The position numbers and the translations under genes are program-made. The notes under the pieces were generated by a model. That model was not told where the DNA came from. It worked only from the letters and a program-made list of their open reading frames with translations, and ran no database searches. Below, piece by piece: positions 1-64,000 of a stretch of DNA of 64,000 nucleotides; the first letter of the stretch is position 1, and the number at the start of each line of letters is the position of its first letter. The DNA is from Anthoceros angustus. Taxonomy: Eukaryota > Plantae > Anthocerotophyta. The stretch lies in NCBI GenBank assembly GCA_010909165.1, contig MU008155.1, forward strand, positions 1,612,001 to 1,676,000, given 5' to 3'.

Positions 1-3000
1 CCTGATAAGTCTCCTGAGAAACGTACGTTGGGCATCCACACCCATCAGACCCAGACAACTAGCCACACAACTGTGAAGCTCAATCTCAAGATCATTACCT
101 CGCTGGCTGGGCTTGGAACATGTTGGGTTACCTCCACAGGTTCAGGTTGAAAACCTCCTTCGACAGGGACAGCTGGATGAGTAGCACCTGCCCCAAACAG
201 TGGGGTGGATAAGAGACAACTTAAGAGACTATACTCGGGAATACCTCCAACAGGTTCACACTGACCAGAAAGTACCTTGTCCACAAGAAGATAACCTATC
301 TCGCAGGATTGCTAGGTCATGCACTGAATGCTCGTCAGATACAAATGACAGATACTTCAATGCTGTGTCGACTAGCCCCTGACTTGCTAGAAGCTCTGCA
401 TAAGTACCAAACAGCCTGGCCAATGCTGCACTGACCATTGACTGCCCCGTCGCTAGAAAGAGAACCACCGTCTTCTCCATCAGGTCCTGCACACTAAGAA
501 GTCTTAGGTGCCCATCCGAATCTCATGCATGCAGATACAAACAAAAGAGCAAATCGCAAAACGTGATGGGGATAACCTGCAGCCTGTCCACAAAGTTCTT
601 GCCTACACTGCTGACTTCAAGGTCGCGTGACCAGATTTCAACAGCCCTCTCAATGTTCCCAGCACAAATGTAGCAGAGAGTAGCAGCTTGAGTCTCATGG
701 GCGCCATCCAGCTTTCCAGCCAGCAGATCAGCCAGTTCTGTCCACTCGTCACTACGGGCATACTGCAAAAGCGCAGGAGTTTCGTGTAAGGGGAAATCAG
801 TACCTAGAATGTCAAATCCAGGCTACGCTTGTGAACACCTACAGGAACATTGCGACAGATGCATACCGTGCAGAGCAAAGCAAGTGTCTCCCTCCATGCC
901 TTTAAGGGTCTGCTTTCAACCAGCCCTTTCAGGTCGTTGTTAATTACTCCAGAAACAATCTACAATGAGCATAATTTGTCCCACCAGTTACCAATCCACC
1001 ACAGACTGTTCAAAAAGACATTATGACAGTCCACATACCTTCAGGTAGGGTCGGTGACTTTGTTTCACGTAATCATTTCGAGTTTTGTCCCACAGATCTC
1101 CACCTTTTACAAAAGCAAGAATAAGGGCATCTGCCATTTTGTTGGCTTTAAGGCAATGGTCCACAGCTTTTGGAAAATCGCCAACAACCAATGCCTTTTG
1201 GATAGCAGCTTCAAGCTCAGCATCGACTGCATCTCGTTCCTCTTCAGCTTCAGTGTGCTCCTCACCAGTGTGCTCAGAGACACTATCAAGGGACTCAACT
1301 CTGCTTGCATTCTCAGATAGAGTTCCCCTAGGAGTTTGAATGTTGTTAAAAAAGTCATCTGCGTCATCTAGTTGTGAACCTCCATTCAGACCAAGAGGCT
1401 GACCGGATGAAGCAGTTGGCAGTGTCTCCACCCTGTTCTCAGTAAACCCGTCATGAACATTCAAGTTCAAGTTCTGTGCAAACTCTTCACTGACCACATC
1501 TTCTGCGGCTCTTGAAGACTCTGTATTGTCACCATTTTCCTTCACTTCAAAATCAAGGTGAGACAGGAGCCTCTGCCTGGCATCCTCATCGAACATCACC
1601 TTCAGGAAGCTCCAAGTCTCCTTTTCCTCCTCAGACCTGAAGACTAGTGTAAAAAAAACATGAACCTTGCAGTACATAACTAGTCAGGCACAAGTGGTCA
1701 GGCACCTTACCCTGATGAGAGAGACTTGCTTTCACAAAAAGTGAACAGCGCTGACTTTTCTTTCAATGTAATTGCTGCTTCAAACTCAGTTGACCGTTTG
1801 ACAAGCCCTTCCTCGGTTATAACACTATGCAGACGAATCTGCACGACAAAGCAAATCATAATTTGAAGTTACACTGTTCATAAAACAGAGCAAATCCGGA
1901 AATGCCTCATACCTCATTGCTTTTTGCCATACCTCAGTGGTAGGGGGGGTCCCTTGTGGTACTTTCTTTGGCACAAAAGATACAAGCTTTCCACCAAAGC
2001 CAAAGCTGACACCTACAGGCCTCTTCAACCATTTAGGTGCTTTCTTCACAACTGCTCCAGCAACAGACGATGAAATCAGCACCTCTCAGACAAGAAACCT
2101 ATGCCAAGACGGCGTGCAAACACATGGAATCATTGAATGCTGGACAAAGCGCCAACCTGCAGGTGCAACACCAGCAAAACTACTTCCAAATTCACTAGCA
2201 GCTGATCGTGTCAAATTGCAGGCCTGGACTGGGAGCAGAACAAAGGGGCACAATATAAATCAATGTGAAGCTGGGAGAAGCTGAGTTCACACACATAGAC
2301 ACCTGACAAAGTCATTTTCACACCTCTATGTTCCAAATCGTGAGACTTCCATCGAACGAAGATGCTGATAAGACACCAGGTGTATGAGGCGACCAATGAA
2401 CATCAAACGTCCACTGAGGAGTGGAAGGCAGCTCGTGAAGAACCTGAATTTGACAGCATGAAATAACTCAGCCCCCTTAACTTGCATCAGGTCCAGATAA
2501 TCTGGTGTGGAAGAACTAAAAAAGCCAGGTCTGAGCATGCAGAAATGTAACAAACCTCTCCAGACTCTGTGTCCCAGCAGAAAGTTTTGTAATCTTTGGC
2601 AGAAGTTAACAGCAGAGAGCTGTCATGTGGGCACCAAGCCATGCTTAACACACCTGTACAATCAAGGGCCACTCCAATAATCAGATACTACACAGCAGAG
2701 ACAGAAGGATAGATAGTCCTTCTCGGGTAAACCAAATCATGAACTGAATACAAACAAGAAAACCTGCACTTGAATGCACCTTGAGAGTGGCCTACAATTT
2801 CCTTTGTGGGAGCAACATGGTTCCGAAGATCCCAAATCTGAAAGATGGCCAGCAAAGTCAGATGTGTGGCAGCCTGAAATCAATTCTTGAGAAGTTGGAG
2901 CTACAGACCATAAAGATAATACATTAATAGGATAACATCTACCTGCAAGGCAGGCGATGTGTCATCTGACGCCACTATAAGCTGGGTGTTAACTTCAGGA

Positions 3001-4366
3001 CTCCACTGAAGCAATGAAAACTTTTTGCGATTCCGATCAGCAAACCTGCATAAGATCAAAGTTATCAATGACTAGGCATTGGGAACACCATTACAAGGAT
3101 GCACTCGAACACAAAAAAGAAAACCCTACTTGATAACATGAGTTTGCTTCCTCAAGTCCCAGACAACTGCAAGGAACAGCCAACTCTTACTTAGATGTCC
3201 ATGGAGCTGTCACAACAGCATATTATGATAGGGGCTTGTCCACAAAAAGAGAACGTGATAACTTAAACACAAAAGACCTTCAGGTCTAGCTGCGGTGAGC
3301 GTGAAACATGACTTACACCTTGTGTGCCAAGCTAATTAGTTAGAGGTGTACCTACCGCATGAGCCATCACCACAAGTGTTTGCAATAATCACACGCACCC
3401 CCCGATTCCACGCCAGGTCGGATATCTCTCCAGTGTTACTCTGCAAAACAAGGCCACTGCTTCAGACCACGACCATGACCCCCATAGACAAGCTATAAAG
3501 GCTGGACTGGATTTGTCCAAATACCTCAAGAGCCGGAAAAATTTGAGGTGAGGCTGGATTCGTCAGGTCCCAGATGTAAAGATGCCCTTCATTTCCTCCT
3601 GAAGCAAGATCATGAGGCTCAATTGGACTGAACTCCAGACCACGCACCTGGTACATGATGAAAGAAACAAAATTGAGTTATCTCTACAACATGACTGATT
3701 CCTAACCTCGATAAACGGATAATGAAAGTGGAATGTGCACCTACAGCATTTTTATGCTTCAACTTCGTTTCGAACCGAGCTGAACTGGCCTTGGCGGTAT
3801 CCCCACTACAATTCAAGAACGAAGATACATGTGTAAAGTCTTCAAACACCAGACTACCTCTCGTACACGACCAGGGGGCGAAAGTATCCTAAACCCAGTA
3901 ACTTGACCTCTGGGATTTGCAGATGTACAGAGAGGGCAAACCATGATGGAGGAATTTCAACCAAAAGCGATCTACACAAACAGGTCCTTCATAACCACCA
4001 GATCAGCGCAAAAACGAACTCCAAGACCAGAACGGCAGACGTCTACCTGACTAGCGCAGCAGGATTGAACAGGTTGACAGTACCGTCGGTGAGGCCCCCG
4101 GCAATCACGCCGTAAGGATACTCCTCACTACCTGTTCCTACCGAGCTCCAAGAGAGACGATTAAATTTCTCGCTCGTGGTACAAGATCCCAGAACCGACA
4201 TATCCAGGCTCTCACTCTCAAAATCCAACTTCAAGATCTCCAGAGAGGAGGAGGAGTCAAAGGACTGATCAATCGCCCCGGCCATGGAGCCAGCTGCCAG
4301 GAACTGGCCCGATGGGGCAAAGGCCACGGTCGCCGAGGCAGATCTGGAAGAGGCCTTCAACGCCAT
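1..4366 (-). CDS. SEC31: Protein transport protein SEC31 (COPII outer coat), multi-exon, 3' end outside window
   Basis: First exon 4366-~4050 MALKASSRSASATVAFAPSGQFLAAGSMAGAIDQSFDSSSSLEILKLDF...FNRLSW matches the plant SEC31 WD40 N-terminus. Downstream exons include LEFSPIEPHDLASGGNEGHLYIWDL, GVLSMAWCPHDSSLLLTSAKD, APKWLKRPVGVSFGFGGKLVSF and WSFLKVMFDEDARQRLLSHL. GT-AG junctions are seen. Confidence 0.95.
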
Positions 4367-5536
4367 GGCTCCCCTGCTGCCTCAACCTAGCAGAATCTAA
4401 ATCCCCCGTCCCCCCCGAGGACCCAAGTTGCAGAAACCAAACCTTACTCAGCTCCCTAAAGCTGCTAAGACATTCTGTTCAACGTCCAGACAGCAACCAG
4501 CTCCAAAGTGGACGGCGTTCGCCTTCACGACTCCTCAAACTGTGAGCCTCACGCCCAGCCCAACCCCTGCTTTCTGCCCACCCTGCGTCCAGGCGTACCC
4601 CGGTCCTTGCCCCAACAGCATGATCCCCAGGTGCTGAGCTGCCACCGGATCTCAGCCAATTGAACAAACCCAATTACGGCAAGCACTTGGGAACCTGAAT
4701 CCCGGGTGGATGCTGATTGCCAGAGGTTAGGGTGCCTACCTATGTAGGCCCTCAGCTACACAAGGCAAGCTAGCGAAGGAGCGAGCGAGCGAGCAGCAAC
4801 AGCGGCAGGGCATGCCATCGCTCCTATGTGCTCTCTCCGGACGCGTGTGAATGGTGACCGGGAGCGACCGGTTAAGAGGCCATCGTGACCTGCCGTCCAA
4901 GGAATTGTCGGTGGTACCGTGGCTGCTCCTCACTTTTCGTTCGGTGTTGCCTTTCCAGGTAGTATTTACGCTCTTGTTCTACGGCACGTGAGTTACCTAC
5001 GTACTGTATATCTATCCCTTTCTACCTAGGTGATCAATAGGTAAATTGTCTGAACCTATGTATGTACATACCTATCACGCTTTTTAGTACATACTGTGGA
5101 TGTCCTGGGGTACTGGATGTAGATTCTGGACGAGGGTTACCGTGACCGCCTCACTTCCGTCCGTCGTCCCATCTCCCCGTCACCCCGTCGGCCCGTCGTC
5201 CCCTCGTCCCGTCAGCCCGCCGGCCCGTCGGCCCGTCGTGGGCGGTACCAGTACCGTTGCCGCTCAGTTTGAAAGCTGAGCTTTTCCCGTCTTCGCGGTT
5301 TTCCCCTGCGATTTCTGCCGCCTTCTTGCTGCCGCTTGTGGGGGAATGCATTGCCGTGACTGTCAGACTAGAGGAAGCGCCGGATGCTGTTGCTGCGCGG
5401 TGGTGCAGGACGCGGCGCTGCAGTTTCTGGAGCAAGAAATGCGTTTTTCCTGTCACAATCGCAGTTGCAGAGACATGTTGGCGGGGTTTGCAGTGGATGG
5501 GTGGGGTTTTGACACTGTTATGGAGGTCGGGGGCCC

Positions 5537-8500
5537 ATGAGGGAGGCCATGGAGCAGGCCTTGGCGGAGGCTCTCAAGGAGTCTCCGGACAGGCTCTTGG
5601 ATGTTGTAGAGCACAGGGCAGGTCGGAATTGCAAGGCAGCTTTGGGCAAGGTTTTGGCCAAGTGCAGCAGGAATGTAGCTGATGAACTCTGCGATGCCCT
5701 GCTTCGACGTGTTTCTGGTCTGCTGGAATGTTTTGAGGCTTCGTCGGAGGCCCCTGAGGAACGGGTTGGTACTCTTGCGGCCCTGCGAGGTTGTGCACTG
5801 GTAGTTCAGGCAGGAGTGTCTGCAACCAGCAAGGGATTTGAGACGGCTCTGCTCTATCCGACGGTCTTGCGGCTGCATGACAAGCTTGTGAAGCTGGAGG
5901 AGGATCCGGATTTGCAAGAAGTTATAGCAGGTGTCTGTGAGACGTGGTGGCGGAGTGATTTTGAGAACAAGGAGTGCCTGGTTGCCCAGTCTCTTCCATT
6001 TTTCGTGTCCAGGTCCTTGGAATCGCTGCGGAAAGTTGATGTCCGCCGAGTTTATGCGTTACGTGGCGCCCTCATCCTCTTTGATTTTGCGGATGAGAGT
6101 GTGGAGGACTTCAAGCACCTGCTCATTCGCTGCCTCCTGACACCAACGTATTTACGCTCACCTGAGGGCTGCCGGTTTATTTCTTGCCTGTTCGGATTGA
6201 ATGCTCAGTTTGTGAAGGAATTGGTGGCCCTGGTTCGGTCACAGATTCCGTTTAGCACCAAATCCAGCCTAGCGGCCTATGGGGACATCTTGTATCGTGC
6301 CTGGAAGGACTCCGAGCAGCCTTGTCTGCAGGAAATAGAAGAAAACTGCATTCAAGGGTTGATAGAGGGAGCCATCTATTCTTCGAACAAAAGTTTGGCC
6401 TCTTCTGTCCGCAGAGTGTTGGACGGATTTATATCACAGAAAGCTCAAGACGGAGTTGAAGGCATGCTTTTCCGAGTGAACGAGCCACTATTGTTTCGAT
6501 CCCTTCAGGTATTATGTTGAATTTGCGCCGGATGCTGCCGCCATCTAAGCCTTTTTCTGACGTACTTGTGGTTGGTCGCCTGAATTCTCTAAGCTAACAG
6601 TGACTGCTTCAGGTGGCCAACTCAGACGTTCGGCGTAACGCACTGCTGCTTCTCGTAGAGGTCTTTCCACTTCAGAATCCACAGGCGTCGAAGGAAGAGA
6701 AGGAAGCTTTACTGGAGAAACAAATCTCCTTGCTGGAGAAGCTATTGCTTGACCCCTGTCCGGATGTTCGTTGTCTTGCCGTCGAGGGAGTTTGCCGGAT
6801 CTTGCGGTTCTTTTGGGAGGTACTGCCCTCTGCAACAACGGTTAAGCTGCTTACTGCAGTTGTGGATGATATGTCTAATGACCAAACCAGTATGGCAGTA
6901 AGGCTAGCAGTTATTGCGGGCCTTACATACCTTTTGGAGAATCCTCAGAGCCACAGTCTTCTACAAGCTTTGCTCCCAAGAGTGGGGCCCCTGCTTAACG
7001 ACAGTGCGTTGAGTGTGAGGATTGCTGCTGCGGACTTGCTTCTGGCGATTAAGGGAATCCGTGCTTTGCACTTTTACAAGGTAAGCTTGCTCTTTCTTTT
7101 GTTTGACGGTACAGTAGATGATTTATGAGGTTTTCGCTCATGCGGGGTATCGTTGTTTGTTTCAGGTCGTGAAACTCGACTTCTTGCTTACTTGTCTTGC
7201 AACAGATAATTCTCTGGTGGGACGACGCTTAACCAGGCTTCTCATCCCTTCGTACCTTCCATCGAAGCTCTCTCCGGCTGAAGCCTGCAGGAGATGTATC
7301 ACTTTGATTAGACGTGCCCCTGAGGCTGGTGCTAATTTCTGCAAATGGGCTCTAGCGGAAGGTGTTTCAGTAGAACTCCTGCTGGAGCTTGTGAGGGCAC
7401 TGAGCAGCAATGATATTCACAAGGGCGCAGGAGAAGCAAGCGAAGGAATTGTTTCCTCTCTCCTCGAGATTTGCTGTGTCTTGGCTGCAGAGAAAGAGGG
7501 GCAAAGGACCTTGGCTGAGGTCATAGATGTGAATGTCCTAACGTCTTTACTGAACAGAGCGTGTACATCGCAGGAGAGATCCTCCGTTCTAAGAATCGCA
7601 TCTCTTCTGCCTCCTACAGAGGTCCCGAAGCTTGTTGCTCACTGTGGGAATCTAGTGCTTAGTTGCAGGGCAGGTGCTTCTCCAGCTGTGGTCCAGGAGA
7701 TGAAGGCAGTACATGCATTGATCCTTGCTTGGGGAGGATTCGATGATCTTTTGGAAGCTCTAATTAAGCTCTTCAGGCATGTTACAGATCTCATGCCACG
7801 GAACGATCACCGACTCCTGAAGGACAGCCAAGATGGAACTGGATCACATAAGGGGCGCAAACGAAGGAAATCAGCTTGGTTAAAGGCTATGGCCGTGAAC
7901 ACCACCTCTGAACAGGAAAATCAGAATCCAGCAGCAGGACGATTGGAGGAGTCTATGGAGGACTCCCTTGTAGCCGCAGCTGGGGCTGCTCGTCAGATTG
8001 AAAGTTTGCTTGCAGAGGATGGAACACGGGAAGCTCTGCTTTCATGTGATGCCCAGCCGGAACTTCTTCGCTGCTTGAGGGAAGTAGCTAGGTTTGTGGT
8101 CTCGAGGACTCATGAAGGTCCCCAAGTGCACGGTAGGATGCAGGCATTACCAGCTCTACTAGCATATTCAAAGCTGTCTATTCATCTAGCAGTCCAAGAC
8201 GATGGGGCAGCTGAATGTGAAGTACCAGGAAGTAAGACTCCCAAGACAGGAAAAAAAGTATGGAAGACCTCCAGCAAACAACCGCCCAGGGCACCTTCTC
8301 CTGTGAGTTCTTGTTACCAACAGTCGTGAATGATTGTCTGCCAATCAGTCGTGATTGATTGCACCTATCGAGAGCTTATCTGTTGCGTATGTTTGCAGAA
8401 GTCGGTCGATGCGTTGCTAGAAGAGCTAGTCGGGTGGTCAACCACTGTACATAAGGCCTCAATTCCAGAGGCATGCAAGCCAGGTCAAAGCTCCCCACCT

Positions 8501-9733
8501 CCTTTGCAACCTAAGGCAAAGTATGCACGCAAGAGCAGTCGTAAACATCGAACTAGAGAGCCTCTCCAACCTCTGCCAGGCAACAGTTCAGATTCGTAAC
8601 ACTTACCTGTCCGGCCTGCTGTCGCAAGCGTAATCTGACTTTAGTCTTTTTGTAACCAGGTGGTTTATCTTGTCTTAACAGGTGAAGAGATCCCTTTACG
8701 GACATTGACTGGAAGGGCTAGCGTACTGGCAACCACAATGCAGTCAATATCCGAGGTGCTAAGTCTGAGGCTGGTTACTTCGACGTCTGCGAAACTGACC
8801 TGTGCTTCTTTTGCCAAGAATGCCGTTATCTGGTCAAAAACTTGTATGGAGTTGTTTTGCAGCACCTCTGCGGCAGATGCATCCATTGCCACGGAGCAGA
8901 AAGATTTCCTGATGTATGCGAAGGTGAGTGCCACACATGCTGCTAAAATGGTTCACTTAAGTTTGAGACATTGCCCAGAGATCTGGGTTACCCTCTCGGG
9001 GCTTGCGCACAGCCTTCTAGACTTATTGGCAGCAAGTGACTCAATGCTTGGGAGATTATCGCCCTTTCCGGCGGCTCTGCGGCACTGGCTTCCTGATCTG
9101 GTCATTAGTGTGACAACCCTGCCTGATAATATGGTGTCAGCAGTTTCAGGACAGGAACAATTTGAGGCTTTTGCGTTTTATGATGACAAAAGAACTCTCA
9201 GGCCATGGGTGACCTACGCTGCGAAGTCAGCCTTTTCCCTCATGGATCCCTCGAAGGTTGTTTCTTTTGGTGTTGCAGCGGGTGACAAAGTAGACTTCAA
9301 CAACGAGGGGGATCGGCCCGAAGGAAGTGTAGACAAGTCTTGTGATATGGATGGGAACAGAGACACTTCGACCCCTAAGGTTAGTGGTGTGTTTGTGGAC
9401 ACCCTTGCGAAACTCGTGCGAAAGGGGAGCTGCACAGTTGCGCAGGAGTTCATCGGTATGTTAGTAGGATGTACATTATCATTGTACTCTAGCCAGGAAG
9501 ACTCCCTTGTGGTTGGTCTCCTGGATGTAATTTGTCATAGGCTCCTAGGCTGCAGGCCCCCTAACCAACGAGGGCTAGAGGTGACACTAAGTGAGACAAC
9601 ATTAGGGCAGTTAGAAGAATTGCAGGTGCAGGTCAATGTGGCTCGAACGTCCCAGGAGCCACAAGAACATTCGCAAACAGCGGACAAGCTGTTAAGACTA
9701 ATCCTGGCCTCTTACAAGGAGGGATTAGTGTAG
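5537..9733 (+). CDS. CAP-G2: Condensin II subunit CAP-G2 (NCAPG2/HEB1-like), about 5 exons
   Basis: Exons ~5537-6508, 6613-7080, 7166-8302, 8399-~8590 and ~8682-9733 (last junction unresolved). Motifs LVAQSLPFFVSRSL, VRRVYALRGALILFDFADESVEDFKHLLIRC, VANSDVRRNALLLLVEVFPL and LLDPCPDVRCLAVEGVCRIL match plant CAP-G2 HEAT repeats. Confidence 0.88.
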
Positions 9734-9915
9734 AAGGCATCATCCAGGTATATTAGTTCGCTTCAGAGGTGAAGCTTTGTTGCAGGACCAAGGCAGAGAA
9801 AGCTCTGCCTGTGCATGCCCAATTTCAGTCCGCTACGACACCCAGGTTGGTTGATAGCGTATTTGCTGCCTTGTTGAAGTTGGTTCACGGCTCAAAACAA
9901 CTGACTTCAGGGCAT

Positions 9916-10485
9916 CTACTCGAGGTTTGTGTGCCTTACACGCATGCTCTCAGGGGTTTGGCGGAGCGAGTCCCTCAACTGTAGCACGACGACTTCAAAC
10001 AGAAAGAAGAGGGCCCCTTCGTAGGCGCTCCCCATGGGCAGAACATTTCGGGGCTGCTCGGCAGAGTCGTCCGCCATGGTCTGTGCTGGAAGCACTGCCA
10101 GTGCATCCGCTGCCCGGGCCGCGCTCCCTTGCGGCTGGGCTGTGAGCAGAAGCACCCGCGCCCCGGCCGCCCGTGCCGTGGAGATCAAGGCATCCACAGT
10201 GGAGAAGCTTCCGGGGCCGGCGCTGGCCACCAGCAGGTCTCCGTGACCAATGGCCGGGGTGCTCATGTCTCCTGCGCAGTGCGCGCTTAGACCCAGGTGG
10301 TACAGCCTCATGGCGAAGGCCTTCATCATCAGGCCCTCCCGGCCCACCCCGCAGACAACAATGTGGCCCGACGAGGCCTGCAACACCTCCCGCACCACCA
10401 CCTTGGCAGGATCTCCCCACTGCGAATCCTTGAACACGGCCAAAACCTCCTCCATGGCCGCAGCCATCAGCGTGTATGTCCCCAT
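9916..10485 (-). CDS. SIS-domain 3-hexulose-6-phosphate isomerase (PHI/HxlB)-like protein, intronless
   Basis: Motifs GVGREGLMMKAFAMRLYHLG, GDMSTPAIGHGDLLVASAGPG, LPMGSAYE and C-terminal RHTNLE are typical of PHI. The start could be the ATG at 10485 or 10467. Confidence 0.85.
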   Translation of the reverse strand: MGTYTLMAAAMEEVLAVFKDSQWGDPAKVVVREVLQASSGHIVVCGVGREGLMMKAFAMRLYHLGLSAHCAGDMSTPAIGHGDLLVASAGPGSFSTVDALISTARAAGARVLLLTAQPQGSAARAADALAVLPAQTMADDSAEQPRNVLPMGSAYEGALFFLFEVVVLQLRDSLRQTPESMRVRHTNLE

Positions 10486-11239
10486 AACAGGCGAGCTCCA
10501 CCCCTCTTGCCACCTCGCCCAACAATATCCTCTCACAGTGCTTTAGGAGCTGCGGATAAGCCAGTCTGCCGAACTTTGGTATCTCCTACAGTAGGCTGTA
10601 GCGCTCGGGATACTCCTAGGACTGTATACAGGCTTTGATTTAAGTCTAAGCTGCTGCAGGCCATATATCTCTCATATCTAATATCTTTTCCCCTTGGCTA
10701 GCTAGTCCCCCTTGGCCTGGCCCCTCTAGTGGGTTGCTCCCAGTCTCTGCGTATTTGTAAAGTTTCTATGTTCCCTATCTATGACCCTATGTTCTTAAAT
10801 TATAAACTCTTAAGTCATTCAACCTCTAAAATCAAAAAAAGGGTATACCTATGTAGTAAGAGTAACGAGCACCATGCAAAAACTGAAGTTAGGGTTTCGT
10901 ATGGGGATGAAGCGCATTGCATAATCTCAGGGGCAGGGGTGCATTGCATTGCATATCCTGAGGCCTGGGGACAAGATTAAGGAGGCCTTTGAAATTTCTC
11001 CTTGGAGTTCTCTCACCTTGGCTTAAGGTCAAGATCATATAATGCAAGGTCTGGTCTTCTTCGGGTGCTCCGCCTCCTCTTCAGTAGAGAGTCACCCCAG
11101 TGACTTCAGGGCGGGTATGGGCGACATGTGGACACTTGGTTCTGCGTGAGCAGCAGCCTCGCAAGGAACCCAGCCCGTCAGGGACACAACCGCGAATATG
11201 TGCCGTTTGCTGAATGTGGAAACTTTTAACATGGAACAG

Positions 11240-11460
11240 TGGACAAGCACAAAGGCGTTGTCCTTGGTGCACATGCTGAGGAACTGGCTTTGGCATTTGG
11301 CCTTCTGAACGAACACCCGTGTCGGGACGAGTCTCATCGTGGACAAGAATTTGTAATCAATTTCACAGCGGCACTTAGATGAGTTCTAGGATGTAAGCTC
11401 GTGAGAGACGACCGGCGCGTGCATCACTTCACGGACGGCTCATGCGGTGATGGGCATTGC
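11240..11460 (+). pseudogene. Degenerate DYW deaminase domain of a PPR RNA-editing factor (DYW:KP-like)
   Basis: HAEELALAFGLLN at 11272, then frameshifted GTSLIVDKNL*, then VRDDRRVHHFTDGSCGDGH at 11401. The CxxC segment is missing and stops are present. Confidence 0.75.
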
Positions 11461-12072
11461 CCTTTGCACGGATTGAATGTTTGACAGCATACATATGCAG
11501 CACCGAGCGGCAGCAAATTGCACAACTGACAAGACAAGTCTTCCTACTTTACAGTTTACGCTAGGCCCGATGGTGAAGTACACGTAACCAGCTAGCTACT
11601 CACGCCGCAATGACTCGCCACCACAAGTCCTCCCTCAACAGTCTCTCTGACAGTACAGAAAAAAAGAATCTGCTCCGACGGGCAAACCACACAAGGTGTG
11701 TGTGTGCGTGCGTGGTGCTGGAAGTGTGCACAGTCCCATAGTCGAGCTGCTGCCAGTAATATGGTCGCTTGGCTTTGCACCGCTGGCGGACCACCAGTCA
11801 CCGACCTTGAAGCCATGCACTCTCACAAGACAGGTGGTTTACATTACATCTCCTTCCCTAACAGACTACCAACAGCACCAGGCAGGAGTCTTCCTTTGGG
11901 TTGGCTGGCTTGTCAAGGAAGGGAAGGAAAGGGTACCCTCTCCTCCCTGCCGTGTCCTGGCTCACGGGTGACAATTTAATCCTGACAAAGCAAAGCAAAA
12001 TCTGTACTACCAAGACTACACTACTGCAAGTGCAGGGTGACTTAGACCAACTAGTAGTTAGTTCTTGGATGG

Positions 12073-14043
12073 TCAAGAACCGAGAACTACAAGAAAGGTT
12101 AGTGTGGAAGAGACCATCAAAAGGAGGCTAGTAATTGCAGCAGGCCCACTGAAGTGCAGTGAGGGGGCTGCGCTGGGCAGTTGGGGATAATCATCGGGAT
12201 CGGGTAGCACGCAGTCATCACCGTTGAAGTAGATTCTGCGCGGGAACGCCCAACCTTGTTTCAATGTAAAGCTGGAAGGATCCTTCCGAAAAAGAATCTC
12301 CGACTGCACATTTCCGTCAGGCCCAGCAGACATCAGCATGTCGTTGAAGTACTTGATGCCATAGAAGACCGCTGTGTCGTCTGCAAGCAAGACATAGACG
12401 TTTGTTCAGTGACTAGTGCTGTGAGTTAAGCATTGGATACGACACTGACAGAGCCCTAAGGTGAGGTTAAGGAAAACAAAAAGGGAAGAAAGACGAGACA
12501 TCGTACTTATGTCGCCGTAAGGAGAAATGCCACTGTAGGTAAAACTAAAGGCCTTGATGAAGTTGTCAAAGTTGGGATGCTGTGCCACAATGTTCCAATG
12601 TGTGAAGTTCTTGAAAAGGTTCCTGTTGGTGATGGTGATCTTCACCCTCCAGTATTGCACATAGTTGGCCTTAACATGCCAGTGTATTTTGATCGGGCAC
12701 ATATCGTTGGTGCAGTAGAGGCCAGGACTCCTTGAGCCGCTACTACGAGCAGTGGCGACAACATACTGATTAGTCCTGCACGCACAGCAGATGTAGTATG
12801 ACTTGAGTGGCAATGAAAGGGGGCGACACAACACGGAGGAAAGAGAGGGGAACTGGGGTGGTATTACGGTTCCACACAAGTCGGCGATGCAGAAAGGCTG
12901 GTGATGTTTGCTTGGCAAGCACAGGAGCATGTTTGACACGGGACAATTGTGTCGTCGTAAAAGGCTGAGTAGGCGACGCAACAAGTCGGCGCCTTGTGTG
13001 CAACGATTTGTGTGTAGACACAGGTGACATTCCAGGTCACTGCATGCCAATACCAGGAGGAAGAAGAAGGTGAGACCGTGGTATGGCGAGCAGGCGTTGC
13101 ATTGCATGCATACAGCAGCAGCAGCACCAGAATGAGGAGCACTTACTGAGAGCTTGCGAGAACCTTCTGCCGTCAGGGGAAGGGAACAGTGTCTGTTTGC
13201 CGAGCACCGTGGGACCACAGGTGTAGCCGGGACCAGGTGTAGCCAGATTGAAGTTTCTGGGCAGCTGCACGGTGGTGTTGGAGGTACCCGCCCGTCCCAC
13301 ACTGACCTGAAAGGAAGCCACAGAATTGGCGGGGTCCTGTAAGTAGGAGGAAAGGACGCCGCCCCGGCAGCAGTTGCCAATCTGACTGTTGTAGGGCACC
13401 CCCGGTAGCAAGTCCACGATCTGCGGATCTCGCTTGCAGGAGTGCGGCAAGGCCCCGTTGCGGAATTCGGAGCAATCGCCCTGCATGGTGGCCTGCGCAC
13501 CGACAATGGACCAGATCACCTCGTCCTGGGCCCAGCTCCACCCCAGGATCCATCCCGGCGACTGGATGTGGCGGTACTGTTGGAAATTGTACATGGTGAC
13601 CACGGCCTGCAGCAGGACAGGAATGCAACAACACCCATCATGCACTGCATCGCATCGAATTGCATTGCTCCCTCAAAGCCAGAGGCCCCGACAAGGCAAA
13701 GGGTAGGAAAGAAAACGAAAGCACGTAGCTTACCACATAACCGTCGGGAGCCCAGGACATGACATCCCACTTGATGGTGATGCTGCCGTGAGGATCCAAG
13801 GCATCGAAAGCATCTGCAGCGGCGGGAGGGAGGCAGGGTGAGCAGGAGGGAGAGAGGAGGCATTTTGGTGCTCAGATGCAGGACCGGAATGGCGGGAACG
13901 AGGAACGGATGAGCATTTGATGACAACTGACCAAGCCTGGAAGGTAGCGTCCATAGGAAGAGGGGGAGGACGAGGAGGAGCAACAATGGTGACGCTGCTG
14001 GTGTTTGTGGCAACAGGGAGAAGGAGGATGAAGAGGCGGCCAT
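12073..14043 (-). CDS. COBL: COBRA-like GPI-anchored cell wall protein
   Basis: A signal-peptide exon (MAASSSS...LLLLLVLPLFLW) is spliced to DAFDALDPHGSITIKWDVMSWAPDGYV, then VVTMYNFQQYRHIQSPGW, the Cys-rich CCVAYSAFYDDTIVPCQTCSC, CPIKIHWHVKANYVQYWRVK, GWAFPRRIYFNGDDC and a hydrophobic tail. Confidence 0.93.
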
Positions 14044-14539
14044 TTCTCGTTCCTGCTGCGTCTTCACTCGCGCTGCTCGCAACTGGCCGCCCCGCTCGAC
14101 CCTGATCTAACCAGCTCGCTGCTTCGCCACCCCGGTCGCCCCTGCGCTCCAACCACCCGTAGTACCCGTCTCTCCTTCAATTCCGATGTCGTACCTACCA
14201 CATCACCGACTATTGGTGCTTGCCGCCCAGCTCGGCCCTGCTCCAACCACCAGTGGTAGCCGTCCCTGCCTTCCTCTTGGATGCGTTGCCTACCACTATC
14301 ACCCAATGTTGCTGCCGCTGCTGTGCGTCTCTCCTCCTCTCTTCTGTGCTGAAACCCTAAATGAGTGACTTGCTTCACGACAGGAGCCTTGGGCCTAGGA
14401 GGAAGAGCAGGAGCAGGCGCCCGCGTCCAAGCCGCTCCTCTTGCTCCTCCTCCTGCTCCAAGTGTGAGCATCGTTGTCGCAGCGGCTGCGCCGACGGCCG
14501 GATGCACCGGTACCACATGGCCGTGAAGCCCAACACCCG

Positions 14540-14990
14540 TGTGTTTGTTTGCAGGCGTCGCCGCTGAGCGGAATCTTGCCGCGCCCTACATCTGTACCAG
14601 CTCCATGCTCACCTTCCGCCAAGTGCGGTCGCCTAAAGGATGCCCTGCTGCTCCACCGAACCTGGTCACCTTCGTGTGCCATCGTCGGGATCTGCTCCAG
14701 GCTATGCACCATCATGCGTACAATCTGCAGCACCAAGAGAAAGCAGGGAGGGACTTGAGACTGGGCAACTGCCTGGTAGACTGCTACGCCAAAGTGCGGC
14801 AGCTTGGGAGATGCGCGCAGGGTGTGTGTGGGTGTTTGACACCTTGCTCTGTCGGGAAGGGATGGGGTGACATGGCCGGCCATGACGATGAGGCCCTGTG
14901 CCTCTACGCACGCATACAGCCGCATGGATGATAGAATGGTTTCTTCCTTTTCGGCCTCTGCTCACTCCTTGCCCATTGTATACAATATCT
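14540..14990 (+). pseudogene. Degenerate PLS-class PPR fragment
   Basis: PNLVTFVC, RDLRLGNCLVDCYAK and GHDDEALCLYARIQ resemble PLS PPR motifs. There is no intact gene and stops follow. Confidence 0.5.
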
Positions 14991-15148
14991 ACATATCTCT
15001 AGTTCTATGGTGGTCCACATTTGTACTCCATCGAAGGTGAAAGTTCAACCACTCTTTGCTATCAAAGAATATTGGAACAAATAATTTATCTCCCGACGAC
15101 GAACTTTGGACTGCCTGCCGAGATGATGAGGGTTGCGGAGCACCGGGT

Positions 15149-15216
15149 CTCAAGAATAAGAGCCAAAGGGCCTCAAGAATAAGAGCCAAAGGGCCTCAAG
15201 AATAAGAGCCAAAGGG
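15149..15216. repeat. 23-bp tandem repeat x3
   Basis: CTCAAGAATAAGAGCCAAAGGGC occurs three times. Confidence 0.9.
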
Positions 15217-15933
15217 CTTCCGCCCCACGCCTCTTTAAATCGCGGGCGGACCCATCCTATGTATGTCACCGTGGTACCTACACCTCCGGTTGCCCATATC
15301 GGGTGAACTCTTCTCCCTCCAGAGCCACCTATGCAATAGCAACAAACCCTCGGTTAGGGCTTCGCGGGCTCATTATTATTTAGTGATAATTATATTACTC
15401 CTTAATTAATCAGGGATAGAAAAGAACTTGAAAGGATGTGAGGAACTTAGGTTATCAAACACTCTACTAATCTGAGTTAGAGATACATAGCTAGCTCAAA
15501 ATCCTTCTCGTAGCATAAAGGCCGGCTTGCAGAGTTCCTAGCATAGCCAGGCCATTATTGATCATGTTGTGTAGCAGGAGAGAATCTGTTCTCACACTAT
15601 GTGATGTATGTGTTTACTGATTATAAGCTTACAGCATTTATGTCAAAATGATGGGTCACAGTCAAGAAAACAGTATAGAGCACAGGCGGAAATGAAATAT
15701 CATGACTACGTTTGTGGGATTTTCCCTTTTAAAGCTTCATGACTATATTTATAATGTTAGAATACTTAATCAACACTTGGCTTAACCTAAACTAGGGTTA
15801 GGTGTAGTTATGTGAAGGGTTGCGTAGATATAGTATTAAAACATCATTTATTCAATACAATTTTGTTCAATCACTTGTCTATCTTAATTGTTCAACTTCT
15901 GCAAGTTTGCTTTAGTCTCTGGTTCTAAAACCC

Positions 15934-15949
15934 AAACATGGTATCGGAG
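15934..15949 (+). mobile_element. Probable LTR 3' end plus tRNA-iMet primer binding site
   Basis: AAACA is directly followed by TGGTATCGGAG, against the consensus TGGTATCAGAG. Confidence 0.5.
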
Positions 15950-17303
15950 TACTAGGCATCTGATCCTTAGCTCAATGCTGACAGTCTAATGCACGCCTGC
16001 AGCCTATCTAGATAGCTCTGCAAATGCTGATGGTGAGATATATAACTGGGCACATCACCCAGTATTCATTTTATCATGAAAACTGAGTTATGTGCCCAAG
16101 CAAGCCTCACCCCCTGCATTACAATATTAGCAAGAGTCTAGGCTACTTAGAATCTGGACATGGAATTCCTAATGCATGGTCCTAGATTTGTAGTTGATCT
16201 TCCTTTGCATCTACTTTACTGAGCGACTTGCTAAAGTGTGGGAGAATGCAGAGGTGTAGACACTCTTGGAGGCCTTCAATGCCAGCCCCTGTACCACATA
16301 CTTATGGGCGGGTGTACAAATGGTCACCTACATCGCAAGAGAAAAACGCCAGAATTGGACATCAGCATTCCTCTACAGCTCCACATCCAGACACCTGCAA
16401 TTTTCATCAATTACGCAGCAATAGATTGAGACTTGAGACCCAGCCAGCAAGACATTCACAGAATTGTGCCCTGGTGAAAGTTCAAGATCTTACCAGCCTC
16501 AAATTGAGAATTAACAGCCTTCTGGTTCAACAGATCAAGTTGTTTTCAATTTTGGAGAAGACTGTATTTTCTGCGCCTGATGCTTGTGCTTGGACCCTCA
16601 AGCCGACGCCCGAGATATGAACGGCTGTGGAGCAGCGAGGCTACCTGGAAGACGGCACACGTGGCTACGTTGGCGACGCCTCTGTCCCCGCCTTGTGACA
16701 CTTCGCAGCTCAACTATCAACTACCACATTATGGTTAGCGTTTCGTTTTTTCAAAATGAGGCAACTAAGATATGGTTTCCTTTCGTTGCTTTTCCTCAAG
16801 GCATTGCACTTTGTGTAGAAGAGTCATGAACACGATAATATTTGAAGCGGCTGAATATACATCAAGCGGCTTTTGACGTGAATATACGCGGAACGGGGTT
16901 TTTGATGGGCATTGAAATACCATATTTGAGCATATCCTGCAGAAGAAGGCACACAATTAGGGTATTGTAGAGAAGTTTATATCTTTTAGCGGCCCACAGT
17001 GGTAGACGAAGGGTTCGTCCTACAGGACGACCATTGTTTTCGATGGAAATGATGCCCATGCCATTAGTGCATGCGATTCGTTAAACAACAGTGAATGAAC
17101 CTAGACGACCATCTCTGCAGCAGCATCGAAGGGAATGCATACGACTATTTCTATATTCGTACTATACATCGAATCCAAACACGGTCAACATCATTGTGCA
17201 CAACAGCCGAGGGTGTGAAGACCCTAAACATGCCGTAAGTGACACACTTGGGCGCCGACATGCCGGCACCCAAGATTCATGGTCTTTGGCAATAAATGTT
17301 GGA

Positions 17304-17503
17304 CGTCGGACAAACACCCTCCTTCTACTGAGAAACTACCTTAACCGTAATGGCTTCTTCGGACTGCTCAACGTCAGACAGACACCCTCCTTCTACTGAG
17401 AAACCGCCTAAACCGTAATGGCTTCTCCGGATTGCTCAACGTCGGACAGACACCTTAGGCTAGTAGCTAAGAAACCACCTGAACCGCGATGGCTTCTGTG
17501 GAC
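17304..17503. repeat. 68-bp tandem repeat x3 (third copy degenerate)
   Basis: Units start at 17304, 17372 and 17440 (CGTCGGACAAACACCCTCCTTCTACTGAGAAAC...GGACTGCTCAA). Confidence 0.85.
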
Positions 17504-19003
17504 TCACTATCAAAAACAAGGAGCATGGTGGAGCATAAGGGCATGAAAAAGAAGAAGAAGAAGGGTGAGGGCATGAGGGCGCCGGCATGTCGGCGTTCTT
17601 TTTCAAGATATACTTTGTGCTTCCTTTAATTTGTATATGGAAAAGTTAACAAAGCATATGTTTGTGGACAAAAGGTCTTGAGTTCAAATCTTTTTTTAAG
17701 GCCAGCGTGCTGGCGCCCCTAAAGGTAAATTTTTCTTAGTGTTTAGGGAGTAGGTAATATGGATTGAAATGAGAGAGATTAAAATTCGAGGTTACTATTT
17801 CGAGTCATGCTTCTTTACCAGCATAGTTTGTGTTGTAAAACTGATAGATAATTGGTTTGGTTTAAAATCCCCTTATTCTAATAATTCGTAATCTTGAACT
17901 CAAAATCATGGAAAATATTTTCAAATTTCAACGAGTTTCTAAGCACGCTGTTTGAAGTTACCCATGCCCTAATATTCATGATCGCAAATTGAACTGGAAT
18001 GGAAATGGTGAAGACATGACACGGCCAAGTTTCTCCCCTATTCTCGAGCTCACTGAAGGTCGCGACTATCTTTCTATGGAGGTCACAGCAATTGAAGCCG
18101 TATTTTGTGTGTTGGACACCATCTTTGTAAGTGACCAAGGCTGCATCATCATCGGAAGTGTCAAAGGTGGTGTGTTCTTTCTCATTCTCTTGCCCAAGCA
18201 AGCGACACATGGCCTAATGTATGTAAGTCATAATGTGCATGGGTGCACGACAAGTGGTTGTAAGCCCTAGTGTTAATGCGGATGCATGCACACCGGCGCT
18301 CACAGAAAACGTATCTAAGGACGCCGGCATGCCAGCGCCCTATGGAGGGAGCATAAGAGCATAGCGTGCTAGCATATTGGCGCCTTTTTTTGTGTAACCT
18401 GAACCCTAGGGTTAGGGTTTAGTGTTTTAATGAGCGTGCAGGTTAGGGTGCACTGCTGTGGGTCGAGGGTTACACACTGTTCTGTCGAACTTTATGTTGT
18501 GCAAAGGGCGTCGGCATGCCGTCGCCCTCTGACTTTTGAATCCTTTCACGAGTAACAACTTCAGGGCTGATTTTTGATCTGTCCATGACACCCTATTGTA
18601 AACATGTCGGAGGGGTTCGGTATGGGCACTGGCAAGCCGACACCAACCATCATTCCTAGACAGGTATTACTCTTACAAATGGACTGAAATTGCAATCCGA
18701 AGAAATAGCACCCACCCCAAATAATCAAAATATGACAACATATCTTGACATCAATATACTTGTCAATCTTGACAGTAATATAGTTACTGTCAGGATTTGC
18801 GCAAGAGGGTTTTTGATTTCCGGAAGCGGGTTCGTATATTCAACCACTTCAAATATTATCGTGTTCATGTATGTTGCATTCTTCGTGCATCCTTTGCTGC
18901 TAGATGCCTGACAAGTAGTTGCAATCCTGGATGCACACACATGCAGTTTGTTAGATTCCTGCTGATGCAGCACTAAATATACACCTGTAGCACACTTACC
19001 ACA

Positions 19004-20870
19004 ATGTCTCTTCCTCCACCACTTCCTCCACCGGGAACTTATACTCCTATCTTCACCTCTGAACTCAAGGAGTAAGATAGGCTCACATGTCAGAAATATG
19101 AGGTGTGGAGAGTACGCATGAAATCTATGTTGTTGGCCAGGGGTGTCTAGGGTATCGTCGATGGGTCTATTCCTGAGCCTGATCCGTCTAAAACCAAAGG
19201 AGAAAAGGACAAATGGGCCCATGCAAACAGTGTTTCCATTGCCCTCTTGGTCAGTGGTCTTGCTGAAGACTTGATTCCAGAAAATGCGTTCCTCACGAAA
19301 GCAAGTGAAATCTGGGATCAACTTGCCAGCACCTACCAAGTACGCAATGTATTGACTCTATGTACAGTTAGACAAGAATTTTATGGTTTGAAAATGAGAG
19401 AAGGAGACAAGGTTCTTGCTCACACCAGCAAATTCCGGCATCTCCGAGCTTAGCTTACCTCTCTTGGCACAAAAATGGACGAGGTGGATGTTGTGGCACA
19501 GCTGCTCAGCAGTCTTCCTCCAAAGTTACCAAGCTTTTGTTTCCTCTCACAACGTACCCATCAGGTAGGCTGTTGCAGTCGGCAAGTCTGCCACCATCAC
19601 CCTTGAAGAGGTGATAGGTGCCTTATACCAGGAGGAGCAGAGTAGGTTATGTCGGGGTCTGGATCCAAGCCCAAAGCTGACAGAGTATTCACTGCTTTCC
19701 GTGGACGACACCCTCAAAGGGGTAAACAGAGAGTTCTCCCTAGCTACACATCAAGGATCCCGTAGTGAGGCCAGCTCTTCCACGTCAAAGAGACAAGGCA
19801 CTTGCAATTGGTGTGGCATATCTAACCACTGGGCAAGGGAGTGTCGCAAATGGTTTCAATGACCAAGAATGACAGCTATTGGGAACCCTTACCTTCTTGC
19901 TTGAAAGGAGCTTCCTTTATGTGAAACATGTGCTCTAGCTAAGTAGAAGGATTTGCCCTTCCCGACTACTCCTGCCACAGATCTACTCAGCTATTAGAAC
20001 TCGTTCATGCTGACATTTCTGGCCGCCTTCAGGTTTCTTCAGTTGGGGGTGCAGACTATTATTTCACTATTACAGACGACTATAGCCGGTATACCTGGAC
20101 ATTTCCTATGCAATGAAAGAATGAGACTTTTACCTTGTTTCAAGAATGGTTGCTCGTGGTGCAGCGCCAGACAGGTTGTCTTTTGAAGATTTTCAGATCT
20201 GATAATGGAACGGAGTTTGTTAATCATTCCTTCTCCACCTGCCTAGCAGAATAAGGTATCATTCATCAACTCTTAGTCCCTTATACTCAGCAATAGAATG
20301 GAGTGGCCGAACGCAAAAATCAAACTTTGATGGGCATGACATGAGCTATGTTGCTATGGTCTGGATTGCCATCCCCTTACTGGGCGGAAGCTGTCGTCAC
20401 ATCCGTGGACATACATTCTAAACAGGCTACTTACACGCTCTTTGCTTGCAGAAACTCCTTTCGAGCTCTTTAGGAAATGCAAGCCGAGCCTCTTACACCT
20501 TCGTGTCTTTGGATCTAAGGCATATGCTCACATACCTGCAGAGAAACGAAGGAAGTTAGACAACAAGTCTCGCTGCCTAATTTTTGTAGGATATAGTGAG
20601 AATGTGAAAGCCTACAATTTTTTTGATCCCTCAACAAGGCAACCTGTCCATACTCGCAGCGTTACATTCTTAGAGCCGTTACAACCTTTTCAACCTGGAG
20701 CACCTTATACACAACCAGACCTATCTACACTTGACCAATCTACTTCTTCGAGTTAGATCAGAAGTACTCCTAATTATCCATGAGCATAAGTACATTGCAG
20801 AAATTTTGCAGAAGTTTAACATGACACAGGTTCACCCCTCTAGTACACCAGGTGCAGTCGGTGCCAAGCT
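19004..20870 (+). mobile_element. Decayed Ty1/Copia gag-integrase relic with most of RT deleted
   Basis: Gag motifs MKSMLLARGV and QEFYGLKMREGDKV..., zinc knuckle CNWCGISNHWARECRK, integrase LELVHADISG...RSDNGTEF...NGVAERKNQTL, and HLRVFGSKAYAHIPAEKRRKLD. Many stops. Confidence 0.9.
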
Positions 20871-22480
20871 TTATCATTCTGGGTGGGGAATCTAACGCCT
20901 TGTAACCTGTCGGGGTGGGTTTACCATTTGGAAACTGGCATTCTGTCGCTTATGGCATGTGGCGCATGCGGAAGTTGACAACGAGCAAATTTTGACGTAC
21001 TGGAGGTCAATCCATCATGCAAGTTACGAAGATCCCGAAGAATGAGGCTCTACAAGAATGTTTTCGTAAACTCAAGCAAGTTACGAAGATCTCGACCGAA
21101 GAGTGGAGTCTCTACAAGGATGTTTTCGTGAACTCAGGGTGGCTAGCTAGCCTTATGGGATGTTGAGAAGGAGATCGAGCTTGATGAACTTTGTGATGGT
21201 GATACTGGTTTTGACGAACTTATCGACTCTGATTCAGAAGACTGGGCCTTAAACTTCTTTGCATTCAATTGAACAAAGGTCATCCAGATACTTTTAACTT
21301 GGTTGCATCCAATCCAACATAGGTCATCCAGATACTTTTAACTTCGTCGCATGCAATCCAACCGAGGGCTATTTAGATGACCTGGTACAGATGGGCACAT
21401 TTTGACCCGGATACGATGTATATCACGGAATATTACCTCTTGTACCATTTCTCCAATTTTGTGATTTCCCGTGATGTACATAGTGGGGATGGCCATGCTG
21501 GGTACAGCTTGGGAGTGAGGTGAGGCGGGGCTTGGGCTTGTAAGCTTTTACTATTGACTCCCCCCACATGTATTCTTCGAGGTTGCTGCTGCAGGGGAAT
21601 TGTGTGAATTCAATGTTGGCGATCACACACAACATGGCTTCCGCACTGTCGTCTTTCCAAATCACATATTCGATGCGGCTTCTGCTAAGGAGTTGCCACC
21701 GCACACTGATTGCATGATATGGACAGAAGAATTCTCTTTTGGCATAAGGGTGGATATCATCAAGACTGTGCATCAACCATCACTTGCAAGTACTCTGGCT
21801 GAGATCCTTGACATGAAGTGTGAAGGTGAAAAAGCCAGGGTACCTAATTGAGCGAGCTGTGTCAAAGTTGGGATTTGTGACGAGCGAATGGTCCTTAGGG
21901 GTCTTTTAGTATCAACGGTGTCAGATTAGAGGCCCTACGACAATAAGGTGGATGCTCGTCTCATCAAGATATTTAGAAAAGGCTGGGTTTGATCGTGTAA
22001 AAATATTTGCCCTGCCATTATACAAAGCAATGTTTCAACGCTGAAGTCTGCAATTCTCCTTAGTACACGACTACATATGCTTGCTGGCGGTCCCTGCTTG
22101 ACAATATGCAGCTTTCCCATTGCTCCTTGAGTCTGTGTTTTGAGAATTGTGGGATCTCCCTCTAATTTACGGCGATAAGGTGAGAGGTGCAGCAGTACAG
22201 AAGCATATCTCCGCATGCCTATCGCCCTAGGTGGGAAATGGGGTGTTTAGTGACAAGCAGGATGTGGATTCTTTGCACGTTCTTGAGCAGCAGACTACCT
22301 TTGTTCGAACGGGTGCTGCATAGCACGCAAACATTATAATAAAACAGGGGCATAAGTACCCGGCAAAGTTAGTGTGAAAGTAGGACCACCAGTTAGGTAC
22401 TCAAGTAGGCAGGTAAGTGAAACCTCTGAGGGTCGGTGTCGGGGTCGGGGACAGGGTCGAGGCCGTGGCAAGTTGAAGCC

Positions 22481-23906
22481 ATGGCGAACGCGGCCTCTTC
22501 ACACTCTCTGGTGGTGTCAGCTTCATCCCGCACCGGTGCTGCTTCCTGTTCCTCTTCAGCAAATGGGGCGAGTGCGGCTTGGTCGGGGCTGGGGCATGTG
22601 CGAATCCCAAGCAGGAGTCAGCAGCATATCAGTCTCCATGAAAGCGTGCAGGATACATGTAAGAGGTAGTGCTGGCTGGGTTCTGTCCTCCTGCTTCCTG
22701 CTGATGTGCTGTCCCCAATGCACTCTGCTACGTAGCTGAAACTAGATTTCAACCTGGTGTAGGGCAAGCAGCAGCAGCAGGGGCGCCTGCCGTGCTCGAG
22801 TGATCATGATGCCAATTGGGACCCCCAAAGTGCCCTATCGAACCCCTGGGGAAGGAGGTTGGCAGTGGGTCGACATTTGGAATGTGCTCGTACGTGATGC
22901 CTCTCATGAGCCCCCATTAGATTGAGCTGGTGCTTTCCCTTTGTTGTGATATTCTGCTCAGCTGCCTGTTTTTGCCGTGGCAGTACCGGGAGCGCATTAT
23001 ATTTATCGGCCAGTATGTGGACGAGGAGTTTGGGAACCAGATTCTGGCTACAATGCTCTATCTTGACAGCATCGACAATAACAAGAGCCTCTACTTATAC
23101 CTAAACGGCCCTGGAGGAGATGTGGGTGGAGCTCCTGTGCCCTGCTGAGTTCCTGAGCGAGTGAGTATTAAGGTCTTTTTCTGACTCATCATTCCCTTGA
23201 GCCTGCAGATCACACCCTGCTTAGCACTCTACGATACCATGGAGAGCATAAAAAGTCCAGTTGGAACTTTGGCGCTGGGCTATGCGTATAACAATGCTGG
23301 ATTTTTGCTGGCTGCTGGTGCTAAGGTAACTGTAACGCTTCGGGGAGTCTATTCCTGAAGCAATCTAAGGGTTATATAGCGAAGTGACTTCGTCTGGTGC
23401 AGGGTTTGAGGGCAGCTATGCCTTTGACGAGAATTGCACTGCAATCACCAGCAGGAGCAGCTCGGGGCCAGGTGACTACAACCTTTACTGTTTCTGGTTA
23501 ATCTACTCTGCCGTTTGACATGGATGAAGGACCTTCGCTAAGGCCTGCCTCTGATATTGTTTGGGTGCTGGCCACCACAGGCTGATGACATTCAGAACGA
23601 GGCAAAAGAGCTCAGTCGGGTGAGGTCTTACGTGTTCCAAGAACTCGCCAAAAAGACCGGGCAGCCGTTGGAAAAGGTGAGGCTACAATCATGCTTAGCG
23701 TCCGCTACTGCTTGTACAAGTTGTGGAGACGTGAATTCACATCACTCGTGTGTGGCTTGCTACAGGTGACTAAGGATTTGAATCGAATAAAACGATTCAG
23801 TGCTCAGGAAGCTTTGGACTACGGTTTGATCGACCGCATCATCAGGCCTGGCAGAATCAAACCTGATGCCAGGCCCAAACAAGCCGCAGGAGTTGGTCTA
23901 GGTTGA
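22481..23906 (+). CDS. CLPR2: Plastid Clp protease non-catalytic subunit ClpR2
   Basis: [63 protein letters not shown] (catalytic Ser absent), [15 protein letters not shown] and LIDRIIRP...GLG*. The N-terminus looks like a transit peptide. Confidence 0.93.
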
Positions 23907-24296
23907 TTCGGTACATGCAGAGTCTCCAGTTCCACTTACACTCTTACACCGAAAGACAGCAGTTCAGCGGACTTGCTTAGTTCTGACAGGTGGACTAGCT
24001 AGCTTGCTTTGCGTATTTTGAGCGCAAGATTACGCTCCAAACGAACTTCAACATTTCAGAATGGAATTTCGTGGGCGTCTTTGTCTGGGCGGCTTTGACA
24101 TGGCACGCACTTAGTCATCACCGCTGGTCCAAGCCTCGCCTCACCTCGCCTCCTGATATTCTCAAGAAACGGAAACGGTGGTGGAGACAGGAAACGCCAT
24201 CAGAGTCGAGGGTGACAGACTCTGCGTCTATTTGGAGACCAGTGTGCCTGTCCGCGCCATCGCACTGGTCCGATGCTGGCAGCAGCGCCGAATTCC

Positions 24297-27200
24297 ATGG
24301 CCTCGCAGCGCCTGAACCCAGCAGCCGCGACCTTGGCAGGCTCGCCGCATTTTGCTTCTCGTTTCTCCTCCTCCAGTGAACTGGCTCAACAAGCTGCGAG
24401 GGCAGCAGCTCACTTCCCCGTCTTGAGACGCTCCTTACGTCAGCGGGCTGCTACATCCCCGGTAGGAGTGCAGGGCCAGCATCATGCCAGACAATTCCCA
24501 TGGCTTCTTGGAGGCAATTGTGGCTCGGATCGCTTCCGGGTCGGCCATACTTTCCAGAGGCAGCCTCTGGATGTCTCTGTCAAGGCTTCATCGGTGGAGC
24601 GGGAGGATGGCAGCAATGACATCGGTCGTGATCAGGTGAGAATCAGTGTGTGATGCCCTCTGCTGCCATATCTTCAATTTCCCCCCTCGGGAGCAGCCAA
24701 TGTGTGGCCTTTTTGTGTGGATAGGATGATTAAGACATGTGCTGTCGCTGAATTATGCACACCAAATTGGCTACCAGCTGAATGGACGTTGTCCCCTCCA
24801 CTCTTTGCTTCGGAGTGGGTATGTAGTGGAGCCGCGTGTAGGCTGCAATGGATGGTGAAAAATGGGAGAAGTGCGTGACTTGCCCGCTCTCTGTACAAAG
24901 TGGTCACTGGTGTCTGCCGTCGAACGAAGAGCTGACCACCAAGTGTGTACATGTTTTGATTCACAGGAGATGGAGTCTGCCGAGGGAACCTGTGATCCCT
25001 TATGTTCTGTGGATGAGATGAGTTCACTGCAATTTGAGGCCAACTATAAACCAAAGACTGATTTCCTAAAAGCCATTGCTATTGGTGTGGGAATTCTTGG
25101 AGGAGCAGCTATCATAAATCACTCGTGGGTTGCCGAGAACCAGGTATAATGTGGCTTTGAGTTGTATTGGACTGGACAAAGTTCTAAGGCTAGCTGATTT
25201 TGAAGGATGTCCTGCCTCATGAAATGGTCTTACCTTGCTCACTTACTTACTTTGTGCACCACAGAACCTGGCAATGGCCATAGTATTCTGCGCTGGATAT
25301 GCTGGGATCATTTTTGAGGAGTCATTGGTATTCAACAAAAGTGGGGTGGGACTGCTCATGGCAGTGACGCTTTGGGTTATCCGAAGCCTTGGGGTAAGCC
25401 ACTTCAGTTATCTATTGTGTGATACTATCGGGATTCATGGGTGAACATGGGTATGGAGAGCTATGCATGCTGATACTGTCATTTGTAACTGATCCATAGC
25501 AGTGGCTTACAGGCTTCATCACCTGAAGAAGCAGTACAGCAGTTGTCTGATTCGTCAGAGGAAGTCAGTGAGATTGTGTTTTTTCTGTTGGGTGCAATGA
25601 CAATTGTGGAGATCGTTGATGCACATCAAGGTTTCAAGTTGGTGACCGATGCCATCACAACGCGAAAACCTCGTATGCTGCTTTGGGTGGTAGGGTGCGC
25701 TTCTCTCCTCTTCCTTTATATTTGAGGATGGCTGTGTCCACGTGGACATGCTTTACACGCCCGTGACAAGTTCCCTTCCAAGTTCCATCATCTATTGTCG
25801 AATCTGACGTTTCTTGCCTGAAATTTCTGCATGCGTGTGATGCTCGTGCTCTTGTCTGATTGTGCAGGTGGGTGGAATAACATTCTTCCTTAGTTCTGTC
25901 TTGGATAATCTCACATCAACTATTGTTATGGTTTCTCTGCTTCGAAAGCTTGTCCCCAATCCAGAGCGCAGAAAGTATGTGGCCCTCATGCAGTTGTTCA
26001 TGACTTTTAGCATTAGTTTGTCATCCTGGAATGAGATCTATCGACGGAACTTTGGGACCTCACATGATGGGCATCGGATTTGCATGCAGATTTTTGGGTG
26101 CCGTCGTTGTCATTGCTGCAAATGCTGGCGGAGCTTGGACACCCATTGGGGATGTGACAACTACAATGCTTTGGATTCATGGGCAGATCTCAACTGTACA
26201 AACTATGCAGGTACTGGGTGTTGCATGGTTGTGGTCTGCCTTTGTACAACAATTTTGCCATCAGTTTCTTTGCTTTGCAACTCATCCAACGATTCCTTGC
26301 TGTTTGGTGTATTTCACAGGACCTTTTCATTCCTTCTGCACTCGCCTTGGTGGTGCCACTTGCTTTGATGTCTTTTACAAGGTATGAAACCTTGGCTGAC
26401 GTTGATTGCCAATGCCACAAGCGCGTCAAGTGTGAAACGTGCCGCTGGATTTTATGTTTGCTGTAGCCGCTGCCCGTATGCCGTGTCATCTTGCTTACAA
26501 AGTGTGATATTATGATGTATCTAGTGAAGTTGAAGGGAGTCAGGACGCACGCCCAGTGTTGTCAACAGAATCACTGGCACCAAGGGGGCAGCTGGTGTTT
26601 GCGGTGGGCGTAGCTGCGCTGCTGTTCGTCCCTGTATTCAAAGGTTTAACAGGGCTGCCACCGTATCTCGGCATGCTCCTGGGTCTTGGTGCACTCTGGC
26701 TCTTGACTGATGCAATCCACTATGGCGAATCTGACCGGCAGAAGTTGAAGGTTCCTCAAGCTCTCTCCAGGATCGATACCCAGGGTGTGCTGTTCTTCCT
26801 GGGTATACTGCTTTCTGTTGGCAGGTCAGTTGTGGCCCTCATGACCATGCTCTGGTGCTTGGTCTTGGTACCGGGCTTGCTACCAAGCATCTGACTTGGC
26901 TGTTGCTGCCTCACAGCTTGCAGTCTGCAGGACTTCTGACACAGTTGGCCAACTTCCTGGATGAGCATATACACAGCACGGAACTGATTGCTAGCTCCAT
27001 CGGCCTCGCATCAGCTGTTGTGGACAACGTGCCGCTGGTTGCTGCGACCATGGGAATGTACGACATGACCACTTTCCCACAGGACGCCGAACTTTGGCAG
27101 CTCATTGCCTATTGTGCAGGCACAGGGGGATCGATTCTAATAATCGGATCCGCTGCCGGAGTAGCATTCATGGGCATGGAGAAAGCTGATTTCTTTTGGT

Positions 27201-27421
27201 ACCTCCGAAAGGTAGGCCCTTGTTCCGTTAAGGGGTCTCTCTTCAAGAACCTTGATTTTTCGCTTTACATGTATCCTTACTTCCTACATACATGTCTACA
27301 GGTGAGTGGCTTCGCTCTAGCTGGGTATGTCGCGGGGATCGGAGCCTATCTGGCCATGCACCAACTCCAGGCCCCTGTCATGGGTTTCCTCAGTCACATC
27401 CCACTCATATCAGGCTCATAG
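24297..27421 (+). CDS. NHD1: Plastid NhaD-type Na+/H+ antiporter
   Basis: A transit-peptide-like exon is followed by EEVSEIVFFLLGAMTIVEIVDAHQGF, FFLSSVLDNLTSTIVMVSLLRKL, ANAGGAWTPIGDVTTTMLW, SAVVDNVPLVAATMGMY and GTGGSILIIGSAAGVAFMGME. Confidence 0.94.
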
Positions 27422-27945
27422 CACCTACATTTCGTAGAAGACCGGCACTGCCAGACCCAGCAGCATCCTGTCTCACTATGGACTGCAAACCACGAAGACG
27501 CCTTGTTATTCGTGAAGATAGCATGCATATTGAGATACGAATTCTCATCCCCTGCACTATTGGCAGGCCTGCATGATTACAAGCGGCCACAACCTGTACT
27601 TCAGTCGCAGAGATAAAACGAGCGTCGTCCCGACACGGGGCAGAAAAAATGTTCGTGGACTGCAATCACTCTCCGGCGAACAACCGCGTCTGGCGCGTGG
27701 GAACCGTGACCGTGCAGACAGTCCAAAGCCCATACGGTTGCCAACTGATTCCATTGCTGCTTGCTTGCAGGTTTGTTCGTCACCATGTCGCCCGCGAGCT
27801 TATCGTGCGCGTCGCAATTGCGATGCACAAGATTACTTCTCGTCTGCGCTTCAAGCTCCACCAGCTTCACGAAAAGACAAGCTTCGAGGAAAGGTAACGA
27901 GGGCGAAGCAGCTCAGGACTGCACTCAAGACACCATGCCGTTTCC

Positions 27946-30587
27946 ATGGCCGCTGCTGCGATGACGGCGATGGGGGAGAAATCCATGAGGGGGATCCGGA
28001 TGGACGGCCTCCTGCTGCGGATCCTGTTCGTCACCCTGTGCTTCTTCGGCATCAATTTCCTCTCCACTTACGTGTCCGTGGCCCAGGTGACCTTGGCTGT
28101 GCCCGGGGGCGCCGCCTTCGACCTCTCCATTCCCAGTTTCTCGACGTCGTGGCACAGGATTTCCTCTGCTGCCGCTGCTGCTGGAGCTGCGGCTGGTGAT
28201 GGCGATGGTGATGGCGATGGTGATGGCGATGGTGATGGCCAGCATTCGGTTTCCTGGGGGGACCGGGGGTTGAGCAGGCAGACCTCCCTGCGGATGTACG
28301 TGCTCTCGACCGCGTTCACCAGCACGCAGCTGGTGGGAGTGTTCCGGAATCTGTGCTACAATGGAAGCCACGTCCTGACCATCGGCCCGAGCGTGGCCTG
28401 CGAGGAGGACGGTCTGGAGCCGACTCATGGTCTTCCGGCGTACTCGCCTCTCCGTCGCCAGGCTTGCAACGACTCCGAGCGGCTGGCAACGTACCAGGGG
28501 ATGCTCGCGAGAGAACGGCTTGCCGTTCGACGCCAGAGACGAGGACTGGTTTTTCAGCAGAAGCGGCAATATCACCTGGGAGACAGGGCTTTCCTCCTTC
28601 ATCTACCTGGACAGGTCCACCATAAACTGCGCGCACTTCCTCGGCAAGGTGAATGCCATCTTGCTCACGAACGGGCGACCATTCCCACATTCAGAGGTGT
28701 TGTGAGTCGGTTCTATTTCGTACTGCACCCTTGCGTAGAGAGCAGCAGTGGTGCCTGGGGCGCCGCCTTCGACCTCTCCATTCCCAGTTTCTCGACGTCG
28801 TGGCACAGGATTTCCTCTGCTGCCGCTGCTGCTGGAGCTGCGGCTGGTGATGGCGATGGTGATGGCGATGGTGATGGCGATGGTGATGGCGATGGTGATG
28901 GCCAGCATTCGGTTTCCTGGGGGGACCGGGGGTTGAGCAGGCAGACCTCCCTGCGGATGTACGTGCTCTCGACCGCGTTCACCAGCACGCAGCTGGTGGG
29001 AGTGTTCCGGAATCTGTGCTACAATGGAAGCCACGTCCTGACCATCGGCCCGAGCGTGGCCTGCGAGGAGGACGGTCTGGAGCCGACTCATGGTCTTCCG
29101 GCGTACTCGCCTCTCCGTCGCCAGGCTTGCAACGACTCCGAGCGGCTGGCAACGTACCAGGGGATGCTCGCGAGAGAGAACGGCTTGCCGTTCGACGCCA
29201 GAGACGAGGACTGGTTTTTCAGCAGAAGCGGCAATATCACCTGGGAGACAGGGCTTTCCTCCTTCATCTACCTGGACAGGTCCACCATAAACTGCGCGCA
29301 CTTCCTCGGCAAGGTGAATGCCATCTTGCTCACGAACGGGGCGACCATTCCCACATTCAGAGGTGTTGTGAGTCGGTTCTATTTCGTACTGCACCCCTTG
29401 CGTAGAGAGCAGCAGTGGGTGCCTGGGCGGGGCAATGACGACGGTTTCCTTCCCACGTACCTGGCGGGGGCTCTCAACAGAGTGCTCTCGCCGTTTTCTG
29501 ATGTGAAGGAGCTTCGCAGCTCAGACCTCCTGGCCAGCGCTGACGAGCTCGGAATTGTTGCAGCTCGAGGCAGAGTGCGTTTGGATAGCCAGCCCTTCAT
29601 GCAGGCTTCGGAGGACAGCCCCCTCTGCTTCGATCAGGCTCTTGTTCCAGGAGTCCTCAAGGTGACGCGTCAATGCGTCTCTAGCCCTAAAGAACCGATT
29701 TGGTGTTGTGGTCGTTGTGATTGACACGGCTTGCAAATAACATCTGTTGTTTGTTGTGCATGTTCTAGGAGGGGCTTTATCCTTCAGGCAAGCCGGTACC
29801 ACAGATCGTGAGACAGCACTTCAGGACATGGCTGGACATCCAGTTGGGGGAGAAGGAAGCCCCGGTGCTGGCCTACATCAGGAGAGACGGGCGGCGCAGG
29901 GTCTTCATCCAAGAATCCGAGCAGCTCTTTACGCAGCTTCTCCAGACCACGGAGGGCTTCGCATTCCGGAGCATCAGCTTCAGCAACATGAGCTTCCGCG
30001 AGCAGTTCAGGCTGGCGCAGGAGGCGGACGTGAGCATTTCGCTGCACGGCGCGAACCTGGTAAACCCGTCTATGCTGTCGCGGGGCGGCTCCATCCTCAT
30101 CGAGCTGCACCCGTTCCGCGCCCTCCACCGGATGTACGAGACGCAAGCTCTCCAGTCCGGGCTCATCTACTTCGGCCATCAGCTGGACCAGGCCACCCCG
30201 CAGAAGCTCGACAAGAAGTTCCATGGCCTCTCGTACCCGCAATGCATGGCCAAGGCTCCGGAGTGCAAGGAGAACTTCCTCCACCGCAGGAACGTGGAGC
30301 TCACCGAGGACGACTTGCTGCAGATCCAGACCGTGCTGGCCATCGCCCGCCGCATCTACTGGGAGCTCACCCTAAACGGCGTCACTGCAGACGCCAGCCC
30401 GCAGCTCTTCGCGCCTCGGTTGCTGCAGATTGTGCGGGAGGAGGCGGACATGGACACCAGCTGTGCACCCTACCTCACTGCCAAGGACGATCTGTGCCGC
30501 AACACATGGGTGGCCTTCTCGGACCAGCAAGGATCTCTGCATATTTGTTACATCAGCAAACGGTGCCAATTGCCTTGGACATCATAA
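27946..30587 (+). CDS. GT61 (DUF563)-like type II membrane glycosyltransferase, paralog 1, with internal tandem duplication
   Basis: Exons 27946-29661 and 29769-30587 (phase-0 intron after PGVLK). N-terminal TM segment LLLRILFVTLCFFGINFL; motifs NCAHFLGK and SFREQFRLAQEADVSISLHGANLVN. Confidence 0.7.
28100..29427 (+). repeat. Intragenic direct tandem duplication (~651 bp + ~668 bp)
   Basis: 28100-28750 is repeated at 28751-29418. Differences are only small indels and one extra 12-bp GGTGATGGCGAT unit. GTGCC(C/T)GGG microhomology lies at the junction. Confidence 0.95.
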
Positions 30588-30646
30588 CAACACGATATGA
30601 CCTACTGGTTTTATCGCCTTTGTATCATTTTCTGATATTTAGTGAA

Positions 30647-30680
30647 ACCGACGCGTCACCAAATTTGGTGACGCGTCGGT
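30647..30680. repeat. Perfect 34-bp palindrome
   Basis: ACCGACGCGTCACCAAATTTGGTGACGCGTCGGT equals its own reverse complement. Confidence 0.95.
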
Positions 30681-30757
30681 AGTGTTCTGCTCATAACATA
30701 TTTTGGAAGCACGGCCTTTTCGGGCCTTCGGGAACCCAACGACTATCCATAAACCCC

Positions 30758-30900
30758 AAAAACCCCTGAGTAGTGCTCTATCCACCACTCTCCCATTCCA
30801 AACCCCCAAGTACTGCTCTTTCTACCACTCTGCCATGCCAAGCCCCCAAGTACTGCTCTTTCTACCAATCTGCTATGCCAAACCCCCAAGTACTGCTCTT
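30758..30900. repeat. 40-bp tandem repeat, about 3.5 copies
   Basis: Unit CCAAACCCCCAAGTACTGCTCTTTCTACCACTCTGCCATG. Confidence 0.85.
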
Positions 30901-31269
30901 TTTTCATAAACAAAGCGATCATTACACTCAAGTTTTTTTTATAATTAAAATAACAATAACACTCACAAAGCCATGATAACACTCAAGTTTGTCTATAAAC
31001 AAAGCTATTATGAGACGCATACCATATAGTTACATACCTTGTCCCTGGCCGCGCTACAAGACACCGTTGTTCGTCACGCGAGCAGAAAAGGCCAAATTGT
31101 AGCGAGCTCAAAGGTCAGAATCCTGTCCGTAGCGAGCTCAAAGCGTGATTTGGATGAGCTGCGGAATTGGGTGCACGAGGGGCACGCAATCACGGAGCTC
31201 TATACATCGAAGCCACCATGGTGATAGAAATTTGTGTGTGGTAGATCTAGCATGGGAATTCGCACTCCA

Positions 31270-33592
31270 ATGGCGGGAGGGGAAGGCGCCGGGCCTCGCT
31301 CGGCTCCGGCTCCAGATCTGCACATCAAAATGAAGCGCAAGCAGGTCAAGGAGGCAGGGATTCGCCGGCTGGCGACGCTTGGGAGGCTCGGTGCACCGGG
31401 CGGGAAGAAGGTGCGGACCTTCGGGAAGGTCATGCTTGTCATATTTTGCTTCTTCTCCCTCGACTTCCTCTTCTCCTATTTCTCCGTCTCCTTGATGACC
31501 ACGCGGAGACAGGACGGCGCCTTAGTCGACGCCTTAGGCTACTCCTCCCTGCTGGACAGCACCACATTTCTAACGCGATCGCTGCACCAGAAGCGTGGAT
31601 TCGGAGCCGAATCCAAGCAGGTGCAAGCCACAGCGTCGGAGTCGGAGTCAGAGTCGGAGTCGGAGTTGGAGTCGGTGGAGAAGCCCGGGTTGAGCGATGC
31701 GGTCGGGGCCGGACCAAAGCAGGTGCAGGCCACAGAGGTGGAGTCCCAGTCCGGTGACTCGAAAGACGGAGATAGAAGTGCGGAATCGAAGCTGGTGCTG
31801 CCGATGGACGTCAGTGTGGTTGAGGCTGATCCGGTTGGCGGGAGCGGCGGTCGGAAGAGGCAGCAGGTGTCGACGGTGTCGGAGACGGAGGCCTTGGCGG
31901 ACCGCAAGGTGAGCCGGCAGACCAGGATGCGGTTTTACGAGTTGAAGGATATGCTCGGCATCAGCAAGCCGCAGGTACTGGCGCAGTACGAAAATCTGTG
32001 CTTCAATGGGAGCCACCTTGTGACAATCGGCGACAGCGTGATCTGCGAGCAGGACGCCGATCCCGATCCGACAGCCTTTCCTCACTGCGCACTCCGGCCC
32101 GAGCGATGCAACGACACGCGCAGGCTGGAGTTGTTGCAAGAGCTGCGGACGAGTGAGCACGGCCTGCCTTTCGGCGCCAGGGACGAGGCCTGGTTCTTCC
32201 GTAGAGCCGAAACACAGAGCTTAGTGTGGGAGCGGGGAACCACCTCCTTCATCTACCTGGACCGGTCCACAGCAAATTGCGCTCACTTCACCAGCAAGAT
32301 CAACATCCTCCTCCTCTTCAACCGGGCGGCTATGGACGTCCCTGCCTTCCAGAACGAGCCTGTCGACCGCCTCTACTTCGTGCTTCATCCGGAACGTCGT
32401 CTTGCCCAGTGGCAGCCGACGCGGTTCCTGGAGCGGGGCTTTCTGGCCTCGTACCTTCCGGTGGTGCTGAACAGAGTTCTCGCGCCTTTCAAGGTCGGCG
32501 AAATCCGAGCGCGCGATCTCCTGAGCCGTGAGCCGATCGTGGCGGGTGAAGGTAGGGTGAAGATGGACGGCTTCCCCTTCCTCGGCGCCTCGGAAGACAG
32601 GCCGCTCTGCTTCCAGCGGGCCGTGGTGCCGGGCATCCTCAAGGTGAGTTTTAGGTCAGGTCCCTTTCGACTACAACCTCACCCGTGAAGGTGTCGCTGT
32701 GATGATTGTGGCGCCCTCACGATCGGAATCCACCGCCATGCAGGACAGTCATTACCCGGGGCACACGAGATTCGTCCCCGACATGATGCGGGAGCACTTG
32801 GCGGAGTTGCTGCAGGTTGAAGCGGGCAAGGGCAAGTCGAATGGCAGCAGCGGCAGCCCGCCTGTGGTTGCGTACATCCGGCGGGAGGGGAGGCGTCGGG
32901 TGTTCGTCACGGCGTCGGAGCGGCAGCTTGGGGCGGTTCTGAGGGAGATGCAAGACGTGACGGTCCGCACGGTGAGCTTCAGCAAAATGAGCTTCCGGGA
33001 GCAGTTCACGCAGGCGCAGGAGGCGGATATCACCATCTCCCTGCACGGCGCCAACCTGGTGAACCCGACGATGTTCGGGCGCCGGAACTCTGTCGTCATC
33101 GAGATGCTGCCCTACCGCGTCATGCACCGGATGTACGAGACGCAGTCCATCCACTCCGGCCTCATCTACATGGGACACCAGCTGGAGCAGGCGACGCCGC
33201 AGGAGCGCGACGACGGCGAGTTCAGCGGCCTCACCTTCGCCCGCTGCATGTTCCACCCCGCGTGCAAGTACTACTTCGTGCACACGCGCAACGTGGAGCT
33301 CACGCCCGAGGACCTGCTCCACATCCAGTCCCTCCTGGCCACATCCCGCCGCCTCCACCTTGACCTCATCCGCAAGGGCGTCGCGCCGGATTCCTCCGCC
33401 CGCTTCGAGCACCACCTGGTTCAAATTCTCAAGGAGGAGACAGGCGTGCAGGTTGCGTGCGGCCCCTACCGGAATTTGAAGAACGACACTTGCCGCAACA
33501 CATGGGTCGGCTTCGCGGACAATCAAGGCCTCCCCAGGCTCTGTTACGTGGCTTCGCGCTGCATCTCTTCCAACTCCACCGCCACCAGCTGA
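31270..33592 (+). CDS. GT61-like glycosyltransferase, paralog 2
   Basis: Exons 31270 (or 31330)-32643 and 32744-33592; phase-0 intron after PGILK. TM segment VMLVIFCFFSLDFLFSYF; motifs NCAHFTSK and HGANLVN. Confidence 0.72.
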
Positions 33593-33868
33593 CACCAGAG
33601 CGTGCCTTCTCTCGCGCAGCGCGCGCTTGCAATTTTCTTTGCTTCCGATGCACCGCAGGGGTCTGCAAGCTCCAGCGCTGTCTTACGTCCGGGTCCTCCC
33701 TAAGCTCCAGGTCAGGATCCAACACCACATATCCAATTCCTTCATCAATCCGGCGCTGTGTGATTCGTTTCTGTCTTGAAAATTTCTCGACTTCATGCCG
33801 GCCGGCGTGCCGAGGACAAGTCTAACTGACAAAGGGAATGAGTGACTGACGCAATTCGTCGGGTTGCA

Positions 33869-34356
33869 GTGCGATGTGGCCTGGATTGTCGACGTATGTA
33901 CATAATCCGAAGGGGGCTAGGTTTTGGGCGCCCTTTGGTCGGAAAAGTTATTTTTTTAAAAGTGAAATCTTAACATGTATCCAAATAATTTTAAGGTTTT
34001 CAAAAAAAAAGTTTTCTTGAATTGGGTATTTTCCTTTCCACTTGACCAGTAGGAGAGGGAATGTGGCCACGTGCCACCACCCCAGGCGAGCGTTTGCCCT
34101 TTCGGCGGGGAAAGGAGACTTGATGAGTATGGTGGGGTAGCCGCCTCCATTCTGGTTAGCACCTCGCACTTTCTATTGGTTAATAACATGGTAACGGCAC
34201 CTACAAGTACTAGAAGAGATACTAAGGGTGAGAATGCTGTCACTAAAACAGACCACACAAATAAATGTAACAAGTGCGATGATGGCCTGGGTTGTCGGAC
34301 GTATTTCAAGATTTCAATTTTAAAAAAAGTGACTTTCCAACCAAAGGGCGCCCCAC
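33869..34356. repeat. Small non-autonomous element with ~55-bp imperfect inverted repeats
   Basis: GGGCGCCCTTTGGTCGGAAAAGTTATTTTTTTAAAAGTGAAATCTT at ~33925 pairs with the reverse complement at ~34305-34354. A ~30-bp direct repeat (GTGCGATG..TGGCCTGG.TTGTCG.ACGTAT) lies at ~33869 and ~34274. Confidence 0.55.
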
Positions 34357-35232
34357 CCTCATCTGTGTGCGCCCAGCTTCACAACTCCGGTTTGCAGCCT
34401 GAGATGTTAGTATTAGGCCCTCGTCGAGGCGCGCACCTACAGCTAAATTCATCTGCAGACAAGGACAAATCGCAAACCCAATGCATCTGTTGCACATGCA
34501 GTTTTGATAAAGCAAAACAAAAAACTGCCTGCACTGACCATTGCGTGTGTATGTCCATATAGAAACTGAAGATGTTCCTCACGAAGTCACAGGCCCTCGA
34601 GCTCCATTAACATCAGACTCCAGACTTGTGCTAGCCTTCCGTATGCTGCCCCCCATCCCAGTTTATCCTCCTAGGTCACCTCCAGATACTTGGCCAATGG
34701 AAAAACTCCATAGAGGTCCGATACGTGTTGATCCTTACCATCATCCAGATGTGAGAAATGACCAGAGACACTTTGAGGAGGACAGAGAAAAGATCCGGGG
34801 AGTGATCAGAAGAACAATTGCCTGCCTAGAGTAGGACATACAAGACCTACACTCACTGGATTCACAGTGGGAAGAGTGGATACTGCATGAAGCATCTTCA
34901 AAAGGTAAATATGCAAAAAGTGGCTTAAAAAATAACTAAAGAGAATCTGCACTAGTTTTTTTGAGTTTAGATCCTAACCCTTAGATCTATTACTTGTCAG
35001 TTCATGATAAGATTATACTGTATGCTTCATCCACTGAGCTAACCTGTACTTGTGCAGACAACTTAACAAGAAAAACTTTGCACTGATCATGGACGCCTTG
35101 AAACGTGTAAACAGACTTAGGTGGTGAAAACTAACGAGCTAAGGAGTTAGCAGCTAGTAAAACTCTAGACTAAAAAACTTGTGAAATTTTGTCAGAGGCC
35201 ATCTAGGTGGTCCAAGTAGTAAGGCTATTAAA

Positions 35233-36456
35233 TTAGAAATGGAACTCTCTAAGACCTGGAGATTCTAGGTGCTTAAAGTGCTTAATTTTAGGAAGAGCCT
35301 TAGTTAAAATATCAGCAATGTTATCTTTTGTGCTGATGTACTTAAGCTTTATTATTCCTCTCTTTGCAACATTCCGGATGTAATGGTGGTAGAGCTCTAT
35401 ATGTTTAGTCCTAGCATGGAACCTAGGGTTAGCAACTAAAGCTATAGCACCCATGTTGTCACAAAACAAATTAGTAGGATCAGTTTGTGACTGATTTACA
35501 GAATCAAGGAATTGATGCTCCCACTCTACCTACTTGCAGGCATCTGTCAGGGCTTTGTACTCGGCTTCAGTAAAAGACAAAGCAAGAGAAGCTTGTTTCT
35601 TGCAACTCCAACTAACGGATCCAAAGGCTGCAAGGAAACAATAAGCTGAAAGACTCTTTCTAGTGTCAGCATTTGAAGGTTAGTCAGTATCTGCAAAGGA
35701 GGTAAGTCGTAGTGACTTGCTCCCAATTGTTGAATACTGTAAACCATAGGAAATAGTGCCCTTTACATAGCGATAGATAAGCTTAACAGTTGTCCAGTAT
35801 GCTCATCCATGTTGCTTAAGGAACTGCGATACTATGCTAACGCTGTAGCTTATATCAAGTCGCATCCAGTTGGCCAGGAAAATCAAGCATCCGACAGCCT
35901 CTACATAAGGAACAGATGCTATATGCCATTTTATATTTGCTGCACTTTAAGGAGCTTGCTCAACACTAAGCTTTTCCCCCACTACAGAGGGTGTTGTAAC
36001 AGGTCTGGCCTCATCCATATGCAATCGTTTAAGAATTTCTTTGACGTACTTAGTTTGATGAAGGATAATTTGACCTGCAGTCCTGTGACGCATGATCTGG
36101 ATGCCTAGACAACAGTGTAGATCCCCTTTATCAGTCATTTCAAACTCAGCACGAAGCATAGTCTTAACCTTCTCTAATTGCGGAGTACTATTTCTGAGAA
36201 GGAAGCAATCATCCACATATAGTGCTAGGACAACAAAAAGGCCACCCTGTGAAAGGTAAAACACATTGCTATTTGCTGGGGATTGTAGAAAACCTAGCTT
36301 CTTCAAGTACTTCACAATCCGCTTATACCACGCTCTTGGACTTTGTTTCAAGCCGTAGATAGTCTTGAGCAGCTTGCAGACTTTCCTAGCCCATTTCTTG
36401 TTGATGAAGCCTTCTGATTGCTGCATGTATAAAACTTCTTCTAACTCCCCATGCAA
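35233..36456 (-). mobile_element. Ty1/Copia RT-RNase H fragment
   Basis: LHGELEEVLYMQQSEGF, YGLKQSPRAW, LYVDD and CDNMGAIALVANPRFHARTKHIE...DNIADILTKAL. The fragment is truncated abruptly at 36456. Confidence 0.92.
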
Positions 36457-36899
36457 CAGTGTTTCTCAGCATAGGGGTCTGTCTCCGAACCCCATTTTGG
36501 CCCCCACCATCCAGAAATGCACATGTCTCATTTCACTGTGTTCAGTGATTTGCGAATCCACAGCCCATGCATCCGAGCCCAAAAGAAAACCTAATGTGCC
36601 CACCGTCCCCACAAATGCCGGACACACCTTTGTATCAGGTGGCCGAATGACTGGCGCACTTATGCTCCAAAAAGCTGGAGTGCGCCGGACGTCTGGCGCA
36701 CTTATACTCCAAAGAGGTGTAGTGCACCGGGTTTGGAGAGAGTTGCGTCAATACTTGTGCAGGCAAACACTTTCATTCAAGTTGCCTGCGCACACTTGCC
36801 ACCGCACCAACACTCACATTAATTCTCTTTTCAAACCTCATGATTCAGAGCAATCCCAGACGCAGGCATACCCTGTCTGACCTGCCCCCTCCGTGTCGG

Positions 36900-37400
36900 A
36901 GATAAGCCGCACTTAGATCTGCAGCATTAGGAACAACATAAGGAACATCCGGGACATCATATTCTCGGTGGCCAAGGAGGGCGGCTTTTTTCCCTTTAAG
37001 GAGCATCCCTAAACCTTGCTCAATTGTGTGTCTCTCAAGGCTACTTTTCTCGACCGGGGGGTACTGTGGCTAATGTGGTTGTAACAGACCCCACCCAGCA
37101 TAGTGTCTGTGAGCAAGTTATCCTCAATCCCCCGGGTTGGGCAGTGAAAGGTTGTGCGACAGCCAAGGTCCACAACTACTCTCCTATGCATAACGGCCAC
37201 ACTTTTATCCCTCTCGCCATCCAGACTCACCACGATCGCAGGAATGGGATTGGTCTTCCCCTTTCTTGTATTGTATCTTTCTTCAGGCAACGGGTGTCTA
37301 TCGCCCTGCAGAGGGCATTGGTGAACGCGGTGTACTCGACAGTGACTAGTGCAGGGGAGGCGGCTTCTTCGGCGAACATGATAATTTTTGAAGGGGGGGA
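36900..37400 (+). mobile_element. Relic of an early-branched (CRE-like) non-LTR retrotransposon C-terminal REL endonuclease
   Basis: NIRDIIFSVAKEGGF, NVVVTDPT, FIPLAIQT and VSFFRQRVSIALQRA resemble REL-domain motifs. A deletion and a stop are present. Confidence 0.55.
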
Positions 37401-38269
37401 ATATATTAACCTCCTTCGGTCAAGACAGCACCCCCTTGTCACGATGTACACCCTTCCTGTAACAGCATATCTGCCCTACTTTGATAATGCGCACACCCTT
37501 TCTGAGGTCATACCTTTGATAAAAGACGCACTTTCATGTCTACACCCGAGAACTGGAGCACAGTAGGGTGTGGGCCCGTCTGCTTTTGTAGAATGCATAG
37601 AGGGCTGCCATTTTCATATGTTTATTACAACCGAAAACTTTTACTTTCAAGTGGTGGAACACAATGAAAACAATCCTGTACTAGCAGGAGTCTCATTTCA
37701 ATGTCGTGAGAACATTGCAACAAACAATTGCTAAAGGAGAAAGTGGTCATCAGCATCGACAATAGTCATTCAAGAGTGCGGCCTAGTGACTCATCCATGC
37801 CTTGCACCGAAACTGAGTCAAGTACCACCGCCATATTCCGGAGGCGGTCCATATCCTCCGCTTCAAAGATGTCGTTCTCCTCCATTGCTTGCTCGTCTTC
37901 AATAGTACCATTTTTGGGCCCAACGTCCGACGGTGTCGACTGCCACACAACATCTAGCGTCTGCTAACCCTCATCCAAAAGTCGCTAGTCGTGGTCTTCA
38001 ACTTTCTGGCACTCAATGCAACCACTTGGGCTTTAAGGCAATGCCAACGTCCTTAAAATGAACAAAGTTAGTTGCCCATGCGCCCATGCAAGCATCCTTA
38101 AAATCAACAAAGTTGAGTTGTTCAGGAAATACGGGTTTTGAACACTTGAACACGAAACCTATTCATTACTACACTTTTTCCCCAAACACTTAACCAACGG
38201 TCCCAAGTTCCAAAGCTCATGAGCTGCTAAATATCTATTTTCTTAAAGACAGCCTATGAGGAGCCAATG

Positions 38270-38555
38270 GGGGCGCCGGCCGGCGCCCATGGGCGGTGTG
38301 CCTAGGGAGGCGCCGGCCGGCGCCCATGGGCATGGCAAGGCGTGTTGGCGGGATGGGCGGCCGGCCCATGGGCGGTGTGCTAGGGAGGGCGCCGGCCGCC
38401 CATGGGCACGCCCATGGGCGGTGTGCTAGGGAGGGCGCCGGCCGGCGCCCATGGCAAGGCACGACATGTTGGAGGGCGCGCTGACCGGCTGGCGCCCATG
38501 GGTAGGGCAGGGTGTGCTTAGGGAGGGCGCTGGCCGGCCGGCGCCCATGAGCAGT
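38270..38555. repeat. GC-rich tandem palindromic repeat cluster
   Basis: Repeated GGGAGGGCGCCGGCCGGCGCCCATGGGCGGTGTG variants. Confidence 0.85.
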
Positions 38556-40540
38556 GGCATCTTTGGGGATCGCCTCCTTAGCACCATCCTACGGTGCATG
38601 CGGGTGAAGCTAGGGGGGGGACAAGAAGGGAACAACAGGTATCCTATCAGCGATGGAAGGTGTGGCCCATTTGCAGGAAGGGTTAAAAGATTACAACATC
38701 CTTGGAAGTGGTTTTCACGAGCAGAAGTGGATCATACGGCCTGACCAGTTCAAGTGTTGGATGAAGCTTTGCTAGATGAGGCATTATTGAGGGACCTCCC
38801 ACAGCGTGATATGTACTTGGGGGCAGATCAAAATGCTGGAAGGCAACAGTGAGAATGGCGCGGATGAATGGGGACATAATGGAAATCTTGAAGGGGATGT
38901 TTCTGGCAGTGTTGTGCACTATGGACATGCATAACAGGCCATTCTGGATTAGGGAGAGTCATTGACGCGAAGCTAGATGCACCACGACCTCACTTTCTTA
39001 TCCACTGGTATCGGACTGAGCACACATATGCGTACGAAGGGAGATATGTGTAGGAATACATAGTCCGTCAGAGTGCTAACCCATCTGGTCTGATGCCGAG
39101 GAAAAAAGGGAATAAGGTCCATTACCCAAAAAACATACAGGAGGTGTTTGTGAATAAAATAGCCATCCTGTATTATGGGTTTGTGTTGAACGCACGGAAA
39201 CATGTGTATGTGTTGGACAAAAAAGTGATAAGGGATGAGCTTTGCGAGTTGCGCGGCTTCATACAGCCTGCGAGTCAAAGTGCCGCTGAAGATAGTGATG
39301 ACAATGCTGGAGAAGCTGGACCAAGTGATGACGAAGGATTGAACTCTGGTGATGAGTGAAACTGAAATCACGGTTTGTCCCGGGGTCCCAGAGTGAATGT
39401 TGAACGTCTAGTTCCAAATGTTACTGTGTTTTGGAAATACCCTGTCTATGGCTTTTGTTGTGTCCTTACTAAACCACATTTTCCTCCCAAAATTGAATTT
39501 ACGGTCGTCCCTTCCCGGCAAGAACGGCCTTCCTTACCGTTCCTACTTTGCATTAATCCCATAGGTTCGAGTTTGCAACCACCATTCGACAGAAACATTG
39601 TTGGATGGAAAGTAGGAACTTTAGTGGATGACACCCTTTTTTTCGGAGATGTTTTCCGGAATGCCTTAAAAACGCTGTTTTAAGGCCCATCAAAAACCTG
39701 TTTCAGAGATTATTTACGGAAAACCCCCTTCGAAATTATTCACCCCCTTCAAAAATTATGATGTTTAGGCCCCGCGGGTGAGAATTGGACAAGGTAAAGG
39801 ATGGTGAGGCCTCCTCAACCCTTCTTGATCAAACTCTTCAAAGCTCACATTTCTTCTTGTCAAGTCCGTACCACTTTCAACCTTAATCTACCCATGGGTG
39901 GCACATGGAGCAAGTCAAATCTTAAATTCAAAATCTCCTGGCGAAGCTTGGCTATAGTTCGTCTCTGAACACCTAGCTGCGCCACAGCTGTAGTGGGCGT
40001 CACAGTGGGTATAGACAGGACCTCCTTCAGAGCCTCACTGAAATACTCAGCCATTTGGTCAAAATCCCCAACTAGGGCGATCAGCCCTCTTTCTTCAGAT
40101 ACTCGCTGGCTCTCACTAGAGCTTGTAGTGGCCAGGCAGATGCTCTCTTATACTAGTGTTTGACTGCATCCGACAAGCTTTCATTACTCAAGGACAAATC
40201 ATCTATTCTATTTATTTTCTTGCTTCTCTACAAAACATTGTGAAACATTGCCGTCATTTTCCAAAATTCTACATGTCGAATTTTGGAAAATGTAGCTCAT
40301 CTAGAAACCAAGGCCCATGCATCTATACGTGCATCAAACTCGAATGAGCCGGACATTTGACGCACCAATCAAAAAGATCCAACTGCAAGTCATCGGTAGG
40401 GGCACATAGAGTAAGGCCGAAAAGGTTTTACATGTTGTATACAAAGGGAATGCGGGAACATAACATCAGCCAATAAATGATTTTCAAAAATAATATTCAT
40501 GACTTTACGCCTAGATACCGGGATGATTTACAAATTTTTT

Positions 40541-40757
40541 AAACCACTAAAAATCAACACTCCATCCTGGTACTGATCTGCCTCTAGGTTGCTTAACAGT
40601 GGATTTGTTACAAAGTTTTCAAAGCGCCAAAAACAACCAAACCATCCTAGTACTAATCCGACCCAAGAGTGCTTAACCCTGGAGTTCTCAAAGCACTAAA
40701 AACAAGCACCCCATCCTCGTATTGATCGAACCCAGGGGTGCTTAACCTTGGAGTTCC
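40541..40757 (-). pseudogene. Three tandem 5S rRNA-derived (internal control region) fragments
   Basis: The reverse complement of unit 2, AGAACTCCAGGGTTAAGCACTCTTGGGTCGGATTAGTACTAGGATGG, aligns to plant 5S AGAACTCCGCAGTTAAGCGTGCTTGGGCGAGAGTAGTACTAGGATGG. Each ~70-80-bp unit is followed by a T run. Confidence 0.7.
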
Positions 40758-41974
40758 AATGTCATTCTTCTATCTATGTACACCTTTCCCAAGCGGATGC
40801 CATTGAGAGATACAAATAATATATATACATTTGTGCCGGATGTCCGGCGCATCCACTCTACCATTTCCATCGCGCTGGACGCCCGCAAGATTGGTGTCTC
40901 CAGAAAAGGCGCCGGACGTTCGGCGCAGGCTTTAGCAGACTCGTGCCAATGTGCCGAACGTTCGGCGCATTGCTCCAATTCCTTCCTATGTTTTTCACTC
41001 TAACAATGGAGATCCCAGGGTTGTGTACTCACCGTGCACCAGACATCTAGCCCTACTTTCTAGAGTCACTGAAACACTGTTTTATTAGCAAATTTTCTAT
41101 AGATTGAAGGCAGGAATTCAGAAGCTGTTCAGCTATATGGTCAACAATTTCTAGATTCTGGTCTTCTGTGTACGATTTTAAACTCTTGAACGACGAATGC
41201 AATGACGCGGACGGGGAAAGTCACCACAATAATTCTTCACATCTGATTTGTGCGCCTGTGATCTCTTAGGGTATCTGGAATTTGGAACTTGCTCAAGTGT
41301 CCGGTTCCTATGGAATTTGTTGTCTAATTCTACCTGGTATCATGACCAAACTTGGAACATAAGAGATATTCTTGCTTGATGCTATACATCAGTTGCTCGA
41401 TCAAACCCCCCTGCTCTCGAATTCCTTGTGCCTTGTGGAACTTTGTGATCTGAAGTGCGAAGGCGTACATATCTACTAGCTTTGTTCTGGAGGCCGGTAA
41501 TGTTGATAGCGCGCTCGTCGGTATGCTGGAAGAGATTCACTCTTGGCAGTGGATCAGGAGAAGAGCAAGATTGATGTTGTCTGCAATGTCTTCGACAATC
41601 GTCACAAAGTAATTCACCGCGTGGTGCATGCTGAAGAAGTAGGCGTGCAAGATTGACTAGAATCATCCTTCTCGGCATGGGTCTAGATGGGTTGATCAAT
41701 CTCGTCCTATGATCATTGCCGTGTAGATACATGGATCGGGCTCTGGTACCAAAACGTGGGGTCGGATTAACGTGGTGGTAAATCGAGCATTGCGAGGTGG
41801 GGGAACGAGGGAAGGCGTGCACACGCAAGAAAGCGAGAGGAATGATAACTAAATAATTATCAATAAATAAATTAGACTATATGTATAGGCGTAAAGCAGG
41901 TTAGGATTTGGTAACTACTAATTAGGTATCTATAGATAAAACACCCTTTCCATTATGCATTCCCATCCTAACCT

Positions 41975-42055
41975 AGCCACAATCATAGCCGCATTCCCGT
42001 CATTTGCAGCCACAGCCGCATTCCCGTCATCTACAGCCACAGCCGCATTCCCACT
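41975..42055. repeat. 27-bp tandem repeat x3
   Basis: AGCCACAGCCGCATTCCCGTCAT... units. Confidence 0.8.
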
Positions 42056-42211
42056 ACGGCACGATGGCGTCTGCATGCATCGGCATTCCCACTTCGGCAC
42101 AATTTCACGTGTGCTACCTCCGACGTCTCGACTAACCGCTACTGTTGGGCACTCCCCTTGGTATTTTCTTCCAATTAGGAAGTGGACAACCAAAAATAAT
42201 TTAATAACCAT

Positions 42212-42790
42212 AGAAGAAGAAGAAGAATTTTATTTAAGTCCACTAAGAACGGATTTCCATCATGGGACTGAAATATGATAACTACATAGATTGCGGTAAA
42301 CTGGTCTGGACGAATGTAAAGGTAAAATTCAAACAAGACAAATAATCAATCAATCAACAATGTCAATGAAATTGCGTGAACGAGGGCCAAAGACCACCAA
42401 TTCATCCCCACAAAAAAAAGCCACTTGACCTATAGCGCGAGCTGCTCTAAAAGCGAGTAACTTCTCTTTCTTAGTCTTCCATTGCAATGGTGTAAGATCC
42501 TCATTGATATATAACTGAGTTGTCCGTAAAATAGACCTAGCCTTCATAACCTGGAGGCGATCATCCATAGAGTGAAAAGTCATAATCAATATGCGCTCCC
42601 TACTGGGATCCTTTCCAAGCCAGAAGGCTGGAGGAACGACCACATGGATCTCTAGCCTATTCATAAACTCTTTTGCAGCCACAAGTGGTGCAACAATATC
42701 ATTACCAAGACTAAAAATTCTCAAAGTACGGCGAACACGGTCAGCCATCTCGGAACCAACTTCCGATACTGTATTGCCATCAGGACAAGA
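42212..42790 (-). mobile_element. LINE ORF1-like reading frame directly followed by a 3' tail (AATAAA + (CTT)n)
   Basis: RILIMTFHSMDDRLQVMKARSILRTTQLYINEDLTPLQ resembles the RRM/CTD of LINE ORF1p. The tail at 42269-42212 lies ~80 bp after the stop, with no ORF2. Confidence 0.6.
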
Positions 42791-43722
42791 AGGAGCAAGG
42801 GGATCATTAATCCCCAGGAGGTTATAGCCCCATGCGGTACTTGATGTATAGAAGCGCGAGTGCGAATATTATAATATCCTATATTTTATTTTCACTCGCA
42901 AAATTGGAGCTGCTCTCGCAGTACAAAAGAGAACACACTGGTGATATATATAGACGAGGTACATCTGTAGTGAGAGCGCGCCGAAAGTGGTGTGCTAGGA
43001 GTCTGCACGTTAGTAAAGCAGTTGTCTCTTGTGCCAGTTTAGCCACCCTCGTCGCTCATCCGAATGCCTGGATGTACAAATGTGAGGTGCTTTTGGTATA
43101 GCAACACCGCTAATTGTGCGAAGTTTTGCCACTAGAGTGAGGAGTGGCATCAGGTGAGCAACGCACAACGCATTTCACGTCACTTGAACGTGCTTTCCAT
43201 TTCGCGCAAATTGTGTAGAGGTCAGCGCCGAGTCTTTTGCAGTCGGTTGTAACCAACCAACCAACCAACCCGCTGCGCGTCGTGCGACTGCCTGATTTGT
43301 AGCCTAGCAGCACATCGTCGGGGCGGGTATATTAGATTACTTCCACCTCCTTAGGGAGAGTTTCACGACCGGTAGCACTACATGTTCCAAGAGGGACCCG
43401 GCACCAGGCACCAGGCACCAGGCGAAGGGCCGCATGAGTTCTGTTTTCGATGCTCTGCAATTGGCGCTTGTAAAGCTGCTTGCAGGCGTACAAGCGAGCT
43501 TATGGTTTGATGCACGATGCGCGGTGAGACTCCCCCGGCCCATTGCAGCACGCCGGGTGAGGCCGCACGCCGGCCGCGGGAGCTTCCAATTGGAGATGGG
43601 ACGACGGTGCAGCGCAGCCTGCAGCTGGCAACATCCGAGCTCGAGACAGCTTCCGGTTGTGGTTGAATTGCTTGGCCTGTGATTCCAGGAGGAGCAGGCT
43701 TGATCGAAAACGTAAGTCCAGG

Positions 43723-45665
43723 ATGACGATGGCGGCCCCGGAGAAGGTGCGCGGCAGCAGGCTGGACGTGCTGTTCGGCAAGGTTGCGCTGGTCACCATC
43801 TGCTTCTTCTGCCTCAACTTCCTCTTCAACTACTATTCTCTTGGCGGCCCCGCGCGGGAGAAGGGCACCTGGCTGGCGGCATGGATCAGGGACTCCTCCA
43901 CGCTCACATCGCTGCAGCAGCTGCTGGACGGGCCGGGGATGGACCTAATTCCGGGCGCGGAGCGGGATCGGTATCCGGAGGGGGAGGACGTGGACACCAG
44001 GCTGGAGCTCTACAACGTGGCCGACATCTTCAACAGCGGGCAGGTGCTGGCCAGGTTCCGCAACGTGTGCTACAACGGGAGCCACATCCTGACGCTGGGG
44101 GACAAGCTGGTGTGCGAGAACGCGCACGATGAGGCCCCGGCCGGGGGCTGGGGCCCGCTCATCCCGCAGCGCTGCAGCGACACGGGAGCGTGGAACAGGC
44201 ACCTGGCGGGGCTGCTCCGGGAGTACGTAATGCCCTTCGCCAGCCGGGACCGGGACTGGTTCGAGAGCAGGAGCAGGAAGGGGAGCCTGGCCTGGGAGCC
44301 GGCCACCTCGACCTTCATCTTCCTGGACAGGAGCACCGGCAATGTGGCGCACTTCCTAGGGAAGATGAACATGATCCTGCTCTTCAACGGCGCCTCCATC
44401 CCCGTGCCCGCGCTGGGGGATATGCTGGTGGAGAAATTCTTCTTCACGCTGCACCCGGCGCGGGAGGAGCAGTGGGCCAACACAAGCCGCAACCAGCAGG
44501 GGTTTCTCGCAACCTACATGGCGGGGACTCTGAACCGCGTCCTGGCCCCCTTCCAGATCCCGGAGCTCCGCGGCCCGGACCTGGTCGCGGGGGACGGCCA
44601 CCGCATCGTGGCTGCCCAGGGCAGGGCAACGTTCGGCGGCGTCCCCTTCATGGACGCGTCCGAGGACCGCCCGCTGTGCTTCCAGCAGGCCTTCCTGCCG
44701 GGGATCCTCAAGGTCGGTGACTAGGTTTCTCTTGCCGGAAGCTTGTTATGTTTTGCTGCGGTTTTTGGAAGCTCTGAAAGGAAATGTCGGTCATAGAAAA
44801 TTCATTCGTTTCTTGCTCGCTTGCTGTACCTGTACAGTTCACGCACTACGTGGGAATGGGTGGGGAAGTTGCGGACATCGTGCGGCAGCATTTCCGGGAC
44901 TGGCTCCACCTGGAGGCGGATGCACAGCAGCCCGGGTCGGGCCCGGCGGTGCTGCTGTACATCCGGAGGGAGGGCGCGAGGAGGATTTTCTTCCCTGAAT
45001 CCGAGCAGAGGCTGGCGCCGGTGCTGGAGGGCGTGGAGGGATTCACCGTGCGGAACATCAGCTACAGCAGGATGAGCTTCCGGGACCAGCTGAGGCAGAC
45101 GCAGGAGGCGGACGTGGTGATCTCGCTGCACGGGGCCAACCTGGTGAACCCGTCCATGCTGGCGCGGAGGAACAGCATCCTGATCGAGCTCGGGCCGTAC
45201 CGCGTGCTGCACCGGATGTACGAGACGCAGGCCATCCACTCCGGCATCATCTACATAGCGCACCACCTGGACCAGGGCACTCCGGAGGAGGCGGACGACG
45301 GCCGCTTCAAGGGGCTCGCCTACATCAGCTGCATGACCGTCCCCGCCTGCAAGGACCATTTCGTGCACCGCAGGAATGTGGAGCTCAATCAGGAGGACTT
45401 GACGCAGATCCAGTCCCTCCTTGCCGTTGCCAGGCGGATACATTTCGAGCTCACGCAAAAGGGTATCACCGTTAATGATCGGGCGACCACGGGGAAGTTC
45501 CGCGCAGGCTTGCTCCGCATTTTGAAGGAGGAGACGGGGGTGGACGTCTCATGCGGCCCCTACCGCAGCACCAAGAACGACGAGTGCCGCAGCACATGGT
45601 TGGCTTTTGCCGACGCCGAAGGAGCTCCCGTTCTTTGTTATCTCGCAATCCGATGCAGCTCCTGA
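43723..45665 (+). CDS. GT61-like glycosyltransferase, paralog 3
   Basis: Exons 43723-44712 and 44838-45665; phase-0 intron after PGILK. TM segment VALVTICFFCLNFLFNYY; motifs NVAHFLGK and HGANLVN. Confidence 0.72.
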
Positions 45666-46099
45666 GTCCTTCGACTGCGGCCGCGGTTTAGCGACCTGGG
45701 CATTCGACTCACAGCTTCCCAAGCGATCTGGAGCCAACTGGGTGGGAGTCACAATTTTCGCTGCGCGCCATTTTTACCCAAGGAAAAATGGGTTACACTT
45801 CGGACTAAGGGGATGGATCAGAGAACAGGGCGGAAGACGGACCTTCGGACAAAGGTAAAAGCAGGCTCCATCATTTGAGGCTGAGGACTTCGAATAACCT
45901 AGTGCACGGGCATATCTCAAGCTTGCATGCAATTGGTACATAATTCTTTAGGTGCTCTTGTAGATTTGGGTGGCGTGCAGTAGGATCCAAATCGAGGTGT
46001 TAGAGTTTAGGATTTTATAATTTATTAGGTCTCCTCGCGAGCTGGGCCCGAGTAGGGCCTGCCACGATATCACGAGTTGAGACAATCGAGAACTTGCTT

Positions 46100-46700
46100 T
46101 TCAGGCAGCAAGGTTGCCGTGTGCAAGGCTGCCACCGTCAGTGTGTGCGGCCGGCTGCCGGCCGCAAAGCGCTACAGCGGAGCCCAAAAATCCGCCTAGG
46201 GGGCTTTACTTCTTTCAAGATTATGACACGCTGCACTACTGAACGTTCCTATCTTCACCAACCGGTGCGTATTTCATGAGCCCATGTTTCTGACTAGCGT
46301 CCTACAGTGAGGACTCTCGCTGCCTGCTACAATTGCAAATCGTGCCGCACTGCAATTTCTCTTCCCAATTTCCTGCCCACAAACGGTGTGATCATGAGCC
46401 CAGCGTAAGGTTCCATCATATGGTAGCCGCTTGAACAAAAACATCGCTACCAAAAAAGACTGAAGAGCTCGACCGGTACCCACTGATAAACCAACGGTCC
46501 AAAACTACGGGTGTAAGACCTGGAGTATCTCCACAGGTGATGGCCTATCCACACATGCCTTGGTTGTACAAGGCTTTTGCAAGGAACGCGGGACCGCAAA
46601 CATGATGCCTCTAATAAAGCCTGTGCGGGAATGGGTATAAAAGGCGAAAATGCATTTGAAGGAATACGGAATATCTTTATGCACCACAAACTATGATAAC
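46100..46700 (-). pseudogene. Possible degenerate group II intron maturase fragment (organelle-derived insertion)
   Basis: Broken frames give PAFLAKALY...GDTPGLTPVVLD, PVGEDRNVQ and LHTA, in the order expected for RT0-RT2 motifs. The flank is AT-rich and organelle-like. Confidence 0.3.
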
Positions 46701-47830
46701 TTAGTTATTGTGCCTTATACAACTACTTGATGGGTCAGAACTAGATTTGGACGGAATAAACTGGAATAAAGAATAAACTGTCATTAACATCGTAGGTTAT
46801 TTAACCGAAATAATGAAGAAATGGAGGCAAGTTATTCTGGTGCTTCGTACGACATCACTAACAGGACAGGGACGGATTTCACTGACAGAGGACAGGGAAG
46901 TGGCCTTCGCCTGGGAAAGGTCTTTTTCGTCCGCAAGCTAACGCTTATTCTTCAGTCTTTGCTTAAAGCATTTGATGGTGGCCACAGGGACGGATTGAGT
47001 GTGAACGACAAAGGAGGTTGATGAATTGATTTAGATAGTATGTAATAATGCTAAACCTAAAATTAAAAGGCAGTCTTAATACACTGCTCAAACCCTAAAG
47101 TAAAGAGTTAGATTCTCTAAAAACAAAAACAAATTAATAAGTAACGTGATTCATTGGCTTTTATTTGTTCTTAACTTCGGCACATGCCTCGCTGACAACT
47201 CCGTCGGGGATATCCTTACGAAGTCTCTTGTCTTTTAGGGAAAAAAAAATTCTTCACAGCACATTGGCGTTTTTGTAGCACCATGTGAAAAGAGATGTAG
47301 CCTAGCGAGCTATGTATGCAAGGGAGAAACTATAGTAATTAACATGGAGATTGAGACATAATTATTTTGGTGAATAATTAAGACATAATTTGACACCCAT
47401 TTTTTTGGAGACCTTGTAGCCACTAGAGGAAAAGGACTCCTTTTACCAAGTATTTTACAACTAGGTAAAATGAGCACACGATGCATTGTTAGATATAAAA
47501 CCTTCATAGTGTTGTAAAATGTGGTGGCATGGACGGATTGATGATATGACAAGGATCTACATATCCAGTGACATGGCCGGCCTATTGACATGGCGCCCAT
47601 CACTACTTCATCTTTCTCGTTGCTATTTCAGCATAATGAGGTGGCATTTTGGTGCCACATCAGCTACTTGACGTGTTTTATTGTTTTCATTGGCTGCTAG
47701 ATGCTAATGTGACAGGTTTTGAATGGTTGCTGGGTTGCTGACATTGTGTGCTTTCATTCGTTACAAGGTTGTTGACATTGTTGACGAGGTTTCATGGTTG
47801 CCTAATTGTTGATGTGGCGGGTTTTAGATT

Positions 47831-48193
47831 GGGACTTAGATGGGGTGCCAAAGGGAGCTTAATCCTGAGCTTAGATCGGGACTTAGATGGGGTGCCTAAA
47901 GGGAGCTAAATCCTGAGCTTAGATCGGGACTTAGATGGGGTGCCTAAAGGGAGCTTAATCCTGAGCTTAGATCGGGACTTAGATGGGGTGCCTAAAGGGA
48001 GCTAAATCCTGAGCTTAGATCGGGACTTAGATGGGGTGCCTAAAGGGAGCTTAATCCTGAGCTTAGATCGGGACTTAGATAGGGTGCCTAAAGGGAGCTT
48101 AACCCTGAGCTTAGATCGGGACTTAGATGGGGTGCCTAAAGGGAGCTTAACCCTGAGCTTAGATCGGGACTTAGATGGGGTGCCTAAAGGGAG
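47831..48193. repeat. 48-bp minisatellite, about 7.6 copies
   Basis: Unit GGGACTTAGATGGGGTGCCTAAAGGGAGCTTAATCCTGAGCTTAGATC starts at 47831, 47878, 47926, 47974, 48022, 48070, 48118 and 48166. Confidence 0.97.
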
Positions 48194-48311
48194 TGGATGC
48201 CCTTGGTGCAAGTAGCTTAGGCACACCATGGTACAAGTTGTTAAGTACCAAGTCCCATGATGGAAATCCGTCCTTAGTGGACTTAAAAAAAATTCTTCTT
48301 CTTCTTCTTCT
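48194..48311 (+). mobile_element. SINE/LINE-tail family copy ending in (CTT)n
   Basis: GTCCCATGATGGAAATCCGTCCTTAGTGGACTTAAAAAAAATTCTTCTTCTT is shared with 42212-42269 and 55065-55220. Confidence 0.7.
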
Positions 48312-50070
48312 TTAGAGGAATCAATTGCAATGGTCAAGGCATGTTATGGCTTCTCGATCATAGCGGCAATAAATTGGTCAATAGCTGCAGATAGAAAAAA
48401 TAAAGAATAAGCCAAAGTATTTTTAGGATCTCTCCAGGTAGGAGAAATACCACCGAAGAGGTATTCTCCATTGCCATTAATGCGAAGACATACACTACAA
48501 GAATTGCAAGAGTTTTACAACACATTTTACAAACGTAATTTACAACATCACATTGTAAAAACGGACATTTACACGTTTGTAGATTGGGCTCGTTTACAAC
48601 TTAAATGACAACGCCATTTACAACGTGGTTACCTTGTAATCTAGGTTGTGAAGTAGGTTATTAATAGGAGGTTGTAGTCTGACAGCTTAACTAGGTTGTG
48701 AAAGTGGGTCGATTTACAACGTATTTTACAATATACATTACAACCTCGATTACAACGTAGTTTATAAGGTCGTTTGCAAGGTCGTTGATAATATTGACAA
48801 AAATGATTATTAGATTAATTAAATAAAGTATCTAATTAAGATTATAAATTTATGAATTTAATGATATAATTACATTATATCCATTACATTTAAATCCTAA
48901 GTTTTAGGTAGTATAGATATGAATATTATTTTAACTAAATTTGGCTCTTAAATAGGGACTAGATTGACATAAAATAGTGCATATATAATATCTTAACATT
49001 AGGATAAATGAAGGTAATATATATTGTAACATAATCTGCCGACGCCTTGTAAAGTTTGCGCGAACTTTACAAGGCAGTGTATTATGGAATGCACTGGCAC
49101 TTGAAGGCTGTGATGATCCTCCTACGAGATATTTCTTGGATTTGAAGGCCATCATGTGTGCAGGGTCAACAGCAACATGCATGTGAAGAGAAATATAAGA
49201 TGCAAGTCAAAAATCCAAAGCGAGATTAACTTACACGACAACAAATACTTGACACACCACAAGCAGTCCCACCAAAATGGTAAAGGAAAGTTGGGTCTAG
49301 AGCACACCTTCCACCAAAATGTTTGCTCCAAAGCCTTAACTAGATTCCTCACGCTATTATTTAACAGCATCAGAAAATGATCATAGAGCTTTCACATGTA
49401 CATTAAAGGTTTGTACTAGCTCCTCCAGGAGCAAAATCCTTGATCCGTCATTGCAAAGTTGCATAGTCAGTCAAAACCAAGTTTAGAATATTTGTACTAA
49501 AACGAACTATCCAGAAGGGGCGTGATTGTTTTACCTGAATCTACAGCTGTACGTCACATCATCTTCAGGACTCTGCCACACTGATTCACGTCCGTGGACC
49601 AGGTTTGTACCTGTAGCAAAATATCATGTTAGTTTCTTCCAAGACTGTCAACAAGCACAACAGCGGTGCATAGCTAGGTCTCCTAAAGTGATGAGGTGAC
49701 CACATAGCCCTTGACCTTATAACAGGAACGGTGTAATTCCAAGACCAGCTACTTCCAATATCAAAATTTAGACCCCAATGCGTGAACATCATGACAGCTT
49801 GCAACATGACCATGCAATGTTCCGGGCTGCCTTCCACGCCCTATAATCCTCATTAATCCTACATCCTGGGTGACATGATTCTTCCGTAGCTAAATAACTG
49901 CTCCAAGATGAGCCAAGCCCAGGTAGAAATGCACAGGGTCCCTGGAAAAGGACACACATGCACTACAAAATTAGGAATTAATGGAGTGTGTGTTGCCAAG
50001 TGGCACGCCTCCACACGTTTGAATGGACGGTCGTGCCCCCACCAAATAACCTCCACCAAATTATGCAATC

Positions 50071-50400
50071 TACAACATGGGAGCCACATCATCGATCCCT
50101 TGTTACAAATGAACTCTAATCATATTTTTGAAATTAAAATTAATAATAGAAACTTTTGAAGAAATAAAGATCAAATATCAAATTTTGAGAAAAAGATTTT
50201 ACAACATGATCTACAACAAGGGAGCCACTGCATCAATCCACAGCTGCAAATGGCCTCCAATCATATTTTTGTGATTAATAACAATAATAAAGAATTAAAA
50301 AAAATGAAGAACACGTTTTGAGAAAAATGCTTTACAATGTAATCTATAACAAGGGAGCCACATCATCAATCGCTGTTGTAAATGGCCTCCAATCATATTT

Positions 50401-50432
<32 letters not shown>

Positions 50433-50780
50433 GAGTTTAAAGATATAAAGAACACATTTTGAGAAAAATGTGTTACAACGTAATCTACAACAAGAAAGCC
50501 ACGTCATCAATCGCTGTTATAAATGACCACCAATCATATTTTTGTGAGTAATAATAATAATAAAGAGTTTTGAAGAACCAAAGAATAAATTTTGAGAAAA
50601 AGGCTTTACAACGTAATCTACAACAAGGGAGCCACGTCATTGCATGCTATTGTAAATGGCTTCTAATCATATTTTTTTATTAGTAATATTAATAAATAAT
50701 TTTAGAAAAATAAAGACCAAAATTTGAGAAAAAGGCTTTTTCAACGTAATCTACAACAAGGGAGCCACGTGATCAATTCC
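50071..50780. repeat. ~133-141-bp degenerate tandem repeat x6
   Basis: The core TACAACAAGGGAGCCAC.TCATCAATC...AATCATATTTTT occurs at 50071, 50212, 50345, 50486, 50619 and 50752. Confidence 0.85.
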
Positions 50781-53312
50781 TTTTTTAGAATGAGCACCCA
50801 AAAGAGTGCCACATCATCCAACTAGAAAACCCCATTATAAATCGAGTCTTAAAACTTGTCACATCAGTGAAACTTAAACCAATTTACAACAAAAGTTTTT
50901 AAACTATGTGGATCTTTTCAAATGTCCATCCACAATCATCTTTACTGAAGACAACTATATACAACTACATTTTGATCTACATACTGCTGTAGTTTCTTAG
51001 TCACGGCTCTTGCAGCAGGACCTTTGAGGAAAGAAGTGCGGCACCTAACTTTTACTAATAGATCAGGCTTCATAGAGTCCAAAGTGATCAACCTGGGTAA
51101 GGGGAATCTCGCAAGCCGCACCGACGCAAACCATTCCTTTCATCTGTCGGAGATGCATATGGCACAGTTTGGCATGCCGAAGGTAACTTTGATTCCATGT
51201 ACATGTTGGTAGTTGTAGCGAGATGGGAGGTATGTGGTGTAATGTTCAATGTTAAAATAATAATTTAGATATCACTCTGCAAATCTCCGCAGGTAATGTT
51301 TCAATGATGTAGTGTTTTTTGCCAAAGCATATATAGCAGCCTGATTCGTCCGCTTCGGAGACGGACGAGAAGAGAGTTTTGATAAGTTCACCTAGTACAT
51401 ACAGTATGTTTGAAATGTGTAGGGAGGATGATGGCTTTAAAGTTAACTAGACACATCCGTATCCTTGGATAGGATGTAGGGTTTTGCACATAGTTTGTGC
51501 TTATTGAGAAGGTAAATAAGTTTGAACTTCCACATTGAGAAATTATGTTGTTGTCCAAGTTGTGATGCTTGGCTTGTACTTTTAGATTTGGAAAATAAGG
51601 CTTCTTAGTAGGCACGTTATTTAGATTTCAAGATGCCTGGTTGTTAGGATTTTGAATGTTCAAGGCTGATTTGTGGTTGATGAGTTAATTGCAGGTTGGT
51701 GAGTTGCTAGAGGATGGAGTTTTGTACGAATTCCATTCTTGCGGAGAATGTCTAGATGAGTTAGAGTTTTTTTAGGGGAGTGTCTGATGCAGGTGTGTCA
51801 GGATGTGGAATGGGTGTTAACTCCTCCTCCTCTTGCATAATAGGTTCAACCAAAGGAACACGTGAAGCAGGAATAGGGAAGTGAGTGATGGTCTCACTAT
51901 CATCAAATAAAGAATAATTATTATTCTCATCGGAAAGAGGAGTAGGATTGCCAGGGTCTTTAGCTCCCAATGAAGGAGAAAATAGGTGAGACGAAACTTG
52001 TAGAGCATTATGCAAGCCTCACTATTGCTCTCCGATGGTTCAGATGCAGACTTGCTCTTCTCTCAATACCCTCATTCCCCCATTCCCACCACATCATTAC
52101 GACAGGTAGCGCTAGCCTAGCTAGCCTTATGATACCAACCTCTCGGCTTCCGACTACCAATGAGGAGAAGATGCTTTTGGCGTCCAGTTAGACGCTCCAT
52201 GTATGGAATCGATGCATCACGTGCAGCGCGAATGTGTTGCTTTCCATTGGCGCACAAGTGGTTGCACCCTAGCACGCCAAAAAACCCTAATAACACCAAC
52301 AACTGGGGAGAGAAAAACTCATGTGTAATGATCTGACCAAGTCATGAGTGGTATTTTTATGTAAATTCTAAATAGTTTAAAATAAGTTTGAGTGACAAGT
52401 GTCACACGGTTGACTTGCCCATTATATGACTCATTAAAAAAACACAAGAAAGAAACCCAGGCTCGACCCGTTTTTCCCAACCACCATAAAAAAGGGCTAG
52501 AGAGAATCCCGGGCCACTATAGGACTCATTAAAAAAAAGACTAGGAAGAAACCCGAGCTCGACCGACAAGTGACAATGAGTGCAATTAATATATTATTTG
52601 TCGTATTCTAAATCCCAACCGGGTCAGGGTTAGACATAAGAAATAGTTGTACCAAGGGGTGATTGGTGATGGAGCTTGGTGTCGTATTTTAAATCCCGAC
52701 TTGATCAGGTGAATTTAGGAAACGACCCTTATGAAGGTGATTGGTGTTGTAATCTAAATCCATGCTAGGTCGGGTGAACATAGGAACGGCGCGCTTATAT
52801 GGGTGATAGGTGGAGCTTGGTGGAATAGACATCCTTTAGTCTGATGTCGAGAGAACAACAATCCAATATCGATAGAGAGACCAGACTGCTACAATTAGCA
52901 TATTATGGATTTACTAAACGACCAATTTTCATATGCCGGACCAAATTGTGGGAAGGCATAGCCTATGGCCTGGCCGAAACCAGATAGGCTGGTGGGTTTG
53001 CAAAAGAAAAAATGTTTTCATGTCAATTTCATTGTTATAATTGCTCGACAAAACATGTCACGGGCTGGTTTCTCTACAAGTTCAACTCTTGATGCCAAGA
53101 ACTGATCACTAGAACAGGCCACCATGTTGAAATGAATAATTTCATCCTCTGAAAAGTGTTGACAACATACTTGTCAGAATGCCAAATAACCCTGCTCAAG
53201 TTTCCCCAAGATGTGACCGTGGTGGTACAGCATGAGCACTTCAAGCCTCACATATTCCCCTGACCTATTTTATTTACACCACTTAATCGAGATGGTTGCA
53301 ATCCTGGAGCTA

Positions 53313-54137
53313 TTATTGACCATACTTCTGAAATTCCCACTCGCTGCTATCTGCAGGTTGTAAGAGGACAATCAACTGATTAAGCTAGTAAACAAGGGCA
53401 GAACGAAGATCACAACAAACCCTAATACAATGACACGCATCATGTGGCAACCTAGCTTACCAAGAGGACAAACTTGCCGAGTCTTCAACCATTGACTAAT
53501 ACAATGAAAATGAAATGCATGATTGCAAGCCCCTATAGCAAGTAAGCGGAATTAAAGGGCCATGAAACTGAAGAACGGTACTGAAAAGAGGCACAATGGG
53601 TCAAAAGACAAAGGCAGGCCACAAATCCATACCCCTGGCAACCGTGCACTCCTCGGTGGTGATGTTGGCTTGATTTGTTTGGCACTCAATACCTAAAAGT
53701 TCCAAATGAGTTTATCATTCCTTTCCGCCATAAGCAAACACCCTAGTTCCGAGGTCAACTAAACAAGAGCTAGGTCCACTACAGAAAGACATCCAGGAAC
53801 GTATCTACTCACATAGGTCCATAGTATGGTTCTTGCAGATAGCGCAATTGTCTACAACAATGTCTATGAAAGCATCAACAAGCATGTCAAAACCCTCGCC
53901 GATCAAATCAAGGGATGCAGAAAAAAAAAGAGATGCAACAAATCCTAGCCACCTACCCCATGCCCATAGTGCCACGGCACTCCACTTCTTGATCTCAAAC
54001 CGCTTGGGCTTTTCGGAGCTGGGATTAGCGCCGACGCTGGAACCCTCGCCATACAGCCCCATTAACACATCTGCGTCGACGTTGGAACCCTCGTCAGATA
54101 GCCGCATTAACACATTTGCGTCCATTCCCCCCATCAC
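53313..54137 (-). CDS. RBX1: RING-box protein 1 paralog, complete 5-exon gene, diverged
   Basis: Exons 54137-53957, 53863-53813, 53692-53633, 53532-53461 and 53350-53313 splice (all phase 1, GT-AG) to ...[89 protein letters not shown]. Confidence 0.92.
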
Positions 54138-54961
54138 AGTTGTTGCAGTAACCTCTATTCAATCGTCGATTGAAAGAACCACCAAGGGAATGAAAGATGG
54201 TGAGAGGGGATGCGACTTGCAGAAATATGGCTCCCGCAGGCTACAGCACTAAAAGCCCCTCAAAGTAGCCCGCCGTCCTCGACCTGACAGGTGAGATCCA
54301 CAGTTTGCACAAGGAACCTTTCAAAGATGAAGTTTTGCGATAGACTTTACAATTTGGAGTGAATATAAGAATAATATTCGGTATGCATGAGTTTCACATA
54401 TATAGCCAGCTCTCTACAATTTGTAGTAAATCTAAGAATAATATTTGGTATGCAGGAATATCATATATATTGCCATTGCATTTAGCATAATCTCGAAGAT
54501 TACAATTCAAAACTCAATTGTATACAAGTATTTTTTATTTTAATGTAATAATAAATATTAAATCTCTAAAAATACTTTATACTCCTTCATATTAAAATAT
54601 GAGAGATTAAAAGAAAACAAGACAGAAGCTTTAAAAAAAAATAACAACATGTAGTGTTGGGTGTACAACCTTAGCGACCTTCATACTAGAATAAAATTTC
54701 GTAATAAAAAATATATTATAATACTGTTAATATAATCTGTTACATAGATAATATCATAGTAGATTGGATATTGTAATATAACACCTAGTTCAATTTATGT
54801 AAAACCTTGACTAAAGAGGAAGACTTGGCTTCAACCTTTGCTTTGCTTTCTTGAGAGGAACTACATGAATATGTTGTGTGTCCATTTGGACACACAACAT
54901 ATTTACAAACATTTATAAAAACACAGCTGTTAAACATTCTGCTATTAGATATTATACATCT

Positions 54962-55225
54962 TAGATCGATACTTAGATGGAGTGCCTAGTGGGAGTGACG
55001 CCCTTCGTGCAAGTAGGTTAGGCACACCATGGTACAACAGAGAAATTCTGTCCAAGGCGATTATAGAAGAAGAAGGAGAAGAATTTTATTTAAGTCCACT
55101 AAGGACGGATTTCCGTCATGGAACTTGGTACTTAACAACTTGTACCTGCGTAAACTACTTGCACCAAGGGCATCCACTCGCTTTAGGAACCCCATTTAAG
55201 CACTGATCTAAGCTCAGGATGCTTA
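54962..55225. mobile_element. Two opposed copies of the same tail/48-bp-unit family forming a quasi-palindrome
   Basis: A plus-strand fragment at 54962-55036 and a minus-strand copy at 55065-55225 both match 48150-48311. Confidence 0.65.
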
Positions 55226-57321
55226 ATCCTGACGTTCTTATAAATGTGTAAATGACGTTCCTTATAAATGTGTAAATGTGTGTCCATTTGGCCTAAGCCA
55301 TTTGCAGTTGATTTCTCCGTCCAAGGCTATAATAGGCTTCTTCATCTTCTTGTGTTGATTTCCATTATAAGCATACACGCAGAGCTGTGTTGATTTCCAT
55401 TATAAGCATACACGCAGATGGTAACCAATTTATAAGAGTAATAGCAGTCCCTCCCAAATTCTCTACACAGCATCCAACGGGCTAACTACTTCGCAACCGT
55501 GGTTTATGTATATCTAGATTTAACACTGAAGTTCTTACGCAGAAAACTGCGCAACTTTCTCCATTTTTGGCGTGGGTTCTTCTCTGCGTAAGTGTGTGTG
55601 TGAGAGATAGCAGTAACTAGCCGCTCCTCCTGCCAACATTTGAAGGATGTTTAGCAATATGTGTCTTATCTACTCTACTCCAGAGCCAGTAAGAGAAAAT
55701 GGCTGAAATTTGCGGTTCGACTTTCAGTGCACCTGAATTGGCTGCCACTCGCCCTGGCGGTCTGTGTAGGGAGGCCGTCCTGCTGAAGCCTGAAGCTCTG
55801 TAAGCCCTTGTTCCGTGGATTGCCAAGTTCGGACTTCCTCAGTGTACGGACCTGATGCAGCAGCCGCTGTGTTGCTGTCTGTGAACGTGATTACGGTCTC
55901 TTCCTCTGAATCAACAAACGTAACAACAGTGTTGATGTCCTCGTGGAAGGTAACTACAGAGGGCCTGGTTGGATGCGGACTTTCAAACACCTGTTCCTCT
56001 GCACTTTGCTGGAATAGGACACAGTTGCTTGTAAGTCAGGATTCATGGTCTTACAAGCATTTAAATTACGAGAACAGATTGGAACCTTAGCTGTTGAGTG
56101 CAGGGTATCACCATAGCCATTCTCTTCTCCAAACTGGCAATCCTCTCGGAAAGCGGGCCCTTCTCCTTGGTATCCTTCAGCACGTCTGTGACTGGCCTGG
56201 CCAGTTTCTCGCCATGGCCACTGGGAGGGGAAAGAGATTCTGATATCTGCTCGTCGGTCGCCCAAGGTGGGCTGCTCTTCCTGCTTTCCAAGTAGGAAAG
56301 CTGGGTGCACATGGACAGGACAGACAACAGAGAAGTTAAAGAGATTCAGAAATTCCTCCCTTTACTGCATTCTAATTGTGTGGCAAGGGGGAGGTGGTAA
56401 TAGGGGAAGGTGTAGGTACTTGCTGCTCCAGACGCTCCACTCTGCGCAGCAGAGGAGTGCTTGGAGGAGTGGGCAACCCCGAGCCCACGTCCTCGGGCTC
56501 TAAGCCTCTCCGCTCCAGCTCTTGCATCTCTTCCAGCTCAGTCGTGCTCTCCAGCCCTTCATCCCCGTGGCTCAAGCTAGGCATGGACGCCATCAAATTG
56601 GCTACGTCTGAGACAACATTCTCCGTTTGATCAAGCCTGCCGTAGGCACACCAGGGCAGGGCTTCCTTTCCCAAGACAGGATCAATAAACAAAGCCTCTG
56701 CTTCAAGCGCATGATCAATTTCGATACAGGTTTGCACAGACGGTTATACCGACATCGGAGTCCCCACCATCGGCACTGCCACCGTTGTTCTGGCGAGGGT
56801 GCTCCCACTCCCCTGCTTCCCTCGGGTCAAATTCATGACTCTCCTGCCACCGATCTTCACACTTTGCCCACCGCATCGTCAACGCCGATGAGGCTAGCTC
56901 GTAAATTCATAGGCTGATTTCACGCACGAGTGGATCGAATGATCGAAATTCAGTGTTCAATTACCGGAAGCGCATGCACCGCCGAATTTGCAAACAAGGA
57001 GGTGAAACTGGCAGATCTCTGCAAGTCCGATTTGTCACACGTAGCTGAAACCGCGTGGTCCCCGTTAGCGGTCCATAGATACTTAAAGGGGAAAAGATGA
57101 CGATTTTGCAAGCTTTTTCTCTTTTACTATGTAGCAGGCACTGAGAACAGCACCACTACACAACCAGTCCATTTCGATTTGTTTCAGGGCTTTGTACATC
57201 GCTTCAATCCTTGCAAACCAATAAAAGATTCAGACACACTAGCTGCTCACAATCATACTCCGAAGTAGGCACAACTCACGAGATGCATCTGGTTGTGTTT
57301 CTGGTTTTGGTTCCAAGAGAG

Positions 57322-58842
57322 CTAAACTGGAATGCACCTCTTGAGTGTGGAAGGCCACCAAGGAAGTGATGCAAGAACCCCCTGCTCAGAACGATACCTG
57401 GCAAAGCCCGACTCCGTGGGCGACTCTGCTCCTGAGTCATACAACTGGAGAGATATGTAACTTGAAGGTTCTGATGCAGCTGAAGGCATTGCTGCTGGAC
57501 CCAATTGGTGTTCTTGAGCACAGGAGGTTGGGACTCGTCTCCATTGGTCACGCCTCGATAAACCTGGGCCGCAGAGTACGAATGATCGTGAGCCCGTGTC
57601 ACAGATCTTGTCATCCTTGGGCAAAGCTGCAGATAGGTTCCATGACAATGGTCAGTGGGGATCCGAAGGGAAGAAGGGGAATCCATGTGCCTGGAATGAA
57701 TGGTCTTCGTCTGGAAAGGGTGAGATTGGCGAGGGTTACTTACGTGTGGTTGTGTAAGGGGACAAGTAGAGCTGAAAGTTGCTCGTGTCAGTGCCAAGAA
57801 CAGGAAGGCGGGCCTCTTTTGCATACAGCTCCAGTGCCGATTTTATGACATCTTCTACATGGGTGTCCACAGCTACCACAAGTCTCAGAGCTCCTATGGT
57901 TCCCATCAGAGTGACGGTGATTAATACGCGTGTGCTGGCTGGTTGTGCGTTGGATGGCCATGCTGCTTCCTGGTCCCAATGACGAGACAGCAAAAGGTTA
58001 GGTTAACTGGGAGGTAGAACTTGGGCAGGAACGCCCTTGGAGCAGAGTTGGGGGGTCACCTGGACTTGATTGAAGAGCGTGTGGAGCATTGTGATGAAGC
58101 CCCCTGGCTTATCCTTGTCTGTTCCCCACTTGGAAGAGAAGGCTGGATCTGTCAGCACCCGCTTCATCGAGATGCTGGCATCCTGCATGCTGCCCCAGTG
58201 ATCGCCCTGAGGAATTTCCTCCTTCTCTACGGCTACCGGGGCCTGCACAGGTGTTTGGCTCAAGGGTTCAGCAGCTGACCGCCTGACTGGTGCATTGTGG
58301 CTAACTTCAATGGCACTGCTTGCATCTGTTCCTCGAGAATGATGGCGATGACTGCTGTAGTACTCCGGCTGCGCCTTCCAGGTCACCCTCAGCTTCTTGG
58401 ACTTGGACCCACCGGCCCTCGGTGGCAACCCGGTCCTGGACCGAAGAGCTGATTGCAACACAGGTCTTGGCTCCTGCTGCTGTTTTGCGTTTGCCGCTGT
58501 CACCTTGCGGGACAGGAAGCGGGGCTCCCTCTCACCCTCTGCTACACTGCCCCCCCGATAGTCCCCACTCTTTGCAGGGACGTCCCTGGAATTCAGCTCT
58601 CCACTGAGTTGTGATGTGCTTATTAATAAGTGGTCAGAGGTGCTGCCACCAGGATCCAGTAGATTTTTGGATAGAGTACTCACTGTGATGGTGGAGTTTG
58701 TCTGAGTGAAATCCACCTTACGTCCTGTTGTGTCGAAGTTGTTAAGATCAGCGGATACATCTGCGATGATTGCTTTCGAAGCTGACAGTTGCACCTTGAA
58801 AGGGTCTGAGGGAAGAGTCTCAGGACCCGGGGAATGCACCAT
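57322..58842 (-). CDS. DUF7054 / At4g22758-like protein, 3' part; 5' exons unresolved (may extend to ~59800)
   Basis: TRVLITVTLMGTIGALRLVVAVDTHVEDVIKSALELYAKEARLPVLGTD is spliced to LPKDDKICDTGSRSFVLC, preceded by a long low-complexity exon. Confidence 0.65.
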
Positions 58843-60333
58843 CCTTGAGAATAATGGTGCACTGCAAAAGCCCTGATCTGCAGGAATTTCAAAGCAACTT
58901 CAGAGTTCTCAGACCCAGCTAACAAGATTTCTTGACTTGAGGACAGTCTAGATCCTAGAATAGTATCAATATCTGGAGAGTCTGACTGATAATATACACT
59001 GTGACGAGTTCCTGTAAGCCTTCCTCAGGCTTGCGTTCATTGAAGCATCTGTACAAGGAGGTCCTGTTTACAAGTGGGAATGGATCTGAGACCTAGCTGG
59101 AGGACAGTTGCAACAAGACTTGAGACTCAAAGGGTATGAAGAAGCAAACGATGTTCACCAGAAATCAAAGTGACCATAACAATCACTGCATTGAAACAAA
59201 CAAACAACACGTTCTCCAGAGTGTCCCTCCAACCAGCTTGCAAGACCAGCCTGAACAGACCTGAGAAGTTCATCATTTTGATCCAAGACTTGCATAGAAG
59301 ACAGCACCTGTGGACCCGCGTCCAGCAGCAAACCGGTACAACAAATTACTCTGTCAGCGACTTGATATGCTGATTAAGTCCTCCAGATTTTCAACGCAAT
59401 GAAGTCGATCGACCTCGGTGTTCAAATGATGCTCCCTCTTGGCACTCCTCCAGTAGAGAAAACCGTCAGACGCGAAGAGAGTCAAGGACCGGGGAGCATG
59501 AAACTCGTGCGGAAACATGCCCACAAGAGGAATTGGGAATGGGTGGTTTCATAGGAGGTCTGCTGGCCAGCGCAAGTGGTGCTGACAGGACAGGCACCGG
59601 AACGGGTGGGTGAGGAGCCACAGCCTTCGAACAGTGGTGGAAGGCGATCCGTGCTGGATCCAACCCGCAAAAAGGGCGACCCAATTGCCAATTGCCCTTC
59701 CTGTTGGAATCTATGATGGCCGCCTTGACGCCTGCCTCTGCTGCGCCTTCGGTCCCACTCGCCCTGTAGATTCTCACACCAGCTAGGACTCCGACTGTTC
59801 ATTGAATTGAGGTGCCATCATGAGCTCAGGAAGGCAGACCTGGTGCGAGCACCTCTGCATCACGCCAGTGCCAACAGCAAAGCGAAGGCTCCCTCGAATT
59901 CTCCTGTGATGGTGGGGGCCCCACAATTTCAGCACCATCGCCTTGCTTTGTCTGCTTCCTTTTAGGATAAACGTGTTGCATTCTCCAAGTGTCCAGGGAC
60001 AGATGACTCTAGCAATCACGCACGACTTTCGAGCACGACCCCTCACCCCGGTATAGCAGCGTCTCCAGTTGTGGGCTCCAGCGCTTTCTGCGGCTGCTTT
60101 TTAGTACACCACTTCCTATCCAGGTCTACGGCGAGCTGAACAGATGCTGTGTTTTGTTTGGTCGGCACCTTCCTTCCCTGAACAATGTCCCCTCTGACAA
60201 GACATGTACCTCTGGGTCGATCTCTGTAACCAGATGCTTGATGACCGCTTGTCCATGCTAAATAGGCCAGTGTCACTTCCAGTCTACTCCCACCAATACA
60301 TCTAATCTAGGTGGAGGATGTTCTGGTTGTGCA

Positions 60334-63300
60334 CTAGGAAAGTGGGCCAACAACTCGGGCCTCCAGGAGTATGCTGCTGTGTGGCTGCAGTTCGTACAAG
60401 AGAGGACTGGTCACAGGTCGACAGCAAACACCCATCAGCACATGAACAGTTTTGTACAACCTGCAGAGTTAACACAAGGCTCAAGGCAGGAGATCACCTT
60501 CCGTCTTCCCGTTGTGTGCCCAGCGAAACCCCGTCTTGGATGAAGTTCTGGGGAAATGGAAGGTTCGTATCCGCGATTCGATGCCTGAAGTGCAGAGAGC
60601 CGTGGTCAGCCCTCCTTTGCGACGACATAGCAATGCGTTCCCCGAAAGGCCTTTCTACTTCAGGTCGCGCTTACCAAGTCATGCCTTCTGGTGGGTTGGG
60701 CAAGGTGGCAGAGGCTGCCATACTATGCGCATTGAATGCCATGTACAGATCTCCAGCTCTTGACGAAGCATTGTTCTCGGACTTCTTCGCCCGCAGACTA
60801 GCAGCAATGAAACAACTGCAACACAACAGACATCGTTAGTGACACGGCTTGTTGAGAAGTTAACACGCTATGCCATCTAAGTAGTGTCACTCTCTGTCCA
60901 ACAAACAGAGCTGATGGTCGGGTGTACCTCTCGGGAACATCCCATTGTGGCTTGTTCAGCTCAACACCATGCCACGACAACAGGCTTGGATCCACGAAGC
61001 TCTTTTGCTGGAGCGACAGCAGCAGCAGAAAAGAACTAAATTGCTCCGCAACAACTGCGTGAGACGGTACAAATGCTAGAGGAAAAATTGAAAGGTTTTG
61101 CTGTTTGTACCTTCAATACATCGTTTCGGCGTGAACGGAAAGCAACCAAAGAGGAGATTAGGTGCGTCATCTGCTGTCCAAAGTCTGCTTCTAAGGCATC
61201 CCACTGAAAGAAACATTCCCTGAAATGACAAAACAAGCCAGACAAGTCACGCAAATGAATCACTAAGCCAAAGAGGGTTGCACTTCACACGATCCCAGAG
61301 GTTCACCTACCTGTCCTGCAGAAAGGTACTGCCACCTTTCGAATATCCATACTCATCCCCCATGTTCAGAACAGGAGTTCCTTGAGCAAGAAAGAGAGCC
61401 ATAAGAAAGTTGCCCACCTGAGGTTCAAAAGTAGTCAGTTTGCGTGGGAATATAGTGAGCGACAGGCTTCAGTAACCCAGCCAGAAACAGAGCTATTACC
61501 TGCTTTACTCGTGTGTGAAGCACTTCCTGGTTACTTGTAGGACCTTCCTCGCCACAATTCCAACTATTTTCACATTAAGGTCAGCTGCATTAGTAAATTG
61601 TCTGGGGAATGACACCATTGCTTCTGAGCAATCAGACACACAGTCAAGAATCAGTGCTCACCTCAGCTCACTGTCTCCATCCTCTGCATTACTTTCATTC
61701 AAATAAAATGGAGACCGAAGAACAAACGTGATCGGTTTTCAACCGAGTTAGCCACTGAAGAACATTTACACCTTTGTAGAATGGCAGGAGCTTGCAACCA
61801 AAAACCAGAAGCTCAAAAGACTATTTTGCTGAGGGGTTGGGGCGACCTTCACCTGTAGCTAACCAAGTCAGCAAGCGTGAGCCCAAAGGAACTAGTTATA
61901 AAATTGATAGAGAAGCTGGGGCCACGACTGTTGGCGAACATATCTCCACTACAAAACCATAAGACACAAGTTTGATTACACAGTGCATTTGTTTGTGCTA
62001 AAAATGAAGTCAATGCTCAAGAGATTACTAGAATAGGAACCCCCGAAGAGAATGCAGTTCCACATAACATTCAGCTCACTGGATCAGACCATCCCTGGTA
62101 CCTGCAACATGAAGAGAAAACCTCGAAAAAATAGCACTTCCACATAACATCCAGTTCCAAGGTCAGTCCATCCCGGTTACCTGCCACATACTCTTGTCGC
62201 AAACTTGCTTAGCCTGCCTGGTTCACCTCTGATCATACGACGAACGTCATTGCGAAATTGGAAGTTCCACTCACACCACCTTCTCCAATGAGGGAATTTG
62301 GTATCCTAAGCCATAATCACCCAGTTGGCGTGTTGAAACACAATTACAGGAGGCATTCTTACACAACATCAATAAGGAAGCTCTTACCTTACAGGCACCT
62401 GAAATTGGTGAGCATGTGTCAGCAATAAGCTTGCTACCACCAAGCAGAGGCTCAAATGAGATAGCTTCCACCAACGGTGGCCTACTCAGCTCCTGTCCAT
62501 GAGGTCCTGTGACGAGTGCAGAGGCATTCACAAAACTGAAGCCATCCACATGGTACTCGTCAACCCAATGCCTGAGGCTGTCCAGTATCTAGAGTTCCAA
62601 AGTGCAAAAGGTACCCATATCAGCTTGCAAAAAAACTCTACCATACTCCACAAATCATTTAAACTTGCTGCATTGCAAACAGGTTTGATCCCATCAGGTA
62701 CCCTAAGCATAAGCAGATTAGAATACCATTCTTGTGACAATAGGATGATTACAATTTAAGCAGTTCTCTGCACCTGTGTCTGGAGTCGAAACCCTACAAG
62801 AGATAACATGCCACTCAGGAGAGGTTCAACAGAGGATGAGGATGACAAAACCAAAAGAGTACAAGAAAAATGCAAAACACCAGATACCTGCCAAATTGAT
62901 CAACGATATAATAAGTTGCATTGTCAATACCACGGAGAGAAATTCTCTTAGGTTTGTCATCGCCATTCTCTGCTGTGTGACTGTACACAACTTCAAGAAT
63001 CACCTGGCAGGGCCGAATCTAAACCTCAGCCACAGGCAGCTTACAGATGCAGCAATAAGTAGATATAAAAGCAACTCTAAGCAACAGGCGAAAGATTATT
63101 GACACCTCAATTCCCCTTCTGTGTAATTCCTTCACCATCTGCTTGAAGGACGTACTTGCTGACAGGCTGTCTCCACCAGGCCCATACAAGGGGGATGGTG
63201 CAAAAAAGCTGCGAGGACATTAACAGAGAGGAATACAGTTTTATCTCAAACTGCATATGTAGTTCTGCTGGGCAATTTTGCTCACAAGAGCTGAACCAAT

Positions 63301-64000
63301 AACGTGCCAAGCATCCAAAACGGTTCCCAGTAAGTGCAACAAACTGACACCTGATTGGATAGTAACTCCCTTGGCTCTCATCAAATGCAAAGATGGGCTG
63401 CAGAATCACGGCATTTGCTCCTGCACTTCCACATCATATTGCAGGACTAGTAAGAAAATGCTGCATTAACTTCATCCTGAAGCTCATGAGAGCTGAGCTC
63501 AACTACCTAGATGCACAAGGTGATCTGCCTTCTGGATCACTCCCATGAATGTCCCCCTTATATCATCCTCGACCTTGCTGGAAATATCAGACGTGTACCC
63601 ATGGACATTGATTTTGTGCACAACAAGCTCGTGTGGAGGTAGACTGTTTTCAACAGCAGGACAGTGTTAGACCTTCAATCTAGCTGGCAGAACATCCGTG
63701 AGTCTCTTCAGAGTCATGCAATCACTTTCAACCCACCGGGGACTAACGTCATCCTCCCAGTCAAAAGGAACAGGATGTCTGCTCAGCAGACCGAGGGCAA
63801 GAGCCGGAGAAGGCAAATTTTCTGCACAGAGCACGCGATTTGACCAATCATACCGCTGTTCTGGAACAAAAAGTGCATAGAGATTAAGACCTGCAAGAAG
63901 AGTACCTTGTCCGGGCTCAAAAGGAGCAATGTGCTTAGCGTAAGGGTCCAACAAGACGCAACGTCCATGAAAGCGATTTCCATTCTCCCAACTAGTGTCC
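60334..64000 (-). CDS. ISA2: Isoamylase 2 (non-catalytic GH13 debranching subunit), multi-exon, 5' end outside window
   Basis: LDPYAK, ILEVVYSHTAE...LRGIDNATYY, VDGFSFVNASALV...LSRPPLVEAISFEPLL (V replaces the nucleophile Asp), LIADTC, QGTPVLNMGDEYG, WHRIADTNLPFP and YELQPHSSILLEAR...*. Confidence 0.9.

Follow-up and report, generated by a model that had tools for sequence, protein, structure and literature searches.

A tandem trio of predicted GT61-family glycosyltransferase genes in Anthoceros angustus, from a streptophyte branch shared with Marchantia and Zygnematophyceae

The characterised plant members of CAZy family GT61 include the wheat, rice and sorghum XAT enzymes, XAX1/XYXT, Arabidopsis MUCI21/XYXT1 and the N-glycan xylosyltransferase XYLT. 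These possess an N-x-x-H motif, an R-x-x-x-R UDP site and the type II layout of Golgi enzymes, in which the stem is long and disordered (residues 1-293 in SbXAT), and in the xylan enzymes an aromatic Phe/Tyr donor determinant sets the use of Araf or Xyl. The UDP-binding N-R-R constellation and the catalytic His of the family have been defined (PMC13123520; bioRxiv 10.1101/2025.07.18.665579). Surveys find that the ancient GT61 members are not near the xylan-specific ones (PMC5902652) and that charophyte orthologues of XAT and XAX are lacking (PMC6566377). In the PDB copy searched here, the sole solved GT61 structures are POMGNT2 (PDB 7E9J, 7E9K, 6XFI, 8KB7) and EOGT (PDB 9WJK), animal ER proteins which add GlcNAc to protein-linked mannose or EGF domains, the former with a C-terminal FnIII domain and the latter with an HDEL signal.

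Further relatives are known from genome annotation. Marchantia polymorpha has Mp5g10510 / MARPO_0048s0021 (P0153, annotated as 'hypothetical protein'), identifiers which are unmentioned in the literature searched, and M. paleacea has its orthologue Mapa_012621 (P0156). Zygnematophyceae have GT61-like proteins in several copies per species, some with a signal-peptide-like N-terminus and none characterised, examples being those of Mesotaenium (ME000150S01148, ME000276S04615, ME000484S07931), Netrium digitus, Spirogloea (SM000293S10923) and Closterium (CAI5531734, CAI5991012, GJP50833).

The window analysed here, a stretch of 64,000 nt of Anthoceros angustus DNA, contains three tandem paralogs (G1-G3) which very probably encode type II membrane glycosyltransferases of GT61 acting in the secretory pathway, most likely in the Golgi. 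No fourth paralog was found in the window with tblastn. The features of the locus are:

27946-29661 + 29769-30587, + strand: gene 1 (G1), modelled from ORF, translation and splice sites
27946..29661, + strand: G1 exon 1, membrane anchor (~residues 21-44), Gly/Asp-repeat stem and GT61 N-lobe, with a tandem duplication inside
~28103..28753, + strand: copy A of the G1 duplication, from repeats, pairwise alignment and sequence context
~28754..29420, + strand: copy B of the G1 duplication, intact and in frame, with NLCYNGSH and DRSTINCAHF
29662..29768, + strand: G1 intron, 107 nt, GT..AG, phase 0
29769..30587, + strand: G1 exon 2, GT61 C-lobe, four-Cys C-terminal tail and stop codon
31270-32643 + 32744-33592, + strand: gene 2 (G2)
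31270..32643, + strand: G2 exon 1, cytosolic tail, membrane anchor (~residues 54-72), long Ser/Glu-rich stem and N-lobe
32644..32743, + strand: G2 intron, 100 nt, GTGAGT..GCAG, phase 0
32744..33592, + strand: G2 exon 2, GT61 C-lobe, four-Cys tail and stop codon
35947..36453, - strand: copia-type reverse-transcriptase fragment (PF07727 RVT_2, E 3.4e-36), within the G2-G3 spacer
43723-44712 + 44838-45665, + strand: gene 3 (G3)
43723..44712, + strand: G3 exon 1, membrane anchor (model helix 14-39), a disordered stem of short length, and the N-lobe, which contains N207/H210
44713..44837, + strand: G3 intron, 125 nt, GTCGGT..ACAG, phase 0
44838..45665, + strand: G3 exon 2, C-lobe with R44/R48/R49, H98 (HGANLVN) and Y128-E129 (MYE), four-Cys tail (residues 232-275) and stop codon

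An earlier note on this DNA had described three same-strand paralogs (27946-30587, 31270-33592, 43723-45665), each with an N-terminal TM segment and a single phase-0 intron after PG(I/V)LK, and the two-exon models bear this out. Each intron has an in-frame stop soon 3′ of its donor, in G1 at 29722-29724, with the donor AAG|GTGACG at 29661/29662 and the in-frame acceptor CTAG|G at 29768/29769. The hydrophobic stretch is present in all three proteins with a mean Kyte-Doolittle value of 2.0-2.2 over 19 residues, while G2 has a second in-frame ATG at 31252 as a possible alternative start. The motifs given for the family, N(L/V)C(Y/F)NGSH, DRSTxNxAHF, (R/S)PLCF, SFR(E/D)Q, QEAD, ISLHGANLVNP and HRMYETQ, recur in G1-G3, with the correction that G3 has TQEAD and not AQEAD.

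All searches and models were done on the individual exons rather than on the joined two-exon protein. The proposed GT61/DUF563 identity holds, as exon 2 of all three genes scores above the Pfam threshold for PF04577 (32-38 bits against a cut-off of 27), with E-values of 1.8e-9 (38.4 bits) for G1, 3e-9 (37.7 bits) for G2 and 2e-7 for G3. Sequence matches in the PDB agree with this and are to POMGNT2 and EOGT only, the exon-2 profile reaching an E-value of 6.5e-7 and a 40-sequence family profile 2.5e-16 and 1.4e-12. The structure-prediction comparison suggested in the earlier note likewise returned POMGNT2 as the unique structural match of the exon-wise AlphaFold models. Residues 80-330 of G3 exon 1 (pLDDT 82.1) align on POMGNT2 52-239 with a Z of 9.9 (runner-up 2.8), and residues 1-213 of G3 exon 2 (pLDDT 93.6) on POMGNT2 254-476 with a Z of 15.7 and rmsd of 3.1 (runner-up Z 9.2). 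Exon 1 corresponds to the N-lobe and exon 2 to the C-lobe, so that the lone intron sits at the lobe boundary.

The predicted UDP-binding set comprises, in G3 numbering, N207 from exon 1 and, from exon 2, R44, R48/R49 and the HGANLVN histidine H98; the putative catalytic base H210 is also present in exon 1. The equivalents of the N-R-R set and the catalytic His are invariant across G1-G3 and well represented in the aligned family (N207 in 35/40 sequences, H210 in 34/40, R44 and R49 each in 62/64, H98 in 67/70). N207 and H210 would correspond to N163 and H166 of POMGNT2, judging from how well they are conserved, from their NxxH motif and from the range that the alignment covers rather than from a residue-level superposition. 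Each protein consists of a short cytosolic tail, a single helix through the membrane, a stem of low complexity and a GT-B catalytic domain predicted to be luminal. Hydropathy and the modelled helix support the single anchor, and the cysteines that are conserved, like the NxS/T sequons, agree with a luminal domain.

Pairwise identity among the paralogs is 46-56%, a similarity well above chance (tblastn E 1e-65 to 1e-104), and with a dS of ~0.8-1.4 this backs the view that the expansion is old. It had also been claimed that ~10 kb of transposon debris later separated gene 3. The spacer does contain the copia-type fragment, but this is the sole verifiable transposon remnant there; its GC content is 43-50% versus ~60% in the genes, and no LTR pair was found across 33600-43720. 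An order of events, as in 'later', is not supported, since the tree does not resolve G1-G3 from one another.

Absent from the earlier account is a tandem duplication of ~0.65 kb in G1 exon 1, identified by repeat search and pairwise alignment. Copy A differs in length first by 2 nt and then by 1 nt, which puts ~57 codons out of frame and deprives this copy of DRSTxNxAHF; the frame is regained afterwards. The two copies show zero substitutions: their (GA)n, G and C runs and a 12-nt GD microsatellite differ in length, and nothing else does. The duplication therefore arose very recently or was introduced by the assembly. These differences resemble long-read length errors. The assembled G1, with its duplicated and partly frameshifted segment, could be a non-functional gene or a misassembly. 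Should the duplication be real, the partial N-lobe preceding the intact copy would lengthen the stem and leave the catalytic domain retained. That one or more copies are unexpressed pseudogenes of a decaying tandem array is nevertheless unlikely. The partial duplication with its two frame-shifting length differences, and the interruption of the array by a 10-kb low-GC spacer carrying a piece of retrotransposon, speak for such decay, but all six exons are open with intact splice sites, the catalytic residues do not vary, and dN/dS is 0.30-0.46 for every pair in both exons. In G1 itself, a complete catalytic domain follows in frame downstream of the duplication, and the length differences look like sequencing errors.

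It is quite unlikely that the trio are ER protein O-glycosyltransferases like animal POMGNT2 and EOGT, instead of Golgi enzymes decorating polysaccharides. In favour of this are the PDB matches by both sequence and structure, as well as the distance of the branch from the Pfam seed sequences, which are mainly wall enzymes of plants, as seen in the modest PF04577 scores. The trio and the animal enzymes have in common the GT-B fold in both lobes, the N-R-R residues, the catalytic His and the HGAxL and PY...Y motifs, at an identity of 12-20%. However, as POMGNT2 and EOGT are the sole solved GT61s in the PDB copy, the structural match shows the family and not the acceptor. The C-termini of the trio (...WTS, ...ATS, ...CSS) have no HDEL/KDEL-type signal, and in place of the FnIII domain of POMGNT2 there is a 45-residue Cys module. 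An anchor at the N-terminus and, after it, a long stretch of disordered stem make up the customary Golgi type II layout. Anchor, stem and four-Cys tail set the trio apart from the animal enzymes.

An exhaustive HMMER search of 1.84 billion proteins with the exon-2 profile gave 462 matches at E<=1e-3, and word-based searches with both exons gave no matches. Organism names were looked up for 30 of the 150 matches listed, and those named were Zygnematophyceae, Marchantia and red algae; none of these looked-up best matches is an NCBI-annotated protein of a seed plant or moss, though the source databases cover those proteomes. In the tree, the trio falls in a land-plant clade with Marchantia Mp5g10510 (support 95/93), which also holds P0001, P0002 and P0011. 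Its sister group is a multi-copy clade of Zygnematophyceae (Mesotaenium, Closterium, Netrium, Spirogloea), and red-algal-type GT61s fall outside this whole grouping.

Mp5g10510 aligns collinearly along its full length with both lobes (per-exon E 1e-26 to 1e-37, 28-34% identity) and has a Cys-containing C-terminal tail. The exon junction of G1-G3 is collinear with 407|408 of the Marchantia protein and 314|315 of a transcript-derived Netrium protein; the Marchantia genomic ORF call ends at the same junction residue, after ...LK, and the phase-0 intron position is common to Marchantia and the trio. Marchantia differs in having TGTLK at the junction versus the trio's PG(I/V)LK, a long tree branch, and one 90%-identity cluster found in M. 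polymorpha versus three tandem copies in Anthoceros angustus. The Zygnematophyceae proteins likewise align with both lobes (per-exon E 1e-15 to 1e-36) and share NxxH, R..RR, HGAxLxN, a C......CK pair and the tail C..CR..C..C, but mostly have HGA(A/G)L(V/T/A)N where the trio has HGANLVN. The trio is part of a streptophyte GT61 branch, so far comprising Zygnematophyceae, Marchantia and Anthoceros angustus, which is marked by a four-cysteine C-terminal tail of ~45 residues.

The suggestion that the trio looks unlike the characterised plant clades is supported by the weak PF04577 scores, the few matches in so large a database and the algal and Marchantia relatives among the 30 of 150 looked up. 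The trio further differs from the characterised enzymes in its HGANLVN and MYE motifs. Descent from a characterised land-plant clade (N-glycan beta-1,2-xylosyltransferase or xylan XAT/XYXT/MUCI21), as diverged orthologues doing the same job, is very unlikely, for while the family, UDP-binding residues and type II topology are in common, the closest relatives among the matches named are Zygnematophyceae, Marchantia and red algae, the word-based searches were empty and the surveys cited above set ancient GT61s apart from the xylan-specific ones, with XAT/XAX having no charophyte orthologues. A hornwort-specific system, which had been raised as a possibility, is contradicted by the Marchantia clade, its Zygnematophyceae sister and the common intron position: the branch also occurs in a liverwort and in those algae that are most closely related to land plants, so that this is an ordinary uncharacterised enzyme family which did not originate with hornworts. 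Nothing ties the genes to the suggested symbiont-cavity role, and Marchantia and free-living algae have the same family.

As Golgi GT61 enzymes, the preferred reading, the three proteins would by likeness to other members be metal-independent inverting transferases, moving a sugar from a UDP-sugar to a luminal acceptor, which may be a glycoprotein or else a polysaccharide of the wall or of mucilage. Their donor may be other than the UDP-Xyl or UDP-Araf of the xylan GT61s. The residue beside the conserved Tyr (MYE) is Glu in the trio and variable across the family, and is probably the equivalent of the Phe/Tyr donor determinant of SbXAT/SbXXT, to which it was matched by spacing from the HGA histidine alone (+30/+31 versus +31/+32).

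The three GT61-like paralogs, termed here G1, G2 and G3, lie on the + strand and each consists of two exons:

27946-29661 and 29769-30587, + strand: G1, exon 1 and exon 2
31270-32643 and 32744-33592, + strand: G2, exon 1 and exon 2
43723-44712 and 44838-45665, + strand: G3, exon 1 and exon 2

Their introns (107, 100 and 125 nt, respectively) have GT..AG borders, are in phase 0 and sit right after the Lys codon of PG(I/V)LK, with an in-frame stop soon downstream of the donor in every case. G2 has in-frame ATGs at 31252 and 31270, 18 nt apart, the second of which was taken as the start in the earlier note. The gene models and shared motifs described there were found in all three genes upon alignment, with the amendment that the AQEAD element of the otherwise sound motif set reads TQEAD in G3. 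The paralogs share 51-56% identity over exon 2 and 46-53% over the conserved part of exon 1, and copy-to-copy tblastn gave E-values of 1e-65 to 1e-104, with no fourth copy found by this means within the window. Values of dN/dS among the paralogs are 0.30-0.46 for both exons, with dS near saturation. As judged from sequence, G1-G3 are real and constrained members of GT61, possessing the full predicted set of UDP-binding and catalytic residues and a predicted type II membrane anchor. It should be mentioned that all searches, alignments and folds of these genes were performed exon by exon.

Comparison by HMMER with PF04577 (Glyco_transf_61, DUF563), as proposed in the earlier note, placed exon 2 of all three genes above the Pfam gathering score of 27 bits, with 38.4 bits for G1 (E-value 1.8e-9), 37.7 bits for G2 (3e-9) and 31.8 bits for G3 (2e-7). 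A search of NCBIfam gave no match. Against PDB sequences, a profile of the three exon-2 sequences identified only POMGNT2 (6.5e-7) and EOGT (8.6e-4), and a 40-sequence family profile matched the same two enzymes (2.5e-16 and 1.4e-12, respectively). The three-sequence exon-1 profile had no match among PDB sequences, and it was only through the structure models and the 40-sequence family profile that the N-lobe could be linked to POMGNT2. These AlphaFold models, with which the structure prediction also proposed earlier was carried out, were made for the two lobes of G3 separately. That of exon 2 (70-sequence alignment, pLDDT 93.6) aligns over residues 1-213 with POMGNT2 254-476 (Z 15.7, rmsd 3.1 Å; next unrelated chain Z 9.2), and that of exon 1 (pLDDT 82.1), which has a helix at 14-39 and is disordered at 41-80, aligns over residues 80-330 with POMGNT2 52-239 (Z 9.9; next chain Z 2.8). 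POMGNT2 accounted for 12 of the best 12 Foldseek matches for the G3 lobe models.

As the exon-wise G3 models align to the N- and C-terminal parts of POMGNT2, the N-lobe is encoded in exon 1, together with the anchor and the stem, and the C-lobe in exon 2, with the intron at the lobe boundary. Near its N-terminus each of the three proteins carries a single segment of strong hydrophobicity (Kyte-Doolittle mean of 2.0-2.2 for 19 residues), followed by a low-complexity stem that consists of a Gly-Asp repeat in G1 and a Ser-Glu repeat in G2 and is short in G3. A luminal domain is compatible with the conserved cysteines and with the NxS/T sequons, among them the NGS within CYNGSH. Exon 1 of G1 also drew a match to PF22807 (TrAA12) of 30.0 bits, below the cut-off of 30.9; this lies on the Gly-Asp repeat and was rejected as a low-complexity match.

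Active GT61 enzymes need an Asn and two Arg residues on the UDP phosphates and work without a DxD motif and without metal, these residues being N163/R294/R298 in POMGNT2, N245/R372/R377 in EOGT and N394/R515/R519 in SbXAT, and the proposed base is a His at +3 from this Asn (POMGNT2 H166, EOGT H248, SbXAT H397) (PMC13123520; bioRxiv 10.1101/2025.07.18.665579). With residues numbered per exon, G3 has N207 and H210 in the STGNVAHF of exon 1 and R44 and R48/R49 in YIRREGARRIF and H98 in HGANLVN of exon 2, all of which are invariant across the trio. In the family alignments they are conserved in 35/40 (N207), 34/40 (H210), 62/64 (R44), 62/64 (R49) and 67/70 (H98) sequences. HMMER puts the exon-2 Arg pair opposite SRTQNR of POMGNT2. 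N207 is matched to the POMGNT2 Asn by motif and aligned range and not by residue-level superposition, and H210 lies shortly after the strand at 190-201 of the model. HGANLVN itself is found in all three paralogs, with H in 67, G in 68, A in 65, L in 65 and N in 61 of the 70 aligned family sequences. The most likely reaction of G1-G3 would be an inverting transfer that needs no metal, in which a UDP-sugar donates its sugar to a luminal acceptor in the Golgi.

The donor of SbXAT is set by the residue that follows a conserved Tyr, 31-32 residues past the HGA His, Phe going with UDP-Araf and Tyr with UDP-Xyl; the position is F596 in SbXAT and Y462 in SbXXT (bioRxiv 10.1101/2025.07.18.665579). In G3 the Tyr of the MYE motif lies 30 residues past H98, is aligned with the Tyr of DHYT in POMGNT2 and is followed by a Glu (E129). 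Judged by its spacing from the HGA His, E129 is likely the equivalent of this donor determinant, so that the trio would differ here from the xylan enzymes with their Phe or Tyr. The E129 column is the most variable within an otherwise conserved stretch (E in 16, Y in 13, R in 12 and V in 6 of 70 sequences). The Glu after the Tyr, together with the variability of this column, hints that the donor sugar may be neither Xyl nor Araf.

In their C-terminal parts, G1-G3 differ from the animal enzymes EOGT and POMGNT2. EOGT carries HDEL, whereas the C-termini of G1-G3 end in ...WTS, ...ATS and ...CSS, so they have no ER retention signal. POMGNT2 has a C-terminal FnIII domain, while the G3 match stops at residue 476 of the POMGNT2 chain, ahead of FnIII. 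Instead, the last 60 residues of G3 exon 2 are modelled as two short helical and strand elements with four Cys. A weak similarity of this tail to the POMGNT2 N-terminus (domain E >1e3) was taken as chance.

In word-index protein searches, neither G2 exon 1 (region 215-458) nor G2 exon 2 gave a match. As these were blank, the exon-2 profile was run in an exhaustive HMMER search, which yielded, from 1.84 billion proteins, 462 matches at E<=1e-3, of which 77 had E<=1e-10 and 14 had E<=1e-30. Many of the best exon-2 matches also fit the exon-1 profile and are therefore full-length relatives. Names were looked up for 30 of the best matches, in addition to one word search. The named relatives include Mesotaenium endlicherianum (four proteins), several Closterium strains, Netrium digitus and Spirogloea muscicola, as well as, from land plants, Marchantia polymorpha Mp5g10510 (MARPO_0048s0021; P0153 in our alignments) and its M. 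paleacea orthologue (Mapa_012621; P0156), with Porphyra umbilicalis and Bangiopsis being more distant. The other relatives looked up derive from sequence-archive or metagenome assemblies, and no seed-plant or moss protein was found among the relatives named in these 30 look-ups and the word search. A word-index search with the M. polymorpha protein returned its own cluster and M. paleacea only. A literature search with the Marchantia, Mesotaenium and Spirogloea gene identifiers found no reports.

An IQ-TREE analysis of the C-lobe (44 rows, 230 columns) was performed with red-algal-type sequences as outgroup. It groups G1, G2, G3 and a further relative, P0001, with a second one, P0011 (support 98/95), and this group falls with another relative, P0002, and two Marchantia proteins in a land-plant clade (95/93). 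Sister to the latter is a clade of 24 rows (92/90), all named members of which are Zygnematophyceae. The branching order of the trio and P0001 was unresolved in this tree; P0001, with 62-65% identity to the trio, represents a fourth paralog or else the orthologue of a related species.

Gene structure was compared as well. The exon junction of the hornwort genes is collinear with 407|408 of the M. polymorpha protein and 314|315 of a transcript-derived Netrium protein. The Marchantia genomic ORF calls (P0154/P0155) track the protein to residue 407 (...TGTLK), where VHF and a stop follow, with a second ORF from 420. Marchantia therefore has an intron at the same place as the hornwort genes, which dates this intron to the common ancestor of the two bryophyte lineages or earlier. 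A C-terminal tail of ~45 residues with four Cys (C...CR...C...C), modelled by AlphaFold with high confidence, is common to the land-plant and Zygnematophyceae clades and absent from the red-algal-type clade (alignment A3). A restriction of the tail to land plants was rejected, as the same alignment has it in Zygnematophyceae.

The lineage-specific system raised as a speculation in the earlier note is not supported: the trio is not a hornwort invention, since it shares a land-plant clade with Marchantia to which Zygnematophyceae are sister. The three genes are a tandem expansion of a gene of which Marchantia has one copy and Zygnematophyceae have several. Membership in the XAT/XAX/XYXT group, MUCI21 clade B or the N-glycan XYLT group is made less likely by indirect observations, namely that the nearest relatives named in the look-ups are from Zygnematophyceae, Marchantia and red algae only, that no more than 462 matches were obtained at E<=1e-3 and that the word searches were blank. 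Surveys of GT61 describe ancient members unrelated to the xylan enzymes and do not name the present branch (PMC5902652; PMC6566377; PMC3342304).

With regard to function, the suggested role in symbiont cavities found no footing, as nothing ties G1-G3 to cyanobacterial symbiosis. Hornworts, the Marchantia lineage and Zygnematophyceae are all copious makers of mucilage, and for this reason the genes might, speculatively, act on glycans of mucilage or arabinogalactan-proteins. A broader proposal, which we consider rather unlikely, is that the four-Cys branch, which is kept in Zygnematophyceae, liverworts and hornworts, was lost in mosses and vascular plants and forms a sugar linkage that has disappeared from seed plants, such as a decoration on the abundant mucilage or the unusual arabinogalactan-proteins of the lineages that kept it, with a donor that may be neither UDP-Xyl nor UDP-Araf. 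Were it true, the triplication would mirror how this glycan diversified within the hornwort lineage.

In crops and model plants, xylan, mucilage and N-glycans are shaped by GT61 enzymes, and to our knowledge the plant members tested so far all belong to clades of seed plants. The cluster marks a branch of GT61 that reaches back to the algae sister to land plants and persists in no fewer than two lineages of bryophytes, with Mp5g10510 as a single, genetically tractable copy in Marchantia. A glycan linkage assigned to this branch would inform on changes in the machinery for walls and mucilage during the transition to land. The enzyme class brings no surprise; the trio is of use for annotation and a sensible subject for study.

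A feature omitted from the earlier account is a tandem duplication of ~0.65 kb within exon 1 of G1 (28103-29420), comprising copy A (~28103-28753) and copy B (~28754-29420). The two copies have zero substitutions and differ only in the length of a 12-nt Gly-Asp microsatellite, (GA)n and G and C homopolymers. Length differences of 2 nt and then 1 nt put copy A out of frame for ~57 codons, which destroys its DRSTxNxAHF motif, before the frame is regained. As a result the 592-codon ORF of G1 is open, with an intact copy B and the remaining catalytic domain in frame. Both a very recent duplication with slippage and a long-read assembly or consensus artefact fit these observations.

The remaining features of the neighbourhood and of the 10-kb spacer before G3 are as follows:

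5537-6517, + strand: condensin II non-SMC subunit domain (PF12422, E-value 1.3e-43)
12406-13503, - strand: COBRA-family C-terminal domain (PF25079, E-value 1.3e-21)
26855-27418, + strand: CitMHS/NhaD-like transporter ORF (PF03600, E-value 1.4e-4, below cut-off)
35947-36453, - strand: copia-type reverse-transcriptase fragment (PF07727, E-value 3.4e-36)
42350-42745, - strand: 131-codon spacer ORF with no Pfam match

The spacer is of lower GC, and neither an LTR pair nor inverted repeats were found in it. The copia-type fragment is its sole family match, a Pfam search of eight spacer ORFs having given none; the composition of the 131-codon ORF hints that it may be a degenerate transposon ORF. The COBRA-family and condensin II neighbours are ordinary plant genes and are in keeping with DNA from a land plant. 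The CitMHS/NhaD-like ORF, which ends ~500 bp upstream of G1, is probably the last exon of an adjoining ion-transporter gene.
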